The notes under the pieces: model-generated
What the model was told of the DNA's origin: nothing
What the model saw: the letters and a program-made list of their open reading frames with translations, nothing else
The model's database searches: none
In this document: positions 1 through 37,215 of the stretch, one piece after another
How the letters are laid out: every line of letters begins with the position of its first letter
How positions within the stretch are numbered: position 1 is the stretch's first letter
DNA from: a virus
Taxonomy: Duplodnaviria > Heunggongvirae > Uroviricota > Caudoviricetes
Virus record (IMG/VR): IMGVR_UViG_2541047928_000009
Location: 1 to 37,215 of that record
DNA length: 37,215 nucleotides
Direction: 5' to 3' (one strand)
Program-made: the position numbers and the translations under genes

Positions 1-471
1 CTAATAAAACACCCAGTTTTCTGTTTCTTGGTTGTGTCCAAAGTTATATTCAATATCTGGTGTTGATGTATCAATATTCTTCATCCCATCAACAAGAGTT
101 GATACAACAGCCAAATCTTGTTTGATTCTCATTAAATGGTATTTCTTCCGGCGCAATAAACTCTCAATGGCAAGTTTCTTCGTTGGGAATGCAAAAGATC
201 TTTCTGCATTTTTTGCTACTTTCTTAATTGCATATCTATTTCTCCTTTGTTTCCATTCCTGTAACCACTGATTTGGTGCTGGTTTAAAATTAACAATCCA
301 ATGCGCAGGAACCAACCATGCATAATGCTCTGTCTGATGAAAAGCTATATATTGAAGTGCGAATATTTTTATCCCATCTTCTTCAACTGTCGCCTGGAAT
401 CTCCAGAAAACAGGCATTCCATCATGTTCAGTTTCTGATTCAGGAAAAGGTACGCTCCATGATTTTGTCAT
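1..471 (-). CDS. Hypothetical protein (156 aa) downstream of N in the leftward early operon; function unknown
   Basis: Complete ORF with ATG at 469-471 preceded by a GAGGTGA Shine-Dalgarno on the minus strand; stop at 1-3; AT-rich by eye; no family recognised. Confidence 0.55.
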   Translation of the reverse strand: MTKSWSVPFPESETEHDGMPVFWRFQATVEEDGIKIFALQYIAFHQTEHYAWLVPAHWIVNFKPAPNQWLQEWKQRRNRYAIKKVAKNAERSFAFPTKKLAIESLLRRKKYHLMRIKQDLAVVSTLVDGMKNIDTSTPDIEYNFGHNQETENWVFY

Positions 472-529
472 ATCTCACCTCAAATAAGTGGTTTGCTGCC
501 TAATTTCATTTTCTGGCGACCAACACAAG

Positions 530-802
530 TCATCTCGCCGTCAGTTGTTTTGATTTCCGGTATCCTGCTGCGTAAATGGCTACGTTTGGAAGACAAGTTG
601 AACCTTCATATTTTCTGGTCAACGTTGTCAGAGTTATAACTTCTGCTCTCATTGCTGGTTTGCGCTTGCATTGCAAGACCACTCGTGAAGGGGTTGGCCT
701 GTGTAGCTTGTCGGAGCTGATCGCCTCCTGACTTTGCAGATTTGCGCGACGAGCTCTACGGCGAGAAGCTGCGGTGCCTTTAAATTCTGTTTTTCTGGAC
801 AT
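530..802 (-). CDS. N: N-type transcription antiterminator (90 aa), phage 21 / P22 gene 24-like
   Basis: Arg-rich motif near the N-terminus (GTAASRRRARRANL) and C-terminus ...VAIYAAGYRKSKQLTAR resembling the P22 gene 24 protein end as I recall it; GGGAGGA RBS upstream of the internal ATG at 800-802; sits left of the nutL candidate. Confidence 0.7.
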   Translation of the reverse strand: MSRKTEFKGTAASRRRARRANLQSQEAISSDKLHRPTPSRVVLQCKRKPAMRAEVITLTTLTRKYEGSTCLPNVAIYAAGYRKSKQLTAR

Positions 803-900
803 GGATTCCTCCCGAATAAACTTTGGCGATGCAATCTCGAAGCTCCTCCTGAGACGGTTGCTTCGGCATTGCATCCCACAGCTTATGTGGTTGGGTGATC

Positions 901-946
901 TGGCTTTTCAGCCACGTAGTCGAGAGTCGACGTTGTTTAAAGAGCC
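901..946 (-). promoter_or_regulatory. Candidate nutL: boxA-like GCTCTTTAA (minus strand, plus 937-945) followed about 22 nt later by a boxB-like hairpin UGGCU-GAAA-AGCCA (plus 901-914)
   Basis: Read on the minus strand; same architecture and spacing as the nutR candidate at 3582-3627; located between the presumed pL and N. Confidence 0.5.
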
Positions 947-959
947 TGCCAGTCTGTTC

Positions 960-1200
960 CATTTGGCTTCCAGCGTCCTGCTGACGGTTAAATAGTACGA
1001 TATGTACTTTACAAGATCAATACAATTTGTTGTAAGTTGGCGTGGTTTTTTATAACGCTTTGTATTTAATAGTGTTGTTTTTTAGCGTGGATGTATTGCC
1101 TCGGCGATGTAAGGAGAGATCAGAATTGCGTGGTTTAGTGGGTTGCATCTATTTATTTTTCAATAAATATAATTGGTTATGTGTTTTTAGGTGGGCGAAC
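960..1200 (-). promoter_or_regulatory. Putative pL / OL operator-promoter region (AT-rich non-coding stretch upstream of nutL and N)
   Basis: Position relative to N and cI as in lambda; contains GTACTTT...AATACAA-type motifs that echo the OR region; exact operators not resolved. Confidence 0.3.
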
Positions 1201-1206
1201 GTGAGG

Positions 1207-1233
1207 CAAAGAAAACCCGGCGCTGAGGCCGGG
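1207..1233 (-). terminator. Rho-independent terminator closing the cI / orf185 / orf250 leftward transcript
   Basis: Hairpin CCCGGC-(6 nt loop)-GCCGGG at 1216-1233 followed on the minus strand by a TTTTCTTTG run; starts 5 nt past the stop of the 250 aa ORF. Confidence 0.6.
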
Positions 1234-1238
1234 TTGTA

Positions 1239-1991
1239 TTATGCTGCAAGTCTCTTAACCCAAGTCTCTCTTTTGGAGAATGGTAGAACTTGGCTTGATT
1301 CATGGAAGAGTAAGGAGAGTTGTTGCATTTGATCACCAATTGCTTCGCTGTCTATAACAACAAATCTGTTGTTATACTCCTCACTTGAAGCTTTAAGATC
1401 AATTAGTTTCCCAAGCAATGAGTAAGCACTATTCCAGCTTCCTCCGTGTTTCACGCTTGATGTAAAAACGTATTTAGGTATGTCGGTTTTTATTGTTACA
1501 GGGACGGTAATTTGATGTCCACTCAAGCCATATACGTTTTCACGAAGAGAAAGTGCGTCTCTAAGCTCTGTGTGATATAGATAATCAATAACCATACTTT
1601 CAAACTTTTCAGCTTGAACTGGCTGATACCAGTCTAACGACAAAGTTGATGCGAGTATACCAGCTCTAATTATGTTCGATGTAATCGCACCGACATCCTT
1701 TTCTGTTGCCCAAGCAATGATTTCTCCTCGAGCATTGAGTTCTGCGCCTTCTTTAAGCAGTAATTGTCGTATCTCATCAAGTCGTTTTTTGGTAAGCGAG
1801 ATCCCTCTTGCCTCCATATTCATTAAGGCATCGCATCTGTCACTAACTAAATACCTACCATTGACTTCACGGATAAAGGCACCGACATGCTCTCCATCAT
1901 CACAGTAAGTGAATGGACTGATAATTCTCAAGGTCTTGCCTATTGGATGGCATTCGAAACCTAGTTGTGAGATCACTGTTGAGCACATCAT
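1239..1991 (-). CDS. Hypothetical protein (250 aa), distal gene of a two-gene cassette in the rexAB-equivalent position; candidate superinfection-exclusion/defence component
   Basis: ATG at 1989-1991 overlaps the upstream stop (ATGA coupling); AT-rich by eye; ends just before the intrinsic terminator; no obvious transmembrane segment or recognised motif. Confidence 0.6.
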   Translation of the reverse strand: MMCSTVISQLGFECHPIGKTLRIISPFTYCDDGEHVGAFIREVNGRYLVSDRCDALMNMEARGISLTKKRLDEIRQLLLKEGAELNARGEIIAWATEKDVGAITSNIIRAGILASTLSLDWYQPVQAEKFESMVIDYLYHTELRDALSLRENVYGLSGHQITVPVTIKTDIPKYVFTSSVKHGGSWNSAYSLLGKLIDLKASSEEYNNRFVVIDSEAIGDQMQQLSLLFHESSQVLPFSKRETWVKRLAA

Positions 1992-2545
1992 ATTCCAAAC
2001 CCCATTTGCCCCGACTCATCTTCAAGCGGTAAAGGTATTCTCCCAGAGTAAGTTATGTTCAGATGTTTACAGAAGTAATTCCAATACCCTACCAGGTCAT
2101 CTGGGTTTATGTCATCTTCGATTGGAAACGCTATTCTATCACTATAGTATCCAGCTTCTTCATAGTATACATGGTAGTGAGCACCGTAAATGATATCTTG
2201 GTACTTCGGATGATCGACCTTGTAACTATTCGTGTGTTTGTCAAAGTGATAGGTATCTACCGCGAAAACCCTCTTGTTATGATAGAAAGCAATAATATTT
2301 ATTTTAGGGTAAGAAATCGGGTCATCAGGTTCTGAATCCTGATCTGGTTTCCATTTCAGTTCAAACTTTAGCCCTTGTATAGGTATACAATCCTCATCCA
2401 AGGGGATGATATGGGCTTGTAGCCACATATCAGAGCGACTTGGTTTCTGTTTCCATTTAACGCCAGAAAAGTTAACTATTTTTTTACAATAAAGTACTTT
2501 ATCAACTTCTACTTGGCTTGGCTGATAATCATCTATTTTTGCCAA
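1988..2545 (-). CDS. Hypothetical protein (185 aa, or about 146 aa from the internal ATG), proximal gene of the two-gene cassette downstream of cI
   Basis: ORF begins 40 bp after the cI stop; the first codon at 2543-2545 is TTG so the true start is uncertain; aromatic/acidic-rich, no obvious transmembrane segment; not RexA/RexB-like by length or composition. Confidence 0.5.
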   Translation of the reverse strand: MAKIDDYQPSQVEVDKVLYCKKIVNFSGVKWKQKPSRSDMWLQAHIIPLDEDCIPIQGLKFELKWKPDQDSEPDDPISYPKINIIAFYHNKRVFAVDTYHFDKHTNSYKVDHPKYQDIIYGAHYHVYYEEAGYYSDRIAFPIEDDINPDDLVGYWNYFCKHLNITYSGRIPLPLEDESGQMGFGI

Positions 2546-2584
2546 TGTTTACCGCCCTGTAAATTGTAGATAAAAGTGGTTTCA

Positions 2585-3244
2585 TCACCCAAACGTCTCT
2601 TCAGGCCATTGGCTGGCGATAACTTTCCCCACAACGGAACAACTCTCATTGCATGGGATCATTGGGTATTGTGGGTTTAGTGGCTGTAGAAACACCTGAC
2701 CGCTATCCCTGATCAGTTTCTTGAAGGTAAATTCATCACCACCAAGTCTGGCTATGCAGAAATCGCCGGGCTCAACAGCTTGCTCAGGGTCAACCAGAAT
2801 TAACATCCCGTCAGGAAAGCTGGGTTTGGAACCTGTTGGTGCGGTCATTGAGTTACCTTCAACCTCAAGCCAGAATGCAGAGTCACTGGCTTTTTTGGTT
2901 GTGCTTACCAATCTCTCCGCATCGCCTTTGGTAAAGGTTCTGAGTTCTGGAGAGAACATCCCAGCCTGAACATGAGAAAAAACAGGGTACTCATATTGTT
3001 TTTTAACTGGGGCCGATGAGTATTCGCCAACAGGTGAAAATGTCCCGTCGTGGTTGAATGATATGTTATCAATACCAAGGTATTTAAACACCACACCAAT
3101 ATCACTAAGAGATGGATGACGAGATCCGCGCAACCAGTGTCCAATCCCACCCTGCGTCATACCTAGCTCTTCGGCTAACTTCTCTTGAGTTATGCCGAGC
3201 TCTTTCATTCTGGATCTAGCCAGTTCATACCATTTCATTTTCAT
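2585..3244 (-). CDS. cI: CI prophage repressor (HTH plus LexA/S24-like autocleavage domain); the C-terminal domain reads as lambda cI, the N-terminal DNA-binding domain does not
   Basis: C-terminal ~140 aa ([26 protein letters not shown]...[12 protein letters not shown]) matches lambda cI as I recall it; N-terminus [11 protein letters not shown]...[14 protein letters not shown] is a different HTH; start taken at the ATG at 3242-3244, alternative ATG at 3236-3238. Confidence 0.85.
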
Positions 3245-3355
3245 GTCCTTATTATTACGCTCTGTACTGGAACCATCCATGCACAATGTGTATTTTTACT
3301 TGTATTCGCAAAGTACATATTGTATTTTTTTATTCGTGTTTACTATGGAGGGCAT
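3245..3355. promoter_or_regulatory. Divergent immunity control region (OR operators, pRM and pR) between cI and cro
   Basis: 111 bp AT-rich intergenic region between divergent repressor genes; contains near-palindromic TACTTGTATTCGCAAAGTAC and TGTATTTTT repeats; individual operators not resolved. Confidence 0.5.
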
Positions 3356-3571
3356 ATGAGCAACCTACGAAAATATCGAGAGTCACTGAATATCTCTCAA
3401 ACAACACTTGCTAAGGCAGTTGGATGCACACAGGGAGCTATCGGACATTGGGAATCTGGTCGTCGCTTCCCAGACCTTAAAACATGCCGTGCTCTTGTTG
3501 CGTGCCTAAACAAGTTAGGCGCAAAAGTCAGTCTTGATGACGTGTTCCCGCCGGAACACAAAGCCGCTTAA
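3356..3571 (+). CDS. cro: Cro-like HTH repressor (71 aa)
   Basis: ATG at 3356 with a GGAGGG RBS; HTH with recognition-helix motif TQGAIGHW closely resembling the cI motif TQGGIGHW; divergent from cI. Confidence 0.75.
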   Translation: MSNLRKYRESLNISQTTLAKAVGCTQGAIGHWESGRRFPDLKTCRALVACLNKLGAKVSLDDVFPPEHKAA

Positions 3572-3581
3572 TAAGCGGATC

Positions 3582-3627
3582 CGCTCTTTGTAACAACGGA
3601 CATTCGTCCTACGTCGCTGAAAAGCGA
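3582..3627 (+). promoter_or_regulatory. Candidate nutR: boxA-like CGCTCTTTG (3582-3590) and boxB-like hairpin UCGCU-GAAA-AGCGA (3614-3627)
   Basis: Immediately downstream of cro; boxA consensus-like; same hairpin form and spacing as the nutL candidate. Confidence 0.55.
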
Positions 3628-3712
3628 GTTCCAAGATATCTGACCAACTAAGGCCATATGCGTTTCCACGCATACCTTTCAACTAACTATTCACTATTGG
3701 AAATCTTAAGAA

Positions 3713-4012
3713 ATGGAAAGAACAAGTTACAGCAAACTATCACAGCGTGACGTTGATCGCGCAGAAACAGATTTACTTATCAATCTGTCAGCTATTACCC
3801 AGCGCGGTCTGGCAAAGATGATTGGCTGTCATGAATCGAAGATAAGCAGAACGGACTGGAGATTTATTGCTTCGGTCTTGTGTGCTTTCGGAATGGCATC
3901 AGACATCAGTCCGATTAGCAGGGCTTTTAAGTATGCGCTTGATGGACTCACCAATAAAAAACGCCCGGTGTGCAAGACCGAGCGTTCTGAACAAATCCAG
4001 ATGGAGTTCTGA
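3713..4012 (+). CDS. cII: CII transcriptional activator
   Basis: C-terminus [18 protein letters not shown] matches lambda cII as I recall it; the N-terminal part is divergent. Confidence 0.8.
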
Positions 4013-4034
4013 GGGAATTACTGGATCAATCCAC
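3954..4034 (-). ncRNA. Candidate oop-like antisense RNA overlapping the 3' end of cII
   Basis: Minus-strand hairpin CGCUCGG...CCGGGCG followed by UUUUUUAUU (plus 3954-3984), in the position of the lambda oop terminator; possible -10 CATAAT on the minus strand near plus 4042-4047; TSS not determined. Confidence 0.35.
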
Positions 4035-4044
4035 AGGAGTAATT

Positions 4045-4191
4045 ATGACAAAACAACTCAGTCCTTACCAGGACAAAATTCACAAACACATACTACGTGA
4101 TCGCTTCCTGTCCAGCTTCAAGCAGTCTGGTCGATTCCGGGCTGAGTTGGAAAAAGTGAAGCTGATGCAGAAGGAGAAAGGTCATGAGTAA
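4045..4191 (+). CDS. Small hypothetical ORF (48 aa) between cII and O
   Basis: ATG at 4045 with a CAGGAGT RBS; its stop overlaps the O start; too short for the supplied ORF track; may not be expressed. Confidence 0.3.
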
Positions 4192-5044
4192 TCTTGCAAC
4201 CGTAACACATTTAAGGCCTTCACAACGGCCTGTGGAGCGTCGTGTGGCAGAAGTTGAAGATGGTTATACCCGTCTTGCAAATGCCCTGTATGAAGAGCTT
4301 ATCGGCGCAGATTTAACAAAAAATCAGAGTAAGGTTGCCCACGCCATATGCCGTAAAACATACGGATACGGTAAAAAGATGGATCGCATCTCTGATAGTC
4401 AGTTAGCTCAAATTACCAGGCTGCCAAGACAGAAGGTAAACAAGGCCAAGAATGAGCTTATCGCGATGAAGGTAATCCTTCGCGAAGGCCAGCAAATCGG
4501 GCCTAACAAGAACATCGAGGAATGGCAAATCGAAGGGTGTCACTACTCTGGTGATAATGTCACTGCATTGGTGACAAAAAGTGTCACCAAAACGGTGACA
4601 GCGCTGTCACCAAAACAGGGACACACAAAAGAAACTATTACAAAAGAAAAAAGAAATAATAAAAACACTATGTCCGAAAGTGTTCGGACGGAGTGTGAAA
4701 AATCATCTGACCGTCACGAAGAAACCGACAAGGCATTCGAGGAAATATTCTGGTGTGCAGGCATGCGGAAAGCCGGGAAAAAAAACGCAGCTTCGGCATT
4801 CAGAACACAGTTCAGGGAATGGCGTAAAACTACCAGGGGTACGGCAAGCGAGTTTGCCACGATGCTGGCAGAAGACATCGCATGCAGGAATGGTAAGCAG
4901 TTCGGATTCGACAGGTTGTTACCATCGAGCTACCTGAACGGTCAGCGCTGGAACGACGAGAAGCCAGAAACTATTCAACCACAATCCAAACCATCATCCG
5001 CAATCACCGTATCGAAAACTGGCTACGTGTTTTTCGACAGGTGA
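4184..5044 (+). CDS. O: Replication initiation protein O (lambda O-like N-terminal iteron-binding domain)
   Basis: N-terminal region [14 protein letters not shown]...[33 protein letters not shown] resembles lambda O; ori iterons lie inside the gene. Confidence 0.8.
4536..4670. repeat. Origin of replication: three or four inverted-repeat iterons (GGTGACA...TGTCACC type) followed by an AT-rich segment, embedded in the O gene
   Basis: Directly visible: TGTCAC at 4538, GGTGATAATGTCAC at about 4550, GGTGACAAAAAGTGTCACC at about 4570-4588, GGTGACAGCGCTGTCACC at about 4594-4611, then an AT-rich stretch 4625-4670; same architecture as lambda ori. Confidence 0.7.
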
Positions 5045-5151
5045 ACCATGAAATCAAAAATCAAATCGCTACTGGTCGCTGGTTATAACCACGGCTGGTT
5101 AAGTATTTCGTTTGTCGATTTCTGGTTTAAAAATCTCAATCTGAGGGAATC

Positions 5152-7032
5152 ATGAGGCCAAGTGAACTTAGCGACCTGCTTTGGGCGCAGGTTGACAGTG
5201 TGGCTCCGCACCTGTTGCCAAATGGCAAGAAAGAGGGGCATGAGTGGGTTGCCGGTAACATCAACGGTGACAAGGGAAACAGCCTTAAGGTCAACCTTAG
5301 CGGCAAGAAAAAATGGGCTGATTTCGCTGAGGGAGACGGCGGTGACATGCTTGATTTGTGGATGGCATGTCGTGGAATTAACCTGCATCAGGCTATGCAG
5401 GAAGCGAAAGCATTTCTCGGTATCAAGGATGACGATCACCATTTCGATGCCAGACGTGAGAAGAAATTCTCCAGACCTGATCGCAAGAAAATCGCCCGCT
5501 ACGTTACCAGAACAGAATCCCATCTTGAGTACCTGCAATCGCGTGGCATATCGCCAGAAATCGTAAAGCGCTACGAGGTTGTCAGCGGCAAGGTGTGGAA
5601 TGGAGAGCGGGAACTGGATGCTCTGGTGATTCCGTACAAACGCGATGGTGAGTTGTTGCAGGTCAAGCGAATCAGCACTGAGCGCCCGGACGGGAAGAAA
5701 GTCATTATGGCAGAAGGTGATTGCGAACCTTGCCTGTTCGGATGGCAGGCTCTGGACGCTGGCGTGAGGGCGGTTGTGCTTTGCGAAGGCGAAATTGATT
5801 GTATGAGCTATGCGCAATACGGCATCTCGGCGTTATCCGTGCCGTTTGGTGGCGGGAAAGGCGCTAAGCAACAGTGGATTGAGTTTGAGTATCACAACCT
5901 CGACAGGTTTGAGGAAATATTCATCTCGATGGACGTTGATGATGTTGGTCGTGAAGCCGCAAGGGAAATCGCAAGCCGACTCGGTGAACATCGTTGCCGT
6001 CTTGTTACTCTGCCGTACAAAGACATCAACGAATGCCTGATGAACGGTGTTACCGAGGATGAAATCTGGCAGTACATCGGCACGGCATCCTACTTCGATC
6101 CTGAAGAACTCTACAGCGCGCGAGAGTTTTACCAGGACACTATCAACGCTTTCTACGGCAAGCAGCAGTATCTGTTTAATCCACCGTGGGAATCTCTGGC
6201 AGATAAATTCCAGTTCCGTGAGGCAGAGTTGACGCTGGTCAATGGGGTGAACGGTCACGGAAAAACGGAGGTTGTCGGGCATATGGCACTTGAGGCAATG
6301 CGTCAGGGTGTGAAGACGTGCATCGCGTCACTTGAGCTGAAGCCTGGTATTCTCCTTAAGCGCCTTACCCGTCAGGCGACGTGCTGCAAGATGCCGCCAG
6401 TGCTGGAAATTGACTCTGCATTTAAATTTTATGACGAAAGACTTTGGGTGTTTGGCCTGACCGGAACGGCGAAAGCCGACAGGCTGATCGAAATATTCGA
6501 CTACGCTCGCCGCCGATACGGGATCCAGTTATTCATCATCGACAGCCTGATGAAATGTGGCATAGGCGACGATGACTATAACGGGCAGAAGGCGTTTGTT
6601 GACTCGATTTGCGACTTCAAAAACAAAACAAACTCCCACGTCATTCTCGTTACTCACTCGCGAAAAGGAGACAGCGAAGAAAAACCAACCGGGAAAATGG
6701 ACGTAAAAGGCTCTGGAGCGATAACAGACCTGACAGACAACCTTTTCATCATCTGGCGTAACAAGGCTCGCGAGAGAGCGTTACAGAGAGTTCAGAGTGG
6801 TGAAAAGATGTCAGAGAAGGACGAACAGCTACTGGCGTCTCCTGCATCTGTTTTGATGCTTGAAAAACAACGTAACGGCGAAGGTTGGGAAGGTGGTGTC
6901 CCGTTGTTCCTTGACGAGCAATCGCACCAGTTCCTGCAACTTGAATCAGGATCGCCATATAGCTACATCGCCAATATGCCGAAATCGGAATATGACGAGG
7001 CGTGGCGACAGGAAAACGTGACGGAGTATTAA
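5152..7032 (+). CDS. Bifunctional DNA primase/helicase (Toprim primase domain plus RecA-fold DnaB/RepA-like ATPase)
   Basis: Toprim motifs VLCEGEIDCMS and ISMDVDDVG; Walker A GVNGHGKT and Walker B LFIIDSL; occupies the position of lambda P. Confidence 0.75.
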   Translation: MRPSELSDLLWAQVDSVAPHLLPNGKKEGHEWVAGNINGDKGNSLKVNLSGKKKWADFAEGDGGDMLDLWMACRGINLHQAMQEAKAFLGIKDDDHHFDARREKKFSRPDRKKIARYVTRTESHLEYLQSRGISPEIVKRYEVVSGKVWNGERELDALVIPYKRDGELLQVKRISTERPDGKKVIMAEGDCEPCLFGWQALDAGVRAVVLCEGEIDCMSYAQYGISALSVPFGGGKGAKQQWIEFEYHNLDRFEEIFISMDVDDVGREAAREIASRLGEHRCRLVTLPYKDINECLMNGVTEDEIWQYIGTASYFDPEELYSAREFYQDTINAFYGKQQYLFNPPWESLADKFQFREAELTLVNGVNGHGKTEVVGHMALEAMRQGVKTCIASLELKPGILLKRLTRQATCCKMPPVLEIDSAFKFYDERLWVFGLTGTAKADRLIEIFDYARRRYGIQLFIIDSLMKCGIGDDDYNGQKAFVDSICDFKNKTNSHVILVTHSRKGDSEEKPTGKMDVKGSGAITDLTDNLFIIWRNKARERALQRVQSGEKMSEKDEQLLASPASVLMLEKQRNGEGWEGGVPLFLDEQSHQFLQLESGSPYSYIANMPKSEYDEAWRQENVTEY

Positions 7033-7061
7033 ATGGCCATCTACATCACTGAGCTAATAAC

Positions 7062-7093
7062 AGGCCTGCTGGTAATCGCAGGCCTTTTTATTT
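7062..7093 (+). terminator. Rho-independent terminator after the replication genes (tR2-equivalent position)
   Basis: Hairpin AGGCCTGC-(8 nt)-GCAGGCCT followed by TTTTTATTT. Confidence 0.65.
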
Positions 7094-7121
7094 GGGGGAG
7101 AGTAATTGGAGGATTTAAGAA

Positions 7122-7337
7122 ATGAGTACGATAGCTGAGCTTGTCAGGGCTAATTTTCGTGAAGAGTTGGCGCGTTGGTATCGGTATCGTTCATCGTCCA
7201 GTTTGCCGCTTGATGAGTTGTATGAGCATTCACCTGCCGCACGACGCTATCCGCGTGACCGTGTTCTTCGGCGGTTGTTCAGACTCAACAATGAGTTTCA
7301 GCGCAACAGAATAATCCGGAGTCTGGATTTAAAGTGA
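7122..7337 (+). CDS. Hypothetical nin-region protein (71 aa)
   Basis: ORF with a GGAGG-like RBS; no family recognised. Confidence 0.45.
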   Translation: MSTIAELVRANFREELARWYRYRSSSSLPLDELYEHSPAARRYPRDRVLRRLFRLNNEFQRNRIIRSLDLK

Positions 7338-7347
7338 AGGAGTGAGC

Positions 7348-7530
7348 ATGAGCGAGCAAATATTCAGAGAGATTAAGCCACGGTTTTATCGCAAGGTAAG
7401 GGTAGTTTATCAGGACGAAAACAAGACCTGTGCATACGCCATTCATAATGGTCGGTGGTCAGTGTTCGACACCAAAAACTTCGAGAAGAACTTCGAGAGG
7501 ATTAAGGGTGATGAGGAAACTAACATTTGA
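7348..7530 (+). CDS. Hypothetical nin-region protein (60 aa)
   Basis: ATG at 7348 with an AAGGAG RBS; end overlaps the ninB start. Confidence 0.45.
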   Translation: MSEQIFREIKPRFYRKVRVVYQDENKTCAYAIHNGRWSVFDTKNFEKNFERIKGDEETNI

Positions 7531-7951
7531 ACTAAGAAGCCCCATCCATCAGCAGAACGCCATTCAAGCTATCCAGCAAATCCTTCCAGACCCAACCAAA
7601 CCAATCGTAGTAAGCATTCAGGAACGCAACCGCAGCTTAGACCAGAATCGAAAGCTTTGGGCTTGCCTTGGTGACGTCTCTCGTCAGGTTGAATGGCATG
7701 GGCGCTGGCTGGATGCAGAAAGCTGGAAGTGTGTGTTTACCGCAGCATTAAAGCAGCAGGACGTTGTTCCTAACCTTGCCGGGAATGGCTTTGTGGTAAT
7801 AGGCCAGTCAACCAGCAGGATGCGTGTAAGCGAATTTGCGGAGCTATTAGAGCTTATACAGGCATTCGGTACAGAGCGTGGCGTTAAGTGGTCAGACGAA
7901 GCGCGACTGGCTCTCGAATGGAAAGCGCGATGGGGAGACAGGGCGGCATGA
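7511..7951 (+). CDS. ninB: NinB (Orf) recombination mediator
   Basis: [68 protein letters not shown]... matches lambda NinB as I recall it. Confidence 0.85.
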
Positions 7952-8130
7952 GACGACAGCGACGAAGTTTCACCGACATAATCTGCGAAAACTGCAAATA
8001 CCTTCCAACGAAACGCTCCAGAAATAAACCCAAGCCAATCCCAAAAGAATCTGACGTAAAAACCTTCAATTACACGGCTCACCTGTGGGATATCCGGTGG
8101 CTAAGACATCGTGCGAGGAAAACAAGGTGA
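7948..8130 (+). CDS. NinD/NinE-family small zinc-ribbon-like protein (60 aa)
   Basis: [60 protein letters not shown] resembles a conserved lambdoid nin-region protein; start overlaps the ninB stop; I am unsure whether it is NinD or NinE. Confidence 0.65.
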
Positions 8131-8240
8131 TTGACGTGATGATTTATTCGGGGCTATATTCCTCACACGCCAGCAAAATCTGGCGTCGGGATTGGAACCC
8201 CGATAATCATCATGGCGCATACCGCGTTAGCGGTTTTTTT
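8131..8240 (+). ncRNA. Candidate small structured RNA or tRNA-sized cloverleaf-like element: sigma70-like promoter, nested hairpins, intrinsic terminator
   Basis: TTGACG-(17-18 bp)-TATATT at 8131-8160; hairpins CGCCAG/CTGGCG (8168-8185) and TCGGG/CCCGA (8186-8203); 8 bp long-range pairing TGATGATT (8137-8144) with AATCATCA (8205-8212); terminator ACCGC-GTTA-GCGGT-TTTTTTT at 8221-8240; the supplied ORF 8085..8324 runs through this terminator. Confidence 0.35.
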
Positions 8241-8405
8241 ATGCGTAAAGCACTGCTACACCCAAATTATGGTGGGGCGTGCGGGGGAGTCGTAAGACTC
8301 GCCGGATTCCATGGTGACCGGTAGTTCCAACCCTGTACGTCTCACCACCCAATGATTGGAACCAGACGGTGGTGAGTATCCTTAACCTTTAAGGGAACTA
8401 TCACC

Positions 8406-8597
8406 ATGACAAACTTACCCCATGACTATTACGTCAATCTCGTAAAGATCCTTCTCAAGAAAGCCTCATACGCCGATAAACTCCGCCTGGCTGAAATAAT
8501 CGAGCGCGAAGCTATGCGCATCGCCAGCAACGATAACGCTGTTTCTGACGCAAAAATCTCCCTCGTAACCAAAGTAGTTATGGGAGGTGCAAAATGA
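8406..8597 (+). CDS. Hypothetical nin-region protein (63 aa)
   Basis: ORF with ATG preceded by an AAGGGAA RBS-like sequence; stop overlaps the next gene start. Confidence 0.45.
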
Positions 8598-9280
8598 AAA
8601 CGCTTCCGACCGTTAACACCCTACAGCCTATCCTGCATAATCAGATTCCAGTAATCACAACTGAGCTACTCGCCCGCCTTTATGGAACAGAAGCAATCCG
8701 TATACAGCAAAATCACCATGAAAATAAAACTCGGTTCATTGAGGGGAAGCACTTCTTTAAAGCTGTTGGTGATGAACTCAAAAATTTGCGACTAGTTTTA
8801 AACGAGTCACAAAATGAGGTACAAATTTCCCCCAAAACTCGCTCTCTCATCCTCTGGACAGAACGCGGGGCTGCACGTCACGCTAAAATGCTTGAAACTA
8901 ACCAAGCGTGGGATGTGTTCGAACGGCTGGAAGACTGCTATTTCAGCCAGTGCGAGAAAAATACTGGCAAACAAGAGAAGAAGCCCAACGGGCTTTCCGC
9001 AAAAGAAACAGACAGCCTTGTATGGCTGTGGGATTATGCCAACCGCTCACAGGCATTGTTCCGTGAGTTGTATCCCGCATTAAAACTGATTCAGTCTGGC
9101 TATTCCGGCATATGCCACGACTACGGCTATGAGTTCTCGTATATCATCGGGAGGGCGAGGGGCGTTTTAATTAATCACACGCGGGATATAGATATTTATG
9201 AGCCTGACGGGCCGACGAACCTTCTGGCATGGGAAAGGCTTAAGAACAAAGAGTTGCCGCCTTCACTGCATCGCTACTGA
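8594..9280 (+). CDS. ORF6N/KilA-N-like domain protein (putative antirepressor-like regulator)
   Basis: N-terminal segment [46 protein letters not shown]...[30 protein letters not shown] resembles ORF6N-type domains; assignment from memory only. Confidence 0.5.
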
Positions 9281-9348
9281 CAATTGACAACTTAACAAAC
9301 CCAGCTTCGGCTGGGTTTTTTATTGCTGAATTTTCAATATGAGAGGAC

Positions 9349-10077
9349 ATGACAATGAATGAGCTGATAAATAGCAACGTCATCAAAATGACAAGCATTG
9401 AAATCGCTGAGTTGGTGGGAAGCCAACACGGTAATGTCAGAATATCAATAGAACGTCTGGCAAAGCGTGGGGTGATTCAACTTCCTCCAATGCAAAAAGT
9501 TGAAAATAAACAAACAATTAGCCCTAACAAATTCACAAGCGTGTATATATTCGAAGGCGAACAAGGTAAGCGAGACAGCATTATTGTCGTCGCTCAGTTG
9601 TCGCCGGAATTCACCGCTCGTCTTGTTGACCGTTGGCGAGAACTCGAAGGGGCAACCGCGAAAATACCACAAACCTTTTCTGAGGCATTGCGCCTTGCGG
9701 CCGACCTTGAAGACCAGAAGGCTGAACTGGAGAAACAGCTTGCTCTCGCAGCACCTAAAGTTGAGTTTGCCGATCGCGTTGGCGAGGCCAGCGGAATTTT
9801 GATTGGAAACTTTGCAAAGGTTGTTGGAATTGGTCCAAACAAACTGTTTGCGTGGATGCGCGATCACAAAATCCTTATTGCTTCAGGTTCCCGGCGCAAT
9901 GTGCCAATGCAGGAATATATGGATCGCGGCTATTTCACAGTGAAAGAAACAGCGGTCAACACAAATCACGGAATACAGATATCGTTCACCACAAAAATCA
10001 CCGGGCGTGGTCAACAGTGGCTGACCAGAAAGCTGCTCGATAACGGAATGCTGAAAGTAACAGGGGAGGCTGCTTAA
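9349..10077 (+). CDS. Phage antirepressor, Rha-like N-terminal domain plus KilAC/ANT-like C-terminal domain
   Basis: N-terminal SIEIAELVGSQHGNVRISIERLAKRGVI (Rha-like); C-terminal FADRVGEASGILIGNFAKVVGIGPNKLFAWMRDHKILIA (KilAC-like). Confidence 0.65.
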   Translation: MTMNELINSNVIKMTSIEIAELVGSQHGNVRISIERLAKRGVIQLPPMQKVENKQTISPNKFTSVYIFEGEQGKRDSIIVVAQLSPEFTARLVDRWRELEGATAKIPQTFSEALRLAADLEDQKAELEKQLALAAPKVEFADRVGEASGILIGNFAKVVGIGPNKLFAWMRDHKILIASGSRRNVPMQEYMDRGYFTVKETAVNTNHGIQISFTTKITGRGQQWLTRKLLDNGMLKVTGEAA

Positions 10078-10367
10078 TGGCTAACCTACGCAAAGAAGCG
10101 CGCGGCAGAGAATGTCAGGTACGTATTTACGGCGTATGCAATGGCAATCCTGAAACTACAGTTCTGGCACATTACCGGATGGCTGGAATTTGCGGAACGG
10201 GAATGAAACCTGACGACCTGATCGGCGCATGGGCTTGTAGTGACTGCCACGCGGAGATCGACCGACGCACAAGGATTCTCGACAACAAAGACGCCAGACT
10301 TTACCACCTCGAAGGCGTGATCAGGACGCAGGCGATACTGCTGAAGGAGGGGAAGATTAAGTCATGA
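10077..10367 (+). CDS. YbcO-like (DUF1364) Cys-rich nin-region protein, putative nuclease
   Basis: 96 aa with CQVRIYGVC...CSDCH cysteine motifs; same size and position, immediately upstream of rusA, as DLP12 ybcO. Confidence 0.6.
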   Translation: MANLRKEARGRECQVRIYGVCNGNPETTVLAHYRMAGICGTGMKPDDLIGAWACSDCHAEIDRRTRILDNKDARLYHLEGVIRTQAILLKEGKIKS

Positions 10368-10726
10368 ACGAATATCAGTTTGTGCTTCCATACCCGCCGT
10401 CGGTGAACACCTACTGGCGAAGACGGGGAAGCCAATACTACATCAGCGATAAAGGCCAGAAATACCGAAAAGACGTTCAGCAAATAATCCGCCAACTCAA
10501 GTTAGACATTTTCACCAAATCAAGACTCCGCATCAAAGTCATCGCAGACGTTCCAGACTCCCGCCGCCGCGACCTCGACAACATCCTGAAAGGTTTCCTC
10601 GACTCCCTTATCCACGCCGGATTTGCGGAAGACGACGAGCAATTCGATGACATTCGCGTAATTCGTGGTGTGAAAGTACCAGGCGGACGGCTTGGAATAA
10701 AAATCACCGAACTGGAGAACGTATGA
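10364..10726 (+). CDS. rusA: RusA Holliday junction resolvase
   Basis: PPSVNTYW...RRRDLDNILKGFLDSLIHAGFAEDDEQFDDIRV...GGRLGIKITE matches E. coli RusA motifs, including the RRRDLDN catalytic region. Confidence 0.85.
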   Translation: MNEYQFVLPYPPSVNTYWRRRGSQYYISDKGQKYRKDVQQIIRQLKLDIFTKSRLRIKVIADVPDSRRRDLDNILKGFLDSLIHAGFAEDDEQFDDIRVIRGVKVPGGRLGIKITELENV

Positions 10727-10863
10727 ACAAAGCATTCGAACGATATATGCGCCAGCGTTATGGCAATCGCTATGACCTGACGCGAGATGTTGAAGGTTTC
10801 TACTGTAGTGAAATTGTGAAACGAATGTTTGAAGTTTGGTGTCATTGCAAAGGATGGGAGGTC
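10723..10863 (+). CDS. YlcG-like small protein (46 aa)
   Basis: Short ORF between rusA and Q, start overlapping the rusA stop; the DLP12 order ybcO-rusA-ylcG-quuD is mirrored here. Confidence 0.4.
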
Positions 10864-10865
10864 TG

Positions 10866-11480
10866 ATGCGGCTAACTCCAGTATTCAGCATGGTTAACTT
10901 CATTAATGACGCGCACTTTCGCCGCGTATGGAGACACCCGAAGAAAACCATCAACTCTAGCCAGAAAGCATGGGTTCATTACATGTTACAGGTATGGGGC
11001 AAGGTTAATACCGGAGATTGCTCTCCAGGTGGTGCAATTAACGTTATCGGTCGTCTGATGATTCGCAGTCAGTGGAGCGATGACAAGGCTAAGCAGATAG
11101 AGTCTGTCGTCATGCGCCTGTACGAAGAAGATGGGCTGCGCGGAGATGAGCTATACAAGAAAGCTCGCGAACTGGTCATTCCTCAATCATCGTTTAGCCA
11201 CATCATCACTCTCGCCAAAGAATCAGATGATGCGGCTTTCGTTGAACGTGTGATGGTTAAAACGTTTCACCGTGAAAGCCCTGTCCGCGATGTAGCTATT
11301 AAGCGATATTGCAATCGCAATTGCACGCAAGATATAGCCAGGATTATTTCTTATATAACAGGTGCTGATATTCAGTATTGTCGTAAGCGAGTGGTGTGGT
11401 GTGAGAAAGTGCTGGAGTCAGAAATGTTTTATGCAATGAAACGAGAATTGGAGAAAGAATTTCCATTAATAGCGGCCTGA
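10866..11480 (+). CDS. Q: Late gene antiterminator Q (phage 82 / QuuD-like type, not lambda Q type)
   Basis: Position immediately upstream of a pR'/tR' unit and the lysis genes; about 204 aa, Cys-containing; start chosen at the ATG at 10866 after GGAGG. Confidence 0.65.
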   Translation: MRLTPVFSMVNFINDAHFRRVWRHPKKTINSSQKAWVHYMLQVWGKVNTGDCSPGGAINVIGRLMIRSQWSDDKAKQIESVVMRLYEEDGLRGDELYKKARELVIPQSSFSHIITLAKESDDAAFVERVMVKTFHRESPVRDVAIKRYCNRNCTQDIARIISYITGADIQYCRKRVVWCEKVLESEMFYAMKRELEKEFPLIAA

Positions 11481-11640
11481 ACTGAAATAATTTTGTAAAT
11501 GCGTTGCTTCCGAGAAATGAAAGTGGTATTTTTTGTATATGCTCGGAGCAAAAGCGAACTGAGCAGTGAAATTGAAATCCTGATTTCCCCGGTCGTCGAT
11601 AATATTTAGGGTCGACATACTGGCTAGATTAGGTAAGAGC
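11481..11640 (+). promoter_or_regulatory. Putative late promoter pR' and Q-utilisation (qut) region
   Basis: Immediately downstream of Q; TTGCTT-(17 nt)-TATTTT-like promoter elements near 11503-11531; the terminator lies about 190 nt past the Q stop, matching the lambda 6S RNA unit length. Confidence 0.4.
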
Positions 11641-11668
11641 CTCGGCAGAAACGTCGGGGCTTTTTTGT
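11641..11668 (+). terminator. Rho-independent terminator tR' (late terminator overridden by Q)
   Basis: Hairpin CCUCGGC-agaaac-GUCGGGG followed by CUUUUUUG. Confidence 0.65.
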
Positions 11669-11996
11669 TTGCATAACAGGTAAGAGCATTGAACCCGCAG
11701 ACCTCGCGGAATTGGTGAAAGGTGCCGCGCAGTGCTCTTATCGTTGTGGTGAATGCGCAGGCTGATGCGCGAAAGACATTGCAGCTATTGCGGAAAAGAG
11801 CTGTTCGGCGGGGCAATTAAACGCCCGTGAGAGTCTGAAATAACCGCAAGCCGGAGATCAGCACCGGTCGCCACAATCCAAACTGAGCCGTAGCCACTGG
11901 CTGTCCTGAATTCATCAGTGATAGTTACGCTGCGGCCTTCTTTTTTCCCTTCCCAATATAAGAACTACGCAATCCGTTACTGGCGGAGGCGTTGCT

Positions 11997-12212
11997 ATGA
12001 AATCAATGGACAAAATCTCAACTGGCATTGCCTACGGCACCTCCGCAGGCAGTGCTGGCTACTGGTTTTTACAGTGGCTTGATCAGGTCAGTCCGTCACA
12101 GTGGGCTGCGATTGGTGTACTGGGGAGTCTGGTTCTGGGCTTCCTGACTTATCTGACAAATCTGTACTTCAAAATCAGAGAAGACAAGCGTAAGGCTGCA
12201 CGGGGAGAGTAA
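11997..12212 (+). CDS. S: Class II holin / pinholin, phage 21 S21-like, with dual-start motif (Met1 and Met4)
   Basis: [71 protein letters not shown] matches S21 as I recall it; 71 aa. Confidence 0.85.
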
Positions 12213-12216
12213 TTCA

Positions 12217-12567
12217 ATGACTCAAAACTATGAACTGATTGTGAAAGGGATCCGCAATTTTGAGAATAAAGTTACGGTAACTTTAGCGTTACGGGACAAA
12301 AAACGCTTTGACGGCGAAATTTTTGACCTGGACATCTCGCTGGACCGTGTTGAAGGTGCCGCGCTGGAGTTTTATGAGGCAGCAGCCAGAAGGAGCATCA
12401 GACAGGTCTTCCTGGATGGCGCTGCCGGGTTATGTGAAGGGGATGAGCAGTCGCCGGAAAAGCGCCCCATAATTTTAGAGGCGCAGAATGTGTGGATAAC
12501 CTACAAAGGAAAGCTACCAGGAAGAATTACTGGTTCTCTGAAGACTCCTCCGGAATCACAACCTTAA
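12217..12567 (+). CDS. Hypothetical protein (116 aa) inserted between holin and endolysin
   Basis: ATG at 12217 with a strong GGGGAGAG RBS, 4 nt after the holin stop; no family recognised; unusual position inside a lysis cassette. Confidence 0.55.
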   Translation: MTQNYELIVKGIRNFENKVTVTLALRDKKRFDGEIFDLDISLDRVEGAALEFYEAAARRSIRQVFLDGAAGLCEGDEQSPEKRPIILEAQNVWITYKGKLPGRITGSLKTPPESQP

Positions 12568-12630
12568 GTCACTGACCGGAACAGATAAACCTGTCCGTGG
12601 GCAGAAACCGATAAATCCTGATAAATATCC

Positions 12631-13164
12631 ATGAACGCAAAAATCAGATACGGCCTGTCGGCTGCCGTTCTGGCGCTGATTGCTGCAGGCTCGTCTGCTC
12701 CTCAAATACTTGACCAGTTTCTGGATGAAAAAGAGGGTAACCACACTACGGCATACCGCGATGGTTCCGGTATATGGACCATCTGTCGTGGTGCCACAAT
12801 GGTGGATGGTAAGCCCGTCATACCGGGAATGAAGCTGTCGAAGGAAAAATGCGACCAGGTTAACGCTATTGAACGTGATAAGGCGCTGGCATGGGTGGAG
12901 CGCAATATTAAAGTACCACTGACCGAACCACAGAAAGCGGGTATAGCGTCATTTTGTCCCTATAACATTGGCCCCGGTAAGTGTTTCCCGTCGACGTTTT
13001 ATAAGCGGCTGAATGCCGGTGATCGTAAGAGTGCATGTGAGGCGATTCGCTGGTGGATAAAAGATGGTGGGCGCGATTGCCGCATACGTTCAAATAACTG
13101 CTATGGACAGGTTATTCGTCGTGACCAGGAAAGCGCATTAGCCTGTTGGGGGATAGATCAGTGA
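12631..13164 (+). CDS. R: SAR endolysin (T4-lysozyme-like muramidase with N-terminal signal-anchor-release domain)
   Basis: N-terminal Gly/Ala-rich weakly hydrophobic segment [21 protein letters not shown]; catalytic E-x8-D-x5-T spacing in [16 protein letters not shown]; pairs with the pinholin. Confidence 0.75.
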
Positions 13165-13628
13165 GCAGAGTCGCCGCGATTATTTATGCTCTGGTTATCT
13201 GCATCATCGTCTGCCTGTCGTGGGCGGTCAATCATTACCGTGATAACGCCATCGCCTACAAAGAACAGCGTGATAAAAAAGTCAGTGAGCTGAAGCAGGC
13301 GACCGCCACCATTACTGACATGCAGCAACGCCAGCGTGCTGCTGATGTACTCGATGCTAAATACACGAAGGAGTTGGCTGATGCGAAAGCTGAAAATGAT
13401 GCTCTTCGGCGCAAGCTTGATAATGGTGGTCGGGTGCTCGTCAAAGGAAAATGCTCTGTGCCATCCTCAGCCGAAACCTCCAGCGCCTCCGGCATGGGCA
13501 ATGATGCCACCGTCGAACTCTCTCCAGTTGCTGGACGAAACGTTCTCGGTATCCGGGACGGAATCATCAGAGACCAGACAGCACTGAGAACGCTTCAGGA
13601 ATATATCAGGACGCAATGCCTTCGATGA
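13161..13628 (+). CDS. Rz: Rz i-spanin
   Basis: GTG start overlapping the endolysin stop; N-terminal TM segment ([28 protein letters not shown]) and coiled-coil region resembling lambda Rz. Confidence 0.8.
13381..13587 (+). CDS. Rz1: Rz1 o-spanin lipoprotein, embedded in the +1 frame of Rz
   Basis: [22 protein letters not shown] lipobox-like signal followed by a Pro-rich segment [11 protein letters not shown], like lambda Rz1. Confidence 0.75.
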
Positions 13629-13803
13629 TAGAGATAATTTTACTCATCATCCTTCACATCTGGCTCTGTAGACAGGGTGGTGATCACTTCTGGAGTGAAT
13701 CCAGATTAAACATCTCATTGCTGATGCTTAAAGTTGAGCATTTGGCGCGCGGTAAGGGGCTGCGTTTAGATAAGAGCCAGTCATCACAAACACTAGGATT
13801 TAG

Positions 13804-13828
13804 CCTCGCATTCGCGGGGCTTTTTATT
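13804..13828 (+). terminator. Intrinsic terminator-like hairpin plus T-run downstream of Rz
   Basis: CCUCGC-AUUC-GCGGGG (one G-U pair) followed by CTTTTTATT; it lies inside the supplied ORF 13616..14134, arguing that the ORF's N-terminal part is not coding. Confidence 0.5.
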
Positions 13829-13846
13829 GCAACAAAGGTAAAGACG

Positions 13847-14134
13847 ATGGATGAAGAATATCGTAAAGACCTGCAACTGTGGTTTGGTCTTACGCATGCG
13901 TCGTTCTGCGTGATGCCGCGAGTATTCATGGAGGCTATGCCTCCAGAATGGCAAGAGAAGATGGCTCAGTTGCTTTTTGAGTATAGCGACACGATCAAAA
14001 CGGATGTCTGCGGAGTTCACAGCTGTTTTGTTACTGCCAAAGACGGCAACAACCGCTTTATGAGGATGCCAGAAGATATTCTGAACTATCGTCATCCTCG
14101 ACGTGAATTCATCGAATCATTTCTGAAGAAGTAG
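13847..14134 (+). CDS. Hypothetical protein (95 aa) downstream of the lysis genes
   Basis: ATG at 13847 preceded by AAAGGTAAAG; Cys/His-containing; no family recognised; the longer form from 13616 was rejected because of the internal terminator. Confidence 0.45.
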   Translation: MDEEYRKDLQLWFGLTHASFCVMPRVFMEAMPPEWQEKMAQLLFEYSDTIKTDVCGVHSCFVTAKDGNNRFMRMPEDILNYRHPRREFIESFLKK

Positions 14135-14485
14135 CCATTACAAAGCCTATCTACGGGTGGGTTTGATAATGGCTTATACCCTGCACGGGATAACTTAACT
14201 GATATCCCTTTTAACGGATAAACGGAGCCAACAATGGCAGAGAATGTCGGCATTATGGCAGTGAAATTTGGATAAATCGGGGATTAGAAAGATAGAGGCG
14301 AGCCGGTCAGGTAGAAATGAATCAGGCTCAAAGTGAAGCGGAAAAGGTCTGTGGCACAAACTGATGCTGCCATAATTACAGCCTGATGACTTGTGGAATG
14401 AAACATGTTGAACCTCCTTAATTGATGTGATTCGAGTGAGGAAGGCATTCTGTCCTTCTATAGTGTCCAGTAAATCAAACAGGAA

Positions 14486-14509
14486 GCTTGTCTCACGTGT
14501 GAGACAAGC
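14486..14509. promoter_or_regulatory. Perfect 24 bp palindrome GCTTGTCTCACGTGTGAGACAAGC (CACGTG core), candidate protein-binding site or structure
   Basis: Directly visible; 11 bp arms around a GT centre; flanked by further inverted repeats at 14520-14552 (GAGTTGTA/TACAACTC and AACTCTT/AAGAGTT). Confidence 0.5.
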
Positions 14510-14628
14510 CTCTCCATTAGCGAGTTGTATTGATTACAACTCTTCAAAGAGTTCATTACTGGGTAGATGAAAATAGTTTCACGACGAATGGAGGAGACTA
14601 TGTCGGTGGCTTCTTCATTGGAGTACAT

Positions 14629-15000
14629 ATGCCCCCACGAACCCCAAAAACCTGCCGTGTTCGCGGCTACCGCAATACCACCACAGATCCGTCAGGCTAT
14701 TGCAAAAGCCACAAAAGCGAAGGCTGGAAGCAATACAAGCCGGGCCAGTCCTGTCATCAGCGCGGTTATGGTTCGCGAGGTTGTCCCTCATGCTCGCCAG
14801 TCCTGTGCGGGGGTGGAAGAAACAGGACACTCACACAGATTCTTGTGGGTCGATGCTATTCCTTTCTGGATTATCCCGATGCCATTCATGCAAGGGCTGT
14901 ATAAGACGTTCGTCATGGCTGTCAGGCTGACGGGTCCTCCCGGTGGGGTGGCCTGCCACGGGGCGGGAGCGTCGCGGAAAAAGGCTAGTTTTTGCATTTT
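14629..15000 (+). pseudogene. Decayed HNH endonuclease-like remnant upstream of the terminase genes
   Basis: Frame 1 encodes MPPRTPKTCRVRGYRNTTTDPSGYCKSHKSEGWKQYKPGQS.HQRGYGSRG, resembling the N-terminus of small terminase-associated HNH proteins; downstream HNH-like fragments (VDAIPF for VDHIIP; SRCHSCKG) appear in other frames and zinc/catalytic positions look substituted; from memory, not searched. Confidence 0.4.
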
Positions 15001-15146
15001 TATCGGCCACCATCATCTTTGCACCTTATTGATTATTAATGGTTATTTGTTTTTTGCATGTCGAATTGAGTGTTTTTTGTTCGACATCGAACGCGTTTTC
15101 TTAAAGTTGTTCGCACGATGCATGTTTAAAGCTCTCCGGAGGAAAT

Positions 15147-15638
15147 ATGGATCATGAGTTGAAAAACCTGGTGCTGAATATTAATCAACTGGCGGCTTTA
15201 TCTGGTCTGCACCGCCAGACTGTCGTGGCAAGACTGAAAAACATTCGTCCCGCTGGTGGACATGACAAACTCAAGCTATACCGGTTGACCGATATTCTGA
15301 CTGAATTTATGGGGTTACCACCGCCGGTTGCTGAGGGCGAAATGGATCCACATGAACGCAAAGCCTGGTATCAGTCTGAACGTGAGCGTCTTAAGTTCGA
15401 ACAGGAAACGGCACAACTCATTCCGGCCAGTGATGTCAGACGGGAGTTTGCCATCTGGGCAAAAGCGGTCGTGCAGGTGCTGGAGACATTACCGGATATT
15501 CTGGAACGTGACTGCGGTCTGCAGCCTGCCGCTGTGAGCCGTGTTCAGTCCATTATTGATGATCTGCGCGATCAGATAGCCCTGCGGGTGACCGAAGCAG
15601 GTGCGGATGATGAGGAGGAATTACAGCAGGAGGAGTAA
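15147..15638 (+). CDS. Terminase small subunit (Nu1-like, N-terminal HTH)
   Basis: N-terminal LNINQLAALSGLHRQTVVARLKN resembles the Nu1 HTH; immediately upstream of the gpA-like large subunit, with ATG/TAA overlap. Confidence 0.75.
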   Translation: MDHELKNLVLNINQLAALSGLHRQTVVARLKNIRPAGGHDKLKLYRLTDILTEFMGLPPPVAEGEMDPHERKAWYQSERERLKFEQETAQLIPASDVRREFAIWAKAVVQVLETLPDILERDCGLQPAAVSRVQSIIDDLRDQIALRVTEAGADDEEELQQEE

Positions 15639-17740
15639 TGCTGAATCAGGAAACCGCAAAGGCAGCACGAACCGATTCAGGTTATATCCTTCGCGCACCG
15701 AGACGAATGCGGGTTGCTGATGCCGTTGCTCAGTATATGCGGGTGCCCATGGGGGCAGGGAACTCAGTCCCGTGGGATCCGCTGGTGGCACCGTATGTTA
15801 TTGAGCCGATGAACTGCCTGGCCTCGCGTGAATACGACGCAGTGATATTTGTTGGCCCGGCACGAACCGGCAAGACTATCGGCCTGATTGACGGCTGGGT
15901 GATTTACAACGTGATTTGCGATCCTGCTGATATGCTGATCATTCAGATGACGGAGGAAAAAGCCCGCGAACACTCCAAAAAACGACTCGCCAGAACGTTT
16001 CGCGTCAGCCCGGAAGTGGTCAGTCGCCTGAGTCCGAACAAAAATGACAACAACGTTTATGACAGAACATTCCTTGCTGGTAACTACCTGAAAATCGGCT
16101 GGCCGTCAGTCAATATCATGTCCTCATCAGATTATAAATGCGTCGCGCTGACGGATTATGACCGTTTTCCGGAAGATATTGATGGCGAGGGGGATGCTTT
16201 CTCTCTTGCCTCAAAACGTACCACCACATTTATGTCCAGTGGTATGACGCTGGTGGAGAGTTCCCCCGGCAGGGATGTGAAGGATGTGAAATGGCGACGG
16301 ACTTCACCGCATGAGGCTCCACCAACCACGGGGATCCTGTCGCTCTATAACCGTGGTGATCGCCGTCGCTGGTACTGGCCCTGTCCACACTGTGGTGAGT
16401 ATTTTCAGCCCTGCGGCGATGTGGTTGCTGGTTTCCGTGATATTGCCGATCCCGTGCTGGCAAGTGAGGCGGCTTATATTCAGTGTCCTTCCTGTTCAGG
16501 ACGGATTATGCCTGAACAAAAACGTGAGCTGAACGGACGTGGGGTCTGGTTGCGGGATGGTGAATCCATCAATGCGGATGGCAGTCGTTATGGTGATCCC
16601 CGACGCTCACGTATTGCGTCATTCTGGATGGAGGGTCCGGCAGCTGCTTACCAGACACTCTCGCAACTCGTTTACAAACTGCTTACTGCAGAACAGGAAT
16701 ACGAGACAACCGGAAGTGAAGAAACACTCAAGACGGTTATCAATACCGACTGGGGATTACCTTATCTTCCCCGCGCCAGCATGGAGCAACGAAAAAGTGA
16801 ACTGCTTGAGCAGCGGGCAGAGCCAGTTCCTTCCCGCAGTGTGCCGGATGGCGTTAATTTCCTTGTGGCGACAGTGGATGTGCAGGCGGGACGTCATCGC
16901 CGTTTTGTGGTTCAGGTAACGGGCTATGGCAGCCGTGGCGAACGCTGGATTATTGATCGTTACAACATCACGCAGTCATTGCGCGGTGACAGTGACGGGG
17001 AGAGCCAGCGAATTGATCCGGCCAGCTATCCGGAAGACTGGGATGTCCTGCTGACGGATGTTTTTCATAAAAGCTGGCCGCTGGCCTCCGATCCTTCTCA
17101 ACAAATGCGACTGATGGCAATGGCGGTGGACTCCGGCGGTGAAGACGGGGTCACTGATAATGCCTATAAATTCTGGCGTCGTTGCCGTCGTGATGGCCTT
17201 GGTAAACGTATTTACCTGTTTAAGGGCGACAGCATCCGGCGCGCAAAACTGATCACCCGTACATTCCCTGATAACACCGGACGAACGGGCCGACGGGCGC
17301 AGGCCGCAGGTGATGTGCCGCTCTGGCTTCTTCAGACGGATGCACTGAAAGACCGGGTGAATAACGCGTTATGGCGTGACTCGCCAGGTCCCGGCTATGT
17401 GCATTTCCCTGACTGGCTGGGGAGCTGGTTTTACGACGAACTGACGTATGAAGAGCGGAGCAGTGACGGGAAATGGAGTAAGCCGGGTCGCGGTGCCAAC
17501 GAAGCTTTTGACCTGATGGTGTATGCCGATGCTCTGGTCATTCTGCATGGATACGAAAAGATCCGCTGGCCGGATGCACCGGAGTGGGCGAGCCGGGAAA
17601 CCTGGCTGGAGTGTGTCCAGGACAGTACCGAACCGTCATCCTCACCGGAACCGGTATCCACGCCTGTTAAAAAACAAAAACGGAAGAAAACAGTAACTGA
17701 CGATGTTAACCCCTGGCTGACTTCCGGAGGATGGTTATGA
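15638..17740 (+). CDS. Terminase large subunit (lambda gpA-like ATPase/endonuclease)
   Basis: 700 aa; Walker A-like VGPARTGKT; CPHCGEYFQPCGD zinc-ribbon-like motif comparable to the lambda gpA ACPHCGEEQYLKFGD. Confidence 0.85.
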   Translation: MLNQETAKAARTDSGYILRAPRRMRVADAVAQYMRVPMGAGNSVPWDPLVAPYVIEPMNCLASREYDAVIFVGPARTGKTIGLIDGWVIYNVICDPADMLIIQMTEEKAREHSKKRLARTFRVSPEVVSRLSPNKNDNNVYDRTFLAGNYLKIGWPSVNIMSSSDYKCVALTDYDRFPEDIDGEGDAFSLASKRTTTFMSSGMTLVESSPGRDVKDVKWRRTSPHEAPPTTGILSLYNRGDRRRWYWPCPHCGEYFQPCGDVVAGFRDIADPVLASEAAYIQCPSCSGRIMPEQKRELNGRGVWLRDGESINADGSRYGDPRRSRIASFWMEGPAAAYQTLSQLVYKLLTAEQEYETTGSEETLKTVINTDWGLPYLPRASMEQRKSELLEQRAEPVPSRSVPDGVNFLVATVDVQAGRHRRFVVQVTGYGSRGERWIIDRYNITQSLRGDSDGESQRIDPASYPEDWDVLLTDVFHKSWPLASDPSQQMRLMAMAVDSGGEDGVTDNAYKFWRRCRRDGLGKRIYLFKGDSIRRAKLITRTFPDNTGRTGRRAQAAGDVPLWLLQTDALKDRVNNALWRDSPGPGYVHFPDWLGSWFYDELTYEERSSDGKWSKPGRGANEAFDLMVYADALVILHGYEKIRWPDAPEWASRETWLECVQDSTEPSSSPEPVSTPVKKQKRKKTVTDDVNPWLTSGGWL

Positions 17741-17949
17741 ACCAGAATGATATCGAAGCCATGATTCAGCGTTATATGGAAGCTGAAATGGCGGTGCTGG
17801 ACGGAAAATCCGTCACCTTTAATGGTCAGCAGATGACCATGGAAAACTTATCTGAGATCCGGCAGGGACGGCAGGAGTGGGAGCGCCGCCTTGCGGCTCT
17901 GATTACACGACGACGGGGGCATCCCGGGTACCGGCTGGCGAGGTTCTGA
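17737..17949 (+). CDS. Head-tail connector protein gpW-like
   Basis: About 70 aa; C-terminal ITRRRGHPGY resembles lambda gpW ...TQRRRGPAGF; ATGA overlap with the terminase stop. Confidence 0.6.
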   Translation: MNQNDIEAMIQRYMEAEMAVLDGKSVTFNGQQMTMENLSEIRQGRQEWERRLAALITRRRGHPGYRLARF

Positions 17950-19457
17950 TGGCAATTCTTGATGATGTGATTGGCGTTTTTTCACCTGGATGGAAAGCGG
18001 CAAGGCTGCGTTCCCGTGCGGTGATCCAGGCTTATGAAGCCGTAAAAACGACGCGGACACACAAAGCCCGACGGGAGAACCGAACTGCCGACCAGCTAAG
18101 CCAGTACGGGGCCGTGTCGTTACGTGAGCAGGCCCGTTACCTTGATAACAACCACGATCTGGTTATTGGTGTATTTGACAAGCTGGAAGAACGGGTGGTG
18201 GGGAAAAACGGGATTATTGTCGAGCCACATCCGGTATTACGCAATGGGGCCATTGCCCGTGATCTGGCAGCGGAGATTCGCACCCGATGGAGTGAATGGT
18301 CTGTCAGCCCGGAAGTCACCGGGCAGTTTACCCGTCCGATGCTGGAACGTCTGATGCTGCGTACCTGGCTGCGCGATGGTGAGGTGTTTGCCCAGATGGT
18401 TTCCGGGCGCATAAACAGCCTGACGCCTTCTGCCGGTGTTCATTTCTGGCTGGAGGCGCTCGAGCCGGACTTTATTCCCATGACCAGTGATGAGAGCAAC
18501 AGGCTGAATCAGGGCGTGTTTGTTGATGACTGGGGGCGTCCCGAAAAATATCTGGTGTATAAAAGCCGTCCCGTATCCGGACGGCAGATGGAAACCAAAG
18601 AAGTGGATGCAGAGCGAATGCTGCATCTTAAATTTGTTCGCCGTCTGCACCAGATACGCGGGACGTCTTTGTTGTCCGGTGTGCTGATCCGCCTCAGTGC
18701 CCTGAAAGATTATGAAGATTATGAGCTGACTGCAGCAAGGATCGCCGCTGCTCTGGGGATGTACATCCGCAAAGGCGACGGGCAGAGCTATGAACCGGAT
18801 GGTAATGGCAGCAAGGATAAGGAACGCGAGCTTACCATTCAGCCAGGCATTATTTACGACGATCTGAAACCCGGCGAAGAAATCGGAATGGTGAAGTCGG
18901 ATCGCCCCAATCCTAACCTTGAAACTTTTCGTAATGGTCAGTTGCGTGCCGTGGCGGCGGGCAGTCGTCTGAGTTTTTCCAGTACAGCGCGCAACTATAA
19001 CGGCACTTACAGCGCCCAGCGCCAGGAGCTGGTTGAATCTACTGATGGCTACCTGATCCTGCAGGACTGGTTTATTGGTGCCGTCACCCGCCCGATGTAT
19101 CGTGCCTGGCTGAAACAGGCTGTGGCATCCGGTGTTATCAGGCTACCCCGCGATCTTGACCGTTCTTCACTGTATACCGCGGTGTATTCCGGACCAGTGA
19201 TGCCGTGGATTGACCCTGTTAAGGAGGCTGAGGCCTGGAAAATCCAGATTCGTGGTGGAGCGGCGACAGAATCAGACTGGGTACGTGCTGGTGGTCGTAA
19301 TCCGGATGATGTCAAACGTCGGCGCAAGGCCGAAATTGATGAAAACCGCAAGCTGGATCTGGTATTTGATACCGATCCGGCCAGTGATAAAGGAGGCAGC
19401 AGTGCCGCAACGAAACGACAGGAGCCGCAGCACACCGACGACCAGTCCGAAGAATAA
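17949..19457 (+). CDS. Portal protein (lambda gpB-like family)
   Basis: About 500 aa, immediately after terminase and W; start at the ATG at 17949 (TGATG overlap); size and position typical. Confidence 0.8.
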   Translation: MAILDDVIGVFSPGWKAARLRSRAVIQAYEAVKTTRTHKARRENRTADQLSQYGAVSLREQARYLDNNHDLVIGVFDKLEERVVGKNGIIVEPHPVLRNGAIARDLAAEIRTRWSEWSVSPEVTGQFTRPMLERLMLRTWLRDGEVFAQMVSGRINSLTPSAGVHFWLEALEPDFIPMTSDESNRLNQGVFVDDWGRPEKYLVYKSRPVSGRQMETKEVDAERMLHLKFVRRLHQIRGTSLLSGVLIRLSALKDYEDYELTAARIAAALGMYIRKGDGQSYEPDGNGSKDKERELTIQPGIIYDDLKPGEEIGMVKSDRPNPNLETFRNGQLRAVAAGSRLSFSSTARNYNGTYSAQRQELVESTDGYLILQDWFIGAVTRPMYRAWLKQAVASGVIRLPRDLDRSSLYTAVYSGPVMPWIDPVKEAEAWKIQIRGGAATESDWVRAGGRNPDDVKRRRKAEIDENRKLDLVFDTDPASDKGGSSAATKRQEPQHTDDQSEE

Positions 19458-19470
19458 TTCCTGGTTCAGG

Positions 19471-21429
19471 ATGCAGGCTGGTCACCAGAGTGACGCGGAT
19501 ATTTATATTTATGACGAGATTGGTTTCTGGGGTGTTACAGCGAAGCAGTTTATCAGTGATCTGAATGCACTGGGCGATATCACCCACATTAATCTCCATA
19601 TCAATTCACCGGGTGGCGATGTCTTTGAAGGCATCGCCATTTTTAATGCGCTGAAAACACATGGTGCGTCCATTACCGTTTATGTCGACGGTGTGGCGGC
19701 GTCAATGGCGTCGGTCATTGCGATGGTGGGAAACCCGGTCATTATGCCGGAAAACACCTTCATGATGATTCATAAACCATTTGGCTTTACGGGCGGTGAT
19801 GCGGAGGACATGCGCACCTATGCCGACCTGCTCGATAATGTTGAGGCGGTTCTGTTACCCGCTTATGCACAGAAAACCGGGAAAACCACCGATGAAATTG
19901 CTGCCATGCTGGCGGATGAGACCTGGATGTCCGGTGCCGAATGTCTGGCACATGGATTTGCTGATCAGGTGACGCCAGCCGTTAAGGCAATGGCATGTAT
20001 TCAGTCAAAACGTACAGAGGAATTTAAAAAGATGCCGGAATCCATTCGAAACATGATTACTCCGCCACGCAACAGTGCTCCACGCGTACAGGATGATGAA
20101 CCTGCAGCCTCCCGGACGCCAGTGCAGGCAGCAGCACCCGTGGTGGATGAAAACAGTATCCGTGCGCAGGTACTGGCAGAGCAAAAAGCGCGTGTAAACG
20201 GTATTAATGATCTGTTTGCCATGTTTGGCGGGCGTTATCAGACGCTGCAGGCTCAGTGTCTTGCCGATCCTGAATGTTCGCTGGAGCAGGCCCGCGAAAA
20301 GCTGTTGAACGAGATGGGGCGCGAGTCCACGCCATCCAATAAAAATACACCGGCTCATATTTATGCCGGTAACGGTAATTTTGTGGGGGACGGGATCCGC
20401 CAGGCGCTGATGGCGCGTGCCGGATTTGAAAAAACCGAACGTGATAATGTCTACAACGGGATGACCCTGCGTGAATATGCCCGTATGTCACTGACTGAAC
20501 GGGGTATTGGGGTTTCCAGTTATAACCCGATGCAGATGGTCGGTGCGGCGTTCACACACAGTACGTCTGACTTCGGTAATATTCTGCTGGATGTTGCGAA
20601 CAAAGCCATTCTGCAGGGCTGGGAAGATGCTCCTGAAACCTATGAACAGTGGACGCGGAAAGGTCAGTTGTCTGATTTTAAAATTGCCCATCGTGTGGGT
20701 ATGGGGGGCTTCAGTGCTCTGCGTCAGGTGCGTGAAGGGGCGGAATATAAATACGTCACCACCGGAGATAAACAGGCCACTATTGCACTGGCGACCTATG
20801 GCGAGCTGTTCAGTATCACCCGTCAGGCCATTATCAATGATGATCTGAATATGCTGACCGATGTCCCGATGAAACTGGGCCGTGCGGCGAAATCCACTAT
20901 TGCCGATCTGGTTTATGCCATTCTGACGTCTAACCCGAAAATCTCCACAGATAATGTAAGTCTGTTCGATAAAGCGAAACATGCAAACGTACTGGAGAGC
21001 GCTGCAATGGACGTGGCATCGCTGGATAAAGCCCGCCAGTTGATGCGCGTTCAGAAAGAGGGGGAGCGTCATCTGAATATTCGTCCTGCGTTCGTACTGG
21101 TACCGACGGCGATGGAGTCTGTTGCTAACCAGGTCATTCGCTCCTCAAGTGTCAAGGGGGCTGACATTAACGCCGGTATTATTAACCCGGTGAAAGATTT
21201 TGCGACCGTTATTGCAGAGCCTCGTCTTGATGATAACAGCCAGACCACCTTCTACCTGGCTGCGTCAAAAGGCTCCGATACGATTGAAGTGGCTTATCTC
21301 AACGGTGTGGATACGCCATATATTGATCAGATGGAGGGCTTCAGTGTGGATGGCGTGACAACGAAAGTGCGTATTGACGCCGGTGTCGCGCCAGTTGATC
21401 ACCGCGGTCTGGTGAAATGTACGGCGTAA
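19471..21429 (+). CDS. Fused prohead protease (ClpP/S49-like), scaffold and major capsid protein in a single ORF
   Basis: N-terminal ClpP-like region (INSPGGDVFEGIAIFNALKTHGASITVYVDGVAASMASVIAM...); a central Ala/Gln-rich linker; a C-terminal about 300 aa region with HK97-fold capsid-like character; single uninterrupted frame of 652 aa. Confidence 0.75.
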   Translation: MQAGHQSDADIYIYDEIGFWGVTAKQFISDLNALGDITHINLHINSPGGDVFEGIAIFNALKTHGASITVYVDGVAASMASVIAMVGNPVIMPENTFMMIHKPFGFTGGDAEDMRTYADLLDNVEAVLLPAYAQKTGKTTDEIAAMLADETWMSGAECLAHGFADQVTPAVKAMACIQSKRTEEFKKMPESIRNMITPPRNSAPRVQDDEPAASRTPVQAAAPVVDENSIRAQVLAEQKARVNGINDLFAMFGGRYQTLQAQCLADPECSLEQAREKLLNEMGRESTPSNKNTPAHIYAGNGNFVGDGIRQALMARAGFEKTERDNVYNGMTLREYARMSLTERGIGVSSYNPMQMVGAAFTHSTSDFGNILLDVANKAILQGWEDAPETYEQWTRKGQLSDFKIAHRVGMGGFSALRQVREGAEYKYVTTGDKQATIALATYGELFSITRQAIINDDLNMLTDVPMKLGRAAKSTIADLVYAILTSNPKISTDNVSLFDKAKHANVLESAAMDVASLDKARQLMRVQKEGERHLNIRPAFVLVPTAMESVANQVIRSSSVKGADINAGIINPVKDFATVIAEPRLDDNSQTTFYLAASKGSDTIEVAYLNGVDTPYIDQMEGFSVDGVTTKVRIDAGVAPVDHRGLVKCTA

Positions 21430-21452
21430 ACGTCGCAGACAACAACTCTGAT

Positions 21453-21472
21453 GGCCCGTAAGGGCTTTTTTT
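21453..21472 (+). terminator. Terminator-like hairpin plus T7 run after the capsid gene
   Basis: GCCC-GTAA-GGGC followed by TTTTTTT; a second strong hairpin CAGCCCC-tgaa-CGGGGCTG lies at 21482-21500. Confidence 0.45.
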
Positions 21473-21515
21473 GTACCTGAAATCAGCCCCTGAACGGGGC
21501 TGTGCGGAGACAGTT

Positions 21516-21839
21516 ATGGCAAAGAATTTTGTAGAAGAAGGAAAAACGGTGGCGATTGTTGCCAGTGCAGCCATCAGCAGCGGAGATCTGGTGCAGGTGG
21601 GTGATGTTTTTGCGGTGGCGCTGACCGATATTCCACAGGGTGAAACAGGCGACGGCATGACCGAAGGTGTGTTTATGCTGCCTAAGCTGAAAACGGATGA
21701 TATGAAAACGGGTAAGAAGGTTTATCTGAAGTCCGGAAAAGTTCAGCTGACTAACAGCGGCTCTGATCCGCTGGTCGGGGTTGTCTGGGCAGATGCCGGA
21801 ACCAGTGCAGAAGAAGTGCCGGTAAAACTCAATGTCTGA
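21516..21839 (+). CDS. Head decoration / capsid cement-like protein (107 aa)
   Basis: ATG at 21516 with a GGAGA RBS; small Gly/Val-rich protein immediately after the capsid gene. Confidence 0.5.
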   Translation: MAKNFVEEGKTVAIVASAAISSGDLVQVGDVFAVALTDIPQGETGDGMTEGVFMLPKLKTDDMKTGKKVYLKSGKVQLTNSGSDPLVGVVWADAGTSAEEVPVKLNV

Positions 21840-22107
21840 TCCCTTTTCCCGGCTGGCAGCGCGTATGGATGCGATCACGGTCAGAAAGATGGGAAAGACA
21901 GCCTCGATTAATGATGTCGATATGACTGTGATCCCGGGAGAAACACTGGCAGAGCTGAATGCTCTGTCCGGACCTGCGGTCTCTCTGGTGGTGTTTTCTT
22001 CGGGATACCGCCCACGGCGCGGGGATCGCGTTGTTTATGACGGACAACAATGGACGGTCACACGGCATGAACGCTTTAACGGTAAACCAATGATCTTTAT
22101 TGAGTAA
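21832..22107 (+). CDS. Head-tail joining protein (gpFII-like)
   Basis: C-terminal region RRGDRVVYDGQQWTVTRHERFNG resembles lambda FII RRGDTLTIGEENFWVDRVSPDDGG. Confidence 0.55.
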   Translation: MSDPFSRLAARMDAITVRKMGKTASINDVDMTVIPGETLAELNALSGPAVSLVVFSSGYRPRRGDRVVYDGQQWTVTRHERFNGKPMIFIE

Positions 22108-22118
22108 AGAGGTGTGGG

Positions 22119-22709
22119 ATGAAGGGGCTTGAGAATGCCATCCGCAATCTGAACAGCCTTGATACCCGTATGGTGCCACAGGCCAGCGCATGGGCGATAA
22201 ACCGTGTGGCACAGAAAGCGGTCTCGGTTGCCACCCGGCAGGTTGCCGGGAATACCGTTGCGGGAGATAACCAAGTGAAAGGGATCCCCCTGAAACTGGT
22301 ACGTCAGCGTGTCCGGGTGTTTAAAGCCAGTCCGTCAGGAAAAATGACGGCCAGGATCCGCGTTAACCGGGGCAATCTGCCCGCCATCAAACTGAACACA
22401 ACACGGCGGCGTGCTGGTGAAGGACTGAGAGTGGGAAAATACTTTTTCCGGGGGGCATTTGTTCAGCAACTGGCGAATGGCCGCTGGCATGTTCTGAGGC
22501 GTCTTCCTGAAGCGCGTTTTGCAACAGGGCATGACCATCAGGGCAGGCCAAGAAAAAATCGTCTTCCTGTGGAGGTAGTGAAAATCCCGCTGTCCGGACC
22601 GCTGACACAGGCATTTGAAGATGCCCGCGACCGCATCATTGCTGCGGAAATGCCGAAACAGCTGGGGTATGCACTGAAACAACAACTGAGATTATGGCTG
22701 ACCCGATGA
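22119..22709 (+). CDS. Z: Minor tail protein Z-like
   Basis: 196 aa beginning MKGLENAIRNLNSL..., located upstream of U; Z-family by position and N-terminal similarity as recalled. Confidence 0.6.
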   Translation: MKGLENAIRNLNSLDTRMVPQASAWAINRVAQKAVSVATRQVAGNTVAGDNQVKGIPLKLVRQRVRVFKASPSGKMTARIRVNRGNLPAIKLNTTRRRAGEGLRVGKYFFRGAFVQQLANGRWHVLRRLPEARFATGHDHQGRPRKNRLPVEVVKIPLSGPLTQAFEDARDRIIAAEMPKQLGYALKQQLRLWLTR

Positions 22710-23107
22710 ACCGACATACACAAATCCGCCAGGTCGTACTGGCACGCCTTCGGGAACAGTGTGGAGACAGCGCCACGTTTTTTGACGGGCTTCCGGCATT
22801 TATTGATGCGCAGGAACTGCCTGCCGTGGCGGTGTGGCTGAGTGATGCTCAGTACACCGGAAAAATGACGGATGAAGATGACTGGCAGGCTGTTCTGCAT
22901 ATTGCTGTCTTCATCCGGGCACAGGCACCGGATTCAGAGCTGGATATGTGGATGGAGAGCACCATTTTCCCGGCCCTGAATGATGTACCGGCACTTTCCG
23001 GACTCATCGACACCCTGATCCCACTCGGTTTTAACTATCAACGTGATAATGAGATGGCCACCTGGGCGATGGCGGAAATCACGTACCAGATCACGTACAC
23101 GAATTAA
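22706..23107 (+). CDS. U: Tail terminator protein U
   Basis: GDSATFFDGLPAFIDAQELPAVAVWLSDAQYTG...AVLHIAVFIRAQAPDSELDMWMESTIFPALNDVPALSGLI matches lambda gpU as I recall it; start at the ATG at 22706 (ATGA overlap) or at 22694. Confidence 0.85.
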   Translation: MNRHTQIRQVVLARLREQCGDSATFFDGLPAFIDAQELPAVAVWLSDAQYTGKMTDEDDWQAVLHIAVFIRAQAPDSELDMWMESTIFPALNDVPALSGLIDTLIPLGFNYQRDNEMATWAMAEITYQITYTN

Positions 23108-23117
23108 GGAGGTGGCA

Positions 23118-23861
23118 ATGACCACACCAAATCCACTGGCAAAGACGAAAGGTGCGGGGACGACGTTCTGGATGTATACCGGCAACGGCGACGCATTTGC
23201 GAACCCTTTGTCGGACACTGACTGGCTGCGTCTTGCGATGGTGAAGGATCTGCAACCTGGCGAAATGACCGCTGATGCAGAAGATGATACTTATCTCGAT
23301 GATGAAGATGCAGACTGGAAAACGACAACCCAGGGGCAGAAATCAGTCGGTGATACTTCGGCGACGCTGGCCTGGCGTCCGGGTGACAGCGGGCAGAAAA
23401 AACTGGTTCAGTTGTTCGACTCCGGTGAAGTCTGCGCGTTTCGTATCAAATATCCCAACGGTACTGTTGATGTTTTCCGTGGCTGGCTGAGTTCACTGGG
23501 TAAAACCATTGCCTCAAAAGACGTGATGACCCGCACTGTGAAAATCAGCGGTGTGGGGCGTCCGTATCTGGCAGAGGAAGGCACTGAAACAGTGAGCGTT
23601 ACCGGGCTGACGGTGGCACCGGCATCTGCCAGTGTAAAAGTGGGAGCAACCACCACGCTGACCTTTACAGTAAAACCTGACGGAGCCAGTGACAAAGCGA
23701 TCAGTGTGCATTCGTCAGATCCACAGACTGCCACGGTGACCCTGAACGGGCTTGTAGCCACGGTGAAAGGCGTGAAGCAGGGCAGTGTCAGCATTGTGGG
23801 CATGACCGCTGACGGGAATTTTGTGGCTGTGGCTGCGGTGACTGTCAGCGCCGCAGGTTAA
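23118..23861 (+). CDS. V: Major tail protein V with C-terminal Ig-like domain
   Basis: MTTPNPLAKTKGAGTTFWMYTGNGDAFANPLSDTDWLRLAMVKDLQPGEMTA... closely matches lambda gpV. Confidence 0.9.
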   Translation: MTTPNPLAKTKGAGTTFWMYTGNGDAFANPLSDTDWLRLAMVKDLQPGEMTADAEDDTYLDDEDADWKTTTQGQKSVGDTSATLAWRPGDSGQKKLVQLFDSGEVCAFRIKYPNGTVDVFRGWLSSLGKTIASKDVMTRTVKISGVGRPYLAEEGTETVSVTGLTVAPASASVKVGATTTLTFTVKPDGASDKAISVHSSDPQTATVTLNGLVATVKGVKQGSVSIVGMTADGNFVAVAAVTVSAAG

Positions 23862-23918
23862 CAGGACGATACTTATCATTTGCCCCGGTTATCCGGGGCT
23901 TTTTTGCAGGTGGAGAAC

Positions 23919-24308
23919 ATGATGTTTCTGAAACAGGGCACGTTTAATTATGAAAAACAGTCCGTGGTGCTCAGTGAGCTGTCCGGGCTGCAGAGAATTG
24001 AATATCTGGCGTTTGTTCAGCAGCGAACGGCAAAGTTTGATGCCGGTGAGGGAGAACTGCCGGAGGCTGAACGACAGATTGCTTTTCTGCGGATGGGGAT
24101 GGATATCAATGCCTGGCTGGTTTCCCGCTCACTGTGGAATGCGGATCAGTCTAAGGATGTAGAGACGCTTTGCGCATCCGTTATTACAACATGGTCGTAT
24201 GATGCCCTGGGTGCGGGGGCGGAGATGGTTCTGTCGCTGAGCGGTATGGGGGCCATTGATAATGCCGGGGATGATGAGCATGAGGCGCTGACGCCGGAAA
24301 AGTCATGA
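23919..24308 (+). CDS. G: Tail assembly chaperone G
   Basis: MMFLKQGTFNYEKQSVVLSELSGLQRIEYLAF... resembles lambda gpG (MFLKTESFEHNGVTVTLSELSALQRIEHLAL...). Confidence 0.8.
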   Translation: MMFLKQGTFNYEKQSVVLSELSGLQRIEYLAFVQQRTAKFDAGEGELPEAERQIAFLRMGMDINAWLVSRSLWNADQSKDVETLCASVITTWSYDALGAGAEMVLSLSGMGAIDNAGDDEHEALTPEKS

Positions 24309-24646
24309 CGCGGGAAATGCAGTTTGTCATGCGGCTTGCCCGGGAGTTCCGGCGGGCAGACTGGCGGCGGATGCTGTCGGAAATGTCGGCCACTGAGCTT
24401 GGTGAGTGGGGCGATTATTTCCGGATGCAGAGCTTCAGTGATGTGTGGATGGATGCGCAGTTTGCCTCGCTGAAGGCATTGATCGTGAGAATGGTGTCCG
24501 GCAGCAGTGATGCTGCGGTGGCTGATTTCAGCCTTTTACCGGAAGAGAACGGGATACCGGAGCGAACGGACGAAGAACTGATGCATCTTGGGGAAGGTAT
24601 TTCCGGAGGTGTGCGTTATGGACCAGATAGCCAACCTGGTCATTGA
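24305..24646 (+). CDS. T: T-frame extension of the tail assembly chaperone (expected to be expressed as a G-T fusion by -1 programmed frameshift)
   Basis: ORF in the -1 frame relative to G, overlapping the G stop; candidate slip region CCGGAAAAG at 24294-24302, which is not a canonical X-XXY-YYZ heptamer. Confidence 0.6.
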   Translation: MTREMQFVMRLAREFRRADWRRMLSEMSATELGEWGDYFRMQSFSDVWMDAQFASLKALIVRMVSGSSDAAVADFSLLPEENGIPERTDEELMHLGEGISGGVRYGPDSQPGH

Positions 24647-27600
24647 TTTGGGGATTGATGCGGCAGAGTTTAAAAATGAAATCCCCCGTATCAAAAACCT
24701 TCTGAATGGTGCAGCCAGCGATGCAGAACGGTCTTCTGCCCGTATGCAGCGTTTTATGGAGCGTCAGACTCAGGCCGCCCGGCAGACAACGCAGGCGGCG
24801 TCTTCGGCTGCAACAGCCGCATCCGTTCATGCGCAGACGGTGGAGAAGAACGCACAGGCTCATGAACGCATGGCCCGCGAGGTGGAGAAAACCCGCCAGC
24901 GTATGGAGGCGCTGAGCCAGAAAATGCGCGAGGAACAGGCGCAGGCCATGGCTCTGGCGGAGGCTCAGGATAAAGCTGCTGCTGCGTTTTATCGTCAGAT
25001 TGACAGTGTGAAACAGGCCAGTGCGGGTCTGCAGGAATTACAGCGTATTCAGCAGCAGATCCGACAGGCCAGAAACAGTGGCGGGATTGGTCAGCAGGAT
25101 TATCTGGCGCTGATTTCTGAGGTTACGGCGAAAACCCGTGTTCTTACACAGGCTGAGGAAGAGGCTACCCGACAGAAAGTGGCGTTTATCCGTCAGCTTA
25201 AAGAGCAGGCAACCCGCCAGAATCTTTCTTCTTCTGAGTTGCTTCGTGCTAAGGCTGCCCAGCTGGGGGTAAGCAGTGCTGCAGAAGTGTATATCCGCAA
25301 AATGGAGCAGGCAGGAAAAGCCACGCATTCGCTGGGGCTGAAAAGTGCAGCGGCCCGTCAGGAGATAGGCGTTCTGATAGGTGAACTGGCCCGCGGAAAT
25401 TTAGGTGCGCTGAGGGGATCCGGAATAACGCTGGCTAACCGTGCTGGGTGGATAGACACATTGATGTCACCGAAAGGCATGATGCTTGGCGGGGTTATTG
25501 GCGGTATTGCCGCGGCTGTCTATGGCCTGGGTAAAGCCTGGTATGACGGTCAGAAGGAGGGGGAAGAATTTAACCGCCAGCTGTCGCTGACGGGGCATTA
25601 TGCCGGAGTCACTGCCGGGCAGCTGTGGACGCTCAGTCGTGCTATTTCCGGGAATGGTATCACGCAACATGCTGCAGCCGGTGCGCTGGCTCAGGTGGTG
25701 GGGAGTGGTGCATTTCGTGGAAACGATATCGGTATGGTGGCGAGAGCTGCCGCACAGATGGAGCGATCGGTTGGCCAGTCGGTCAGCGATACCATAAATC
25801 AGTTTAAGCGGCTGAAGGATGATCCTGTAAATGCCGCGAAGTCTCTGGACAATGAGCTGCATTTTCTTATTGCCACTCAGCTTGAGCAGATACGCGTCCT
25901 TGGAGAGCAGGGGCGGTCCAGTGATGCGGCACGGATAGCCATGTCTGCACTGGCAGAGGAAACCGGTCGGCGTACTGCGGATATTGATAATAACCTCAAT
26001 GCGCTGGGCAGTACGCTGCAAACTTTATCTGACTGGTGGAAGCAGTTCTGGGATGCGGCCATGAATATTGGTCGTGAAGATTCGCTGGATGCGCAGATTG
26101 CCACTTTGCAGGAGAAAGTGTCGCGGGCGAAAAGACTCCCCTGGACGGCATCATCTTCTCAGGTTGAATACGATCAGCAGCGTCTTAACGATCTTCAGGA
26201 GAAAAAACGCCAGAAGGATTTGCAGGATGCAAAAGAGCAGGCAGAGCGGAATTATCAGGAGCAACAGAAACGCCGTAATGCTGAAAATGCTGCACTGAAC
26301 CGGATGAATGAAACGGAAGCTGCACGACATCAGCGTGAAATTGCGCGTATTAATGCCATGCAGTACGCCGATCAGGCTGTCAGGGATGCGGCGATACAAC
26401 GTGAAAATGAACGTTACGAGAAAGCCCTGGCATCCGGTAAGAAAAAAACACGCGAAACCCGTAATGATGAGGCCACCCGGTTATTGCTGCAGTACAGTCA
26501 GCAACAGGCACAGGTGGAAGGACAGATTGCTGCTGCAAGACAGTCAGCAGGCATTGCCACTGAAAAGATGACAGAAGCGCATAAACAGCTTCTGGCTCTG
26601 CAGCAGCGCATCAGCGATCTGGACGGGAAAAAACTGACGGCAGATGAAAAGAGTGTGCTGGCCCGTAAAGATGAACTGATTCAGGCACTGACGCTGCTGG
26701 ATGTAAAACAGCAGGAGCTTCAGAAACAGACGGCACTCAACGATCTGAAGAAAAAAACAATTCAGCTGACCAGTCAACTGGCTGAAGAAGAGCGCGCTCA
26801 GCGTCAGCAACATGACCTGGATATCGCCACGGTTGGTATGGGTGATCAGCAGCGGCAGCGATATCAGGTACAACTGAGTCTTCGCCAGAAATACCAGCAA
26901 CAGCTGGAGCAGTTGAGGCGGGATAGTGAGCAGAAAGGGACATATAACACGGATGACTACAGAAAGGCCGAGCAGGCGCTGACGGAGAGTCTGAACCGAC
27001 AACTGAATGAGAATCGCCGTTACTGGCAACAGCTTGAAATTGCTCAGGGTAACTGGAAAAACGGAGTCCTGCGTGCACTCCAGAATGTCACTGAGAATGC
27101 GGATAACACAGCCGGGACAGTGGAACAGTTGTTCACGTCTGCGTTCAGTAGCATGAGTGATTGGCTGGCGACATTCTGTACTACAGGCAAACTCAATTTC
27201 AAATCTTTTACTTCTTCTGTGCTGTCAGATATGTCCAGAATCATGGCTCAGATAGCTTTAATGAAAGCGGTAAAAGGCATTGCTTCCGCGCTGCCTTTTG
27301 ATTTTGTAGCCAATGCTGATGGCGGTGTTTATCAGTCGGCTGATTTGAGTCGCTACAGTGGCACGGTGGTTAACCGTCCGACGTTTTTTGCTTTTGCAAA
27401 AGGCGCGGGTGTGATGGGGGAAGCTGGACCTGAAGCCATTCTGCCACTGCGTCGTGGTGCTGACGGTAAGCTGGGGGTTGTGGCGGATATTGGTGGTTCA
27501 GGTATGGCGATGTTTGCCCCGCAGTACAACATCGAGATCAATAACGATGGCACGAACGGGCAGATAGGTCCGGCTGCCCTGAAGGTGGTTTATGATCTCG

Positions 27601-27674
27601 GGAAAAAAGCGGCAGCGGACTTTATGCAACAGCAGGCCCGTGATGGTGGTCGGTTAAGTGGAGCATATCGGTAA
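24618..27674 (+). CDS. H: Tail tape measure protein (gpH-like)
   Basis: About 1018 aa, coiled-coil-rich, between G/T and M; C-terminal region resembles lambda H. Confidence 0.9.
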   Translation: MDQIANLVIDLGIDAAEFKNEIPRIKNLLNGAASDAERSSARMQRFMERQTQAARQTTQAASSAATAASVHAQTVEKNAQAHERMAREVEKTRQRMEALSQKMREEQAQAMALAEAQDKAAAAFYRQIDSVKQASAGLQELQRIQQQIRQARNSGGIGQQDYLALISEVTAKTRVLTQAEEEATRQKVAFIRQLKEQATRQNLSSSELLRAKAAQLGVSSAAEVYIRKMEQAGKATHSLGLKSAAARQEIGVLIGELARGNLGALRGSGITLANRAGWIDTLMSPKGMMLGGVIGGIAAAVYGLGKAWYDGQKEGEEFNRQLSLTGHYAGVTAGQLWTLSRAISGNGITQHAAAGALAQVVGSGAFRGNDIGMVARAAAQMERSVGQSVSDTINQFKRLKDDPVNAAKSLDNELHFLIATQLEQIRVLGEQGRSSDAARIAMSALAEETGRRTADIDNNLNALGSTLQTLSDWWKQFWDAAMNIGREDSLDAQIATLQEKVSRAKRLPWTASSSQVEYDQQRLNDLQEKKRQKDLQDAKEQAERNYQEQQKRRNAENAALNRMNETEAARHQREIARINAMQYADQAVRDAAIQRENERYEKALASGKKKTRETRNDEATRLLLQYSQQQAQVEGQIAAARQSAGIATEKMTEAHKQLLALQQRISDLDGKKLTADEKSVLARKDELIQALTLLDVKQQELQKQTALNDLKKKTIQLTSQLAEEERAQRQQHDLDIATVGMGDQQRQRYQVQLSLRQKYQQQLEQLRRDSEQKGTYNTDDYRKAEQALTESLNRQLNENRRYWQQLEIAQGNWKNGVLRALQNVTENADNTAGTVEQLFTSAFSSMSDWLATFCTTGKLNFKSFTSSVLSDMSRIMAQIALMKAVKGIASALPFDFVANADGGVYQSADLSRYSGTVVNRPTFFAFAKGAGVMGEAGPEAILPLRRGADGKLGVVADIGGSGMAMFAPQYNIEINNDGTNGQIGPAALKVVYDLGKKAAADFMQQQARDGGRLSGAYR

Positions 27675-28003
27675 TGGAGACGTTTCACTGGAAAGTGCGC
27701 CCGGATATGAATGTGGTATCAGAGCCGAAAGTGGTGACAGTGAAGCTGGGCGATGGTTATGAACAGCGTCGTGCGGCGGGACTGAATAACCAGTTGTCGA
27801 CTTACAGCGTGACGATACGTGTTCGTAAATGTGAACACCCATCTTTAAAAGCCTTTCTGGAACGGCACGGTGGCGTCCGCGCATTTCAGTGGACGCCACC
27901 TTATGACTGGAAGCCGATCAGGGTGGTTTGTCGTAAATGGTCGGCAAGCGTGGGGGCGCTGTGGGTAACCATAACGGCAGATTTTGAACAGGTCGTGGCA
28001 TAG
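27674..28003 (+). CDS. M: Minor tail protein M
   Basis: METFHWKVRPDMNVVSEPKVVTVKLGDGYEQR...HGGVRAFQWTPPYDWKPIRVVCRKWS matches lambda gpM. Confidence 0.9.
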   Translation: METFHWKVRPDMNVVSEPKVVTVKLGDGYEQRRAAGLNNQLSTYSVTIRVRKCEHPSLKAFLERHGGVRAFQWTPPYDWKPIRVVCRKWSASVGALWVTITADFEQVVA

Positions 28004-28012
28004 GAGGCCCTG

Positions 28013-28711
28013 ATGCAGGATATTCCACAGGAAACACATCATGAGACGACACGCCTCACTCAGTCAGCCCAGGTGGTGCTCTGGGAAATCGATCTGACAG
28101 AGGTCGGTGGTGAACGTTATTTTTTCTGTAATGAGCAGAACGAAAAAGGTGAGCCGGTCACCTGGCAGGGGCGGCAGTATCAGGCATACCCCATTCAGGG
28201 GACAGGATTTGAACTGAACGGCAAGGGCAGTGCTGCCCGTCCGACACTGACGGTTTCTAACCTGCACGGTATGGTCACCGGTATGGCGGAAGATCTGCAG
28301 AGTCTGGTCGGCGGAACGGTGGTCCGGCGTAAGGTTTACGCCCGTTTTCTGGATGCGGTGAACTTCGTCAACGGAAACAGTGATGCCGACCCGGAGCAGG
28401 AGGTGATCAGCAGCTGGCGCATCGAGCAGTGCAGTGAACTGAGTGCGGTCAGTGCTTCTTTTGTACTGTCCACGCCGACGGAAACGGATGGCGCTGTTTT
28501 TCCGGGGCGTATCATGCTGGCCAACACCTGCACCTGGACCTATCGCGGTGATGAGTGCGGTTATAACGGTCCGGCTGTCGCGGATGAATATGACCAGCCG
28601 ACGTCCGATATCACGAAGGATAAATGCAGCAAATGCCTGAGCGGCTGTAAGTTTCGCAATAACGTCGGCAACTTTGGCGGTTACCTTTCCATTAACAAAC
28701 TTTCGCAGTAA
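28013..28711 (+). CDS. L: Minor tail protein L
   Basis: Almost identical over its length to lambda gpL as I recall it (MQDI.QET...VVLWEIDLTEVGGERYFFCNEQNEKGEPVTWQGRQYQ...). Confidence 0.95.
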   Translation: MQDIPQETHHETTRLTQSAQVVLWEIDLTEVGGERYFFCNEQNEKGEPVTWQGRQYQAYPIQGTGFELNGKGSAARPTLTVSNLHGMVTGMAEDLQSLVGGTVVRRKVYARFLDAVNFVNGNSDADPEQEVISSWRIEQCSELSAVSASFVLSTPTETDGAVFPGRIMLANTCTWTYRGDECGYNGPAVADEYDQPTSDITKDKCSKCLSGCKFRNNVGNFGGYLSINKLSQ

Positions 28712-28716
28712 ATCCC

Positions 28717-29460
28717 ATGACAGAGACAGAATCAGCGATTCTGGCGCACGCCCGGCGATGTGCGCCAGCGGAGTCGTGCGGCTTCGTGGTGAGAACGCCG
28801 GAGGGAAAAAGATATTTTCCCTGCGTGAATATCTCCGGTGAGCCGGAGGCGTATTTCCGGATGGCTCCGGAGGACTGGCTGCGGGCAGAAATGCAGGGTG
28901 AGATTGTGGCGCTGGTCCACAGTCACCCCGGTGGTCTGCCCTGGCTGAGTGAGGCCGATCGGCGGCTGCAGGTGCAGAGTGATTTGCCGTGGTGGCTGGT
29001 CTGCCGCGGGGCGATTCACAAGTTCCGCTGTGTGCCACATCTTACCGGGCGGCGCTTTGAGCACGGGGTGACGGACTGTTACACGCTGTTCCGGGATGCA
29101 TACCATCTGGCGGGGATTGAGATGCCGGATTTTCATCGTGAGGATGACTGGTGGCGTCACGGTCAGAATCTCTATCTGGATAATCTGGAGGCAACGGGGC
29201 TGTATCAGGTGCCGTTGTCAGCGGCGCAGCCGGGCGATGTGCTGCTGTGCTGTTTTGGTTCATCGGTGCCGAATCACGCCGCCATTTACTGTGGTGACGG
29301 CGAGCTGCTGCACCATATTCCTGAACAACTGAGCAAACGAGAGAGGTATACCGACAAATGGCAGCGACGCACACACTCCCTCTGGCGTCACCGGGCATGG
29401 CGCGCATCTGCCTTTACGGGGATTTACAACGATTTGGCCGCCGTATCGACCTTCGTGTGA
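28717..29460 (+). CDS. K: Tail assembly protein K (MPN/JAB plus NlpC/P60-like)
   Basis: Near-identical to lambda gpK (MTETESAILAHARRCAPAESCGFVV...HSHPGG...). Confidence 0.95.
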   Translation: MTETESAILAHARRCAPAESCGFVVRTPEGKRYFPCVNISGEPEAYFRMAPEDWLRAEMQGEIVALVHSHPGGLPWLSEADRRLQVQSDLPWWLVCRGAIHKFRCVPHLTGRRFEHGVTDCYTLFRDAYHLAGIEMPDFHREDDWWRHGQNLYLDNLEATGLYQVPLSAAQPGDVLLCCFGSSVPNHAAIYCGDGELLHHIPEQLSKRERYTDKWQRRTHSLWRHRAWRASAFTGIYNDLAAVSTFV

Positions 29461-30005
29461 AAACGGGGGCTGAAGCCATCCGGGCACTGGCCACACAGCT
29501 CCCGGCGTTTCGTCAGAAACTGAGCGACGGCTGGTATCAGGTGCGTATTGCCGGGCGTGATGCAGGCGAAAACGAATTATCTGCCCGTCTTAATGAGCCG
29601 CTGGCAAATGGTGCCGTGATCCACATCGTACCGCGCCTGGCGGGGGCTAAAAGTGGCGGCGTATTTCAGGCTGTGCTGGGGGCGGCGCTGATTGCGGTGG
29701 CATGGTGGAACCCTGCAGGCTGGCTGGGTGCTGCGGCTTTATCGGGCATGTATGCGGCAGGAGCCAGTATGATCCTGGGCGGTGTGGCCCAGATGCTGGC
29801 ACCGAAAGCCCGGACGCCCACAGCGACCAGCACGGATAACGGTAAGCAGAACACCTATTTCTCGTCACTGGATAACATGGTTGCTCAGGGCAATGTTTTG
29901 CCTGTTCTGTACGGTGAAATGCGTGTGGGGTCGCGGGTGGTATCTCAGGAGATCAGCACGGCAGACGAAGGTGACGGTGGTCAGGTTGTGGTGATTGGTC
30001 GCTGA
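29358..30005 (+). CDS. I: Tail assembly protein I
   Basis: MAATHTLPLASPGMARICLYGDLQRFGRRIDLRVKTGAEAIRALATQLPAFRQKLSDGWYQVRIAGRD... matches lambda gpI; overlaps the K 3' end. Confidence 0.9.
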   Translation: MAATHTLPLASPGMARICLYGDLQRFGRRIDLRVKTGAEAIRALATQLPAFRQKLSDGWYQVRIAGRDAGENELSARLNEPLANGAVIHIVPRLAGAKSGGVFQAVLGAALIAVAWWNPAGWLGAAALSGMYAAGASMILGGVAQMLAPKARTPTATSTDNGKQNTYFSSLDNMVAQGNVLPVLYGEMRVGSRVVSQEISTADEGDGGQVVVIGR

Positions 30006-30065
30006 TGCAAAATGTTTTATGTGAAACCGCCTGCTGGCGGTTTTGTCGTTTATGGAGCGTGAGGA

Positions 30066-33000
30066 ATGGGTAAAGGAAGCAGTAAGGGGCATACCCCGCG
30101 CGAAGCGAAGGACAACCTGAAGTCCACGCAGTTGCTGAGTGTGATCGATGCCATCAGCGAAGGGCCGGTTGAAGGTCCGGTGGATGGATTAAAAAGCGTG
30201 CTGCTGAACAGTACGCCGGTGCTGGACACTGAGGGGAATACCAACATCTCCGGTGTCACGGTGGTGTTCCGTGCCGGTGAGCAGGAGCAGACACCGCCGG
30301 AGGGGTTTGAATCCTCCGGCTCCGAGACGGTGCTGGGTACGGAAGTGAAATATGACACGCCGATCACCCGCACCATTACGTCTGCAAACATCGACCGTCT
30401 GCGCTTTACCTTCGGTGTACAGGCACTGGTGGAAACCACCTCAAAGGGTGACAGGAATCCGTCGGAAGTCCGTCTGCTGGTTCAGATACAACGTAACGGT
30501 GGCTGGGTGACGGAAAAAGACATCACCATTAAGGGCAAAACCACCTCGCAGTATCTGGCCTCGGTGGTGGTGGGGAGCCTGCCGCCGCGCCCGTTTAATA
30601 TCCGGATGCGCAGGATGACGCCGGACAGCACCACAGACCAGCTGCAGAACAAAACGCTCTGGTCGTCATACACCGAAATCATCGATGTGAAACAGTGCTA
30701 CCCGAACACGGCACTGGTCGGCGTTCAGGTGGACTCGGAGCAGTTCGGCAGTCAGCAGGTGAGCCGTAATTATCATCTTCGCGGGCGTATTCTGCAGGTG
30801 CCGTCGAATTATAACCCGCAGACGCGGCAATACAGCGGTATCTGGGACGGAACGTTTAAGCCAGCATACAGCAACAACATGGCCTGGTGTCTGTGGGATA
30901 TGCTGACCCATCCGCGCTACGGCATGGGGAAACGTCTTGGTGCGGCGGATGTGGATAAATGGGCGCTGTATGTCATCGGCCAGTACTGCGACCAGTCGGT
31001 GCCGGATGGCTTTGGTGGCACGGAGCCGCGCATCACCTGTAATGCGTACATGACCACGCAGCGCAAGGCGTGGGATGTTCTCAGTGATTTCTGCTCGGCG
31101 ATGCGCTGTATGCCGGTATGGAACGGGCAGACGCTGACGTTCGTGCAGGACCGACCGTCGGATAAGGTGTGGACCTATAACCGCAGTAATGTGGTGATGC
31201 CGGATGATGGCGCGCCGTTCCGCTACAGCTTCAGCGCCCTGAAGGACCGCCATAATGCCGTTGAGGTGAACTGGATTGACCCGGATAACGGCTGGGAGAC
31301 GGCGACAGAGCTTGTGGAGGACACGCAGGCCATTGCCCGTTACGGTCGTAACGTCACGAAGATGGATGCCTTTGGCTGTACCAGCCGGGGGCAGGCACAC
31401 CGCGCCGGGCTGTGGCTGATTAAAACGGAACTGCTGGAAACGCAGACCGTGGATTTCAGCGTGGGTGCTGAAGGGCTTCGCCATGTACCGGGCGATGTCA
31501 TTGAAATCTGTGATGATGACTATGCCGGTATCAGCATCGGCGGGCGCGTGCTGGCGGTGAACAGCCAGACGCGGACACTGACGCTCGACCGTGAAATCAC
31601 GCTGCCATCCTCCGGCACCACGCTGATAAGCCTGGTTGACGGACAGGGGAATCCGGTCAGCGTGGAGGTCCAGTCCGTCACCGACGGCGTGAAGGTGAAA
31701 GTGAGCCGGGTTCCTGACGGCGTTGCCGAGTACAGCGTGTGGGGGCTGAAGCTGCCGACGCTGCGCCAGCGCCTGTTCCGCTGTGTGAGTATCCGGGAGA
31801 ACGATGACGGTGCGTATGCCATCACCGCCGTGCAGCATGTACCGGAAAAAGAGGCCATCGTGGATAACGGAGCGCACTTTGACGGCGACCAGAGCGGCAC
31901 GGTGAATGGTGTCACGCCGCCAGCGGTGCAGCACCTGACCGCCGAAGTCACCGCAGACAGCGGGGAATATCAGGTGCTGGCGCGCTGGGACACGCCGAAG
32001 GTGGTGAAGGGCGTGAGCTTCCTGCTCCGTCTGACCGTAACAGCGGATGACGGCAGTGAGCGGCTGGTCAGCACGGCCCGGACGGCGGAAACCACTTACC
32101 GCTTCAGGCAGCTGGCGCTGGGGCGTTACACGCTGACGGTCCGGGCGGTAAATGCCCGGGGACAGCAGGGCGATCCGGCGTCGGTATCGTTCCGGATTGC
32201 CGCACCGGCAGCGCCGTCGCGGATTGAGCTGACGCCGGGGTATTTTCAGATAACGGCGGTCCCGCGTCTTGCGGTGTATGACCCGACGGTACAGTTTGAA
32301 TTCTGGTTCTCAGAAAAACGCATCACGAACACAGCACAGGTGGAAAAATCTGCCCGTTATCTGGGGACCGGCAGTCAGTGGACTGTCCAGGGGAGCCGGA
32401 TTAAGCCGGGGACGGATTTCTGGTTTTACGTGCGAAGCGTCAACCTGGTGGGAAAATCTGCTTTTGTGGAAGCCAGCGGGCAGCCCAGCAATGATGGTGA
32501 AGGGTATCTGGAAATTTTCCGGGGGCTGATAGATGAGACGCTTCTGGGCCAGGCACTGAAAGAGCGCATTGATGCTTCAGCGCTGCGTACGGAGGTCACG
32601 CAACTGGAAGAAGATATCCGTCAGCGGATGGACACGGATATCGCAGAAGTGACCCGGAAAATCGGGAAGGCGGAAAACAGCCTCACGCAGCTGGTTGCGA
32701 AAAAGAATGAGGACCAGACACTGGCCATCGCGCAGGTGAGCCAGAAAGTGGACCGGGTGAGCAGTGAAATCTCACAGACTGTCAGCCAGGGGCAGTCAGA
32801 AAACGCCCGACAGATAGCACAGGTCCGCCAGTACGTGGATAAAAAAGGGAGTGAAATTACCTCGACCACGGATAAAAAGCTGGGTGACCAGGCCGTGACC
32901 ATACAGCAAATCCAGCGGGTTCAGTCAGACACGCGCAATGAGCTGAATGCCATGTATATGCTGAAGGTGCAGAAAACAAAAAACGGTATTCCCTATGTGG

Positions 33001-33764
33001 CCGGGATTGGCGCGGGGATTGAGGATGTTGATGGTCAGACCCTGAGTAACATTCTGCTGCAGGCCGATCGCATTGCGATGATTACCCCGGAGAACGGCAA
33101 CACCACGCCGCTGTTTGTGGCGCAGGGGAATCAGCTGTTCATGAACGACGTGTTCCTGAAGCGACTGTTTGCGGTGAGCATCACGTCATCCGGCAATCCT
33201 CCGACGTTTTCCCTGACGCCGGATGGCAGGCTGACAGCCCGCAATGCGGATATCAGTGGAGCCATCACGGCGAATACCGGCACGCTCAATAATGTCACCA
33301 TTAACGAGAACTGTGTCATCAGAGGGAAACTGTCTGCAAACCAGATTGAAGGCGATCTCGTTAAAACAGTGGGTAAGGCTTTCCCCCGTGACTCCCGTGC
33401 ACCGAAGCGTTGGCCATCAGGAACCATTACCGTCAGGGTTTATGACGATCAGCCGTTTAACCGGCAGATTGTTATTCCGGCGGTGGCTTTCAGCGGTGCC
33501 AGACATGAGCGGGAGAACAGCGATACTTATTCGTCATGCCGCCTGATAGTGAAGAAAAACGGTGCTGAAATTTATAACCGTACCGCGATGGATAATACGC
33601 TGGTTTACAGTGGTGTTATTGATATGCCTGCTGGTCGCGGCGACATGACGCTGGAGTTTTCTGTATCAGCATGGTGGGTAAATGGCTGGTATCCCACAGC
33701 AAGTATCAGCGATTTGCTGGTTGTTGTGATGAAGAAAGCCACTGCAGGCATCACGATTAGCTGA
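30066..33764 (+). CDS. J: Tail tip / host specificity protein J (central fibre), lambda-like N-terminal two-thirds with a divergent C-terminal region
   Basis: N-terminal about 800 aa closely match lambda J as recalled; 1232 aa versus about 1132 aa in lambda; the C-terminal third includes a coiled-coil-like insertion and a receptor-binding end that differs from lambda. Confidence 0.9.
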
Positions 33765-33782
33765 ATTTTATAACCCCAATAC

Positions 33783-33807
33783 GGGCGCCAGAAATGGCGC
33801 CTTTTTT
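33783..33807 (+). terminator. Rho-independent terminator after J
   Basis: Self-complementary GGCGCC-agaaat-GGCGCC hairpin followed by TTTTTTATT. Confidence 0.65.
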
Positions 33808-33831
33808 ATTGCAGAAAAGCGAGAGGTAATT

Positions 33832-34431
33832 ATGCGTAAATTATGTGCAGCCATTTTGTCCGCAGCCATCTGTCTGTCCGTATCCGGTGCGCCTGCATGG
33901 GCGTCTGAACATCAGTCCACACTGAGCGCGGGGTATCTTCATGCCCGTACGAACGCTCCCGGCAGCGATAATCTGAACGGGATTAACGTGAAATACCGTT
34001 ATGAATTTACGGACACGCTGGGGCTGATTACGTCCTTCAGTTATGCCGACGCAGAAGATGAACAAAAAACGCATTACAGCGATACCCGCTGGCATGAAGA
34101 TTCCGTGCGTAACCGCTGGTTCAGCGTAATGGCGGGGCCGTCTGTGCGCGTGAATGAATGGTTCAGCGCGTATGCGATGGCGGGTGTGGCTTACAGCCGT
34201 GTGTCGACTTTCTCCGGGGATTATCTCCGCGTAACTGACAACAAGGGGAAAACGCACGACGTGCTGACCGGAAGTGATGACGGTCGCCACAGCAATACCT
34301 CTCTGGCGTGGGGGGCTGGCGTGCAGTTTAACCCGACCGAATCCGTGGCCATTGACCTTGCTTATGAAGGCTCCGGCAGTGGCGACTGGCGAACGGATGC
34401 ATTTATTGTTGGTATCGGATACCGTTTCTGA
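33832..34431 (+). CDS. lom: Lom-like outer membrane protein (Ail/Lom/PagC family beta-barrel), a lysogenic-conversion moron
   Basis: Signal peptide MRKLCAAILSAAICLSVSGAPAWA; C-terminal AYEGSGSGDWRTDAFIVGIGYRF matches lambda Lom ...AYEGSGSGDWRTDGFIVGVGYKF; flanked by terminators. Confidence 0.85.
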   Translation: MRKLCAAILSAAICLSVSGAPAWASEHQSTLSAGYLHARTNAPGSDNLNGINVKYRYEFTDTLGLITSFSYADAEDEQKTHYSDTRWHEDSVRNRWFSVMAGPSVRVNEWFSAYAMAGVAYSRVSTFSGDYLRVTDNKGKTHDVLTGSDDGRHSNTSLAWGAGVQFNPTESVAIDLAYEGSGSGDWRTDAFIVGIGYRF

Positions 34432-34536
34432 CAACAGACGCCGATTTATCTTCTGTAAATATTGTTATGATACGCAGGTTCATCCGCCTTATGGAGTGAA
34501 CTGCGTTTGAGGAAACGTAAAGTTACACTGTCCTGA

Positions 34537-34568
34537 AGCCCGTGGCGTCACTGCTGCGGGCTTTTTTT
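34537..34568 (+). terminator. Rho-independent terminator after lom
   Basis: AAGCCCG...CGGGCTT stem followed by TTTTTTTATT. Confidence 0.55.
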
Positions 34569-34582
34569 ATTGGTGGAAAAGT

Positions 34583-36643
34583 ATGACAGTAAAAATTTCT
34601 GGCGTGCTTAAAGATGGCACAGGAAAACCAGTACAGAACTGCACCATTGTGCTGAAGGCCAGACGGACCAGCAGCACGGTGGTGGTGAACACGGTGGCCT
34701 CTGAAAATCCGGATGAAGCCGGGCGTTACAGCATGGATGTTGAGCATGGTCAGTACAGCGTCACCCTGCTGGTTGAAGGTTTTCCACCTTCACATGCCGG
34801 GACCATTACCGTCTATGAAGGTTCCAGACCAGGTACGCTGAATGATTTTCTCGGTGCCATGACGGAGGATGATGCCCGTCCGGAGGCACTGCGCCGTTTT
34901 GAGCTGATGGTGAATGAAGTGGCACGTCATGCCGGAGCGTCATCACAGAGTGCAGCGGCGGCAAAGAAATCCGAAACGGCAGCAGCCTCATCGAAGAATG
35001 CGGCGAAAACCTCAGAAACGAATGCAGCTAACAGCGCACAGGCGGCAGCGGCCTCGCAGACTGCATCGGCAAACTCCGCGACAGCAGCCAAAAAATCAGA
35101 AACCAGCGCGAAAAATAGCGAGACAGCCACAAAGGCCAGCGAAAAAAACGCAAAATCCAGCCAGACGGCAGCGAAAACCAGTGAGACGAATGCCAAAGAC
35201 AGTGAAGCCAACGCAAAGGTGAGCGAAACAGCGGCGGCGAACTCGGCGAAAGCATCGGCAGCAAGCCAGACGGCAGCAAAAGCAAGTGAAGATGCTGCCA
35301 GAGAATACGCAAACCAGACAGCAGAGCCGTACAGATATGTTTTACAGCCGCTGCCGGATGTGTGGATACCCTTTAATGATTCGCTGGATATGATTACGGG
35401 CTATTCTCCGGGTTATAAAAAAGTGAAGATTGGTGATAATGTGGTTCAGGTTGCCAGTGATAAACAGGTTAATTTCAGTCGCGCATCAACGGCAACATAT
35501 ATCAACAAATCTGGCGAACTGAAAACGGCGGAAATTAATGAGCCACGATTTGAAAAAGAAGGTTTATTGATTGAAGGTCAGCGAACCAACTACATGTTGA
35601 ATTCAGCAACTCCAGCTTCTTGGGGTAAATCTGCAAATATGAATGTCGCTGAGGTTGGAACTGATAGTTTTGGTTTTACTTATGGAAAGTTTGTTTGTAA
35701 TGAATCATTAATTGGGCAAAGTACAACCCTTAATATGGCAGTAGTTTCAACCTCGGGGGCTGTCGATGTATCAGGCGATAATAAGTGTGTGACGACATCG
35801 TGCAGATTTAAAACGGATTTGGAACTCCTGTTAAGGATCAGGTTTGAAGCCTTCGATGGCAGCGCTTCATCTAATCTTGGATATGCCATTGTTAATACGC
35901 GGTCTTTATTGGTTGAAATCACCGGTGTAGCTGCCGACAGGCTCACCGCACGAGTTAACAAAGATGAAGCTACGGGCTGGATTTTTGTAGAGGCAACGAT
36001 TCAAGCAAGTAAAGAAACTTACATAACCTCTGCAATACAATACGCACCAAAATCTGGTGGCGTCGTTGAATCTGGTGACTATATTTATCTGGCCACTCCT
36101 CAGGTTGAGGATGGTTCGTGTGTATCATCTTTTATTATATCAGGAACGACGGCGGCGACGCGCGCAAGCGATATGGTTACAGTTCCGATTAAGAATAATC
36201 TTTATAATCTTCCTTTTACGGTTCTTTGTGAGGTACATAAGAACTGGTATAAAACGCCAAATGCAGCGCCACGTGTTTTTGATACCGGCGGTCATCAAAC
36301 CGGAGCGGCTATTATTCTTGGCTTCGGATCTTCGGCAGATGGGCCAGACGGATTTCCTTATTGCGATATTGGTGGATCAAATAGGCGTGTTAACGAAAAC
36401 GCATCGTTGAAAAAAATGGTTATGGGGATGCGTGTAAAGTCAGATCAGTCTACATGTGCAGTAAGTAACGGGCGTATATCCAGCGAAACAAAAACCACAT
36501 GGGAATATATCCGGAGTACAGCAACCATTCGCATTGGTGGACAAACTACAGCAGGATTACGCCATTTATTTGGGCATGTGAGGAATTTTCGTCTCTGGCA
36601 TAAAGAGCTAACAGATGCGCAGCTTGGGGAGGTTGTGGAGTGA
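34583..36643 (+). CDS. stf: Side tail fibre protein (Stf-like N-terminus, Ala/Ser/Thr-rich repeat region, non-lambda C-terminal distal domain)
   Basis: N-terminus MTVKISGVLKDGTGKPVQNCTIVLKARR...GFPPSHAGTITVYEGSRPGTLNDFLGAMTEDDARPEALRRFELMVNEVAR closely matches lambda Stf; the C-terminal about 430 aa are unrelated to lambda Stf as recalled and look AT-richer. Confidence 0.85.
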   Translation: MTVKISGVLKDGTGKPVQNCTIVLKARRTSSTVVVNTVASENPDEAGRYSMDVEHGQYSVTLLVEGFPPSHAGTITVYEGSRPGTLNDFLGAMTEDDARPEALRRFELMVNEVARHAGASSQSAAAAKKSETAAASSKNAAKTSETNAANSAQAAAASQTASANSATAAKKSETSAKNSETATKASEKNAKSSQTAAKTSETNAKDSEANAKVSETAAANSAKASAASQTAAKASEDAAREYANQTAEPYRYVLQPLPDVWIPFNDSLDMITGYSPGYKKVKIGDNVVQVASDKQVNFSRASTATYINKSGELKTAEINEPRFEKEGLLIEGQRTNYMLNSATPASWGKSANMNVAEVGTDSFGFTYGKFVCNESLIGQSTTLNMAVVSTSGAVDVSGDNKCVTTSCRFKTDLELLLRIRFEAFDGSASSNLGYAIVNTRSLLVEITGVAADRLTARVNKDEATGWIFVEATIQASKETYITSAIQYAPKSGGVVESGDYIYLATPQVEDGSCVSSFIISGTTAATRASDMVTVPIKNNLYNLPFTVLCEVHKNWYKTPNAAPRVFDTGGHQTGAAIILGFGSSADGPDGFPYCDIGGSNRRVNENASLKKMVMGMRVKSDQSTCAVSNGRISSETKTTWEYIRSTATIRIGGQTTAGLRHLFGHVRNFRLWHKELTDAQLGEVVE
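34943..35302 (+). repeat. Tandem in-frame repeats (about 14-aa / 42-bp period, AAK-SET-like) inside the tail fibre gene
   Basis: Roughly eight degenerate repeats of the type AAKKSETAAASSKN / AAKTSETNAANSAQ; generates spurious Arg-rich and Ala-rich ORFs in other frames (34914..35222 +, 34927..35211 -). Confidence 0.7.
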
Positions 36644-36918
36644 GAGATTTCACGTTGCGTTTCAGTGATAAAGCAGATTTCAGGGCATTTCTCAGGAAAC
36701 TTAACTGGGAAGAGGACGAAGAGCTGCAGAATGCCATTCTGGTTGATGAGATTGGTTTTACGTTCAGTGAGTCAGGTGTTTCTGCTGACGGGGAGCCTGA
36801 ATACACGCGAGACGAAGGGTACTTTGTTAATATTCGTCTTCTTGACGATGGATTTGATGATTCCGTGTTCCGTGAGTGGGTGGTTACACCAGAGCGCCCG
36901 CTCAGGGAGTGGTTTTAA
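36640..36918 (+). CDS. Hypothetical acidic protein (92 aa) immediately downstream of the tail fibre; possibly a fibre accessory/chaperone, but not a recognisable Tfa
   Basis: GTG start overlapping the stf stop, preceded by GGGGAGG; acidic; no family recognised. Confidence 0.4.
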   Translation: MRDFTLRFSDKADFRAFLRKLNWEEDEELQNAILVDEIGFTFSESGVSADGEPEYTRDEGYFVNIRLLDDGFDDSVFREWVVTPERPLREWF

Positions 36919-36927
36919 GGATAGCAG

Positions 36928-37215
36928 ATGGATATCACGTCGATACTTCATGCGCTTTGTGCCGTAGCGGTGCAGGTACTGGCTGGTCTTTTTACCGGAA
37001 ACTGGGCTTACGGGGCGATAGCCGGTTGTACGTTCTTCATTGCGCGTGAACACACCCAGGCAGAATATCGCTGGATTGAAATGTTCGTGCATGGCAAGCG
37101 TATGAATATGCCGTGGTGGGGCGGTTTTGATCCACGCGTGTGGGATGTGGGAAGTTTGTTGGATTTTTCTTTCCCAATTATCGGATGCTTATTGGTATGG
37201 ATTCTTGCATCGTAG
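36928..37215 (+). CDS. Hypothetical small membrane protein (95 aa, two predicted hydrophobic segments)
   Basis: ATG with an AAGGA RBS; hydrophobic stretches LHALCAVAVQVLAGLFTGNWAYGAIAGCTFFIA and LLDFSFPIIGCLLVWILAS; stop is the last codon of the window. Confidence 0.45.
   Translation: MDITSILHALCAVAVQVLAGLFTGNWAYGAIAGCTFFIAREHTQAEYRWIEMFVHGKRMNMPWWGGFDPRVWDVGSLLDFSFPIIGCLLVWILAS

Follow-up and report, generated by a model that had tools for sequence, protein, structure and literature searches.

Background

The closest known systems to the nut sites reported here are those of VT2-Sakai (Sp5), a Stx1-converting phage and Stx2 II. In the VT2-Sakai sequence (AP000422.1) the sites are labelled 'putative N-utilization leftward' and 'putative N-utilization rightward', and these features, putative only, have their 3' boundaries inside the GAAA loop of boxB. 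H-19B, 933W and HK97 share a layout in which boxA, where there is one, is followed by ACAAYG, a hairpin within the spacer, UACG and a boxB with the five-nucleotide loop GACAA. Neely & Friedman 2000 (Mol Microbiol 38:1074) reportedly found the N protein of H-19B to be NusB- and boxA-independent, and are said to have named the nut spacer hairpin the 'reducer'. The nutR/tR1 region of H-19B is a characterised Rho-dependent terminator, and data on N- and nut-dependent readthrough come from the same phage (PMC1950744, PMC3526286).

Lambda has the same logic and the same positions as the locus described below, with a boxA, a spacer, a GNRA-type boxB closed by a U-A pair and a cognate Arg-rich N (PMC2724277, PMC12027372). 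The lambda boxA is CGCUCUUA, without the extra U, the spacers are linear and 8-9 nt long, and each boxB loop is a pentaloop (GAAAA or GAAGA) from which the fourth base is extruded. The boxB-L of P22, GCGCU-GACAA-AGCGC, also has a pentaloop, which takes up a GNRA fold by looping out its C (PMC12550061), and the P22 spacer measures about 10 nt and contains no hairpin framed by ACAACG...UACG. Phage 21 has a CUAACC hexaloop on stems of 7 and 6 bp and hairpin-free spacers of 12 and 14 nt, and in its loop four bases adopt a GNRA-like fold and no base is extruded (PMC12550061).

The window, which is the whole stretch of 37,215 nucleotides analysed (IMG/VR record IMGVR_UViG_2541047928_000009, Caudoviricetes), contains two sites that, judged from sequence, are very probably the nutL and nutR of a lambdoid phage with an N/nut system of the VT2-Sakai (Sp5) type.

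Organisation of the early region

A simple sigma-70 consensus scan of the window called neither pL nor pR, and the two promoters were therefore placed from the annotations of VT2-Sakai and phage 21. The inferred pL (992-1020, minus strand) consists of a -35 element TTGATC (1020-1015), a 17-nt spacer and a -10 element TACTAT (997-992). It overlaps operator-like repeats (AAGTACATATCGTA) in the window sequence, and its position matches the 'putative major leftward promoter' and the annotated operators of VT2-Sakai. Transcription would start at the G of GTCAGCAGGACGC (985, minus strand), which aligns with the annotated start of phage 21, ATCAGCAGGACGC. The pR promoter region is inferred at 3300-3328 (plus strand), the counterpart of the VT2-Sakai annotation (L001, 4270-4298, offset 970).

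The nutL site spans the interval from 40 to 85 nt after the inferred pL start and lies just upstream of the N gene (530-802, minus strand), which encodes 90 amino acids and matches Pfam PF25694 N_peptide (E 8e-32). A long hairpin is predicted in the N leader (815-894, minus strand), between boxB-L and the ribosome-binding site of N, with outer pairs that include the GGGAGG Shine-Dalgarno sequence (813-808). Its minimum free energy (MFE) is -39.3 kcal/mol (z -4.1), equalled by 0 of 200 shuffles, and closed N leaders of a similar kind are predicted for phage 21 (z -4.4) and for Salmonella phage SI8 (z -4.0).

On the rightward side, nutR starts 11 nt past the stop codon of cro (3356-3571, plus strand; 71 amino acids, HTH) and is followed by a tR1-like region and cII. 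This tR1-equivalent region (3628-3712, plus strand) holds the hairpin UAUGCGU-UUCC-ACGCAUA (3657-3674). It has only two mismatches to the reconstructed H-19B sequence in the aligned stretch, which extends to about 3652, and a 'putative rho dependent terminator for pR transcript' is annotated at the matching position in VT2-Sakai. The full region up to cII is also near-identical to a 933W-type locus (L085) that has the nutR of H-19B.

The preliminary description of this DNA had placed the two sites on either side of the cI/cro immunity region. This is borne out by the map, in which they lie downstream of pL and of cro and adjoin the N gene. The leftward element, which a position outside the pL transcript would have refuted as nutL, begins some 40 nt after the inferred pL start and falls within that transcript. 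The window and VT2-Sakai have the same cI/cro/cII type and differ in the interval between cI and pL, where the window has a DUF1828/PDC-M24-like pair and VT2-Sakai has H0092/H0093.

Structure of the two nut sites

The elements recorded earlier were recovered base for base: on the plus strand a boxA (3582-3590), 23 nt and TCGCT-GAAA-AGCGA (3614-3627), and on the minus strand a boxA (945-937), 22 nt and TGGCT-GAAA-AGCCA (914-901).

The boxA of nutL is GCUCUUUAA (937-945, minus strand), also given as GCTCTTTAA at 945-937. Its core GCUCUUUA agrees with the rrn consensus boxA UGCUCUUUA (reference boxA sequences from PMC2724277), ACAAC comes next as in rrn, and the element is identical to the annotated boxA-L of phage 21. 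The 22-nt spacer (936-915) is made up of ACAAC (936-932), the hairpin GUCGA-CUC-UCGAC (919-931, minus strand) and UACG (918-915). The boxB that follows, UGGCU-GAAA-AGCCA (901-914, minus strand), is a 5-bp stem with a GNRA tetraloop, as indicated by folding and covariation.

The boxA of nutR, read from the sequence and found by pattern match, is CGCUCUUUG (3582-3590, plus strand; also given as CGCTCTTTG), and the 'putative N-utilization rightward' feature of VT2-Sakai begins at this element. Here the spacer is 23 nt (3591-3613) and the hairpin GGAC-AUUC-GUCC (3598-3609, plus strand) lies between ACAAC (3593-3597) and UACG (3610-3613). The boxB UCGCU-GAAA-AGCGA (3614-3627, plus strand) is supported by covariation and by its match to the boxB stem of H-19B. 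In the stretches read, both nut sites are identical to those of VT2-Sakai from boxA through boxB, and the leftward label there starts at the same boxA as well.

The locus thus has a CGCUCUU(U)A-like boxA near each boxB, a GNRA-type hairpin closed by U-A, one copy of the module on each early transcript and a cognate N. It also has the hairpin in the spacer that is characteristic of the H-19B type, at 931-919 in nutL and at 3598-3609 in nutR. PMC3526286 gives antisense oligos against boxA, spacer and boxB of the H-19B nutR, and the sequence reconstructed from them differs from nutR of the window, between the start of the spacer hairpin and the end of boxB, in the loop only. Oligo RS663 targets an H-19B 'spacer' with exactly the spacer hairpin of the window, and oligo RS664 targets a boxB with the same stem (UCGCU-GACAA-AGCGA), whose loop is one C longer than in the window. 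H-19B, 933W and HK97 all have the 5-nt loop GACAA, whereas the window has the 4-nt loop GAAA at both sites, which places it in a distinct loop/motif subclass of the H-19B-type architecture. The boxA elements differ too, with a consensus boxA at both window sites, none in the nutL of 933W and HK97, and CGCUAUUUU in H-19B nutR; this hints that boxA might be used here.

The boxA-boxB spacer had been described as longer than that of lambda, and it is (22 and 23 nt compared with 8-9 nt). The length had also been related to an N of the phage 21 or P22 kind. The likeness of the N protein to those of P22 and phage 21 stands (see below), but a long spacer is not a trait of these phages, because the match is to H-19B nutR and the spacers of phage 21 and P22 are hairpin-free and only 10-14 nt. 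Comparison with published sites gives an H-19B type instead of the phage 21 or P22 type of module. The GACAA pentaloop and the hairpin-free spacer of about 10 nt that mark P22 are absent, and the resemblance to P22 is limited to N and to a shared consensus-type boxA with a pL leader of the same family. The phage 21 leader from pL through boxA-L is near-identical to that of the window, where no CUAACC hexaloop, 6-7-bp stem or hairpin-free spacer of 12-14 nt is found. The covarying hairpin inside each spacer, which had been overlooked, accounts for the extra spacer length.

Pattern statistics, folding and covariation

The pattern GCTCTTTN{18,30}GCTGAAAAGC matches the window twice and has no match in 100 dinucleotide-preserving shuffles, and the extended module ACAAYG-N8-20-TACGNNGCTG gives the same contrast of two matches against none in shuffles. 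The 10-mer GCTGMAAAGC, with an expectation of 0.25, occurs at the two boxB sites and nowhere else in the window. A search of Rfam in E-value mode with positions 1-5000 returned no nut-like family and matches at chance level only.

RNA folding, which had been named as a check, gave a divided result. The 22-nt boxB pieces folded alone each form the 5-bp hairpin with the GAAA loop (-6.7 kcal/mol, z -2.3, and -7.1 kcal/mol, z -3.7), but the whole 66-nt nut regions do not fold significantly better than shuffles (z -1.3 and -1.0). In the MFE structure of these regions, boxA pairs with the loop and 3' arm of boxB around the spacer hairpin. The two-hairpin fold therefore relies on co-transcriptional folding or on protein binding.

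Comparative data point to both hairpins. The nut sites of relatives were extracted by regular expression, and RNAalifold predicts both hairpins from 10 diverse nutL and nutR sequences, with compensatory changes in 5 of the 9 pairs. The covariation score is 0.647, whereas shuffles give 0.133, with 0 of 500 reaching the observed value, and slid partners give no more than 0.109. Every cell is paired; the nut sequences share descent, so the shuffle controls overstate this significance. The nutR spacer helix is 100% paired in 25 distinct relatives, a level reached by 0 of 500 shuffles, and among these relatives its third pair is AU, CG, GC or GU and its fourth CG or AU. Covariation in boxB is limited to the two outer pairs. 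The boxB pairs were counted on tetraloop-only or RNAalifold alignments because MAFFT alignments that mix tetraloops and pentaloops shift the 3' arm out of register. The nutL spacer hairpins cannot be aligned by column across lineages and are best described as stem replacements, with GAUUC/GAAUC, GGUGA/UCACC and GAUUCC/GGAAUC in the same place in relatives. The hairpins, whose conservation had been proposed as a test, are kept in every relative with an N of the window type.

The flanks ACAAYG and UACG occur at both window sites and are invariant or nearly so in 29 distinct nutL and 25 distinct nutR cores, all recovered by a pattern that itself demanded A[CA]AA[CT]G and TA[CT]G, so that the invariance applies to these cores and cannot be extended to all relatives. 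In any one phage, nutL and nutR share the boxB loop and inner stem and have different spacer hairpins. Mosaicism is seen around the rightward site, since the nutR module follows at least three unrelated cro 3' ends in phages with a window-type N.

N protein and boxB loop type

The N protein encoded beside nutL has the Arg-rich motif that had been noted, at residues 8-22 (KGTAASRRRARRANL) and including the run SRRRARR. It shares 98.9% identity with the N annotated in Stx phages of the VT2-Sakai type and 40% identity with gp24 of P22 along the whole length, Arg-rich motif included (E 1e-12). Its Arg-rich motif is 54% identical to that of phage 21 N (KGTAKSRYKARRAEL) over 28 amino acids (E 9e-5), and outside this motif the phage 21 N is lambda-like, not P22-like. 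The C-terminal region is homologous to the N proteins of H-19B, 933W and HK97, which in comparison have an additional 7-residue segment in the Arg-rich motif and an additional central block of about 30 residues. A sequence search of the PDB with N gave no match at E up to 10.

Among 173 related loci the type of boxB loop tracks the Arg-rich motif of N without exception. Wherever N has a short motif, RRRxxR[AS]xLQ, the loops of nutL and nutR alike are GAAA or GCAA tetraloops (131 nutL and 115 nutR, 51 distinct N proteins), and wherever the motif is longer by seven residues (RRRERLKAKALANGV) the loops are of the GACAA type. N bodies of 90 and of 120 amino acids both occur with the short motif. 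However, the association could stem from a few recombination events and linkage, not from many independent events.

A rule that the motif tracks the loop across all N families was rejected, since the window N (GAAA) aligns with the motif of P22 gp24 (GACAA). The rule is therefore valid solely inside the H-19B-type nut family. BLAST aligns the N of H-19B with P22 gp24 at the C-terminus alone.

Proposed function and alternative explanations

Each site would be carried by the nascent pL or pR transcript, with boxA emerging first as the expected binding site of NusB-NusE. A single-stranded ACAAC would come next, then a small hairpin that removes 12-13 nt from the linear spacer, and then UACG. With the spacer hairpin closed, the distance between boxA and boxB would be 9-11 nt, which is near the 8-9 nt of lambda. 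The boxB, whose loop is a true GNRA tetraloop on a closing U-A pair, would be bound by the N-terminal Arg-rich motif of the 90-amino-acid N. Together with NusA, NusG and NusB/E, N would then allow RNA polymerase to pass the tR1 region that precedes cII-O-P, and likewise the terminators of the leftward operon. We infer these binding partners and this antitermination activity for the N/nut pair of the window.

It might be asked whether the spacer hairpin is the boxB bound by N and the GAAA hairpin something else. The VT2-Sakai features run from boxA to the middle of the GAAA loop and fully contain the first hairpin alone, which would suit such a reading, but a single N must read both sites and the first hairpins of nutL and nutR share neither stem nor loop. 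The GAAA loop and the inner three pairs are identical at the two sites, the N motif co-varies with the loop of the second hairpin and not with that of the first, and in the H-19B oligos of the Sen laboratory 'spacer' is the name given to the first hairpin and 'boxB' that given to the second. This exchange of roles is highly improbable. Nor is it likely, with only a slight chance of being right, that the hairpins are N-independent terminator, Rho-loading or RNA-stability elements that resemble nut sites incidentally. In H-19B the Rho utilisation site of tR1 overlaps the nutR region and the spacer is footprinted by Rho, and a terminator-like call on the opposite strand overlaps the spacer dyad of nutL. 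On the other hand, no U-run comes after either hairpin on the transcribed strand, the perfect association between loop and N motif would be unexplained without N, and each early operon has one copy of the module, in the canonical place of a nut site. That nutR might act as both nut and rut fits the nut-site explanation and is no rival to it.

Symmetric DNA sites such as operators also preserve changes that look compensatory, and the region is rich in operators, so the inverted repeats might be palindromes acting at the DNA level as protein-binding sites and not as RNA structures. But wherever a boxB stem pair is not Watson-Crick, it is G.U as read on the transcribed strand and would be A.C if the opposite strand were read, and G.U is also seen once in the nutR spacer helix. 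None of the operator clusters annotated in VT2-Sakai takes in the nut sites, and stems are swapped wholly between lineages while their position in the transcribed module is retained. A DNA-level role is hardly credible. The reading as nutL and nutR, which the preliminary description had proposed, agrees with position, conservation, covariation, the VT2-Sakai annotation and homology to H-19B nutR.

Conclusions

The nut sites of the window are real, functional-looking and ordinary, and of a type that is already known and annotated as putative in VT2-Sakai. They leave the general understanding of nut-site function unchanged. The one mildly new point suggested by the sequence comparisons is a natural boxB specificity class with a true tetraloop. 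It is possible, if on balance doubtful, that the short motif and the GNRA-tetraloop boxB form a separate N-specificity class orthogonal to the class of H-19B and 933W with GACAA and the long motif. In all other parts of the nut module the proposed class agrees with this GACAA class, and the two often have the same host.

Antitermination by N at nut sites governs delayed-early expression and, indirectly, Q and the late or Stx genes in lambdoid prophages. Among 5,426 complete E. coli genomes, 759 carry the N and nutL module of the window (query coverage of at least 80%), and the Stx2 phage of Sakai has a module of this type. Since the database features stop in the middle of the loop, identification of the tetraloop gives annotators the real boundaries of boxB. 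A tetraloop boxB matched to a distinct N motif may also predict which co-resident prophages trans-activate each other. If the two classes are indeed separate, co-resident Stx and other lambdoid prophages of both classes would not cross-antiterminate, and the N/nut pair would offer a minimal natural model for how an arginine-rich peptide recognises a GNRA tetraloop without an extruded base.

Results

The nutL and nutR candidates flank a lambdoid immunity region, as proposed in the preliminary description, with N (802..530, minus strand; 90 aa, Pfam N_peptide, E 8e-32) leftward, cI (3244..2585, minus strand; HTH and Peptidase_S24) and cro (3356-3571, plus strand) between, and cII (3713-4012, plus strand) and an O-type replication gene (4184-5044, plus strand) rightward. 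The boxA-like motifs, GAAA hairpins and spacer lengths are exactly as claimed there: nutR, on the plus strand, has boxA CGCTCTTTG (3582-3590) followed 23 nt later by boxB TCGCT-GAAA-AGCGA (3614-3627), and nutL, on the minus strand, has boxA GCTCTTTAA (945-937) followed 22 nt later by TGGCT-GAAA-AGCCA (914-901). The pattern GCTCTTTN{18,30}GCTGAAAAGC has two matches in the 37-kb window and none in 100 dinucleotide-preserving shuffles, and the boxB core GCTGMAAAGC has no occurrence in the window outside the two sites.

Both long spacers hold a second small hairpin between conserved ACAAC and UACG, which was overlooked earlier. The layout is GCUCUUUAA-ACAAC-[GUCGA CUC UCGAC]-UACG-[UGGCU GAAA AGCCA] in nutL and CGCUCUUUG-UAACAAC-[GGAC AUUC GUCC]-UACG-[UCGCU GAAA AGCGA] in nutR, and ACAAYG-N8-20-TACGNNGCTG matches only these sites in the window and nothing in shuffles. 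When this hairpin is folded, boxA and boxB are separated by 9 linear nt in nutL and by 11 in nutR, close to the 8 and 9 nt of lambda (PMC2724277). The spacer hairpin is the explanation of the long spacer, which had been tentatively related to a phage 21 / P22-like N; it is not a trait of those phages, because the spacers of phage 21 (12 and 14 nt) and of P22 nutL (about 10 nt) are short and lack the hairpin. The guess of a phage 21 / P22-like N is itself reasonable: P22 gp24 has 40% identity over the full length (E 1e-12), and the arginine-rich motif shares 54% identity, across 28 residues, with phage 21 N (E 9e-5; the phage 21 sequence used is 100% identical to OL657228.1).

The boxB hairpins fold on their own (-6.7 kcal/mol, z -2.3, and -7.1 kcal/mol, z -3.7), but for the 66-nt nut pieces the fold has no advantage over shuffles (z -1.3 and -1.0). 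In the minimum free energy fold of 3575-3640 (plus strand) and 890-955 (minus strand), boxA (GCUCUUU) pairs with AAAAGC of the boxB loop and 3' arm, so that the spacer hairpin is enclosed. Such an alternative pairing, with z about -1 against shuffles, would hide both boxA and boxB. The complementarity is treated as incidental because it is missing in relatives without boxA.

The same nut module recurs among relatives. N homologues and their flanks were gathered from phage records, IMG/VR and GTDB genomes, and N, nutL and nutR were extracted from 173 loci with a pattern that demanded the ACAAYG and UACG flanks, so that their presence in recovered sites is no proof of invariance. The module accompanies the window's own N type and three further groups: the N of Shigella phage 75/02 Stx (84% identical), the 127-aa N of 933W, Stx2 phage I and HK97, and 120-aa N proteins of Salmonella, Klebsiella, Enterobacter, Kluyvera and Citrobacter prophages. 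Enterobacterial-type N homologues on tiny contigs assigned to Xanthomonas pisi (L172, 394 nt) and a Segatella copri MAG (L179 and L185) most likely reflect contamination or mis-binning, not real hosts.

RNAalifold, given 10 diverse nutL and nutR sequences and no structure, returns exactly both hairpins, with 90/90 alignment cells paired and compensatory changes at 5/9 pairs. Covariation scores 0.647, compared with 0.133 in shuffles (0/500) and at most 0.109 with partners slid by 1-3 columns, although these shuffle statistics are generous since the sequences are kin by descent. The nutR spacer helix is 100% paired in 25 distinct sequences (alternatives AU/CG/GC/GU and CG/AU), and the nutL spacer stem is swapped wholesale between lineages (GUCGA/UCGAC, GAUUC/GAAUC, GAUUCC/GGAAUC, GGUGA/UCACC). 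In boxB the outer two pairs vary (U-A, C-G, A-U, G-C and G-C, C-G, A-U) while the inner pairs G-C, C-G, U-A and the loop are retained. The only non-Watson-Crick pairs in boxB stems are G.U, on the transcribed strand, which argues for RNA hairpins rather than DNA palindromes.

As judged by sequence comparison, boxB is the second (GAAA) hairpin of each site, and three lines of evidence agree. The spacer hairpins of one phage are unrelated to each other, whereas the second hairpins share loop and inner stem between nutL and nutR. The second-hairpin loop and the arginine-rich motif of N co-vary perfectly: RRRxxR[AS]x[LVM]Q goes with GAAA or GCAA tetraloops (131 nutL loci, representing 51 distinct proteins, and 115 nutR loci) and the 7-residue-longer RRRERLKAKALANGV with GACAA, or with CGUCAAC at some nutL sites, with no exceptions; the short motif is found on N bodies of 90 aa as well as of 120 aa. 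Among Salmonella phages with otherwise identical nutR contexts, the loop region alone differs, in step with the motif. Third, the published H-19B antisense oligonucleotides are labelled 'spacer' for the first hairpin and 'boxB' for the second (PMC3526286). In phages that carry this N, the cro 3' ends preceding nutR are of at least three unrelated kinds, so the module follows N specificity, not immunity.

A rule by which motif type predicts loop type across N families was rejected: the P22 motif resembles that of the window yet goes with GACAA. The H-19B and P22 motifs gave no alignment. In SPN9CC-type phages (Salmonella phage SPN9CC, about 4880-4900 of its locus, plus strand) boxB differs between nutL (GCUC-CGUCAAC-GAGC) and nutR (UCGCU-GACAA-GGCGA, closed by U.G), and P22 nutR similarly has CCGC-CGACAAC-GCGG, which suggests that a single N tolerates a C/C-flanked GNCAA loop.

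By the preliminary description, a leftward element outside the pL transcript would have counted against the nut reading. Among the annotated features of phage 21 are the pL start, boxA-L and the nutL stem-loop, and the leftward strand at 985-937 (GTCAGCAGGACGCTGGAAGCCAAATGGAACAGACTGGCAGGCTCTTTAA) matches the phage 21 leader at almost every base from the annotated start through boxA-L. Just upstream, a -35 TTGATC and a -10 TACTAT separated by 17 nt occupy 1020-992 (minus strand), where VT2-Sakai is annotated with pL and operators. Thus nutL is inside the transcript, with boxA-L at about +41. After boxA-L the window departs from phage 21 and continues with an H-19B-type module, so that nutL is a mosaic: its leader and boxA are of the phage 21/P22 type, its spacer hairpin and boxB of the H-19B type.

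A long, very stable hairpin (815-894, minus strand; -39.3 kcal/mol, z -4.1) is predicted in the N leader, after boxB-L and before the ribosome-binding site; its outermost base pairs include the Shine-Dalgarno sequence GGGAGG (813-808, minus strand). Similar closed leaders are predicted in phage 21 (z -4.4), SI8 (z -4.0) and 75/02 Stx (z -2.6). The hairpin resembles the lambda N leader, which is processed by RNase III and couples boxB-L to N translation.

Coliphages ev207, ev017 and PhiR57_1 are 99.5% identical to window positions 500-4100, and VT2-Sakai, Stx1-converting phage and Stx2 II about 95.5% identical over the N, cI, cro and cII parts. VT2-Sakai covers only 63% of the query because it has other genes (H0092/H0093) where the window carries an insert (1239-2545, minus strand). 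These two overlapping genes occupy the position of lambda rexAB, with cI on one side and the cI-operon terminator on the other. They encode a 250-aa DUF1828 protein and a 185-aa protein with weak DUF6978 similarity, and match PDC-M24, a candidate defence system in PADLOC (M24B, E 4.7e-10; M24A, E 4.8e-4). The operon is closed by a strong intrinsic terminator-like hairpin (1214-1235, minus strand; AACCCGGCCTCAGCGCCGGGTT followed by TTCTTT), which corresponds to the VT2-Sakai 'rho independent terminator for pRM transcript'. A palindrome, CCGCTTAATAAGCGG (3564-3578), covers the cro stop codon directly before boxA-R and was scored terminator-like on the minus strand; it is restricted to this cro allele and absent in other cro types with the same nutR.

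Discussion

On the sequence evidence, nutL and nutR are real nut sites of canonical form and belong to a very common prophage module; the N and nutL stretch is covered to at least 80% in 759 of 5,426 complete E. coli genomes. They already have a putative annotation in VT2-Sakai and are homologous to the experimentally studied sites of H-19B. In AP000422.1 (VT2-Sakai) the features 'putative N-utilization leftward' and 'rightward' begin at the window's boxA positions, and the two phages are the same from boxA through boxB at both sites in the stretches read. These feature boundaries are imprecise, as their 3' ends fall within the GAAA loop.

The H-19B nutR rebuilt from published oligonucleotides, CATAAGTAACACCGCTATTTTCACAATGGACATTCGTCCTACGTCGCTGACAAAGCGAGTCCCAATATATCTGACCAACTAAGG, is found verbatim in 14 of the collected 933W-type loci. 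From spacer hairpin through boxB it is the same as the window nutR, except that the C of its loop is missing in the window; the downstream flank has 2 mismatches, and the boxA region differs (CGCUCUUUG-UAACAAC in the window, CGCUAUUUU-CACAAU in H-19B). The window tR1 region (3628-3712) is near-identical to that of a 933W-type locus whose nutR is that of H-19B, where tR1 has been experimentally characterised (PMC1950744, PMC3526286).

The window lineage has a consensus boxA at both sites, unlike 933W, HK97 and most 120-aa-N prophages. In these, nutL is without boxA and has a conserved UCACC-AGGRC-GGUGA hairpin instead (4780-4810, plus strand, in the loci L085 and L086), followed in locus L177 by a merely degenerate boxA-like GTTCTTTAC. 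The nutR boxA is often degenerate in this group, for example CACCACUC.

By analogy with lambda and H-19B, the N arginine-rich motif would bind the boxB tetraloop and NusB/NusE the consensus boxA, and NusA would contact N and the spacer, the complex being retained on RNA polymerase. The modified polymerase would then read through the Rho-dependent tR1 region and the leftward terminators. The spacer hairpin may shorten the effective boxA-boxB distance, which is reportedly the 'reducer' idea of Neely & Friedman 2000. The lambda GNRNA loop adopts a GNRA fold with the fourth base extruded (PMC12027372), as does the P22 GACAA loop with its C extruded and touching the N peptide (PMC12550061); the GAAA loop would have the same fold minus the extruded base.

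What is added here is the correct boxB boundaries, the spacer hairpin that accounts for the long spacer, and the correspondence, free of exceptions, between a true GNRA tetraloop and the shorter N motif. No description of this correspondence was found in the searchable literature, and it predicts a specificity class separate from H-19B/933W.

Follow-up and report, generated by a model that had tools for sequence, protein, structure and literature searches.

A repressor-linked two-gene prophage cassette with a DUF1828-DUF1829 protein as a candidate phage-defence system

The cI-linked slot of temperate phages has been described as a hotspot of mosaic diversity; lambda carries rexAB there and BTP1 carries bstA (PMC8585504). 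RexAB is the textbook case of abortive infection from the cI-N slot, with RexB described as an ion channel, and BstA, a defence protein of the Salmonella prophage BTP1, is encoded immediately 3' of the repressor gene in an arrangement conserved across diverse Gram-negative prophages (PMC8585504). Two further systems are relevant to the locus described here. PDC-M24 (cassette CAS_00098, FAM_00129>>FAM_00065; Payne et al. 2024, bioRxiv 10.1101/2024.01.29.577857) is a PADLOC candidate system defined on genes located inside BREX, DISARM and type I restriction-modification loci, and DS-6, or HipAD, is an experimentally validated system of the DefensePredictor paper, for whose DS-6B component antitoxin-like binding to both its partner and DNA has been proposed. 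The pair of genes considered below, named A and B, occupies the repressor-linked slot of a lambda-like E. coli phage genome, and the window is the whole stretch of DNA analysed, 37,215 nucleotides in length. Its relevant features are the following.

2585-3286, minus strand: cI-type prophage repressor (HTH_3 + Peptidase_S24), first gene of the presumed operon
2546-2584, minus strand: cI-A spacer of 39 nt, containing the ribosome-binding site of A (sequence reading)
1988-2545, minus strand: gene A, an open reading frame of 185 aa with a TTG start
1239-1991, minus strand: gene B, an open reading frame of 250 aa with an ATG start
1988-1991, minus strand: ATGA, the 4-nt overlap of the A stop and the B start, for translational coupling (read in the sequence)
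1204-1235, minus strand: intrinsic terminator after B (terminator scan and folding)
530-802, minus strand: antiterminator N (PF25694 N_peptide, E 8e-32)

Architecture of the locus

The gene preceding A is recognised as a repressor by its Peptidase_S24 (E 1.3e-28) and HTH_3 (E 2.1e-10) scores, its start being placed at 3280 in public records, and both it and N are annotated as cI and N in PhiR57_1. N itself lies outside the cassette and marks the far edge of the variable cI-N slot. A Shine-Dalgarno-like box, AGGGCGG, is found 5-11 nt upstream of the TTG codon of A, within a spacer that folds no better than its shuffles (z +1.3) and in which a terminator scan found no terminator; being unstructured, it would pose no block to read-through from cI into A. 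A search for an internal promoter of A returned one weak consensus match, with fewer scan sites than in shuffled sequences, and no RNA families were detected in positions 1-4500. At the other end, the terminator begins 3 nt past the B stop with a stem of 8 pairs, 6 of them G-C, spanning 1235-1214 and continuing into a T-run to ~1204, and its folding energy of -17 kcal/mol (z -4.2) was equalled by 0 of 200 shuffles. It presumably closes the cI-A-B transcript and would shield transcription of the cassette from the pL/N region. Judging from this geometry, co-transcription of A and B with cI in the lysogen would fit the architecture; the tables of the Nissle 1917 transcriptome paper do not allow EcN_1291 and EcN_1292 to be resolved as A and B.

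The cassette also stands apart in composition, with a GC content of 39.6%, where cI has 46.3% and the window as a whole 50.9%, and no other 1307-bp segment within the 37 kb reaches so low a value (median 51.6%). The sequence-only reading had described two genes of 185 and 250 aa on the cI strand, a short gap after the cI stop, ATGA coupling, a terminator within 5 nt of B and a position equivalent to that of rexA-rexB, and each of these features is present in the locus as listed above; the AT-richness it had pointed out proved stronger than claimed.

The two proteins

Protein A is soluble, acidic and beta-rich, and its highest 19-residue Kyte-Doolittle mean (0.45) lies below membrane-helix level. 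It belongs to phrog_2017 and appears to be at most a distant relative of DUF6978 (PF22398), which it matches with 22 bits, under the gathering threshold of 29.6, and which is matched by 8 of 27 members of the A family at E up to 0.01. Structure prediction yielded a confident model for which the fold search found no PDB match. In the family alignment W31, R92, N106, H123 and H125 are invariant, with D97 and H104 nearly so, and a conserved cluster is made up of R92, D97, H104, N106 and H123-x-H125. Conservation and predicted secondary structure suggest that the His/Asn/His-x-His residues of this cluster, located on three neighbouring strands, form a probable metal-binding site. Two other segments are distinctive, a hypervariable loop at residues 71-79 (entropy 2.43 vs a mean of 1.08), and a C-terminal tail at residues 173-181 that is conserved despite low model confidence there and a predicted unstructured state. 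Readings of the His motifs as cupin, histidine-triad, 2H-phosphoesterase or HNH were dropped because the fold search gave none of these common folds. The A profile also matched SAKe6AC-LB, a designed Kelch propeller (E 1.8e-10), but this is an artefact: its six identical repeats add ~6.5 bits apiece, and taken singly their E-values are 62-250. No DNA-binding antitoxin domain is recognisable in A.

Protein B, also acidic and soluble (highest 19-residue Kyte-Doolittle mean 1.19, below membrane-helix level), matches DUF1828 (PF08861) with 33.5 bits, above the gathering cut-off of 22, as do 30 of 30 B homologues. Its N-terminal DUF1828 domain is predicted to adopt a type-III-secretion-chaperone/YbjN-like fold, the best structural match being 8q8o, a DUF2170 protein described as a biofilm-operon regulator. 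The C-terminal domain is predicted to adopt a restriction-endonuclease-like alpha/beta fold of the PD-(D/E)xK type, and the independent HH-based table of DefensePredictor assigns DUF1829 (PDDEXK clan) to B with a probability of 98.8. A deep alignment of this domain shows none of the canonical D...(D/E)xK residues, strand 2 starting without an acidic residue and K181 not being conserved, so that nuclease activity of B is doubtful. Positions that are conserved include S157, G158, the nearly invariant H159, W186, D198, R209 and D/E214, of which only H159, D198, R209 and D/E214 are deeply conserved polar residues, and conservation along B as a whole peaks in the N-domain and not in the nuclease-like domain. 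A PDB sequence search with A, B and their profiles produced nothing meaningful.

Spread of the pair and its links to predicted defence

A stands directly upstream of B with the 4-nt overlap at 88 of 88 related loci, and in 87 of these a cI-type repressor is found upstream on the same strand. Clustering of the upstream repressors gives 40 groups at 90% identity and 22 at 60%, which amounts to at least 22 families. Among the hosts are Enterobacterales, Aeromonas and Pseudomonas; the arrangement recurs in Aeromonas prophages, in a Pseudomonas D3-like phage and in metagenomic relatives of 21-25% identity, and the pair is seen in metagenomes from soil and water. Inspection of nine loci revealed a non-ATG start on the first gene in eight and, 3' of B in all nine, a hairpin and T-run equivalent to the terminator. 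A and B are real genes under purifying selection, with dN/dS values (from one unsaturated pair) of 0.12 and 0.06, respectively, and A diverges faster than B, as seen both in its higher dN/dS and in its lower identity across loci. Sibling phages with the same cI lack the cassette and carry other cargo in the slot, and a Stx1a phage carries the identical cassette behind cI and N genes that both differ from those here; the pair is accessory, shifting among many immunity types but keeping its repressor-linked slot. Of 5426 complete E. coli genomes 250 (~5%) carry the cassette, among them those of Nissle 1917, of ATCC 11775, the type strain, and of many extraintestinal pathogenic strains, and no B homologue was found in the plasmid collection. 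As for neighbouring genes, the cargo near relatives includes defence candidates (PDC-S43 at locus L004 and PDC-M26A at L106), some distant relatives adjoin restriction-like genes, and one adjoins a resolvase gene.

Both proteins show a relation to PDC-M24. B matches PDC-M24B over its full length (E 4.7e-10), and A matches PDC-M24A partially, over profile positions 79-134 of 148 (E 4.8e-4). These matches are weak, the gene order is shared, and most of the distant A relatives have no PDC-M24A match at all; the weakness of the matches and these unmatched relatives place the pair in a sister clade of PDC-M24 rather than among its core members. The genomic setting differs as well, the present locus and 87 of the 88 relatives lying in prophage repressor operons and not in BREX, DISARM or type I loci. 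In addition, DefensePredictor (Tables S5 and S10) names these very proteins, WP_001062368.1 and WP_000968518.1, each as a "predicted novel defense gene", B scoring log-odds of 5.64 and A 4.90. Neither accession has a match in the tested set, Table S6, of which two of three parts were covered, and within these 12 units with log-odds of 4-8 were validated vs 15 that were not (~44%). Two published computational screens flag the pair as probable defence, and both predictions are probabilistic. A literature search for DUF1828, DUF6978, PDC-M24 or PhiR phages found no functional paper, and no experimental test of the cassette or of PDC-M24 was found in the literature.

These results separate what holds in the sequence-only reading from what does not. 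Its placement of the pair in an accessory, moron-type slot agrees with the same-cI phages bearing other cargo and with the same cassette behind different cI and N genes, and its distinction from Rex is upheld by the lack, in scans at E up to 1, of any Pfam or PADLOC match of A or B to RexA (PF15969) or RexB, as well as by the absence of membrane segments, which it had also anticipated. A and B likewise show no match to BstA. It had further regarded the proteins as belonging to no recognisable family and the system as undescribed, and here it has to be revised: B is a DUF1828 + DUF1829 protein and A a phrog_2017 member distantly akin to DUF6978, both genes weakly match PDC-M24, and the exact proteins already appear in the DefensePredictor tables.

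Proposed function and comparison with known systems

The cassette is a credible defence candidate, presumed to be expressed in the lysogen, and its function is still a prediction. It is best viewed as a prophage moron transcribed with cI and most likely guarding the lysogen against other phages, a reading given a probability of about 0.5; a defence function of some kind, taken more broadly, is rather more probable than that. Protection would come about by abortive infection or by exclusion. A and B may form a complex, in which the conserved C-terminal tail of A could dock on B at its chaperone-like DUF1828 domain, and one partner would keep its counterpart inactive as long as no superinfecting phage upsets the complex. 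A, with its new fold and probable metal-binding site, would be the effector and B the sensor or regulator, with a DUF1829 domain that, without the canonical catalytic residues, may bind DNA and not cut it, as proposed for DS-6B. This division of labour is tentative. Equally speculative is the more complete scheme of a new abortive-infection mechanism, whereby a metal-dependent A would be held through its tail by B, B would survey DNA, and a phage component would bring about release.

Nearly as likely as A being the effector is the reversed assignment, in which B would be a non-canonical PD-(D/E)xK nuclease effector that uses its chaperone-like N-domain to sense a phage protein, and A a specificity or sensor subunit, or an inhibitor. 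The faster evolution of A (dN/dS 0.12 vs 0.06) would suit a sensor rather than an effector, and its hypervariable loop 71-79 is in keeping with this, but the clearer catalytic-looking cluster sits in A and not in B. Similarly, PD-(D/E)xK domains occur in 13 validated DefensePredictor systems, and a sensor-plus-nuclease precedent exists in Can2 and Card1, yet B is missing the canonical catalytic residues and its conservation is highest in the N-domain instead of the nuclease-like domain.

A role in lysogenic conversion or the phage lifecycle, such as an influence on host physiology or virulence or the tuning of induction or of the lysis-lysogeny decision, with no defence involved, is unlikely. 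Many lysogen-expressed morons have non-defence roles, the N-domain of B finds its best match in the biofilm-operon regulator 8q8o, and the cassette is frequent among extraintestinal pathogenic and B2-type strains, Nissle 1917 also having it. However, soil and water metagenomes and phages of Pseudomonas and Aeromonas have the pair too, which speaks against a role in virulence tied to one host; some relatives adjoin restriction-like genes, and two independent defence predictors flag the pair. Least probable is a toxin-antitoxin or addiction module stabilising the prophage or modulating host growth without phage protection, since the small, overlapping, coupled genes that are always inherited together, the weak non-ATG start on the first gene at 8 of 9 loci, the resolvase beside one relative and the antitoxin-like reading of the validated DUF1829 partner DS-6B are offset by the failure of A or B to match any known toxin or antitoxin family, by the want of a recognisable DNA-binding antitoxin domain in A, and by repressor-operon linkage, the PDC-M24 relation and DefensePredictor scores that favour defence. 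Defence systems include many toxin-antitoxin modules, and to that extent this alternative overlaps with the preferred reading, a cassette guarding the lysogen.

If defensive, the cassette would be the third unrelated system in the repressor-linked slot of temperate phages, after RexAB and BstA, and would provide a first function for the DUF1828-DUF1829 architecture and for the A family, whose fold is unmatched among solved structures. Since it is carried by ~5% of complete E. coli genomes, including those of Nissle and pathogens, a defence role would bear on phage therapy and on the phage resistance of Nissle, and the cassette could be the "other factor" in the resistance of Nissle 1917 to lambdoid phages. 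It is easy to test, being 1.3 kb long and present in the culturable phages ev207, ev017 and PhiR57_1, and phages PhiR11_1 and 2G7b, with the same cI but different cargo, offer natural isogenic comparators.

Compared with known systems, the pair shares with lambda RexAB the cI-N slot, two genes on the cI strand, presumed co-transcription with cI and a terminator before pL. The sequences are nevertheless unrelated and the gene sizes different, RexB is a membrane protein whereas A and B have no membrane segments, and the folds differ too, that of B being chaperone-like plus restriction-endonuclease-like and that of A lacking a PDB match. BstA likewise is a repressor-linked prophage gene, with the repressor promoter presumed for both, but it consists of one protein and is accompanied by a DNA-based self-immunity element (aba), in contrast to the two-gene A-B. 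PDC-M24, like A-B a candidate system, has the same order of a small protein followed by a ~250-aa DUF1828 protein, although its genes are embedded in restriction or BREX loci and the A-B clade in temperate-phage repressor operons. The CRISPR ancillary nucleases Can2 and Card1 combine a nuclease with a CARF sensor that binds cyclic oligoadenylates; they keep the catalytic motif that is absent from B, which has a type-III-chaperone-like domain in place of CARF, so that the likeness is structural and not one of family membership. Finally, DS-6 (HipAD) is also a two-gene E. coli system in which DS-6B carries DUF1829 like the C-terminus of B, but there the partner is a HipA-like kinase and the N-domain DUF3037, where the present cassette has A, with its unmatched fold, and the DUF1828 domain of B.

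Architecture of the cassette

The window is lambdoid phage DNA, identical (100%) over 1100-3400 to phages ev207, ev017, PhiR57_1 and PhiR63_2, and the region behind its cI gene is laid out as follows.

530-802: N (PF25694, E 8e-32)
1235-1214, T-run to ~1204: intrinsic terminator (stem 1235-1214), 3 nt past B
1239-1991, minus strand: gene B, 250 aa, ATG start
A/B junction, minus strand: ATGA overlap
1988-2545, minus strand: gene A, 185 aa, TTG start
cI-A gap: 39 nt
2585-3286, upstream of A: cI (HTH_3 + Peptidase_S24)

Since N lies at 530-802, the cassette occupies the cI-N interval, the rexA-rexB slot to which the sequence-only reading had assigned it. That reading's two ORFs behind cI were recovered, as were the coupling ATGA overlap (by direct reading of the sequence) and the terminator close behind B, which folds at -17 kcal/mol (z -4.2) and was equalled by 0 of 200 shuffles. 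The cI-A gap folds no better than its shuffles (z +1.3), and Rfam families gave no matches across window 1-4500. The suspected AT-richness was borne out by windowed GC, the cassette (39.6%; cI has 46.3% and the whole window 50.9%) being lower than any other 1307-bp window in a scan of the entire stretch. Both proteins are acidic, and neither carries a membrane segment, as had been claimed.

Just past N, the minus strand of window 1-471 encodes a likewise very AT-rich 156-aa ORF (36.5% GC, no Pfam match) that also follows N in the Stx1a phage Stx1_121427 (L013 5198-5668). At this site PhiR57_1 and E. coli Nissle 1917 instead have sieB, encoded on the other strand; the ORF may be a second accessory gene. 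The replication module at 4184-7032 encodes proteins of 286 aa and 626 aa, the latter primase/helicase-like, and differs from the O/P module found in PhiR57_1 and Nissle (compared with locus L001), although the cI-A-B region is identical, a further instance of mosaicism near the immunity region.

Conservation, mobility and distribution

A and B are real genes and belong together as one unit. Homologues with identities of 37-84% are spread over Salmonella, Klebsiella, Yersinia, Providencia, Xenorhabdus, Photorhabdus, Serratia, Pectobacterium, Edwardsiella, Aeromonas and others, and in all 88 related loci (80 IMG/VR viral contigs, seven genome contigs, one deposited phage) B is immediately preceded by an A-family ORF overlapping it by 4 nt. 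Among nine loci inspected by eye, all have a G+C-rich hairpin and T-run downstream of B, and eight start A with GTG or TTG. For one unsaturated pair of loci, dN/dS was 0.12 (A) and 0.06 (B). Among 1.84 billion representative proteins searched with A, only 32 clusters matched at E <=0.001, which marks the A family as rare; in its distant members (21-25% identity) too, a DUF1828 protein comes next, in most cases overlapping in the same way. The enterobacterial-type A-B junction (B 82% identical) in a 518-bp contig labelled Actinomadura rugatobispora (NZ_JBHSON010000334.1) is probably assembly contamination.

Of the 88 loci, 87 have a cI-like repressor ORF upstream on the same strand, at a distance of up to 100 nt in 45 cases and of 101-600 nt in 40; clustering these repressors gives 40 groups at 90% identity, 22 at 60%. 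Precomputed Pfam marks independently give the order HTH_3 + Peptidase_S24, A, B in Aeromonas contigs, and in a Pseudomonas D3-like phage the order is CI-like repressor, 216-aa gene, an A-like ORF lacking annotation (profile comparison probability 99.2%, E 5.5e-20) and a DUF1828 protein with an ATGA overlap. In the deposited record of Pseudomonas phage VB_PaD_phPA-G (L012 3420-4004; PP083311.1 ~14449-15033), a clear A-family protein (profile probability 99.2%) is encoded in an unannotated 670-bp gap and overlaps the DUF1828 gene by ATGA.

The cassette is accessory: unrelated genes fill the slot in the same-cI phages PhiR11_1, 2G7b and Stx1/Stx2 phages, and in Stx1_121427 an identical cassette stands behind a cI and an N that both differ. 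Of 5426 complete E. coli genomes, 250 carry it, in every case on the chromosome and at >=99% identity; they include ATCC 11775 and Nissle 1917, and in Nissle it lies in the lambdoid prophage adjoining icd. According to the BstA paper (PMC8585504), mosaic diversity is concentrated in the cI-N region, which rexAB and bstA both occupy. In an Izhakiella prophage (L004 5044-5385) a DUF3024 gene between repressor and A-B matches the PADLOC candidate PDC-S43 (E 1.4e-38), and the slot can therefore stack several candidate defence genes. Downstream of a metagenomic A-B relative (L106 1554-5549; L108) come a PDC-M26A-like protein of 548 aa and a DUF2357 + PDDEXK_7 protein of 780 aa, apparently a restriction-like neighbour that does not lie in a prophage.

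Predicted folds and possible mechanism

Across A relatives of 21-70% identity, W31, R92, N106, H123, H125, F158 and P173 are invariant and K22, D97, H104, G121 and Q180 nearly so. The polar residues of this set sit on three neighbouring strands of the predicted structure and form a probable metal or active site. Loop 71-79 is hypervariable, and the C-terminal tail 173-181 is conserved despite low model confidence. The predicted fold has no counterpart among solved structures. A motif at ~82-106 (RVYAxD..HxN) resembles a Kelch-blade hairpin; the match to 8pjr, a designed six-fold repeat protein (E 1.8e-10), is misleading because its score merely sums over six identical repeats.

The earlier view that the proteins fit no recognised family fails for B, whose DUF1828 match exceeds the Pfam threshold. 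Its predicted structure (pLDDT 82.9) has two domains, the C-terminal one resembling restriction-endonuclease-fold proteins (Can2 10.3, PspGI 9.8, BstEII 9.8, NgoMIV 9.6) as well as AF1548, Card1-like VC1899 and Bax1. Independently, the HH-based table of DefensePredictor assigns DUF1829 (PDDEXK clan) to exactly this protein, residues 155-241, with probability 98.8. A deep alignment shows no conservation of the canonical D...(D/E)xK residues, those kept being S157, G158, H159 (nearly invariant), W186, D198, R209 and D/E214; conservation peaks in N-domain stretches. C3 and C14 are nearly invariant throughout the deep family, including the Pseudomonas homologue, and a metal or redox role is possible.

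With architecture, obligatory pairing, mobility and folds established, the cassette is best read as a lysogen-expressed two-protein defence or exclusion module. A and B would form a complex, the tail of A docking on B through the latter's chaperone-like domain, and an infecting phage would free the effector. We slightly prefer A as effector and B as sensor or regulator, since the cluster in A is the clearer catalytic-looking one and the nuclease-like domain of B lacks canonical residues. Swapping the two roles fits nearly as well, given that A is the faster-evolving protein. The rivals to this defence or exclusion module are that the pair serves purely for addiction, or that it acts in lysogenic conversion with no connection to defence.

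Nissle 1917 and known or predicted systems

A 2018 study of Nissle 1917 phage resistance inferred that some further factor acts besides the repressor (PMC5987069), for which the cassette is one speculative candidate. In its Table S2, EcN_1293 is given as "cI repressor protein" and the gene cloned as "pr", EcN_1294, as "Phage repressor"; judged by position, pr may be a cro-like gene adjoining cI, not cI itself. EcN_1291 and EcN_1292, both "hypothetical" and missing from SE15, IAI1 and MG1655, may be the cassette (L014, NZ_CP022686.1 4789150-4791482).

The cassette is not RexAB: Pfam and PADLOC scans gave no match to those families and hydropathy gave no membrane segment, in agreement with the proposal that neither protein is RexA or RexB. 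What occupies the rexAB slot is a genuine candidate defence system, conserved and mobile, as first interpreted, but not an undescribed one, two published computational screens having already flagged it. B matches PDC-M24B of PADLOC over its full length (E 4.7e-10), and 30 of 30 homologues of B also hit PDC-M24B; A matches PDC-M24A weakly (E 4.8e-4), and up to 11 of 27 A-family members hit PDC-M24A models (6, 3 and 2 on three models, overlap possible). PDC-M24 (cassette CAS_00098, FAM_00129>>FAM_00065, count 153) comes from a set of 145 candidates deduced from genes that lie inside BREX, DISARM and type I restriction loci (Payne et al. 2024), and no record of its testing was found. As the relatives identified in this analysis score only moderately against these models, the prophage family is treated as a sister clade.

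DefensePredictor lists B (WP_000968518.1, log-odds 5.64) and A (WP_001062368.1, 4.90) as one transcription unit, "Predicted novel defense gene" (Tables S5, S10); neither accession gave a hit in Table S6 (tested units). By our own count, parts 1 and 2 of 3 of that table hold 12 validated and 15 non-validated units at log-odds 4-8; over all 94 units, the paper's validation rate was 45%. The same paper validated DS-6 (HipAD), whose second protein carries DUF1829 and was proposed to bind both its kinase partner and DNA in the manner of an antitoxin. Of the two screens, then, PDC-M24 flags a related family and DefensePredictor these exact proteins.

Follow-up and report, generated by a model that had tools for sequence, protein, structure and literature searches.

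A survey of Stx phages places a cI repressor of the type studied here in "Clade I", next to that of lambda (PMC8951638). In the Salmonella phage epsilon34, the repressor tail is about 80% identical to that of lambda and the head about 50% identical to those of L, VT2-Sa and Ni12, and the same phage carries a divergent Cro, an operator consensus WTACRAWWTGTAT and a CII conserved at its C-terminus only (PMC2629481). The repressor of BAA2326 (O104:H4), about 61% identical to lambda cI, is likewise lambda-like with a different head; its cooperative binding was shown, and it uses a leaderless PRM transcript (PMC5977221). As early as 1999, the VT2-Sakai record (AP000363) described its cI as "similar to CI repressor of bacteriophage lambda" and its cro as "similar to C2 of bacteriophage L".

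We analyzed a region within a 37,215-nucleotide stretch of phage DNA (hereafter the window), which runs from the early-left end of a lambda-like prophage through its replication, nin, lysis, head and tail genes. This region is an ordinary lysis-lysogeny switch of a lambda-like prophage, of the immunity type of VT2-Sakai, the Stx1 phage and a Nissle prophage, and it has already been described. Very probably, it is a lambdoid switch of known type that combines a non-lambda repressor head, OR and Cro with a lambda-type repressor tail as a result of modular exchange.

Distribution and layout of the region

Over 1.8 kb, the region shows 99.5% identity with phages ev017, ev207 and PhiR57_1/PhiR63_2; identity is 96.8% with the Stx1-converting phage (AP005153), Stx2 II (AP005154) and the Stx2a phages of the PA series, and 96.5% with VT2-Sakai. 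Both proteins, cI and Cro, have exact (100%) amino-acid counterparts in the Stx1-converting phage and Stx2 II, the cI DNA of the Stx1 phage differing from ours at synonymous sites only, and VT2-Sakai carries the same cI allele save for an amber codon at codon 31. AP005153 annotates six 17-bp operators as "putative" for this immunity region; four of them (the three OR sites and OL1) are unchanged in the window, and the other two (OL2 and OL3) are near-identical, with a few substitutions. The segment that spans the cI head, OR and cro (2996-3571) was found in 776 of 5,426 complete E. coli genomes (14%), with 100% identity in the type strain and in prophage 3 of Nissle 1917. A published Nissle clone presented as a "phage repressor" is in fact cII. 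Altogether, the region is a textbook case of modular exchange in lambdoid phages that has been in the databases since 1999, and the analysis establishes the layout of a switch that is very common among E. coli prophages, those of Stx phages and of the probiotic Nissle 1917 included.

The genes and sites around the switch are as follows.

530-802 or 530-874, minus strand: N antiterminator (Pfam N_peptide, E=6e-32)
902-913 (boxB) and 933-946 (boxA), minus strand: nutL, located by motif
1114-1235, minus strand: lambda-homologous patch (90% to lambda 35708-35826), downstream of the rex slot, with a tImm-like terminator at 1214-1235
1239-2545, minus strand: two-gene cargo cassette (185 aa and 250 aa) at the rexAB position downstream of cI
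2585-3244, minus strand: cI, 219 aa from MKMKWY, stop codon at 2585-2587, first conserved start ATG at 3244
3356-3571, plus strand: cro, a 71-aa HTH_3 protein of the 434/P22-C2 type fold family, with the helix-3 motif TQGAIGHW
3582-3626, plus strand: putative nutR-like site, read from the sequence, with boxA CGCTCTTTGTAACAA at 3582-3596 and a boxB hairpin CGCTGAAAAGCG at 3615-3626
3713-4012, plus strand: cII, of the phage-21/HK022 type, lambda-like in its last 22 codons only
4184-5044: Phage_rep_O (Pfam)

The nutR-like site is laid out like nutL, and its stem differs from that of nutL by a compensatory change. Because lambda-homologous DNA flanks the cargo genes on both sides (1114-1235 and cI), they sit precisely in the rexAB slot. 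This pair lies outside the switch and is given here for context; it is a candidate defense pair, and a literature search on DUF1828 in phage defense returned nothing specific.

Repressor and cII junctions

Compared with lambda cI (J02459, locus L001), the repressor falls into two parts.

2585-2995, minus strand: cI tail (codons 84-219 and stop), lambda-type, comprising the linker with the Ala-Gly self-cleavage site and the S24 peptidase/oligomerization domain
2996-3244, minus strand: cI head (codons 1-83), a non-lambda HTH_3 DNA-binding domain with the helix-3 motif TQGGIGHW

Residues 84-219 correspond to residues 101-236 of lambda cI and agree with them at 135 of 136 positions, the sole change being W129L (lambda numbering) in the linker region, and solved lambda structures match this tail. 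The tail is recognized as Peptidase_S24 (PF00717, E=1e-28), and its VQA|GMF, GNSM (serine) and FKKL (lysine) motifs align identically to lambda cI, so that the protein has the domain, Ala-Gly cleavage site, serine nucleophile and lysine general base of the LexA-like S24 family. From the near-identity of the tails, this repressor would be expected to undergo RecA-stimulated self-cleavage leading to induction, and the W129L change could alter the kinetics of cleavage. The head, by comparison, is only about 21% identical to the lambda head over its first 83 residues and belongs to the HTH_3 family (E=1.9e-10, 41 bits against a gathering score of 23). Database annotations start cI 12 codons further upstream, at 3280, and homologues do not conserve this extension. 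ATG 3244 or 3238 is probably the true start, with some uncertainty among the three positions; this suggests that the usual annotation is 12 codons too long.

The transition between the two parts is abrupt. At the DNA level, positions 2584-2995 are 93.4% identical to lambda and nothing aligns upstream of them, and when the two genes are compared codon by codon, the break falls exactly between codons 83 and 84 (nucleotides 2996/2995), where 13 of 13 upstream codons differ from lambda and the first 10 downstream are identical. It lies in the inter-domain linker, ten residues ahead of the Ala-Gly cleavage site.

Such a pattern might also arise without recombination, if cI and cII were related to the lambda genes by vertical descent, diversifying selection for new immunity had driven rapid change in their DNA-binding parts, and constraint had frozen the tail and the end of cII that oop overlaps. 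We measured head and tail identity separately across 120 cI homologues and found that the head is indeed nearly always less conserved than the tail. However, unequal rates do not account for a codon-sharp break at which synonymous sites jump from scrambled to about 93% nucleotide identity, nor for the way in which heads and tails are combined. Lambda-type tails (at least 79% identity) are joined to at least four head classes among these homologues: that of the window, those of g341c and Enterobacter (about 50% identical to the window's head), that of lambda (about 20%) and a further Salmonella class beginning MKTMHEIIGERIK (20-28%). Conversely, heads that are 70-78% identical to the window's are joined to tails only 57-62% identical (P0028, P0031), and the tails of relatives in other genera that carry the same head are 79-85% identical to that of the window, compared with 99% for the lambda tail. 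Because head and tail similarities are incongruent in this way, recombination in the cI linker is required, and we consider purely vertical descent improbable; the incongruence does not tell which phage is "the hybrid".

The near-identity of the tail protein to that of lambda could conversely be taken as the mark of a recent chimera, formed in this particular prophage by recombination with a phage of lambda immunity. Yet the tail differs from lambda by 27 nucleotides in 408, of which 26 are synonymous and one is non-synonymous, showing that the exchange is old and that the tail is under strong purifying selection. The identical cI protein is also present in hundreds of genomes and in phages whose sequences date back as far as 1999, a distribution that effectively refutes a recent origin and leaves it next to no credence. 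The exchange by recombination that we favor is thus an old one: the junctions relative to lambda are real and were inherited with a widespread allele, and they are not events of this genome. As for the unit that is exchanged, phage Dewey shares exactly positions 2591-3571 (cI through the cro stop codon, 93%) and the OL region with the window and has a different cII; since it shares just those parts, cI-OR-cro travels as a unit with OL.

A second junction relative to lambda lies within cII, at about codon 77/78. The protein is a clear Phage_CII member (PF05269, E=6e-34). Its identity to lambda CII is 40% overall, falling to 29% in the first 77 residues and rising to 86% in the last 22. Against phage 21 cII it is 90% identical and contiguous over the whole protein, and HK022 and VT2-Sakai match its first 77 residues at 89-93% identity. 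Two further elements overlap the gene.

3722-3735, minus strand: predicted cII-binding site of a pRE-like promoter, TTGCTGTAACTTGT (TTGC-N6-TTGT), inside cII codons 4-8
3947-4052, minus strand: lambda-homologous patch with an oop-like antisense unit and the pO region, overlapping the 3' end of cII

The patch is 91.5% identical to lambda oop/pO and covers the last 22 codons of cII, the intergenic region and the first 8 nucleotides of lambda O; it is the sole lambda DNA homology at cII. A terminator-like hairpin lies within it on the minus strand (3958-3988). The oop family of Rfam gave no match, either with an E-value threshold on positions 1-8000 or with the gathering threshold on the whole window, and the oop-like assignment, put forward from lambda homology and the terminator-like site, is to be read as putative. 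For the predicted cII-binding site the argument is positional: it occupies the place of the ttgyN6ttgy cII site annotated in phage 21, and the pattern by itself is not significant, TTGC-N6-TTGC being found 38 times in the window against 50 expected. The 3' end of cII would be doubly constrained by the overlapping antisense unit, a point in favor of the vertical reading weighed above. Constraint sits poorly, however, with the behavior of a segment of about 60 bp at this very end (3967-4026): the identity of VT2-Sakai and the Stx1 phage to the window is 90-100% on its two flanks and drops to 72% inside it, the segment being lambda/21-like in the window and HK022-like in those two phages. Recombination, again, is the reading that we retain.

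An earlier note on this DNA had described a repressor whose last ~140 residues read as lambda cI and whose first ~80 form a different HTH, together with a cII that is lambda-like at its C-terminus and divergent in its N-terminal part. All of this is borne out, with exact lengths of 136 and 83 residues for the two parts of the repressor. Its proposal of recombination junctions inside cI and cII is supported by the incongruent similarities, provided that the junctions are understood relative to lambda. The novelty that it implied does not stand, since the whole of cI is a contiguous homologue, identical in amino-acid sequence, of a repressor already known from Stx phages, a result of the kind that the note had itself named as refuting, and cII is of the phage 21 type.

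Cro, operators and immunity specificity

The cro gene is preceded by a ribosome-binding site, GGAGGG, at 3347-3352. A longer open reading frame in a mechanically produced list (3185-3571) was rejected as cro, being merely an upstream extension of the real gene at 3356-3571. Cro is an HTH_3 protein (E=4e-12, 46.4 bits against a cut-off of 23) whose Pfam matches comprise HTH_3-type families only, the lambda-Cro family being absent, and BLASTP returned no alignment to lambda Cro at E<=100. It is instead 35% identical to the cI head of the same region (E=7e-11), which identifies the two as paralogous HTH_3 domains. In the 434 paradigm, the repressor head and Cro are both HTH_3 domains that act on the same operators.

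A close relative of Cro in the PDB is 28tn_A (E=4.5e-17). In the alignment to structure chains of the P22 C2 N-terminal domain, TQGAIGHW of Cro stands opposite SNVAISQW, a stretch that we take to be the recognition helix; the 434 equivalent of this motif is TQQSIEQL. TQGGIGHW of cI, placed through the cI/Cro alignment, falls in the same columns as TQGAIGHW of Cro. We compared the helix-3 motifs of cI and Cro from the window and g341c with those of four more family members, for each of which we recovered the adjacent, divergently transcribed cro; the set covers six immunity types.

Window: cI TQGGIGHW, Cro TQGAIGHW
L013: cI TQGGVGHW, Cro TQGAIGHW
g341c: cI TKGAVSHW, Cro TRGAVCHY
L012 (Providencia-type homologue): cI SKGAVGHW, Cro TKGNISHY
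L011 (Enterobacter): cI TQGALSHW, Cro TQSSICHY
L014: cI TNGAMGHW, Cro TPSSIGHY

Position 2 tracks between cI and Cro in five of the six pairs, a partial co-variation, and TAC...GTA-type palindromes are present in all the intergenic regions compared. All family members share the framework T/S-x-G/S-x-[IVLM]-x-H-[WY]; because part of the motif is thus family scaffold, the identity of cI and Cro at seven of eight positions is not all about specificity.

Six 17-bp, partly palindromic sites with the consensus nARTAC-N5-GTAYTn are the putative operators of this pair of proteins.

993-1009: OL1, putative operator, TAGTACGATATGTACTT
1018-1034: OL2, putative operator, CAATACAATTTGTTGTA
1051-1067: OL3, putative operator, TATAACGCTTTGTATTT
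3253-3269: OR3, putative operator, TATTACGCTCTGTACTG, overlapping the presumed PRM -10 region
3279-3295: OR2, putative operator, ATGCACAATGTGTATTT
3311-3327: OR1, putative operator, AAGTACATATTGTATTT, overlapping the presumed PR -10 (TATTGT, 3318-3323)

As a test independent of annotation, we built a half-site matrix from the OR sites only and scored all 17-mers of the 37-kb window. The OL sites ranked 1st, 2nd and 4th among the non-training 17-mers, and a matrix trained on OL gave the same ranks for the OR sites, with OR3 in 2nd place. When the 37 kb were searched for ARTAC-N5-GTAYT with at most one mismatch, the only matches were OL1, OR3 and OR1. The spacing of the OR sites (26 and 32 bp) is mirrored by that of the OL sites (25 and 33 bp), and in phage Dewey the operators, including the OR2 position, are kept and the spacers between them vary. 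Promoter hexamers read by eye are TTTACT-17-TATTGT for PR, TTGATC-17-TACTAT for PL and a PRM -10 of TAATAA just upstream of the cI ATG. Since they were read by eye and a consensus promoter scan flagged none of PR, PL and PRM (5 sites found, 7.3 expected), we have low confidence in these possible assignments; a leaderless cI mRNA is likewise a prediction. The operators footprinted for the BAA2326 repressor (PMC5977221) are absent from the window, so that this repressor represents a different immunity type.

We then considered whether immunity overlaps with that of lambda, in the sense that lambda cI would act on these operators or the window's cI on those of lambda. Lambda cI does shift oligonucleotides carrying VT2-Sakai operators, with apparent KD values of 3.7-6.4 uM, in the only EMSA that we found for these operators, which used lambda cI and not the cognate protein (PMC10742460). 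These affinities, however, are in the micromolar range and 10-30 times weaker than those for lambda OR1/OL1 in the same assay (PMC10742460). Nor does the window have the attributes of lambda immunity: the lambda operator consensus (TATCACCGCCAGTGGTA) has no match in it at up to three mismatches, the head is about 21% identical to that of lambda, and Cro is unrelated to lambda Cro. Overlap with lambda is therefore, in our judgment, highly improbable.

The earlier note had described a non-lambda Cro and nearly identical presumed recognition helices in cI and Cro, as expected for proteins that share operators, and both points agree with the family assignments, the shared alignment columns and the six-site set. 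[quoted passage not shown] Its phrase "hybrid immunity specificity", in contrast, is a misnomer, since head, Cro and the full set of six operators belong to a single non-lambda type and the parts that resemble lambda have no role in setting which operator is recognized.

Proposed working of the switch and comparison with known systems

We propose that cI is a two-module LexA-like repressor whose HTH_3 head (residues 1-83) would read the six putative operators. By analogy with lambda and 434, the lambda-type tail would allow cI dimers to bind cooperatively at OR1 and OR2. The dimers would keep PR and PL repressed, stimulate PRM when at OR2 and turn it off when at OR3; looping between OL and OR, with sites about 2.26 kb apart, is plausible. 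RecA* would trigger cleavage at the Ala-Gly site as in lambda, after which Cro, as a paralogue of the cI head, would occupy the same operators for which it competes, in the manner of 434 and not with the lambda Cro fold. CII may drive pRE, and the oop antisense RNA may damp cII. In this reading, the three lambda-like patches, located at the cI tail, oop and tImm, behave as conserved segments through which homologous recombination has exchanged the specificity cassette (head, OR and cro) and the rex-slot cargo among lambdoid phages.

The dimerization and oligomerization domain, which several head classes have in common, matches its lambda cI counterpart at 99% identity, so that repressors of heteroimmune prophages in one cell might form mixed dimers or octamers through it. 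We regard this as rather unlikely; if true, mixed oligomers would weaken mutual repression or couple induction, and would thereby create cross-talk between heteroimmune prophages.

Among known systems, the Stx1 (AP005153), Stx2 II (AP005154) and VT2-Sakai (AP000363) phages, ev017, ev207, PhiR57_1 and Nissle prophage 3 have the same order N-OL-(cargo)-cI-OR-cro-cII as the window; in the Stx1, Stx2 II and VT2-Sakai phages, the rex-slot cargo and the replication genes differ. Lambda shares the linker and C-terminal domain and an arrangement of three OR and three OL operators about 2.3 kb apart, and it differs in the DNA-binding head, the operator sequence, the fold family of Cro and cII (40%). 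The repressor and Cro of 434 and P22 resemble those of the window in that both are HTH_3 domains sharing helix-3 residues and operators, although identity is low (31-33% to 434; E of about 0.01 to P22 C2, which was compared through PDB chains only). The 434 tail is related to the window's at the family level only (36%), and the operator half-site and spacing of 434 and P22 differ. The C1-Cro-C2 region of epsilon34/g341c has the same architecture, with a head about 52-54% identical, a lambda-type tail (about 80-85% identity, varying with the alignment), a Cro 46% identical, a related operator core (ATACA-N3-TGTAT) and a cII conserved at its C-terminus only. Because its helix-3 residues (TKGAVSHW in the repressor, TRGAVCHY in Cro) and its outer operator bases differ from those of the window, epsilon34/g341c probably represents a separate immunity.

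The reading frame and relatives of the repressor and Cro

In database annotations, the repressor cI is a protein of 231 aa that begins 12 codons further upstream, the extension corresponding to 3245-3280 (minus strand). This extension overlaps OR3, a putative operator between cI and cro, together with PRM, the presumed cI promoter. Among more distant homologues it is unrelated in both sequence and length, and in those that do retain it, the retained stretch (STERNN) is operator sequence. The conserved start of cI reads MKM(K/N)W, and AAGGA lies 7 nt ahead of the ATG at 3238.

At cI codon 31, which encodes the recognition-helix Gln, the record of phage VT2-Sakai (AP000363) shows TAG instead of CAG (MT*GGIGHW). 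The VT2-Sakai record annotates a truncated cI of 510 bp because of this TAG. It may be a sequencing error, or it may be a genuine amber mutation that a homoimmune prophage in the same host complements. For Cro (3356-3571), a solved structure of a close relative is available: residues 1-69 match PDB 28tn_A, an 82-aa "lambda repressor-like protein" (E=4.5e-17).

The cII gene and the Nissle 1917 clone

VT2-Sakai and the Stx1-converting phage (AP005153) depart from the window in a stretch of ~60 bp (3967-4026) at the 3' end of cII, where they are HK022-like while the window is lambda/phage-21-like. Identity drops to 72% in this stretch, against 90-100% in both flanks. This is a small gene-conversion tract, and it coincides with the oop-like antisense unit that overlaps the end of cII.

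The same locus has been cloned from E. coli Nissle 1917, where a "phage repressor (pr)" gene, EcN_1294, placed in pUC19 reduced the plating of lambda and stx phage >200-fold (PMC5987069). The pr qPCR primers map to 3910-3968 of the window and the cloning primers to 3667-4039. The clone therefore consists of the cII gene and the oop-like antisense terminator; EcN_1294 is not cI.

Gene cassettes downstream of cI and in the nin region

Two genes occupy the position downstream of cI held by rexAB in lambda, with lambda-homologous DNA on either side of the cassette:

1239-1991, minus strand, DUF1828 gene, 250 aa
1988-2545, minus strand, gene with a weak DUF6978 match, 185 aa

The stop and start codons of the two genes overlap. 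The 250-aa product matches PDC-M24B (E=4.7e-10) and the 185-aa product PDC-M24A (E=4.8e-4), which form a candidate defence pair in PADLOC. The cassette, which Nissle 1917 and PhiR57_1 carry as well, is a candidate for a defence system encoded by the prophage.

The nin region matches two Rfam families, isrK (72 bits) and C4 antisense RNA (84 bits), followed by three genes:

8167-8352, plus strand, isrK and C4 antisense RNA region (Rfam)
8406-8597, 63-aa ORF
8594-9280, antirepressor-type protein, ORF6N and P22_AR_C
9349-10077, antirepressor-type protein, Rha and ANT/KilAC

Together, these genes and RNAs (8167-10077) look like an immI-like antirepressor module under antisense control, which could inactivate cI independently of RecA.

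Candidate antitermination sites and replication genes

Candidate nut sites share a layout of boxA, a variable hairpin, TAC and a boxB hairpin whose loop is GAAAA:

902-946, minus strand, nutL candidate
3582-3626, plus strand, nutR candidate

The change between their two boxB stems is compensatory (GGC...GCC versus CGC...GCG).

A short ORF and the replication genes follow cII:

4045-4191, plus strand, 48-aa ORF matching phrog_1913
4184-7032, plus strand, O-like initiator, then a 626-aa Toprim/DnaB-like primase-helicase

The 48-aa ORF starts with ATGACAAA, as lambda O does, and the "tail protein" label of phrog_1913 is probably wrong. Whereas lambda carries the P gene, the window has the primase-helicase in its place.

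Follow-up and report, generated by a model that had tools for sequence, protein, structure and literature searches.

Introduction

Phage lambda carries its replication origin inside the gene of the initiator O. The C-terminus of lambda O captures the P-DnaB complex, and the DnaK/DnaJ/GrpE chaperones are needed for the release of P. Phage P22 combines an O-type initiator (gene 18) with a replicative helicase of its own (gene 12), which replaces P and host DnaB; its gp12 is homologous to DnaB and has no primase part. A further arrangement is found in phage ES18 (gp58-gp62; GenBank AY736146), where a DUF2740 gene, an O-like initiator gene with an internal ori, a gene of about 35 codons and a gene for a 626-aa primase-helicase follow one another. 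The 2005 GenBank annotation of ES18 already described these as "similar to lambda gpO", "rep_origin similar to lambda ori" and "putative primase/helicase; similar to phage T7 gene 4". The module was discussed in the epsilon34 paper of 2008 (PMC2629481) and in the Anderson typing phage paper of 2023 (PMC10307801), and the latter explicitly keeps ES18-type and P22-type modules apart. We found no experiments or biochemistry on the ES18-type module in the searchable literature, and for this reason all of its activities are given below as predictions.

Here, we describe a module with the same gene order as that of ES18. The pairing of an O-like initiator with a primase-helicase is already known and is nothing new as a genome feature; since it was annotated in ES18 in 2005 and occurs commonly among prophages of E. 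coli and Salmonella, the finding, though correct, is an ordinary one. The addition made by the present analysis is small, namely that the tail of O, a micro-ORF and the primase-helicase gene form one travelling cassette.

Results

An O-like initiator gene with an internal lambda-type origin

The window, that is, the whole stretch of DNA that was analyzed, comprises 37,215 nucleotides of a Caudoviricetes record (IMGVR_UViG_2541047928_000009). Its replication module (Table 1) is in all likelihood a lambdoid module of the ES18/mEp043/Sf101 type, with an O-like initiator and the phage's own primase-helicase. Nucleotide identity over 3.1 kb was 98% to mEp043, Sf101 and vB_EcoP-720R6, and 88% to ES18; near-identical modules are also present in SEN22 and epsilon34. 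As in lambda, the genes are ordered cII, O, a gene of helicase function, terminator and nin region, with the terminator-like hairpin just 3' of the primase-helicase stop codon, in the position of lambda tR2. The DUF2740 gene is equivalent to ES18 gp58 by its matching position, and its membership of the replication module is uncertain. Both PHROG 1913 and RefSeq name this gene "tail protein", which is at odds with its location in the early-right operon.

Table 1. Features of the replication module, with positions in the window.
Feature	Position	Strand	Details
DUF2740 gene, 48 aa	4045..4191	+	Pfam DUF2740 E 1e-27; just upstream of O, overlaps O start
Lambda O-like replication initiator gene, 286 aa	4184..5044	+	Phage_rep_O, TIGR01610
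O N-terminal origin-binding domain (predicted), aa 20-114	4241..4525	+	PF04492 model positions 1-95 of 95
Four 19-bp iterons, TGTCAC-N7-GTGACA	4538..4623	.	4538-4556, 4558-4576, 4582-4600, 4605-4623
AT-rich, A-skewed stretch, presumed DNA-unwinding element	4620..4672	.	GC 25% (4620-4679), AT skew +0.64; encodes O linker
Inverted repeat right of AT-rich stretch	4665..4696	.	Arms 4665-4678/4683-4696
O C-terminal core, aa 176-262	4709..4969	+	Without Pfam family; 358 representative clusters at E<=1e-3
O C-terminal 17-residue tail, first cassette element, candidate helicase-docking peptide	4991..5041	+	
Micro-ORF, conserved, 35 aa, MKSKIKSLLVAGYNHGWLSISFVDFWFKNLNLRES	5048..5155	+	ES18 gp60 equivalent
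Bifunctional primase-helicase (predicted), T7 gp4/Twinkle type, 626 aa	5152..7032	+	PHROG 239 "DNA primase/helicase" E 3e-171
Zinc-ribbon-like N-terminal domain, aa 23-92, no cysteine ligands	5218..5427	+	CHC2 Zn-ribbon weak match E 0.26
Toprim catalytic domain, aa 209-296	5776..6039	+	E212/E214/D216, D261/D263, D291/N293; columns invariant with T7 gp4
SF4 RecA-type helicase domain, aa 355-594	6214..6933	+	AAA_25, DnaB_C, alignment with T7 gp4
Intrinsic-terminator-like hairpin and T-run	7062..7092	+	8-bp stem, 6 GC pairs, then TTTTTATTT

The initiator matched Pfam Phage_rep_O (PF04492; E 1.1e-37, 128.8 bits against a cut-off of 28.7, aa 20-114) as well as TIGR01610 (E 1.6e-30, 105.4 bits against a cut-off of 45.5), which confirms the gene as lambda O-like, as a preliminary description based on the sequence had called it. 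By BLASTP, it shares 49% identity with lambda O over aa 1-157, its N-terminal part, and none beyond.

The same description had placed three or four iterons of the form GGTGACA...TGTCACC at 4536-4613 within O. Clustered iterons are indeed present, but that motif is out of phase, since it joins the right arm of one unit to the left arm of the next; in the proper register there are four units, spanning 4538-4623. Each has at most one mismatch to TGTCAC-N7-GTGACA, and their starts are 20, 24 and 23 bp apart. With up to two mismatches allowed, the whole window contained six matches to this motif where 1.66 were expected, and four of them within 86 bp are far beyond chance. In an alignment with lambda ori, the four iterons match the four annotated lambda iterons column for column, with the unit TGTCACC-AAAAC-GGTGACA corresponding to TCCCTC-AAAAC-GAGGGA. 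The AT-rich segment that had been noted in the O reading frame, as in lambda ori, is equally real: its GC content is 25%, and it is identical to the lambda AT-rich core at 33 of 34 positions. A palindrome lies to the right of it, again as in lambda; the core of the inverted repeat (GTCCGAA-AGTG-TTCGGAC, 4672-4689) is common to ES18 and absent from lambda in the alignment. Iterons, AT-rich stretch and palindrome are thus co-linear with lambda ori, and all lie within the initiator gene.

The type of iteron co-varies with the N-terminus of O. ES18 combines a lambda-like N-terminus with lambda-type iterons (TCCCTC...GAGGGA), whereas the window combines an N-terminus 49% identical to that of lambda O with a different specificity (TGTCAC...GTGACA). 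By analogy with lambda, iteron binding by O and origin melting are predicted: dimers of the initiator would bind the four iterons via the Phage_rep_O domain, and the O-some would then destabilize the adjacent AT-rich stretch.

A T7 gp4-like primase-helicase in the place of P

A tblastn search of the whole 37-kb window for homologues of lambda P or of phage DnaC-like loaders found none (best E 0.07). The slot of P next to the initiator holds the micro-ORF and the primase-helicase gene instead, so the preliminary description was right in pairing the initiator with a primase-helicase instead of a P-type loader. It had also read Toprim (EGEID, DVDD) and Walker (GVNGHGKT, LFIIDSL) motifs in this gene; these are present, as CEGEIDC, MDVDDVG, NGVNGHGKT and LFIIDSL. 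Pfam returned Toprim_2 (E 3.1e-12, 47.1 bits against a cut-off of 22.1), AAA_25 and, at 23.8 and hence below its threshold of 27, DnaB_C. Profile comparison also places the protein in a helicase family, with PHROG 239 (Table 1), with T7 gp4 in the PDB (5ikn/6n7i/1q57; E about 1e-23, best 2.7e-23) and with Twinkle (6e-14). P22 gp12 differs in both respects, being a DnaB homologue and having no counterpart of the Toprim primase.

The protein shares with T7 gp4 and mitochondrial Twinkle the succession of a zinc-ribbon-like domain, an RNA-polymerase/Toprim domain, a linker and a RecA-type helicase domain, and it retains all catalytic motifs. In the helicase domain these are K371/T372 of Walker A, E395, D464 of Walker B, H502/K505, GSGA at 520-523 and the arginine finger R536; motifs H1, H1a, H2, H3, H4 and the arginine finger align with T7 K318, E343, D424, H465 and R522. 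Like T7 gp4 (...NDTDF), it ends on an aromatic residue (...ENVTEY). It differs from gp4 and Twinkle in that identity is only about 24-28% and an insertion of about 30 residues follows the arginine finger; it also has no zinc ligands, in which it resembles animal Twinkle. From these features, we predict that the 626-aa protein forms a hexamer that unwinds DNA 5'-3' and synthesizes primers.

The priming half of this prediction is the less secure. The zinc-binding domain of T7 gp4 is required for template-directed priming, and metazoan Twinkle, in which the zinc ligands are absent, has lost primase activity. Because the ligands are also absent here, primase function is not assured. The phage protein might be a helicase only, like animal Twinkle, with a retained but inactive primase half and with primers supplied by host DnaG or by transcripts initiated at pR. 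None of the four zinc-ribbon ligands of DnaG and gp4 is present anywhere in the family (no Cys/His ligand in the window protein and 35 homologues, 36 members in all), the CHC2 match reaches only E 0.26, and many homologues are labelled "twinkle protein" by JGI. Yet the ribbon without cysteines is strongly conserved, with P23, G42, S44, F58 and G61 invariant. An AF2 model (pLDDT 91.8) matches DnaG and gp4 primase folds, and in Foldseek searches it found the zinc-binding and RNA-polymerase domains of Aquifex DnaG (2au3, 1e-13) and the DnaG zinc-binding domain (1d0q, 8.6e-3), so that the ribbon is confidently modelled like the latter. Moreover, the Toprim acidic residues E212, E214, D216, D261, D263 and D291 are all invariant, and the phage protein has no DnaB N-terminal domain, the part of DnaB through which DnaG is recruited. 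We therefore consider a helicase-only role unlikely, and keep to the reading of a bifunctional enzyme.

A defence-system reading of O and the primase-helicase was also considered, and was rejected because a PADLOC scan gave only weak generic Toprim/ATPase matches.

The O C-terminal core is not specific to the primase-helicase

It had been expected that the C-terminal domain of O would differ from that of lambda O, and it does. BLASTP similarity ends at residue 157, the last 130 residues are unrelated, and with an hhalign probability of 0.06% remote homology of the core to the lambda O C-terminus was rejected at the sequence level. The core had no Pfam match even at E 10, and a profile search of PDB sequences with the C-terminal domain returned nothing. 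AF2 modelling from a shallow alignment of six sequences gave three helices followed by disorder (pLDDT 57), and with this model Foldseek found nothing in the PDB below E 1.9. Word-indexed protein searches with the core yielded little besides partial and near-identical sequences, and so abundance without the diversity needed for modelling.

Elsewhere, the core keeps other company. It adjoins a DnaC/IstB-like loader in Pseudomonas phage Skulduggery, and no recognizable helicase gene adjoins it in Vibrio phages PVA1 and D65. The ORF after the PVA1 initiator resembles lambda P by eye ("PS.GQFV"), and we do not claim it as a relative (BLASTP E 1.4, nothing in Pfam). The differing C-terminal domain is thus not specific to the partnership with a primase-helicase, and a host factor, not the phage helicase, may be what the core contacts.

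Could host DnaB then remain the replicative helicase, with the core recruiting a loading pathway of the host and the primase-helicase of the phage serving as an accessory, for example in priming or in the later sigma mode? The partners of the core in Skulduggery, PVA1 and D65, and its occurrence as a family of 358 clusters, would fit such an arrangement. It is nevertheless very unlikely: the window has no loader gene, the SF4 helicase motifs are complete, and the primase-helicase gene lies exactly in the slot of P and is translationally chained to O. In addition, phage SI8 retains the helicase cassette even though its core is replaced. With the phage protein kept as the replicative helicase, the tail of O and the micro-ORF are the better candidates for its recruitment, since the core is also found next to a DnaC-like loader or without any helicase gene.

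The O tail, the micro-ORF and the primase-helicase gene are linked across mosaic phages

The SI8 initiator is otherwise unrelated to that of the window, and the DNA of the two is 100% identical exactly from the start of the tail (4991) onward; the junction is thus within the initiator gene, with 51 nt left to the stop codon. The micro-ORF begins 3 nt past the O stop codon, and its own stop codon overlaps the primase ATG (ATGA). It carries an annotation in ES18 and LMessi. In phi24B, the frame is open and the peptide is kept despite many synonymous changes, while the other frames have stops; in Fraca and LMessi about 50% peptide identity is retained.

Among 120 tail loci from IMG/VR picked by an exact 32-nt match, which bears on linkage and not on function, all 115 with enough downstream sequence had the micro-ORF and the primase-helicase gene next after the tail DNA. 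Nucleotide hyper-conservation of the tail region over the 120 loci was discarded as evidence, because loci chosen by an exact match to that same DNA make the test circular. The same tail closes initiators of four architectures, each with the micro-ORF and the primase-helicase gene behind it. Three of these architectures have the C-terminal core behind a window-type rep_O, a lambda-type rep_O or an HTH_36 domain, and in the fourth HTH_36 is joined to another middle part that is faintly DnaT-like. Distant primase-helicase homologues (40-60% identity) have unrelated upstream proteins, with neither tail nor micro-ORF; these proteins had DUF1376 or unannotated N-termini, and hmmsearch for the C-terminal core in them was negative.

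The cassette might be a mere homologous-recombination boundary, a linker between mosaic lambdoid genomes, in which neither the tail nor the 35-aa ORF has a role in recruitment. Four phages that have otherwise diverged share about 64 nt of tail-coding DNA at 100% identity, as would be expected from a recombination linker, and the distant relatives of the primase-helicase manage without tail and micro-ORF. However, the SI8 junction falls within the initiator gene and not at a gene boundary, and the frame and peptide of the micro-ORF survive synonymous changes, even to the divergence of Fraca and LMessi. Classical lambda genetics, in which the O C-terminus co-segregates with P, follows the same logic. 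We give the linker reading somewhat less than an even chance.

Tentatively, we would place the recruitment determinant in the last 17 residues of O, perhaps with a contribution from the translationally coupled 35-aa protein, and not in the whole C-terminal domain. A bolder proposal, possible but rather doubtful, is that the tail, the 35-aa microprotein and the gp4-like primase-helicase make up a self-contained, loader-free recruitment device that can stand behind any origin-binding domain. Docking of the hexameric ring at the melted origin, or its opening there, would then fall to the tail, to the microprotein or to both. If true, replicative ring helicases would have, besides P/DnaC-type loaders and DciA, a third route onto a bacterial-type origin.

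Discussion

The module combines parts that are known from different phages. Like P22, it has an O-type initiator and, on our reading, a phage replicative helicase that would replace both P and host DnaB. The helicase itself is of the T7 type, whereas its loading would differ from that in T7, taking place at an O-some-type origin rather than at an RNA-polymerase R-loop; nor does the window hold a cognate phage DNA polymerase. In the proposed sequence of events, the phage-encoded ring helicase, with its Toprim primase and SF4 domains, is presumably brought in at the melted origin, where it would unwind the DNA and provide host DNA polymerase III with primers. In that case, host DnaB, DnaC, DnaG and DnaK/DnaJ/GrpE would not be needed, and we infer such independence for DnaB, DnaG and the chaperones.

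Protein clusters with modules of this type number more than a thousand in Salmonella and E. coli prophages, among them the Stx2 phages phi24B and Min27. The "Eru" classification of Stx phages was considered as covering the module and was rejected, as Eru1-3 are other types (PMC8044961).

The module can be seen as a natural experiment, in which the lambda-type O-some and unwinding element were kept while the lambda loader and the host helicase were exchanged for a T7-type primase-helicase. It raises the mechanistic question of how a ring helicase is loaded without a loader, for which the conserved tail and the micro-ORF offer concrete mutational targets. It also predicts that prophages with such a module, some of them Stx-converting, would not depend on DnaB, DnaG or the DnaK chaperone system of the host for their replication.

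O and its internal origin

The initiator O matched Pfam Phage_rep_O (E 1.1e-37, residues 20-114) and TIGR01610. A pattern scan for TGTCAC-N7-GTGACA located four units inside its gene, each with 0-1 mismatch. Since only 1.66 matches are expected by chance in the whole 37-kb window even with two mismatches allowed, four units within 86 bp are not a chance occurrence. We aligned window positions 4520-4710 with the origins of lambda and Salmonella phage ES18, and the four units coincided exactly with the four annotated lambda iterons. The iteron architecture is common to both phages, but the units differ in sequence (TGTCACC-AAAAC-GGTGACA in the window versus TCCCTC-AAAAC-GAGGGA in lambda). The preliminary description had correctly placed iterons inside O; however, the unit it drew, GGTGACA...TGTCACC, is out of phase, because alignment on the lambda iterons shows that its two halves come from neighboring iterons, the right arm of the first and the left arm of the second. 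The AT-rich segment that it placed within O was recovered to the right of the iterons, where GC falls to 25% with a strong A skew; the lambda AT-rich core is 33/34 identical to this stretch. A short inverted repeat follows, as in ES18 but not in lambda.

By BLASTP, O and lambda O share 49% identity over residues 1-157, comprising the DNA-binding domain and a linker specified by the iteron and AT-rich DNA. Beyond residue 157, BLASTP detected no similarity to lambda O, and hhalign of the O C-terminal profile against the lambda O C-terminus returned a probability of 0.06%, in line with the earlier expectation of a different C-terminal domain. Set beside lambda O, the protein is chimeric in sequence. 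In ES18 gp59, a C-terminus of the window type is joined to a lambda-like N-terminus, and the iterons are of the lambda type; therefore, the N-terminus and iterons co-vary, while the C-terminus is paired with the genes downstream. Classical lambda genetics split O into an origin-specificity and a partner-specificity domain, and this pattern agrees with that split.

A known module in a lambdoid early-right operon

The replication genes of the window lie within the early-right operon of a lambdoid phage, and their module is already known. By Megablast, other phages carry the 3.1-kb module, and its identity is 98% for vB_EcoP-720R6, mEp043 and Sf101, 91.5% for SEN22, and 88% for ES18 and epsilon34; Stx2 phages phi24B, Min27, F403 and F451 match at 97-98.5% from window position ~4660 onward. 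The ES18 record describes gp59 as 'similar to phage lambda gpO', a rep_origin as 'similar to lambda ori', and gp61 as 'putative primase/helicase; similar to phage T7 gene 4', with gp60 corresponding to the micro-ORF. We noted that gp59 also carries the phrase 'inhibition of DNA replication', where 'initiation' was apparently meant; annotations that derive from this record therefore need careful reading. The C-terminal-domain profile of O matched 1,231 protein clusters at the 90% identity level, several of which occur on at least 1,000 contigs from Salmonella and E. coli. No biochemical or genetic study of the ES18-type module (DUF2740 gene, O with ori, micro-ORF and primase-helicase) was found in the literature searched, and the Stx 'Eru' classification is concerned with other types.

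Features of the replication module and neighboring elements (window coordinates)
Feature	Position	Strand	Remarks
Two overlapping genes	1239-2545	minus	Directly downstream of cI; DUF1828 / DUF6978 (Pfam)
CI-like repressor	2585-3286	minus	
Cro-like HTH protein			Between CI-like repressor and CII homologue in gene order
CII homologue	3713-4012		
Terminator-like hairpin	3958-3988	minus	Strong, 12 bp then TTTTTTATT; antisense to cII 3' end
DUF2740 gene	4045-4191		48 aa; upstream of O
O initiator gene	4184-5044		286 aa
Iterons	4538-4556, 4558-4576, 4582-4600, 4605-4623		
AT-rich stretch	4620-4679		
Inverted repeat	4665-4696		
Tail of O	4991-5041		
Micro-ORF	5048-5155		35 codons; start 3 nt past O stop, stop overlaps primase ATG
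Primase-helicase gene	5152-7032		626 aa
Primase-helicase C-terminus	6973-7029		Ends ...EYDEAWRQENVTEY
NinB	7430-7951		
isrK sRNA	8167-8240	plus	Rfam, 72 bits; nin region
C4 antisense RNA	8265-8352	plus	Rfam, 84 bits; nin region
Antirepressor-type gene	8594-9280	plus	ORF6N/P22_AR_C; after C4 RNA
Antirepressor-type gene	9349-10077	plus	Rha/ANT-KilAC; after ORF6N/P22_AR_C gene

The DUF2740 product is labeled 'tail protein' by PHROG 1913 and RefSeq (mEp043, Sf101, SEN22), a doubtful label because the gene keeps its place in the early operon, between cII and O. The hairpin is placed like the lambda oop RNA terminator. The gene pair beyond cI, placed like lambda rexA/rexB, matched PDC-M24, a candidate defence system in PADLOC (M24B, E 4.7e-10, full length; M24A, E 4.8e-4), and probably encodes an anti-phage system expressed by the prophage. 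The isrK, C4 RNA and antirepressor-type genes form a P1/P7 immI-like c4-ant module within a lambdoid phage.

Linkage of the O tail to the downstream genes

The C-terminal core of O (residues about 176-262) matched no Pfam family; its own family comprised 358 representative clusters. Downstream of the core stands a primase-helicase in phages Fraca and LMessi and an IstB/DnaC-like loader in Pseudomonas phage Skulduggery, and no recognisable helicase gene follows it in Vibrio phages PVA1 and D65. This non-lambda core is not specific to the primase-helicase.

The initiator of Salmonella phage SI8 has an HTH_36 domain and a different middle, with a faint match to the DnaT DNA-binding domain (E 0.015), and its last 17 residues are identical to the O tail. 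DNA identity between SI8 and the window rises from none to 100% exactly at window position 4991 and continues through the micro-ORF into the primase-helicase, which locates the cassette boundary at 4991. Among 120 IMG/VR loci selected for carrying the tail DNA itself, four intact initiator architectures lay upstream of the tail (all cut states counted): window-type rep_O plus core (59 loci), HTH_36 plus core, the phi24B type (26), lambda-type rep_O plus core, the ES18 type (16), and HTH_36 plus SI8-type middle (6). Two further, truncated initiator remnants were also present. The micro-ORF and primase-helicase followed in 115 of the 115 loci with enough downstream sequence; with loci selected on the tail, this demonstrates linkage and a diversity of initiators upstream but says nothing about function. 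More distant primase-helicases (40-60% identity) are preceded by unrelated DUF1376, DnaD-like or unannotated proteins, and the micro-ORF is absent beside them.

The micro-ORF had been overlooked in the preliminary description. In phi24B (MKSRIKSLLIAGYNHGWLSSAFVEFWFNRLDLRSA) its frame and peptide are preserved despite many synonymous changes, and in Fraca and LMessi both are kept at about 50% identity while the other frames are closed. Six IMG/VR relatives (L036, L048, L051, L064, L071 and L077) carry an ~491-bp insert between the micro-ORF and the primase-helicase start, the end of which encodes an HTH-like peptide (...MKLSELSTKYGVSEMQISTIRRGNAWRHL); this insert may be mobile or of the homing-endonuclease type. 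The tail or the micro-ORF might serve as a helicase recruitment device, a suggestion that we make only tentatively. The tail linkage could instead be a mere recombination boundary, which would speak against the tail hypothesis and which we rate not far short of an even chance.

The primase-helicase

The 626-aa protein matched Toprim_2 (E 3.1e-12) and AAA_25 in Pfam, with DnaB_C below threshold, and PHROG 239 'DNA primase/helicase' (E 3.1e-171). The helicase family proposed for it was thus upheld by HMM, and the motifs quoted earlier (EGEID, DVDD, GVNGHGKT and LFIIDSL) were all found. In phmmer searches of the PDB, residues 192-539 matched T7 gp4 (5ikn, 6n7i, 1q57; E about 1e-23), and Twinkle (8e2l) was matched at E 6e-14. 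An AlphaFold model of residues 1-333, built from 36 diverse homologues (pLDDT 91.8), had as its best PDB matches the zinc-binding and RNA-polymerase domains of Aquifex DnaG (2au3, 1e-13), T7 gp4 and Twinkle, and the isolated DnaG zinc-binding domain (1d0q, 8.6e-3, TM 0.67 on target).

Alignment with T7 gp4 showed that the Toprim acidic residues (E212, E214, D216; D261, D263; D291/N293), Walker A K371 and T372, H1a E395, Walker B D464, H3 H502 and K505, the H4 loop G520-A523 and the arginine finger R536 (T7 R522) are kept. Because the SF4 motifs including the arginine finger are conserved, the helicase is very probably active, and the Toprim site looks active too. By contrast, zinc cysteines C17, C20, C36 and C39 of T7 gp4 have no counterpart, and such cysteines are absent from 36/36 family members, in which the zinc-ribbon-like domain is otherwise strongly conserved. 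Animal Twinkle has likewise lost the zinc ligands and lacks primase activity; for this reason, template-directed priming by the zinc-less ribbon is only putative. A helicase-only, Twinkle-like protein with priming by the host would match this loss; set against the conserved Toprim residues, we consider it unlikely.

The C-terminus can be aligned with the last residues of T7 gp4 (...STDWSNDTDF), an acidic tail with an aromatic end that binds T7 DNA polymerase. The window encodes no phage polymerase, so any partner of this C-terminus would have to come from the host. In Stx2 phages (phi24B, L003:1996-4902; also loci L010 and L026) the protein has 968 aa, its gene is annotated 'P', and an intein with Hint and LAGLIDADG homing endonuclease domains (Pfam) is inserted directly past Walker A; the window copy lacks this intein.

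Proposed initiation pathway

By analogy with lambda, binding of O dimers to the four iterons would distort the DNA, and the AT-rich element would melt. The bubble would then receive the phage's own gp4-like hexamer, which may be brought in by the conserved C-terminal tail of O, possibly with the 35-aa protein, and the helicase would unwind and prime for host Pol III. This pathway would dispense with P, DnaB, DnaC, DnaG and DnaK/DnaJ/GrpE. Host DnaB might be imagined to remain in use, yet the entire 37-kb window encodes neither lambda P nor a DnaC-like protein, and we regard this route as improbable. The phage's own primase-helicase likely stands in for P/DnaB in a working module, and the earlier interpretation of a primase/helicase in place of a P-type loader is supported. 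What the module still offers is a tractable setting in which to study helicase recruitment without a loader at a lambda-type origin.

What the first reader, a model, noticed from the sequence alone, without database searches (positions are those of the whole stretch)
8131..8405. Promoter-to-terminator bounded structured element in the nin region (candidate sRNA or degenerate tRNA-like cloverleaf)
Seen in sequence: a near-consensus sigma70 promoter (TTGACG, 17-18 bp spacer, TATATT; 8131-8160) is followed by two adjacent hairpins (CGCCAG/CTGGCG and TCGGG/CCCGA), an 8 bp long-range pairing (8137-8144 with 8205-8212) that encloses about 76 nt, and a clean intrinsic terminator (ACCGC-GTTA-GCGGT + T7; 8221-8240). 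Further hairpins follow at 8334-8380 (CTCACCACC...GGTGGTGAG). The supplied 79-codon ORF (8085..8324) runs straight through the terminator, so I doubt it is coding. The element is tRNA-sized with three stem-loops, but the loops are non-canonical (no TTCRA T-loop, 6-nt central loop), so I do not call it a tRNA.
Basis: seen in the sequence. Interest (0 to 1): 0.55.

Follow-up and report, generated by a model that had tools for sequence, protein, structure and literature searches.

The report
IsrK and C4 antirepressor RNA switch
The flagged stretch is a known prophage small RNA (IsrK) followed by a known antisense RNA (C4), which together control translation of a downstream anti-repressor gene; it is a correct catch but an ordinary member of a described system.

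Summary
Rfam covariance models place a full-length IsrK sRNA at 8167-8240 (72.2 bits, cutoff 50) and a full-length C4 antisense RNA at 8265-8352 (84.3 bits, cutoff 45). The IsrK region also matches the "a1,b1 targets of C4" model (45.8 bits, cutoff 46.7).

The layout is that of phage P1 immI: promoter, a1/b1 decoy RNA with its own terminator, C4 (a'/b'), a2/b2 targets, a short leader ORF (63 aa, 8406-8597), then an overlapping anti-repressor gene (8594-9280).

In about 100 distinct related loci:
- the IsrK loop, the C4 loop and the downstream target change together (99/104 exact three-way 7-mer matches, against 2/832 in controls);
- both RNA structures show abundant compensatory changes.

The 79-codon ORF 8085-8324 is not conserved and has no family match. 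The tRNA-like cloverleaf is not supported. The 8-bp "long-range pairing" has one arm in the promoter spacer, upstream of the transcription start, and is not conserved. The hairpin at 8341-8376 is conserved, but it is an alternative to the C4 closing stem and displays the a2 target.

Novelty: already known. Interest is low.

The parts
8131..8160 (+). sigma-70-type promoter of isrK (TTGACG, 18-nt spacer, TATATT); inferred start at A8167
   Evidence: Consensus scan. The -35 and -10 elements are conserved at fixed distance in 101 homologues. The homologous Gifsy-1 promoter is required for isrK and downstream transcription (PMC4825925). The start site is inferred from the Rfam model start and spacing; it was not measured here.
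8167..8240 (+). IsrK sRNA, equivalent to the P1-type a1/b1 element. Hairpin 1 is 8167-8186, hairpin 2 is 8186-8203, the single-stranded linker is 8204-8220, and the intrinsic terminator is 8221-8240.
   Evidence: Rfam isrK RF01394: 72.2 bits against cutoff 50, model positions 1-77/77. c4-a1b1 RF03163: 45.8 bits against 46.7 at 8154-8206. The MFE fold gives the same three hairpins. Hairpin 1 has 6/7 pairs with compensatory changes; 98.7% of cells are paired against 84% in shuffles.
8192..8198 (+). a1 site TTGGAAC, in the loop of IsrK hairpin 2; complementary to a' of C4
   Evidence: Read from the sequence. Three-way covariation with a' and a2 in 99/104 unique loci, against 2/832 in controls. 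The homologous Gifsy-1 positions G28/G31 pair with C162/C159 of the C4 region, shown by compensatory mutants (mapped on L002).
8207..8215 (+). b1 site TCATCATGG in the IsrK linker; 9 bp (one G-U) with b' of C4
   Evidence: Duplex of -12.5 kcal/mol. The cognate loop-to-linker Watson-Crick run averages 6.9, against 4.0 for non-cognate pairs, across 99 loci.
8265..8352 (+). C4 antisense RNA. The closing stem is 8270-8286/8331-8347, the first hairpin is 8287-8300, and the b' hairpin is 8301-8322.
   Evidence: Rfam C4 RF01695: 84.3 bits against cutoff 45, model positions 1-87/87. MFE -44.3 kcal/mol, z = -4.6. 15 of 22 pairs show compensatory changes; 99.1% of cells are paired against 83.7% in shuffles and 36-49% when slid.
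8309..8317 (+). b' recognition loop of C4 (CCATGGTGA)
   Evidence: Complementary to b1 (8207-8215) and b2 (8401-8408). The loop is hypervariable, with about 60 different cores in 99 loci, and covaries with both partners.
8324..8330 (+). a' recognition site of C4 (GTTCCAA), single-stranded between the b' hairpin and the closing stem
   Evidence: Unpaired in the fold. It is the exact complement of a1 and a2.
8341..8376 (+). Alternative hairpin (CTCACCACC / GGTGGTGAG) that displays a2 (TTGGAAC, 8356-8362) in its loop. Its 5' arm is the 3' strand of the C4 closing stem, so the two structures exclude each other.
   Evidence: Stem of 7 bp or more in 96/99 homologues, with covarying variants such as TCGCCACC/GGTGGCGA and GCTACCAC/GTGGTAGC. 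P1 has the equivalent CCUGCCACC...GGGUAGCAGG.
8401..8408 (+). b2 target TCACCATG, which includes the ATG (8406-8408) of the 63-aa ORF. A Shine-Dalgarno-like AAGGGA lies at 8391-8396.
   Evidence: 8-bp Watson-Crick match to b', -12.8 kcal/mol. In most homologues b2 lies over the Shine-Dalgarno sequence, 8-13 nt before the ATG.
8406..8597 (+). 63-aa leader ORF in the position of P1 icd. Its stop overlaps the next start (ATGA at 8594-8597).
   Evidence: ORF list. Full-length match to phrog_7886, E = 7.8e-47. Annotated as a hypothetical protein in RefSeq. No similarity to P1 Icd.
8594..9280 (+). Anti-repressor gene (ORF6N + P22_AR_C domains), the regulated output
   Evidence: Pfam PF10543 (1.3e-19) and PF10548 (3.4e-24). 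phrog_377 'anti-repressor Ant', 1.6e-81.
9297..9318 (+). Terminator-like hairpin plus T-run that closes the cassette
   Evidence: Terminator scan: 9-bp stem, 5 G-C pairs.

Best explanation
The interval holds two known regulatory RNA genes of a phage P1 immI-type anti-repressor switch, inserted between ninE and a second anti-repressor gene of a lambdoid E. coli prophage.

Proposed mechanism:
1. A sigma-70 promoter (8131-8160) starts transcription near 8167.
2. Most transcripts stop at the intrinsic terminator (8221-8240). This gives the 74-nt IsrK sRNA, which displays two short sequences: a1 in the loop of hairpin 2 and b1 in the linker.
3. Transcripts that read through contain C4 (8265-8352), then a2 and b2, then the 63-aa ORF and the translationally coupled anti-repressor gene.
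4. C4 carries a' and b', which are complementary to a2 and b2. Pairing covers the start codon of the 63-aa ORF, so the ORF is not translated. The anti-repressor, whose start overlaps the ORF's stop, is then not made either.
5. IsrK carries look-alike copies of the targets. It therefore competes for the C4 loops, in cis within the read-through RNA and in trans as the short RNA. This relieves the block and allows anti-repressor synthesis and prophage induction.

Shown here: identity of both RNAs by covariance models, their structures by covariation, the three-way covariation of the a and b sites, and the gene content.

Inferred from experiments on homologues (P1 and Gifsy-1): the transcription start, termination and read-through, C4 processing, repression by C4, and activation by IsrK.
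For: - Rfam matches: isrK 72.2 bits (cutoff 50) and C4 84.3 bits (cutoff 45), both full length. c4-a1b1 scores 45.8 bits at 8154-8206.
- Folds match the family structures.
- Covariation in 85-87 distinct homologues: C4 has 15/22 pairs with compensatory change and 99.1% of cells paired, with 0/500 shuffles reaching this. IsrK hairpin 1 has 6/7 such pairs.
- a1, a' and a2 are exact complements or copies in 99 of 104 unique loci, across 9 sequence classes. Foreign-class controls give 2/832.
- The b sites covary three ways, with about 60 different cores.
- Site-level duplex energies: b'-b1 -12.5, b'-b2 -12.8, a'-a1 -16.4, a'-a2 -8.8 kcal/mol.
- The MFE fold of the read-through RNA pairs the middle of IsrK with the C4 loops and buries the ORF start. 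This resembles the published inactive 'structure A'.
- Downstream genes: a conserved 63-aa ORF and an ORF6N/P22_AR_C anti-repressor with an ATGA overlap.
- The annotated P1 immI has the same order: promoter, a1, b1, c4, a2, b2, icd, then ant1 with a 4-nt overlap. Its a1/b1 region also hits the isrK model and carries a terminator-like hairpin.
- In Gifsy-1, IsrK supplied in trans raises anrP translation 139-fold. The compensatory pairs G28A/C162U and G31A/C159U fall exactly in a1 and a' by my mapping.
Against: - Nothing was measured for this locus. No transcript ends, no processing and no regulation were tested.
- The c4-a1b1 model score is 0.9 bit below its curated cutoff.
- The published Gifsy-1 model is framed differently, as alternative structures around an 'orf45' that overlaps C4. 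That ORF is closed after 8 codons here (sequence), so the published mechanism cannot be transferred literally.
- In Gifsy-1, an a1 mutation in cis raised basal expression (93 against 4 units). A pure 'IsrK is only a decoy' model does not predict this.
- Co-expression of the C4-containing fragment (STnc1160) made IsrK toxicity stronger, not weaker.
- The homologue set was collected with a pattern that fixes the hairpin-1 loop and the start of hairpin 2. Conservation of those bases is therefore by construction.
Confidence: 0.82

Rival explanations
1. The short IsrK RNA is mainly a by-product of an attenuator. In this view the a1/b1 sequences act only in cis, within the read-through precursor. 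They would hold C4 in an inactive pairing, or guide its folding and processing. Regulation would then be set by the frequency of terminator read-through rather than by a trans-acting decoy.
For: - The read-through RNA folds with the middle of IsrK paired to the C4 loops.
- P1 annotation calls a1/b1 only 'putative' target sites.
- Cis mutations in a1 change basal expression in Gifsy-1.
- The authors raise the possibility that the C4-like RNA modulates termination at the IsrK terminator, as P4 CI RNA does.
Against: - IsrK supplied in trans activates anrP translation 139-fold in Gifsy-1, and IsrK a1 mutants lose that activity.
- The terminator is conserved in the homologues examined. A stem of 5 bp or more was found in 72/87, with 10 different stem sequences. 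This points to selection for a discrete short RNA.
Confidence: 0.25
2. IsrK acts chiefly as an Hfq-dependent trans-acting sRNA on host (core genome) mRNAs. Under this view its link to the neighbouring C4 and anti-repressor genes is secondary.
For: Rfam labels the family 'Hfq binding RNA'. Other prophage sRNAs of E. coli act on host sRNAs and mRNAs (review PMC12197685).
Against: - The only variable, exposed parts of IsrK (a1 and b1) covary with the adjacent C4 and with the adjacent mRNA leader in about 100 loci. Conserved host targets would not allow this.
- About 60 different b1 sequences exist.
Confidence: 0.1
3. The 79-codon ORF 8085-8324 is a real protein-coding gene, and the hairpins are incidental.
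For: An uninterrupted GTG-initiated ORF exists.
Against: - No Pfam or PHROG family match.
- It is not annotated in the identical RefSeq genome.
- Its first 46 nt overlap ninE in another frame, and it spans an intrinsic terminator.
- IsrK length varies from 74 to 91 nt in homologues, with length mod 3 spread 45/29/27. The corresponding frame meets a stop at a median of 86 nt. In 26/103 loci no frame is open across the region.
- Substitutions are compensatory in RNA stems.
Confidence: 0.02
4. A degenerate tRNA or tRNA-like cloverleaf closed by the 8137-8144/8205-8212 helix.
For: The 8-bp complementarity is present. A run this long is uncommon, occurring in 8/987 non-cognate pairs.
Against: - ARAGORN finds no tRNA, and there is no Rfam tRNA match even at E up to 10.
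- The 5' arm lies between the -35 and -10 hexamers, upstream of the transcript start.
- 97/101 homologues lack a comparable pairing.
Confidence: 0.01

Closest known systems
immI operon of phages P1 and P7 (c4 antisense RNA, a1/b1, a2/b2, icd, ant1/2). References from my own knowledge: Citron & Schuster 1990 Cell; Riedel et al. 1993; Hartmann et al. 1995. They are cited in PMC8201110 and PMC11143913.
   Same: - Same order and spacing of parts: promoter, two hairpins carrying a1 and then b1, a terminator-like hairpin, C4 with a'/b', then a2 directly after C4.
- b2 lies over the translation start region of a short ORF, whose stop overlaps the start of an anti-repressor gene (searches compared).
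- The C4 model scores are similar: 68.8 bits for P1 and 84.3 bits here.
   Different: - The leader ORF is not related to Icd.
- The anti-repressor here is an ORF6N/P22_AR_C protein.
- b2 covers the start codon rather than the Shine-Dalgarno sequence.
- The host element is an integrated lambdoid prophage (nin region), not a P1 plasmid prophage.
- No C1 operator is known at this promoter.
- The a and b recognition sequences differ: TTGGAAC/CATGGTGA here, TTGACAG/GTTAGTG in P1.
isrK - STnc1160 ('orf45') - anrP locus of Salmonella prophage Gifsy-1 (Hershko-Shalev et al. 2016, PMC4825925)
   Same: - Same Rfam families in the same order and the same promoter architecture.
- IsrK hairpin 1 is identical, and the C4 closing stem is nearly identical.
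- An anti-repressor gene lies downstream.
- The proven IsrK-to-target pairing corresponds to a1-a'.
   Different: - Recognition sequences differ at all three sites in step: TTGGCGT/ACGCCAA there, TTGGAAC/GTTCCAA here.
- 'orf45' is closed after 8 codons here.
- This locus has a separate 63-aa leader ORF after C4. In Gifsy-1, b2 lies on the anrP Shine-Dalgarno sequence.
- Gifsy-1 carries the cassette after the Q gene, whereas here it follows ninE.
ninE - (isrK/C4) - ant - roi region of Stx2 phage VT2-Sakai and related Stx phages
   Same: The same insertion point directly after ninE, followed by ant and a roi-like second anti-repressor. The DNA is 77-82% identical over 8085-8377.
   Different: Sakai annotates a 57-codon 'hypothetical protein' across the C4 region and has no separate leader ORF like the 63-aa one here. 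The RNAs are not annotated there.
P4 CI RNA with seqA and seqC (the comparison made by the IsrK authors)
   Same: A processed small RNA flanked upstream and downstream by complementary sequences within one transcript.
   Different: According to that paper, P4 CI causes premature transcription termination of replication genes. No P4-type family matched here. I did not test this relation further.

Membership tests
isrK (Rfam RF01394) | Covariance-model score at or above the curated gathering score, over the full model | tested here: met
   72.2 bits against 50, model positions 1-77/77, at 8167-8240.
isrK (Rfam RF01394) | Two 5' hairpins, a single-stranded linker and a Rho-independent terminator | tested here: met
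   The MFE and centroid folds give exactly this arrangement. Hairpin 1 covaries. The terminator scan is positive.
isrK (Rfam RF01394) | Own promoter; a short terminated form plus a read-through form that carries the downstream anti-repressor message | not testable with these tools
   The promoter consensus is present and conserved. Transcripts were not measured. These features are shown only for Gifsy-1.
isrK (Rfam RF01394) | Hfq binding | not testable with these tools
   This is a family label only.
c4-a1b1 (Rfam RF03163) | Covariance-model score at or above the gathering score | tested here: inconclusive
   45.8 bits against 46.7 (E = 2.4e-10), model positions 1-53/53, at 8154-8206. Gifsy-1 scores 48.1 and P1 scores 51.0.
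c4-a1b1 (Rfam RF03163) | Lies upstream of a C4 RNA and carries sequences complementary to that C4's a' and b' | tested here: met
   a1 at 8192-8198 is the exact complement of a' at 8324-8330. b1 at 8207-8215 forms 9 bp with b' at 8309-8317.
C4 antisense RNA (Rfam RF01695) | Covariance-model score at or above the gathering score, over the full model | tested here: met
   84.3 bits against 45, model positions 1-87/87, at 8265-8352.
C4 antisense RNA (Rfam RF01695) | Long closing stem enclosing two hairpins, with a single-stranded a' and a loop b' | tested here: met
   Fold at z = -4.6. 15/22 pairs have compensatory changes, with 0/500 shuffles reaching the observed score.
C4 antisense RNA (Rfam RF01695) | a' and b' complementary to a2 and b2 in the downstream message, with b2 at the translation start region of the first ORF | tested here: met
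   a2 is at 8356-8362. b2 at 8401-8408 includes the ATG at 8406. These sites covary across about 100 loci.
C4 antisense RNA (Rfam RF01695) | Controls an anti-repressor gene, reached through a translationally coupled upstream ORF | tested here: met
   Gene content and the ATGA overlap at 8594-8597. Only the architecture was tested; the regulation itself was not.
C4 antisense RNA (Rfam RF01695) | Excised from the precursor by RNase P (shown for P1/P7) | not testable with these tools
   The literature is cited in PMC11143913. The conserved ...CACC tail after the closing stem is present, but cleavage was not tested.
tRNA / tRNA-like | Cloverleaf recognised by tRNA detectors | tested here: not met
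   ARAGORN finds 0 genes in the window. There is no Rfam tRNA or tmRNA match in 8000-8700 at E up to 10.

The most novel reading that the evidence does not exclude
IsrK-type RNAs may be dedicated anti-antisense decoys, so that each cassette is a three-RNA switch addressed by a two-part code.
- The a site exists in only about 9 classes, whereas the b site exists in 60 or more.
- A single E. coli genome carries up to 9 cassettes.
- Cassettes that share the a class could therefore partly cross-titrate one another's C4. This would link the induction of co-resident prophages.
- Natural chimeras with mismatched a1 and a' (L119, L025) would be constitutively altered.

A smaller version concerns the promoter-spacer copy complementary to b1 (8137-8144). 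It may act in transcripts that enter from the upstream early operon, masking b1 during lytic growth.
Probability: 0.3. Interest if true: 0.4.

Novelty: already known. Interest (0 to 1): 0.17.

Why it matters
The element is a textbook-type antisense switch for anti-repressor synthesis, and so for prophage induction. Its value here is practical rather than conceptual.
- It explains an unannotated 275-bp gap after ninE and removes a spurious 79-codon ORF.
- It shows that what the literature treats as two separate stories are the same system: Salmonella IsrK with 'orf45', and the P1 c4 a1/b1 sites.
- Sequences resembling the IsrK-C4 tandem occur in 2435 of 5426 complete E. coli genomes. They are usually unannotated or overlaid by protein calls, so annotation pipelines miss a common regulator of prophage induction.

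Tried and rejected
- **tRNA or tmRNA reading:** ARAGORN finds none, and there is no Rfam tRNA match.
- **Protein-coding reading of 8085-8324:** no Pfam or PHROG match, and the frame is not conserved.
- **Literal transfer of the Gifsy-1 'orf45' model:** the corresponding AUG (8269) opens only 8 codons here (sequence). I therefore used the P1-type description.
- **Homology of the 63-aa ORF to P1 Icd:** no alignment.
- **Conserved function for the 8-bp promoter-spacer/b1 complementarity:**
  - The mean cognate run is 4.8 against 4.5 for non-cognate pairs.
  - A run of 8 or more occurs in 4/101 cognate against 8/987 non-cognate comparisons.
  - The excess is weak, partly explained by conserved motifs, and left open.
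- **Terminator covariation:** the MAFFT alignment of the IsrK terminator was too ragged for column-wise counts. A per-sequence fold was used instead.
- **Hartmann et al. 1995 (RNase P processing of C4):** the paper is not held in the library.
- **Prevalence:** the first E. coli search could not be used, because the query included the 3' end of ninE. I repeated it with the RNA region only.
Full report
**1. What is in the sequence**

The interval lies between a NinE gene (7948-8130, Pfam NinE 3e-43) and a 63-aa ORF (8406-8597). The consensus scan finds TTGACG-18 nt-TATATT at 8131-8160 and a terminator ACCGC-GTTA-GCGGT plus T-run at 8221-8240.

The promoter match alone is not above chance: 3 sites were found and 3.3 expected in 2.5 kb. 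Folding 8167-8240 gives three hairpins:
- 8168-8173/8180-8185
- 8186-8190/8199-8203
- 8221-8225/8230-8234

The MFE and centroid structures are identical at -25 kcal/mol.

The 8-bp complementarity TGATGATT (8137-8144) / AATCATCA (8205-8212) is also present. Its 5' arm sits between the -35 and -10 hexamers.

**2. Identification**

Rfam covariance models give two matches above their curated cutoffs in the whole window:

| Family | Coordinates | Score | Cutoff | Model coverage |
|---|---|---|---|---|
| isrK (RF01394) | 8167-8240 | 72.2 bits | 50 | full length |
| C4 antisense RNA (RF01695) | 8265-8352 | 84.3 bits | 45 | full length |

A permissive scan adds c4-a1b1, 'a1, b1 targets of C4 antisense RNA' (RF03163), at 8154-8206. 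It scores 45.8 bits, 0.9 bit below its cutoff. ARAGORN finds no tRNA. C4 alone folds at -44.3 kcal/mol, z = -4.6.

**3. Anatomy, in P1 nomenclature**

| Site | Sequence | Coordinates | Location |
|---|---|---|---|
| a1 | TTGGAAC | 8192-8198 | loop of IsrK hairpin 2 |
| b1 | TCATCATGG | 8207-8215 | IsrK linker |
| b' | CCATGGTGA | 8309-8317 | loop of the second C4 hairpin |
| a' | GTTCCAA | 8324-8330 | single-stranded in C4 |
| a2 | TTGGAAC | 8356-8362 | downstream of C4 |
| b2 | TCACCATG | 8401-8408 | contains the ATG (8406) of the 63-aa ORF |

Site-level duplex energies are b'-b1 -12.5, b'-b2 -12.8, a'-a1 -16.4 and a'-a2 -8.8 kcal/mol.

The 63-aa ORF is a conserved phage protein family (phrog_7886, 7.8e-47). 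Its stop overlaps the start (ATGA, 8594-8597) of a 228-aa anti-repressor, which matches:
- ORF6N (1.3e-19) and P22_AR_C (3.4e-24) in Pfam;
- phrog_377 'anti-repressor Ant'.

A terminator-like hairpin at 9297-9318 closes the unit. A second anti-repressor-like gene (Rha + KilAC) follows at 9349-10077.

**4. Comparative evidence**

Together with the window and Gifsy-1 these gave 104 distinct sequences. The pattern fixes the hairpin-1 loop and the 5' arm of hairpin 2, so conservation of those bases is by construction. Everything else is free to vary.

- **a sites.** The 7-nt a1 sequence falls in 9 classes. Its exact complement lies in the C4 region in 101/104 loci. A second copy (a2) lies downstream in 99/104 loci. 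With a foreign class the figures are 8/832 and 2/832.
- **b sites.** The b' loop has about 60 different cores.
  - Its longest Watson-Crick run with its own IsrK linker averages 6.9, against 4.0 for non-cognate linkers.
  - With its own downstream leader the average is 7.8, against 5.1.
- **IsrK structure.**
  - Hairpin 1 has 6/7 pairs with compensatory changes.
  - 98.7% of cells are paired, against 84% in shuffles and 23-49% when slid.
- **C4 structure.**
  - 15/22 pairs have compensatory changes.
  - 99.1% of cells are paired, against 83.7% in shuffles.
  - The covariation score is 0.519 against 0.224, with 0/500 shuffles reaching it.
- **Terminator.** It folds with a stem of 5 bp or more in 72/87 sequences, with 10 different stem sequences.
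- **Promoter.** The -35 and -10 elements are conserved at fixed distance from the hairpin.

**5.

The hairpin CTCACCACC (8341-8349) / GGTGGTGAG (8368-8376) is conserved. Its stem is 7 bp or more in 96/99 loci, with covarying variants. It shows a2 in its loop. Its 5' arm is the 3' strand of the C4 closing stem, so it is an alternative conformer of the unprocessed precursor rather than an independent element.

The 8-bp promoter-spacer/b1 pairing is not conserved. A run of 8 or more occurs in 4/101 cognate against 8/987 non-cognate comparisons, and the means are 4.8 against 4.5. It would in any case be absent from an RNA starting at 8167.

**6. Coding test**

ORF 8085-8324 has no Pfam or PHROG match. 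It is not annotated in the identical RefSeq genome.

In homologues:
- IsrK length ranges from 74 to 91 nt, with length mod 3 spread 45/29/27.
- The equivalent frame meets a stop at a median of 86 nt.
- 26/103 loci have no open frame across the region.

The ORF is spurious.

**7. Comparison with known systems**

*P1.* The annotated P1 immI region has these parts in the same order:
- promoter P1c4;
- hairpin 1;
- a1 (TTGACAG) in the loop of hairpin 2;
- b1 (GTTAGTG), followed by a terminator-like hairpin;
- c4;
- a2 three nucleotides after c4;
- b2 on the icd Shine-Dalgarno sequence;
- icd, then ant1 overlapping icd by 4 nt.

The P1 a1/b1 region even hits the isrK model at 35 bits.

*Gifsy-1.* This locus has isrK, c4-a1b1 and C4 in the same order, upstream of anrP. 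In the Gifsy-1 study:
- The isrK promoter drives the downstream operon.
- IsrK in trans raises anrP translation 139-fold.
- The compensatory pairs G28A/C162U and G31A/C159U define the IsrK-to-target helix.

Counting from the IsrK start in the Gifsy-1 sequence, G28 and G31 lie in a1 (UUGGCGU), and C159 and C162 lie in a' (ACGCCAA). The experimentally proven pairing is therefore a1-a'.

The paper calls the C4 region 'orf45'/STnc1160 and likens IsrK to P4 seqA. The papers I could search do not equate IsrK with the P1 a1/b1 element. Here the orf45 AUG (8269) opens only 8 codons (sequence). The P1-type description therefore fits better than the orf45 one.

*Layout in other loci.* In 56 of 80 assessable loci the first ORF after a2 is longer than 100 aa. 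About 13 have a 62-81-aa leader ORF like this one.

**8. Mechanism**

Shown here:
- both RNAs are bona fide family members under structural selection;
- the a and b sites of IsrK, C4 and the leader co-evolve;
- b2 covers the start codon of a leader ORF that is coupled to an anti-repressor gene.

Inferred from P1 (own knowledge: Citron & Schuster 1990; Biere et al. 1992; Hartmann et al. 1995, cited) and from Gifsy-1:
- C4 is cut from the read-through transcript.
- C4 pairs with a2/b2 and blocks leader-ORF translation, and with it anti-repressor synthesis.
- IsrK, which carries target look-alikes, sequesters the C4 loops and relieves the block, favouring prophage induction.

Points that do not fit a pure decoy model:
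- A cis a1 mutation raises basal expression in Gifsy-1.
- Extra STnc1160 enhanced rather than reduced IsrK toxicity.

The relative weight of cis folding and trans titration therefore remains open.

**9. Distribution and novelty**

The 516-nt stretch 8085-8600 is 100% identical in two E. coli chromosomes, W224N and DETEC-S589. No RNA is annotated in the NinE-orf63 gap of W224N.

Positions 8172-8600 are 98.4-98.8% identical in about 48-kb E. coli plasmids carrying parA, and in Yersinia phage vB_YpM_39. VT2-Sakai has the cassette at the same place after ninE.

Sequences resembling the IsrK-C4 tandem occur in 2435 of 5426 complete E. coli genomes, with up to 9 places per genome.

Both RNAs, their architecture and their role are described in curated families and in experimental papers. 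The finding is a correct detection of a known element. Its specific features are:
- a recognition pair not seen in the other 98 sampled loci;
- a b2 site that covers the start codon;
- a non-Icd leader ORF.

These are ordinary variation within the family.

Noticed in passing
window 8154-8240; L123 4218-4312; L002 2511-2600: Rfam keeps two separate families for what appears to be one element. isrK (RF01394) has no clan, while c4-a1b1 (RF03163) is in clan CL00128. Both match the same bases here, in Gifsy-1 and in P1. The P1 a1/b1 region also carries a terminator-like hairpin.
   Followed up: partly
window 8269-8295: The AUG that starts 'orf45' in Gifsy-1 lies in the 5' strand of the C4 closing stem. 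Here it opens only 8 codons (MVGRAGES*). The published orf45 is therefore not a conserved coding feature of this family.
   Followed up: partly
L119 6065-6142 (-) and downstream; L025 6969-7045 (+) and downstream: Two loci look like chimeras. In each, the IsrK a1 class (TTGGTCT or TTGGAGC) does not match the C4 a' and a2 of the same cassette (GTTCCAA/TTGGAAC). They are probable recombinants between cassettes, with unknown regulatory consequence.
   Followed up: no
L041 3959-4148 and 7221-7407: One viral contig carries two IsrK-C4 cassettes 3.3 kb apart. They share the same a class (TTGGCGT) but have different b sites.
   Followed up: no
window 8172-8600; L124 3001-3429: The cassette from inside IsrK hairpin 1 onward is 98.4-98.8% identical in about 48-kb parA-bearing E. 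coli plasmids (probable phage-plasmids) and in Yersinia phage vB_YpM_39. The upstream ninE side is not shared. The similarity breakpoint falls at the conserved GCAAAATC loop. In plasmid C311 p2 the anti-repressor gene is annotated as a truncated pseudogene.
   Followed up: partly
window 8137-8144 with 8205-8212: The promoter spacer contains an 8-nt complement of the b1 region. Runs of 8 or more occur in 4/101 homologues against 0.8% of non-cognate pairs. This is a weak excess that I cannot explain. It could matter only in transcripts entering from upstream.
   Followed up: partly
window 9349-10077: A second anti-repressor-like gene (Rha N-terminal plus KilAC domains, roi-like) follows the cassette terminator at 9297-9318. 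The arrangement resembles ant-roi in VT2-Sakai.
   Followed up: no
E. coli RefSeq genomes (hits H58, H59, H61-H63, H66): In several genomes the IsrK-C4 homologue lies under CDS annotated as 'ash family protein' or 'Rha family regulator'. In others nothing is annotated. Some of these protein calls may extend spuriously over the RNA genes.
   Followed up: no
L001 2048-2659 versus window 7033-7530: The otherwise matching E. coli W224N prophage has an HNH endonuclease gene between the toprim/primase gene and ninB. The window has several small ORFs there instead, so the window does not come from that exact prophage.
   Followed up: no

Follow-up and report, generated by a model that had tools for sequence, protein, structure and literature searches.

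Gene content and transcription of the cassette

The window, meaning the whole stretch of 37,215 nucleotides that was analysed, contains the lambdoid lysis cassette of an E. coli prophage, in which an S21-type holin gene is followed by a 116-aa open reading frame (ydfR), the gene for a SAR-type lysozyme, and an Rz gene with Rz1 embedded in it. A preliminary description of this DNA had assigned the pinholin, the SAR endolysin, and the Rz/Rz1 pair; these assignments were right (PF04971, PF00959, PF03245, and PF06085), and every one of its ORF coordinates agreed with the ORF list and the sequence. The following features were recognized:

11635..11664, + strand: terminator-like hairpin and T-run, 12-bp stem with 6 G-C pairs (terminator scan), located 3' of the Q-like gene
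11997..12212, + strand: S21-type class II holin (pinholin), 71 aa, begins MKSMDK
12204..12207, + strand: GGAG Shine-Dalgarno sequence for ydfR, within the 3'-terminal part of the holin gene, 9 nt upstream of the ATG
12217-12567, + strand: ydfR, 116-aa ORF of the YdfR/DUF1327 family
12217..12438, + strand: N-terminal DUF1327 core domain of ydfR (PF07041), aa 1-74, predicted beta-beta-beta-alpha
12439..12567, + strand: variable C-terminal tail of ydfR, aa 75-116 (...EKRPIILEAQNVWITYKGKLPGRITGSLKTPPESQP), and stop codon; mosaic breakpoint zone
12568..12630, + strand: ydfR-endolysin spacer, 63 nt, with neither an obvious Shine-Dalgarno sequence nor a terminator
12631..13164, + strand: endolysin, 177 aa, T4-lysozyme/GH24 type, RrrQ/933W-R subfamily (PF00959, E=2e-24)
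12649-12711, + strand: predicted SAR domain of the endolysin, aa 7-27, 52% Gly/Ala/Ser/Thr
12733-12735, + strand: endolysin catalytic residue E35, which together with D44 and T50 occupies the same positions in the R21 alignment
13161..13628, + strand: Rz i-spanin (PF03245, E=9e-29; phrog_13, E=2e-71)
13381..13587, + strand: Rz1 o-spanin lipoprotein (PF06085, E=3.7e-21), lipobox VVGC

The holin matched the Pfam model PF04971 with E=1.4e-35 (121.5 bits; cut-off 26). It is identical to S21 of phage 21 in 70 of 71 residues, including both transmembrane segments, and the sole change is K64R. The dual start (Met1/Met4) annotated for phage 21 is present, as the preliminary description had noted from the motif Met1-Lys-Ser-Met4; following the phage 21 annotation, the full 71 aa constitute the antiholin, and the shorter product of 68 aa, which starts at 12006, is the holin. 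Based on the 99% identity to S21, the protein is predicted to form small pinholes that depolarise the membrane without releasing the endolysin.

The cassette had been termed phage 21-type. This is correct for the holin but not for the endolysin, which shares only 33% identity with R21. The endolysin is 94% identical to RrrQ of K-12 and 92% identical to R of 933W, and by this comparison it is not an R21 orthologue. A T4-lysozyme-type catalytic spacing and a Gly/Ala-rich, SAR-like N-terminus had also been noted. E35, D44, and T50 align, the triad spacing (E-8aa-D-5aa-T) is the same as in R21, and residues 7-27, the putative SAR segment, have the composition given above. The N-terminal segment reaches a peak 19-residue Kyte-Doolittle hydropathy of 1.65, and a weakly hydrophobic N-terminus is shared with R21. 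The predicted SAR segment has no Cys, and therefore regulation would not be of the P1 type. The endolysin is predicted to work like R21, yet it belongs to a different subfamily.

The GTG start of Rz at 13161 (RefSeq) overlaps the endolysin stop codon, and the first in-frame start is a TTG at 13146. The N-terminus of Rz is hydrophobic and represents a membrane anchor. Rz1 had been described as lying completely inside Rz, in the +1 frame, and a frame check (frames 0 and 1) agreed. Identity to the phage 21 proteins is 58% for Rz and 48% for Rz1.

Upstream of the hairpin, an ORF (10836/10866-11480) was found to match phrog_753, a Q-like antiterminator (E=2e-67). The hairpin is a candidate tR', which would be read through by Q-modified polymerase to the lysis genes. 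No sigma-70-like site was detected on the + strand between 11300 and 14400, and a terminator scan between S and R (12212 to 12631) found none. Because a promoter on the + strand and a terminator between S and R are both absent, the genes of the cassette, ydfR included, appear to ride the late transcript; the holin, ydfR, endolysin, and Rz/Rz1 genes would all be transcribed together in a Q-dependent manner, and ydfR would be co-expressed late.

The ydfR gene and its product

The 116-aa ORF, which the preliminary description could not assign, is a member of the YdfR/DUF1327 family. It matches PF07041 (DUF1327) with E=3.8e-41 (139.6 bits; cut-off 25), it is named "YdfR family protein" in RefSeq (WP_016240726.1), and its residues 1-74 are 80% identical to YdfR of E. 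coli K-12 (P76160). No match to YdfR was obtained in NCBIfam, in PADLOC, or in a sequence-profile search of the PDB. The 139.6-bit score and the dN/dS of the N-domain are far beyond chance, and ydfR is a real protein gene. Its GC content is 0.479, compared with 0.500 for S and 0.507 for R. Only 4 nt separate the holin stop codon from the start of ydfR. The counterpart of the GGAG at 12204..12207 serves the endolysin gene in phage 21 and 933W, and the phage 21 annotation places a ribosome-binding site for R at the end of S. The ydfR gene probably borrows this end-of-S site, which is used by the endolysin gene in phages without ydfR.

In the AF2 model, the N-domain (pLDDT 79) consists of strands at residues 5-14, 18-27, and 34-43 and a helix at residues 50-73, and the predicted fold agrees across all five models. 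The dN/dS of the domain was 0.24-0.29 against three homologues, at dS up to 1.6, indicating purifying selection. In other phage lineages the DUF1327 domain can still be recognised, although identity is down to 25-35%; the alignment shows an invariant Tyr5 and a Tyr53-Glu54 motif, which belongs to a conserved Phe/Tyr-Tyr-Glu (FYE) stretch at 52-54. The tail was modelled with pLDDT below 50 and has a dN/dS of 0.57-0.91; across the DUF1327 family its length varies from 0 to more than 200 aa. The mosaic map showed the DNA from 12417 to 12620 to be unmatched in Qin, phage 21, and 933W. When the C-terminal tails were clustered by single linkage, nearly all of them fell together via common mosaic segments, and no usable count resulted. 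The protein has a pI of 5.55 (5.1 for the N-domain) and no hydrophobic segment (the peak 19-residue Kyte-Doolittle hydropathy is 0.68), and neither a transmembrane segment nor a signal sequence was found. Because of the pI and the absence of a hydrophobic segment, YdfR is predicted to be a soluble, mildly acidic, cytoplasmic protein.

Distribution of ydfR and comparison with known cassettes

DNA similar to ydfR was present in 4349 of 5426 complete E. coli genomes (~80%), at 8618 places compared with 19956 cassette-like places, and in 101 phage records, among them H-19B, YYZ-2008, phage 86, and mEp460. In all of the E. coli phage and prophage matches inspected, ydfR lies directly after an S21-type holin gene, and among the full-cassette matches listed it always accompanies holin and lysozyme genes. 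The preliminary description had regarded the cassette as unusually interrupted between holin and endolysin; the same S-ydfR-R order is found in Qin, H-19B, YYZ-2008, phage 86, and mEp460. The arrangement is an ordinary lambdoid one, because ydfR occupies the same position in most E. coli genomes, K-12 included. It is already known from the Qin prophage and from many Stx phages, including those of the H-19B type, and the K-12 reference genome has contained it for decades. The adjacency of holin and endolysin genes that had been taken as normal does apply to phage 21 itself, where R follows S directly. It had also been stated that the proposed role of the gene would be put in doubt by homologous cassettes that routinely carry it with a known function; such cassettes do routinely carry it, but a function is not established.

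The closest comparison is the Qin prophage of K-12, which has the order essQ-ydfR-rrrQ-rzpQ/rzoQ and the same 4-nt junction between S and ydfR. Its holin is 82% identical to that of the window, alongside 80% for the YdfR N-domain and 94% for the endolysin. The tail of K-12 YdfR (aa 75-103), however, is unrelated to the window tail (aa 75-116), in K-12 the stop codon of ydfR and the start of rrrQ overlap, in contrast to the 63-nt spacer of the window, and the Qin spanin is a DUF2514-type RzpQ rather than an Rz-type protein. In phage 21, homology to the window at the DNA level covers sequence preceding S and runs up to the S stop codon; S and R then overlap, whereas in the window ydfR lies there. 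Phage 933W shows the order S-R-ant-Rz/Rz1, with R starting 4 nt after the S stop, no ydfR, and ant between R and Rz. Phages of the H-19B type (H-19B, YYZ-2008, phage 86, and Stx1a/Stx2c phages) carry a YdfR homologue of about 63% identity in the same slot. As both the 933W and the H-19B types illustrate, additional genes can be accommodated in lambdoid lysis cassettes. Variants of YdfR with 263-268 aa are found in phage 86 and Stx1_499. In Stx2 phage 86, ydfR is followed by an additional gene in convergent orientation; this gene was considered as a counterpart of ES18 gp25 and was rejected (E=0.41).

Distant DUF1327 genes of 72-86 aa were located between tail genes in ES18, in Oslo, and in prophage or metagenome contigs (L004 and L012-L019). 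They are co-oriented with their neighbours within the late operon of a temperate siphovirus and occupy the M|L junction, the interval between tail chaperone and tape-measure genes, or the position after gpI. The ES18 member, gp24 (annotated as "possible moron"), has a DUF1327 core like that of the window YdfR (PF07041, E=4e-7). The proteins from tail clusters have no C-terminal tail, unlike the window YdfR, and their genes are often accompanied by a convergent phrog_10490-like gene; such a partner was sought in the window and was not found. In ES18, the lysis genes are of the P22 type and lie about 27 kb from gp24, whereas the window ydfR is within the lysis cassette. Contig scans queried with ES18 gp24 and P0197 gave no match; the hosts of the tail-cluster subgroup are therefore known from Salmonella phages and a few contigs only. 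Because distant members sit in the tail-gene clusters of other temperate phages, the DUF1327 family appears to be a mobile passenger of late operons.

Possible roles of YdfR

It could be assumed that YdfR is a cytoplasmic regulator of lysis timing, produced at a fixed ratio to the pinholin owing to tight translational coupling, which binds the basic holin C-terminus or otherwise tunes triggering or the release of the SAR endolysin. The position of ydfR after an S21-type holin gene in the E. coli matches inspected, the short junction with a Shine-Dalgarno sequence inside S, and the pairing of an acidic N-domain with a basic holin tail are consistent with such a role, and insertion of ydfR deprives the endolysin gene of its strong ribosome-binding site, which could alter the S:R ratio. 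However, overproduction of K-12 YdfR had no growth or lysis phenotype (PMC13232886). The same holin (99%) is found in phage 21 and the same endolysin (92%) in 933W, both without ydfR; for this reason the gene appears dispensable, and the lysis machinery apparently works without it. Distant relatives also argue against this role, as they lie in tail clusters far from lysis genes and, in ES18, are accompanied by a P22-type canonical holin and a soluble lysozyme. Dedicated lysis regulators such as lambda S107, S21-71, T4 RI, and P1 LydB are distinguished by a membrane or periplasmic location or by obligatory pairing with a holin, and YdfR does not conform to this pattern, because it has no hydrophobic segment, its holin partner occurs without it, and its relatives are found away from holins. 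The suggestion that its product may be a lysis regulator thus found no support, and we consider the timing role improbable. Since neither the holin nor the endolysin of the window seems to require ydfR, its function should be looked for beyond lysis timing.

A moron, strictly defined, is an additional gene that brings a promoter and a terminator of its own and deviates in base composition. The ydfR gene shows the presence/absence pattern of a moron, as phage 21 and 933W lack it between S and R, but has no promoter, terminator, or deviant GC content of its own. The earlier wording of a moron riding the late transcript is therefore apt only loosely, for a dispensable passenger that is present or absent beside near-identical neighbours. 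A moron that benefits the lysogen, for instance a factor for superinfection exclusion, phage defence, or stress that the prophage expresses independently of the lytic cycle, would be in line with this polymorphism and with mobility between genome positions, with the annotation of ES18 gp24, and with a conserved core joined to hypervariable C-terminal modules, which is typical of conflict genes; upregulation of the Qin cluster in cold stress has also been reported (expression-database evidence cited by PMC13232886). On the other hand, K-12 in standard growth yielded almost no reads from ydfR (PMC13232886), no promoter-like site was found on the + strand between 11300 and 14400 and no terminator after ydfR, the GC content resembles that of the neighbours, PADLOC gave no match, and the tail-cluster copies are co-oriented and tightly packed among late genes. 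Expression for the benefit of the lysogen is accordingly quite unlikely. It is very improbable indeed that the ORF is functionless, a decaying remnant or spacer kept to carry translation through to the endolysin gene: the variable tail with its low-confidence model and dN/dS of 0.57-0.91, the many truncated or fused database variants, and the nearly phenotype-free overproduction in K-12 (PMC13232886) would fit this, but the N-domain is under purifying selection (dN/dS 0.24-0.29 at dS up to 1.6), has been kept at 25-35% identity elsewhere with an invariant Tyr5 and the Tyr53-Glu54 motif, and has the same predicted fold in all five models.

On balance, ydfR is probably an accessory passenger of the late operon outside the lysis machinery, with an N-domain that would dock on RNase E and/or bind RNA. 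T7 gp0.7 and phiKZ Dip are phage-encoded modulators of RNase E, and RapZ is a host adaptor; if the RNase E lead holds, YdfR would be their functional analogue as a small protein contacting this enzyme. The lead comes from a single study, the only experimental one found for YdfR (a literature search with "DUF1327" gave unrelated genomics work). Binding of K-12 YdfR residues 1-72 to the catalytic half of RNase E has been reported, together with co-purification of RNA (2026, PMC13232886). These results were obtained with overproduced, tagged K-12 YdfR, and the authors allowed that the co-purified RNA might have been bound to a contaminant (PMC13232886). Like RapZ, K-12 YdfR bound only constructs with the catalytic half, and a full-length short-linker YdfR fusion bound the Rne 1-597 construct only; overproduction caused few transcriptome changes and left growth unaffected (PMC13232886). 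The same activity is proposed for the window protein because it is 80% identical to K-12 YdfR across the binding segment; the unrelated tails of the two proteins speak against such a transfer. The N-domain of the window protein may contact host RNase E at the catalytic N-terminal half, bind RNA, or do both, and in the late lytic phase this could alter the decay of RNA.

A broader version of the RNase E reading, which we put forward tentatively and consider unlikely, is that YdfR proteins form a family of phage-borne RNase E-docking adaptors, in which the 72-aa module docks on the catalytic half and swappable tails set specificity, and that these proteins, produced from late operons beside the pinholin in E. 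coli phages and amid tail genes elsewhere, reprogram host RNA decay or protect the long late transcript during the final minutes before lysis. The layout itself matters little; its residual value is that ydfR is among the commonest of the E. coli prophage genes that lack an established function. In Stx1 and Stx2c phages, ydfR shares the late transcript that drives Shiga toxin release. If the contact with RNase E is real and consequential, it would represent a new, widespread route by which temperate phages reach host RNA decay. The comparative result, in which E. coli phages carry the gene in their lysis cassette and other phages carry its relatives in tail clusters, narrows the hypotheses.

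An envelope-leak signal of the K-12 ydfR knockout was considered as an indication of an envelope function and was rejected, as it is only a raw high-throughput score; transcription from a promoter in the kanamycin cassette into rrrQ, which encodes a SAR-type lysozyme, might account for the signal.

Lysis cassette and identity of the 116-aa protein

The coordinates assigned to the lysis cassette in the preliminary description all match the ORF list and the sequence.

Features of the lysis cassette and its upstream flank
11635-11664: terminator-like hairpin upstream of the cassette
11997-12212 (+): holin ORF, 71 aa, starting MKSMDK; P21 holin S (PF04971), E=1e-35
12217-12567 (+): ydfR ORF, 116 aa; DUF1327 (PF07041), E=4e-41
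12631-13164 (+): endolysin ORF, 177 aa; phage lysozyme (PF00959), E=2e-24
13146/13161-13628 (+): Rz ORF, overlapping the endolysin stop; PF03245, E=9e-29
13381-13587 (+): Rz1 ORF, 68 aa, in the +1 frame of Rz; PF06085, E=4e-21

The Rz start is GTG 13161 in RefSeq, and the first in-frame TTG is at 13146. PHROGs assignments were consistent with Pfam across the cassette, with the 116-aa protein falling there only in families of unknown function. A gap of 4 nt separates the holin gene from ydfR, with a GGAG (12204-12207) within the end of the holin gene, and a spacer of 63 nt separates ydfR from the endolysin gene. The gene for a Q-like antiterminator (phrog_753) is located upstream; together with the hairpin, it gives the usual lambdoid late-operon layout. 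Because the + strand showed no sigma-70-like promoter from 11300 to 14400, and no terminator was detected between the holin and endolysin genes, we infer that all five cassette genes should share a Q-dependent late transcript.

The 116-aa product had been considered unassignable. The HMM search identified it as YdfR/DUF1327 (PF07041, 139.6 bits against a cut-off of 25), and it is 80% identical to YdfR of E. coli K-12 over residues 1-74; the tails beyond are unrelated. The K-12 cryptic prophage Qin has the same gene order (essQ-ydfR-rrrQ-rzpQ/rzoQ) and the same 4-nt holin-ydfR junction. A tblastn search of the phage collection returned 101 records, including 41 Stx1a phages, 15 Stx2c phages, H-19B, YYZ-2008, phage 86, BP-4795, and mEp460, and in all records listed for the full cassette the match covered holin, YdfR, and lysozyme. 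The S21-type holin was present in 438 records of the collection. Among 5426 complete E. coli genomes, ydfR-like DNA was found in 4349 (8618 places, at most 10 per genome), a near-full-length copy of the window variant in 1904, and cassette-like DNA as a whole in 19956 places. These counts make the arrangement of holin (S), ydfR, and endolysin (R) genes a routine one, and the gene is a member of a named family, not the unusual interruption initially proposed. The feature was already known: the family is in Pfam, the product has a name in RefSeq, K-12 provides the type gene, and most E. coli genomes carry it. Its remaining value is that of a very common prophage gene with a recent RNase E lead.

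The presence of ydfR in the phage collection tracks phage lineage: among records with an S21-type holin, it was found in 41 of 47 from Stx1a phages and 15 of 17 from Stx2c phages, but in 2 of 124 from Stx2a phages.

Lysis genes and the holin-endolysin junction

The holin is identical to S21 of phage 21 at 70 of 71 residues (single change K64R), and the DNA shared with phage 21 extends from upstream of S to exactly the S stop codon. Rz and Rz1 are 58% and 48% identical to their phage 21 counterparts. The endolysin is 33% identical to R21, with E35, D44, and T50 aligned, whereas it is 94% identical to K-12 RrrQ and 92% identical to R of 933W. Its 21-aa N-terminal segment (52% Gly/Ala/Ser/Thr, weakly hydrophobic, without Cys) would fit an R21-style SAR domain. 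The earlier assignment of a pinholin, a SAR endolysin, and embedded Rz/Rz1 thus holds, but only the holin is strictly of the phage 21 type. By homology to phage 21, the cassette would run as a standard pinholin/SAR-endolysin/spanin system: S68 would build up and trigger, depolarising the membrane, the tethered endolysin would then be freed and refold, and Rz/Rz1 would fuse the membranes as the last step.

The synteny comparison bears on the suggestion that ydfR might be a lysis regulator. In phage 21, R21 overlaps the S stop codon, and in 933W the endolysin gene begins 4 nt after S; the ribosome-binding site inside the end of S serves R in both phages and ydfR in the window. Since phage 21, with the same holin, and 933W, with a closely similar endolysin, have no intervening gene, the comparative evidence argues against ydfR being part of the lysis machinery, and the regulator suggestion found no support. 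The companion suggestion of a moron-like gene riding the late transcript fits, except that strict moron features are absent. In the window, ydfR falls short of a textbook moron, as the scan detected neither a promoter nor a terminator belonging to it and its GC content (0.479) is like that of neighbouring genes. In K-12, ydfR and rrrQ overlap at their stop and start codons, in contrast to the A/T-rich spacer of the window (12568-12630), in which no Shine-Dalgarno sequence is visible. Because ydfR takes the ribosome-binding site at the S end, the efficiency of endolysin translation may differ between the window, K-12, and 933W/phage 21 layouts.

YdfR, the DUF1327 family, and possible function

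YdfR of the window is predicted to be soluble (pI 5.55; peak 19-residue Kyte-Doolittle hydropathy 0.68). Structure prediction had been proposed as a check, and AlphaFold2 with a diverse alignment gave a beta-beta-beta-alpha N-domain (mean pLDDT 79; strands 5-14, 18-27, and 34-43; helix 50-73); residues 68-116 of the full-length model had pLDDT <50. Across the whole family, Tyr53-Glu54 at the helix start is invariant, and Tyr5 nearly so. The N-domain is under purifying selection (dN/dS 0.24-0.29 at dS 0.4-1.6), and the tail is under weaker constraint (0.57-0.91). Qin, phage 21, and 933W all lack a counterpart of positions 12417-12620, and the tail region is a mosaic breakpoint. Tail length in the family ranges from 0 to >200 aa; there are forms of 176/183 aa and, in Stx1_499 and phage 86, of 263-268 aa, and at least one protein (P0155) has a tail module without the N-domain. 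Fold and sequence searches of PDB and BFVD with YdfR returned only generic, weak matches, and searches of PADLOC and NCBIfam returned none.

Variants in the S|R slot were 103, 114-116, 176-183, and 263-287 aa long (variant loci: L009 1501-2631, Stx2 phage 86; L010 1501-2292, Stx1_499). An additional convergent gene of 104 aa (phrog_1853) is present in phage 86. In P0155, the tail module '...EKRPIILEAQ...SLKTPP' follows a coiled-coil segment, and the DUF1327 core is missing. The pattern points to shuffling of small modules at this slot. Seven database proteins (P0017, P0031, P0040, P0083, P0092, P0110, P0119) combine PF04971 and PF07041 in one ORF; almost all are represented by one member on one short contig. 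Rather than real fusions, they probably reflect frameshifts or assembly errors at the 4-nt S-ydfR junction.

The family is very small: when 1.84 billion representative proteins were searched exhaustively with a profile, just 90 clusters were recovered. Among them are stand-alone proteins of 72-76 aa that share 25-35% identity with the window N-domain, and no recognisable lysis genes adjoin these wherever context was recovered.

Positions of DUF1327 genes in tail clusters
Between lambda gpM-like and gpL-like tail genes: Salmonella phages ES18 (gp24) and Oslo; contigs L012-L016
Between tail assembly chaperone and tape-measure genes: contigs L018, L019
After a gpI-like gene: contig L004
DUF1327 plus convergent gene: ES18 gp24/gp25 (L006) 3968-4520; L004 1636-2160; L017 93-616; L018 5001-5519; L012 5001-5486

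ES18 gp24 is annotated as "possible moron; function unknown" and lies ~27 kb from a lysis cassette that is of the P22 type (gp13 holin, gp19 soluble lysozyme). Downstream of many stand-alone copies lies a convergent gene of 79-99 aa (phrog_10490 or a relative), which is absent from the window. The two-gene unit recurs in lambda-like tail clusters, at three distinct junctions, and looks like a mobile pair. Because the stand-alone copies with recovered context occupy several tail-gene junctions and not sites beside lysis genes, the DUF1327 domain behaves as a mobile passenger of temperate-siphovirus late operons, one that in E. coli lambdoid phages has come to rest between S and R.

The only functional work on YdfR found in the literature is that of Gopel et al. 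(RNA Biol 2026; PMC13232886). K-12 YdfR was found by a bacterial two-hybrid screen, in which residues 1-72 were enough and signals were obtained only with RNase E constructs having the catalytic N-terminal half; Strep-YdfR co-purified Rne(1-598), and DNase-resistant nucleic acid co-purified with YdfR (PMC13232886). Overproduction changed few transcripts and left growth unaffected, and K-12 ydfR is essentially silent in standard conditions (PMC13232886).

We lean slightly towards an accessory, non-lysis, cytoplasmic product, translated from the ribosome-binding site at the S end. As a best-supported guess, its N-domain would act late in infection by contacting RNase E, RNA, or both, and the variable tail would add specificity; the RNase E part of this proposal is itself less likely than not. 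A cytoplasmic modulator of lysis timing would suit the position between S and R, yet phage 21 and 933W lyse with no such gene, and we regard this role as improbable. Similarly low is the probability of a benefit or defence factor expressed in the lysogen: PADLOC gave no match for YdfR, and the K-12 copy is essentially silent in standard conditions. An envelope-integrity screen is cited for ydfR, in which the knockout was a raw hit only; a polar effect would be a simple alternative, because the knockout is directly upstream of a SAR-type lysozyme gene. That the ORF lacks any function is very unlikely in view of the selection on its N-domain.

Prophage background of the cassette

Chromosomal prophages in several E. 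coli strains contain the 1.8-kb cassette at 100% identity. The RefSeq-annotated carrier, from strain DETEC-S589 (L002), is a lambda-like prophage with cI/cro/cII, nin genes, terminase, portal, and lambda-type tail genes, and matches window 7940-27700 at 99.9%. The early region of the window is mosaic relative to it: positions 1-7900 (early and immunity) match only in patches at 87-99% identity. Annotated genes of the DETEC-S589 copy include those for a nucleotide-modification protein of the Nmad5 family and for a DUF6932 protein. Rfam models for isrK (8167-8240, +, 72 bits) and C4 antisense RNA (8265-8352, +, 84 bits) scored above their gathering scores; in L002 these elements immediately precede genes carrying a P22AR/KilAC antirepressor annotation. 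The arrangement resembles the c4-ant secondary immunity module of P1/P7, here within a lambdoid prophage.

Downstream of Rz, a 172-aa ORF (13616-14134, +) looks chimeric, with residues 1-50 similar to phrog_11822 and residues 33-172 to phrog_3527. RefSeq annotates a truncated 'lysis protein' pseudogene (13616-13765) and a separate 95-aa hypothetical protein (13847-14134) on the same stretch, and a terminator-like hairpin (13802-13821) lies between the two.

Follow-up and report, generated by a model that had tools for sequence, protein, structure and literature searches.

What occupies the 1 kb that precedes the terminase genes of this E. coli prophage, where a conspicuous palindrome stands beside a broken HNH endonuclease gene, and do the two belong to the packaging signal? 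The region (positions 14135–15146) lies in a window of 37,215 nucleotides, the whole stretch of DNA analysed (IMG/VR record IMGVR_UViG_2541047928_000009). A sequence-only reading had proposed that the HNH gene decayed in place through frameshifts and point mutations and that the palindrome may form part of the cos/packaging signal or bind a regulator. Comparison with related phages indicates that the region is very probably a modular-recombination scar at which two kinds of lambdoid phage were joined. Reading toward the terminase, the blocks are the tail of a spanin gene, two conserved hairpins, a 50-codon HNH stump, and a lambda-type cos. The region is an ordinary recombination patchwork, with nothing unusual for lambdoid mosaicism.

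Mosaic boundaries and recombination junctions

Alignment with related phages reveals abrupt changes of homology within the region. In particular, positions 14134–14222 match mEp460 and PhiR40_1, both of which lack the block at 14223–14760; positions 14245–14775 match SfIV (86%) and 813R8-type phages (93–94%); and, from 14761 on, the sequence matches PhiR40_1 (99%) and mEp460 (86%). SfIV-type homology stops at 14775 and mEp460/PhiR40_1-type homology begins at 14761, an overlap of 15 nt that places the right recombination junction at 14761–14775. Specifically, the alignment shows that the microhomology CGCG(G/T)TTATGGTTCG is common to HNH codons 44–49 and to the mEp460-type right arm. The right junction was found in 37 of 5426 complete E. 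coli genomes, and the left junction is located at about 14244. Downstream of the right junction, positions 14776–14960 (plus strand) correspond to a lambda/mEp460-type genome right end, including cosQ (98–99% identity to PhiR40_1 and 86% to mEp460). The native order in relatives is lysis genes, iss/bor, the block, an intact HNH gene, a gene for a P27-family small terminase subunit (TerS), and a gene for an HK97-type large subunit (TerL).

These boundaries suggest that an SfIV/HK97-type block was joined at its right side to a lambda/mEp460-type genome right end by a crossover inside the HNH gene, at the 15-nt microhomology. Such a crossover would have left an HNH stump without its catalytic domain, followed directly on the 3′ side by a complete lambda-type cos (cosQ, cosN, and cosB) and then by a DUF1441 TerS and a gpA-type TerL, the terminase that would use that cos. 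An HK97-type packaging module would thereby have been swapped for a lambda-type module, and the palindrome and the adjacent hairpin would be passengers of the imported block, their native place being the leader upstream of HNH. Judging from the distribution among phages, the block may have been inserted into an mEp460-like phage, or PhiR40_1-like phages may have lost it by deletion. Sharp homology breakpoints between or inside genes, with joints at short shared sequences, are those of lambdoid modular mosaicism in general, from which this case differs in no unusual respect; the joint happens to fall within a gene, so a stump was left behind.

The left flank begins with a post-lysis linker (14134–14243, plus strand; 88–90% identity to L002, L003, and L004) that is common to mEp460, PhiR40_1, Ayreon, and HK97, and whose stem-loop at 14133–14174 (inverted repeat I4) is annotated as a terminator in Ayreon. 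Next to it lies a 3′ remnant of an SfIV-type overlapped o-spanin (Rz1) gene, a pseudogene fragment comprising the last 30 codons (14244–14336, plus strand). Specifically, tblastn to SfIVp53, which matches PHROG 456 'Rz-like spanin', gives 24/30 identity (E = 4e-14), with an in-frame stop replacing Cys, and PGAP calls the homologous stretch partial Rz1 in strain MLI107. Compared with the overlapped o-spanins (Rz1, PHROG 456) of SfIV and Klebsiella lambdoid phages, the remnant is 80% identical over these codons and ends at the identical stop position, but lacks the N-terminal lipoprotein part and contains an internal stop. The working spanin genes of the window are located further upstream, at 13146–13628. 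Two structural readings of this flank were rejected: a long-range stem pairing 14252–14261 with 14367–14376 (I14), which is absent in SfIV and 813R8 and falls in the spanin-gene tail; and a conserved non-coding RNA at 14245–14345, where the sequence is Rz1 C-terminal coding sequence dual-coded with a small ORF.

The HNH remnant

The 5′ remnant of an HK97/SfIV-type HNH endonuclease gene, a pseudogene comprising codons 1–50, is located at 14629–14778 (plus strand). As the sequence-only reading had noticed, the frame starting at 14629 encodes an HNH-like N-terminus: 42 of 50 residues (84%) are identical to the SfIV HNH protein (SfIV gp54; tblastn, E = 1e-32), and the remnant matches PHROG 144 'HNH endonuclease' (E = 1e-8). 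Its classification as a pseudogene is likewise sound; codons 1–50 are all that is left. The remnant is already known, being annotated in RefSeq as a partial HNH pseudogene; in strain EC9682, PGAP describes exactly the remnant's coordinates as 'HNH endonuclease, incomplete, missing C-terminus'.

The manner of loss differs from the one proposed. HNH fragments had been reported in different frames; when all frames of 14400–15200 were searched by permissive, frameshift-tolerant tblastn (word size 2, E up to 1000), similarity to HNH stopped at residue 50. The Pfam HNH domain, residues 66–112 of the intact SfIV protein, is wholly absent, and the gene appears to have been cleanly truncated at its 3′ end by recombination at the microhomology, rather than decayed by frameshifts. 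The three overlapping ORFs that had been taken to split the gene (14530..14904, 14567..15157, and 14700..14930) are not genes: they have no Pfam matches, nor does the 91-aa ORF of the stump, and the reading frame beyond the junction ends at varying lengths among relatives (76–131 aa), indicating that there is no coding constraint there. Key Cys/His positions had been described as substituted, which is correct for one N-terminal zinc-ribbon Cys, a zinc ligand lost through C14Y, but not for the catalytic motif, which is absent. C14Y is one of four remnant-specific changes (A8T, C14Y, E26K, and R42C) common to all truncated HNH copies.

The stump resembles HK97 gp74-type HNH proteins (PF01844) in its first 50 residues, which are homologous and include the CxxxxC...CxxH zinc-ribbon region, and in its placement just ahead of terminase genes. 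It differs from them in having no beta-beta-alpha-metal core (His-Asn-His, paired CxxC), in the lost zinc ligand, and in its neighbour: relatives with an intact HNH carry Terminase_4 and TerL_ATPase/TerL_nuclease, whereas the window pairs a DUF1441 TerS with a GpA-type TerL. With the catalytic domain and a zinc ligand lost, and with a terminase of a different type, the stump is best regarded as a relic and not as a functional member of the HNH group. In HK97-type phages, HNH aids a terminase that depends on it for cos cleavage. A gpA-type terminase relies on a nuclease domain of its own to nick cosN, so the stump would be unneeded here and is probably both non-functional and dispensable.

The cos site and the terminase

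A lambda-type cos of the prophage is predicted at about 14930–15146. The earlier suggestion that cos lies within this 1-kb region is thus upheld: alignment with lambda and cdtI puts it at 14932–15146. In particular, a cosQ heptamer, GGGTCCT, is present at 14932–14938, opposite an identical heptamer in the aligned lambda, cdtI, and Tritos sequences, and the cosN cohesive end, GGGCGGGAGCGT, is at 14961–14972 (plus strand), as indicated by alignment with lambda and cdtI and by the record ends of cdtI and Tritos. CosN and its flanks are identical in cdtI and Tritos; position 14961 corresponds to the first base of both records, and position 14960 to the last base of the Tritos record. Homology to lambda, together with the way in which the cdtI and Tritos records were deposited, predicts a top-strand nick between 14960 and 14961 that would yield a 12-nt 5′ overhang, GGGCGGGAGCGT. 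The site combines a related cosN at the genome terminus of relatives, a cosQ, and an adjoining gpA-type TerL. The record ends of mEp460 and Ayreon (equivalent to window position 15121) were considered as an alternative cos and rejected, the authors of Ayreon having chosen an arbitrary point ahead of TerS at which to open that genome (PMC5764929).

The predicted site shares with lambda cos the cosQ heptamer GGGTCCT approximately 22 nt ahead of the nick, the nick surroundings (ACG/GGGCGG...CGCGG, with the slash marking the nick), and an AT-rich, repeat-bearing stretch of approximately 175 bp ahead of the TerS gene. The lambda sequence at the aligned cosN position, GGGCGGCGACCT, differs from the cohesive end here at bases 7, 8, 9, and 11. 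Among lambda-like phages, the 7-bp cosQ is highly conserved, and cohesive-end bases 7–12 commonly differ (PMC4669245). The presumed cosB (14973–15146, plus strand) is AT-rich, has the position of lambda cosB, and contains direct and inverted repeats: TTTTTGCAT at 14989 and 15051, and ATGTCGAA and TTCGACAT at 15058–15065 and 15080–15087, respectively. These repeats are candidate TerS sites, to which TerS may bind; they are unlike the lambda R sites, to which the 174-bp stretch has no sequence match.

The TerS gene (15147–15638, plus strand) starts 186 nt after the predicted nick, compared with base 191 for lambda Nu1, and its product belongs to the DUF1441 family (Pfam, E = 4.6e-44; PHROG 141 'terminase small subunit', E = 2.7e-77), not to Nu1 as in lambda. 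The TerL gene (15638–17740, plus strand) encodes a protein of the lambda gpA type with, as in lambda, ATPase and nuclease domains (Pfam GpA_ATPase, E = 8.6e-72; GpA_nuclease, E = 1.5e-85), confirming the earlier proposal that a gpA-type terminase with its own nuclease stands beside the HNH pseudogene. In terminases of this type, the nuclease domain nicks cosN after TerS binds cosB (PMC4669245).

The palindrome, which had been suggested to be part of cos, belongs to the SfIV-type block, approximately 450 bp upstream of cos. In intact relatives, the palindrome-bearing block precedes HNH and cos follows it; in SfIV, for example, 58 bp separate HNH from the end of the record. The palindrome is absent from PhiR40_1, although the packaging module of that phage is 99% identical from 14761, and absence from phages with the same packaging module is what the sequence-only reading had named beforehand as refuting its proposal. 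Decay of the HNH gene in place, next to a packaging signal that contains the palindrome, has in its favour the genuine N-terminal similarity, the substitution of one zinc-ligand Cys, and the adjacency of HNH genes to cos and terminase genes (PMC3592412). We nevertheless consider it highly improbable: HNH similarity ends at residue 50 in every frame, the DNA after 14761 has its homologues in phages in which no HNH gene ever stood there, cos maps downstream, and PhiR40_1 lacks the palindrome.

Hairpins upstream of the HNH remnant

The palindrome, hairpin 1 (14483–14512, either strand), had been described as a perfect 24-bp palindrome. A 24-bp core is indeed present at 14486–14509, but it is not perfect: two 11-nt arms flank a 2-nt GT centre (positions 12 and 13) that is not self-complementary. 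A repeat search extends the arms to 14 nt (14483–14496 and 14499–14512; 93% complementary, 2 nt apart), and no short-spacer inverted repeat of the 37-kb window is longer; 2 of 100 dinucleotide shuffles produced arms of 11 nt or more. Hairpin 1 shows covariation, with four pairs in which both partners have changed and pairing retained in 90.7% of cells; the non-Watson-Crick cells comprise both U-G, readable from the plus strand, and C-A, readable from the minus strand, so that hairpin 1 could act from either strand or as DNA. Related hairpins, ending GACAAGCC(C/T)NTCC, are present in Klebsiella phages, and HK97 has the 14134–14243 linker upstream of gp74 but no hairpins. When viral contigs were scanned for TGTC-N10-GACAAGCC-NN-TCC beyond the variants already known, 45 loci came back, nearly all of them stemless chance matches; only the Klebsiella-type relatives are real.

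The two overlapping inverted repeats that had been noted after the palindrome are both present. Hairpin 2 (14522–14542, plus strand) has an 8-bp stem, formed by GAGTTGTA (14522–14529) with TACAACTC (14535–14542), and a TTGAT loop. Pair 48–60 occurs as U-A, U-G, and C-G, and pair 50–58 occurs as U-A and U-G; the U-G variants preserve pairing only when read as plus-strand RNA, the form in which hairpin 2 would pair in the late transcript. Hairpin 3 (14538–14553, plus strand), formed by AACTCTT (14538–14544) with AAGAGTT (14547–14553), overlaps hairpin 2 and is specific to the lineage of the window; its pairing is broken (AAGAATT) in SfIV, 813R8, and most other variants. RNA folding of 14440–14640 gives z = −3.57 relative to shuffles; by this and by the arm-length comparison, the hairpins depart significantly from shuffled sequence. 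A search of 14100–15200 against Rfam 15, with gathering or permissive settings, yielded no family at threshold and only chance-level scores (ST7-OT4_3, 25.7 bits, threshold 50; CRISPR direct repeat, 16.5 bits, threshold 42).

The palindrome and the adjacent hairpin are most likely nucleic-acid stem-loops retained by selection for pairing, and they may act on mRNA stability or processing, although template-switch correction of quasi-palindromes could preserve hairpin symmetry without selection. An operator bound by a dimeric regulator, governing the small ORF on the minus strand and, in the opposite direction, the packaging genes on the plus strand, would account for the conservation of the outer half-sites CTTGTC and GACAAG, the most conserved positions across the E. 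coli, Shigella, and Klebsiella versions, and for a further half-site-like TGTCCA at 14464–14469. The variable inner 8–10 bp, however, keep their self-complementarity by double changes, which base pairing would require and the spacer of a protein-binding site would not. No candidate regulator emerged, and an operator seems improbable. We are similarly doubtful of an intrinsic terminator. On the plus strand, no U tract follows the palindrome. On the minus strand, a consensus scan gives a 13-bp stem followed by CTGTTTGATT, and minus-strand genes of relatives (the small ORF and iss/bor) are located just beyond, so a terminator there might shield the small ORF (and iss/bor in relatives) from antisense read-in or end a short antisense RNA opposite the HNH leader; yet the U-rich tail, itself weak, is not kept in the SfIV or Klebsiella versions, the conserved flank GCC(C/T)NTCC sits on the opposite side, and no promoter-like site is present on either strand of 13600–15300.

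A conserved antisense small ORF

The only mildly novel item of the region is a candidate unannotated gene of 40 aa (MFHSTSHQAVIMAASVCATDLFRFTLSLIHFYLTGSPLSF; 14406..14284, minus strand), antisense to the spanin tail, with a Shine-Dalgarno sequence, AAGGAGG, 6 nt ahead of its ATG. The ORF is unbroken in 105 loci (24 unique sequences). In its C-terminal 17 codons, variable sites number 1/1/6 at the three codon positions (pN = 0; pS = 0.07–0.22). In Klebsiella phages, the ORF has other N-termini but keeps the C-terminal motif, and its Shine-Dalgarno sequences are strong. Searches of PHROG, NCBIfam, and 5.8 billion proteins assigned the ORF to no named family; the few predictions retrieved are labelled 'hypothetical protein', and the ORF matches no known toxin family. 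Comparison with type I toxin–antitoxin modules (a small hydrophobic toxin and an antisense RNA) shows a strong Shine-Dalgarno sequence and GRAVY values of 0.45 to 1.54 across the versions; in the E. coli version, no stretch forms a clean hydrophobic helix of 20 residues, and the region has no Rfam match. A sigma-70 promoter scan of 13600–15300 gave 0 sites, and therefore neither the small ORF nor a putative sRNA has an assigned promoter. Hand-searched −35/−10 candidates near TATAGT (14459–14464) were dropped for want of a −35 element. A second minus-strand ORF (14458..14628, 56 aa), which overlaps the palindrome, was also set aside, having a 1-nt deletion in SfIV and no meaningful Pfam match.

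It is quite possible, if short of probable, that the small ORF arose by chance and that its conservation echoes constraint from the overlapping ancestral spanin gene. Its length is only 40 codons, it is seldom predicted by gene callers, it has no family match, and its N-terminal 22 codons have pN of 0.29, exceeding pS of 0.09–0.16, between the window and SfIV types. Against this, the substitutions in the overlap fall at third positions of the ORF, which are second positions of the spanin frame, and hence alter the spanin protein and leave the small protein unaltered. Moreover, the Shine-Dalgarno sequence and ATG are invariant amid an otherwise variable stretch, all four N-terminal versions (E. 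coli and Klebsiella) have strong Shine-Dalgarno sequences, and the ORF remains intact where the spanin gene is truncated. The small ORF may be a real gene; the fuller proposal, in which the upstream CTTGTC...GACAAG hairpin or hairpins serve as its control element and the two form a small membrane-protein- or toxin-like module, is tentative, and we rate it as rather unlikely.

Discussion

The reading of the region as a recombination scar yields a corrected map of the prophage, in which cos occupies 14932–15146, with the nick predicted after 14960, and in which both the HNH stump and the spanin tail count as pseudogene fragments. The locus is a textbook case of the exchange of packaging modules between lambdoid phages, the joint having left a datable scar common to 37 sequenced E. 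coli genomes. Wider value is possible only in the conserved antisense small ORF and the covarying hairpins, which are unannotated and widespread (632 of 5426 E. coli genomes, approximately 12%). If the small-ORF module were real, its retention would explain why the block survived recombination intact, and about 12% of E. coli genomes, as well as Klebsiella phages, would carry the module.

The HNH gene upstream of the terminase is truncated at a recombination joint

The window is a lambdoid prophage of E. coli; over positions 13600–15700, the chromosomes of strains EC9682 and W224N match it at 99.6% identity. The gene order is lysozyme (12631–13164), Rz (13146–13628), a 95-aa ORF (13847–14134, plus strand), the region under study (14135–15146), a DUF1441-family small terminase, TerS (15147–15638), and a gpA-type large terminase (15638–17740) containing Pfam GpA_ATPase and GpA_nuclease domains.

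A sequence-only reading had proposed an HNH-like peptide starting at 14629, and this peptide is present (42/50 residues identical to SfIV gp54; PHROG 144 at E = 1e-8). The same reading saw HNH fragments in several frames and decay by frameshifting. When two intact HNH proteins were searched by tblastn, at very permissive settings, against all frames of 14400–15200, residues 1–50 alone were detected and nothing beyond, indicating truncation instead. The Pfam HNH domain comprises residues 66–112 of the intact SfIV protein, so the catalytic part is wholly missing. The proposed pseudogene beside a self-sufficient gpA-type terminase is thereby upheld. Pfam searches of the three ORFs across which the gene had been split gave no hits, and one of these ORFs spans the cos cleavage site.

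DNA homology to SfIV-type phages covers 14245–14775, and homology to PhiR40_1 (99%) and mEp460 (86%) runs from 14761 on, through the terminase genes; both of the latter also match 14134–14222 and lack the window sequence between there and 14761. The two homologies overlap by 15 nt, CGCG(G/T)TTATGGTTCG, common to HNH codons 44–49 and the mEp460-type right arm, which identifies the joint as a microhomology crossover. Relative to intact genes, substitutions A8T, C14Y, E26K, and R42C are present in every truncated copy among 100-odd related loci, and the reading frames past the junction differ in end length among copies, a pattern that fits one ancestral truncation followed by neutral drift. Among 5426 complete E. 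coli genomes, 37 have the junction. The region is an ordinary mosaic joint, and its main element was already known: the RefSeq pipeline annotates exactly 14629–14778 as 'HNH endonuclease, incomplete, missing C-terminus'.

Directly 3′ of the intact Rz, PGAP annotation of near-identical genomes also places an incomplete second i-spanin Rz as a pseudogene ('missing C-terminus'; 13616–13765, plus strand), which is another recombination scar in the same stretch. The 95-aa ORF (WP_000343116), near which a terminator-like hairpin is located (13802–13821), aligns only to the C-terminal part of PHROG 3527 (positions 139–230 of 233), a family without known function, and 13831–14133 is missing from mEp460, PhiR40_1, and Ayreon; the ORF is thus either a moron that was inserted or one more gene fragment. 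The late region is preceded by an isrK-type regulatory RNA pair, comprising an isrK Hfq-binding sRNA (8167–8240, plus strand, 72.2 bits) and, directly after it, a C4 antisense RNA (8265–8352, plus strand, 84.3 bits), both above the Rfam gathering score.

Origin and content of the imported block

The SfIV/HK97-type block has its left junction at ~14244, just past a linker (14134–14243) common to mEp460, PhiR40_1, and HK97, and is carried by 632 of 5426 E. coli genomes. In its native order, lysis genes and iss/bor (minus strand) precede the block, and an intact 116-aa HNH gene, a P27-family TerS, and an HK97-type TerL follow it. The strikingly conserved left part was considered as an RNA element and rejected: 14244–14336 codes for the C-terminal 30 residues of an overlapped-type o-spanin; 24 of the 30 are shared with SfIVp53, and a stop stands in place of a Cys. 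SfIVp53 is an Rz-like spanin by PHROG match, Klebsiella phage Kp4864-1 has a full-length homologue with a lipobox, and PGAP calls a partial Rz1 on the same stretch in one genome.

A tandem duplication of 14406–14692 (287 bp), spanning the HNH start together with the palindrome and hairpins, is found in several further E. coli genomes and viral contigs (loci L006, L007, L034, L036, L041, L043, L074, and L085); its left edge is the ATG of a small minus-strand ORF. In SfIV-like contigs L032, L047, L061, and L091, an insert of ~326 bp separates the hairpin leader from the HNH start codon (between window equivalents 14603 and 14604).

Position of the cos site

Alignment with the joined lambda ends and with the termini of the cdtI and Tritos records locates cos nearby, as had been suggested. 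Across the nick, the window reads GACGGGTCCTCCCGGTGGGGTGGCCTGCCACG followed by GGGCGGGAGCGTCGCGG, and lambda reads TACGGGTCCTTTCCGGTGATCCGACAGGTTACG followed by GGGCGGCGACCTCGCGG. The cdtI and Tritos records open with GGGCGGGAGCGTCGCGGAAAAAGGCTAG, identical to the window from 14961 onward, and the last bases of the Tritos record, CCTGCCACG, end at the equivalent of 14960. By homology, cosQ would be GGGTCCT (14932–14938), the predicted top-strand nick lies between 14960 and 14961, and the predicted cohesive end is GGGCGGGAGCGT (14961–14972). The cohesive end differs from that of lambda at bases 7, 8, 9, and 11; bases 7–12 commonly vary among lambda-like phages, and the 7-bp cosQ is highly conserved among them (Feiss et al., PMC4669245). 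The 174 bp from cosN to the TerS start codon are AT-rich and contain repeats (TTTTTGCAT twice; ATGTCGAA / TTCGACAT); this stretch is the presumptive place of cosB and TerS binding.

The ends of the mEp460 and Ayreon records (equivalent to 15121) were rejected as cos evidence because the Ayreon genome was opened arbitrarily before TerS by its authors (PMC5764929). At the cosN position (window equivalent 14963–14973), Ayreon has ~150 extra bp (2431–2582 of its locus), including a 72-bp piece 97% identical to the TerS gene interior (window 15477–15548); the extra sequence, an ORF of which is annotated 'putative late gene regulator', probably reflects misassembly at the cohesive ends.

Structure and possible role of the hairpins

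The palindrome at 14486–14509 exists, but not as the perfect 24-mer described earlier: in GCTTGTCTCACGTGTGAGACAAGC, two complementary arms of 11 nt flank a central G-T. No other short-spacer inverted repeat in the window is as long; among 100 dinucleotide-preserving shuffles, only 2 gave arms of 11 nt or more, and 14440–14640 folds better than shuffles (z = −3.57). The two overlapping inverted repeats reported beside it are also present (hairpin 2, 14522–14529 with 14535–14542; hairpin 3, 14538–14544 with 14547–14553).

In an alignment of 14 distinct variants of the 85-nt hairpin stretch, which are closely related and show few independent events, 90.7% of hairpin 1 cells are paired and four pairs are changed on both sides. 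For instance, the window type has U-A/C-G where the 813R8 type has C-G/A-U, and U-A changes to C-G with a C-A intermediate seen. Hairpin 2 stays paired, with U-A, U-G, or C-G at one position and U-A or U-G at a second; such pairing works only in plus-strand RNA. Hairpin 3 is broken in most relatives.

The palindrome had been proposed as part of the packaging signal. It lies ~450 bp upstream of cosN and is absent from PhiR40_1, the packaging module of which is 99% identical, placing it outside the packaging signal of this phage. Our best guess is that the hairpins would be stem-loops in the leader of the late transcript for the HNH-terminase operon, and passengers in the window. A minus-strand terminator or insulator, or a protein operator, is a less probable reading. 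Hairpin 1 mispairs include both U-G and C-A, compatible with either strand. Quasi-palindrome symmetry can persist without selection through template-switch repair. No U tract conserved in the SfIV and Klebsiella versions was found, a scan of both strands of 13600–15300 gave no promoter-like sites, and no Rfam family reached its threshold in 14100–15200.

One or two similar hairpins are present in Klebsiella lambdoid phages whose downstream module differs; their pattern is CTTGTC, a self-complementary core of variable sequence, GACAAG, and GCC(C/T)NTCC. These CTTGTC...GACAAGCC hairpins (L108 3277–3300 and 3340–3366; L109 3274–3294; second hairpin of L110 and L153) are flanked on one side by the spanin genes and on the other by a metalloprotease-like ORF (HExxH), after which comes a different terminase; in L110 and L153 the first copy has decayed, and in L153 the second copy forms a perfect palindrome of 24 bp. 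Block versions from E. coli and from Klebsiella recurrently contain a short hairpin with TATAGT or TATACT directly after it (GGAAGG...CCTTC-TATAGT in the window, with TATAGT at 14459–14464; GAAGAGG...CCTCTTC-TATACT in L109); no −35 element was found beside it. In locus L015, block homology stops exactly at the palindrome centre (CTTGTCCAACGTG; 14499 equivalent), with unrelated sequence after it, well inside the contig; recombination or breakage may occur at this centre.

A candidate small gene antisense to the spanin tail

The small minus-strand ORF (14406..14284; 40 codons) is antisense to the spanin tail and has AAGGAGG 6 nt upstream of its ATG. The Shine-Dalgarno/ATG stretch is invariant across the window, SfIV, and 813R8 within a variable segment, and the ORF is intact in 105/105 related loci (24 unique sequences). 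In the C-terminal 17 codons, variable sites number 1/1/6 by codon position (pN = 0); these third positions serve as second positions of the spanin frame, and the changes therefore alter the spanin peptide and not the small protein. Klebsiella versions have unrelated hydrophobic N-termini and a strong Shine-Dalgarno sequence, and they share the C-terminal motif ...LSL[IA]H[FY]YLTG[SY]PLSF. A real gene is plausible but unproven; against it, pN exceeds pS in the N-terminal half, the ORF has no family hit, and gene predictors rarely call it. Of the whole region, only this small ORF and the hairpins that covary might repay experiments.
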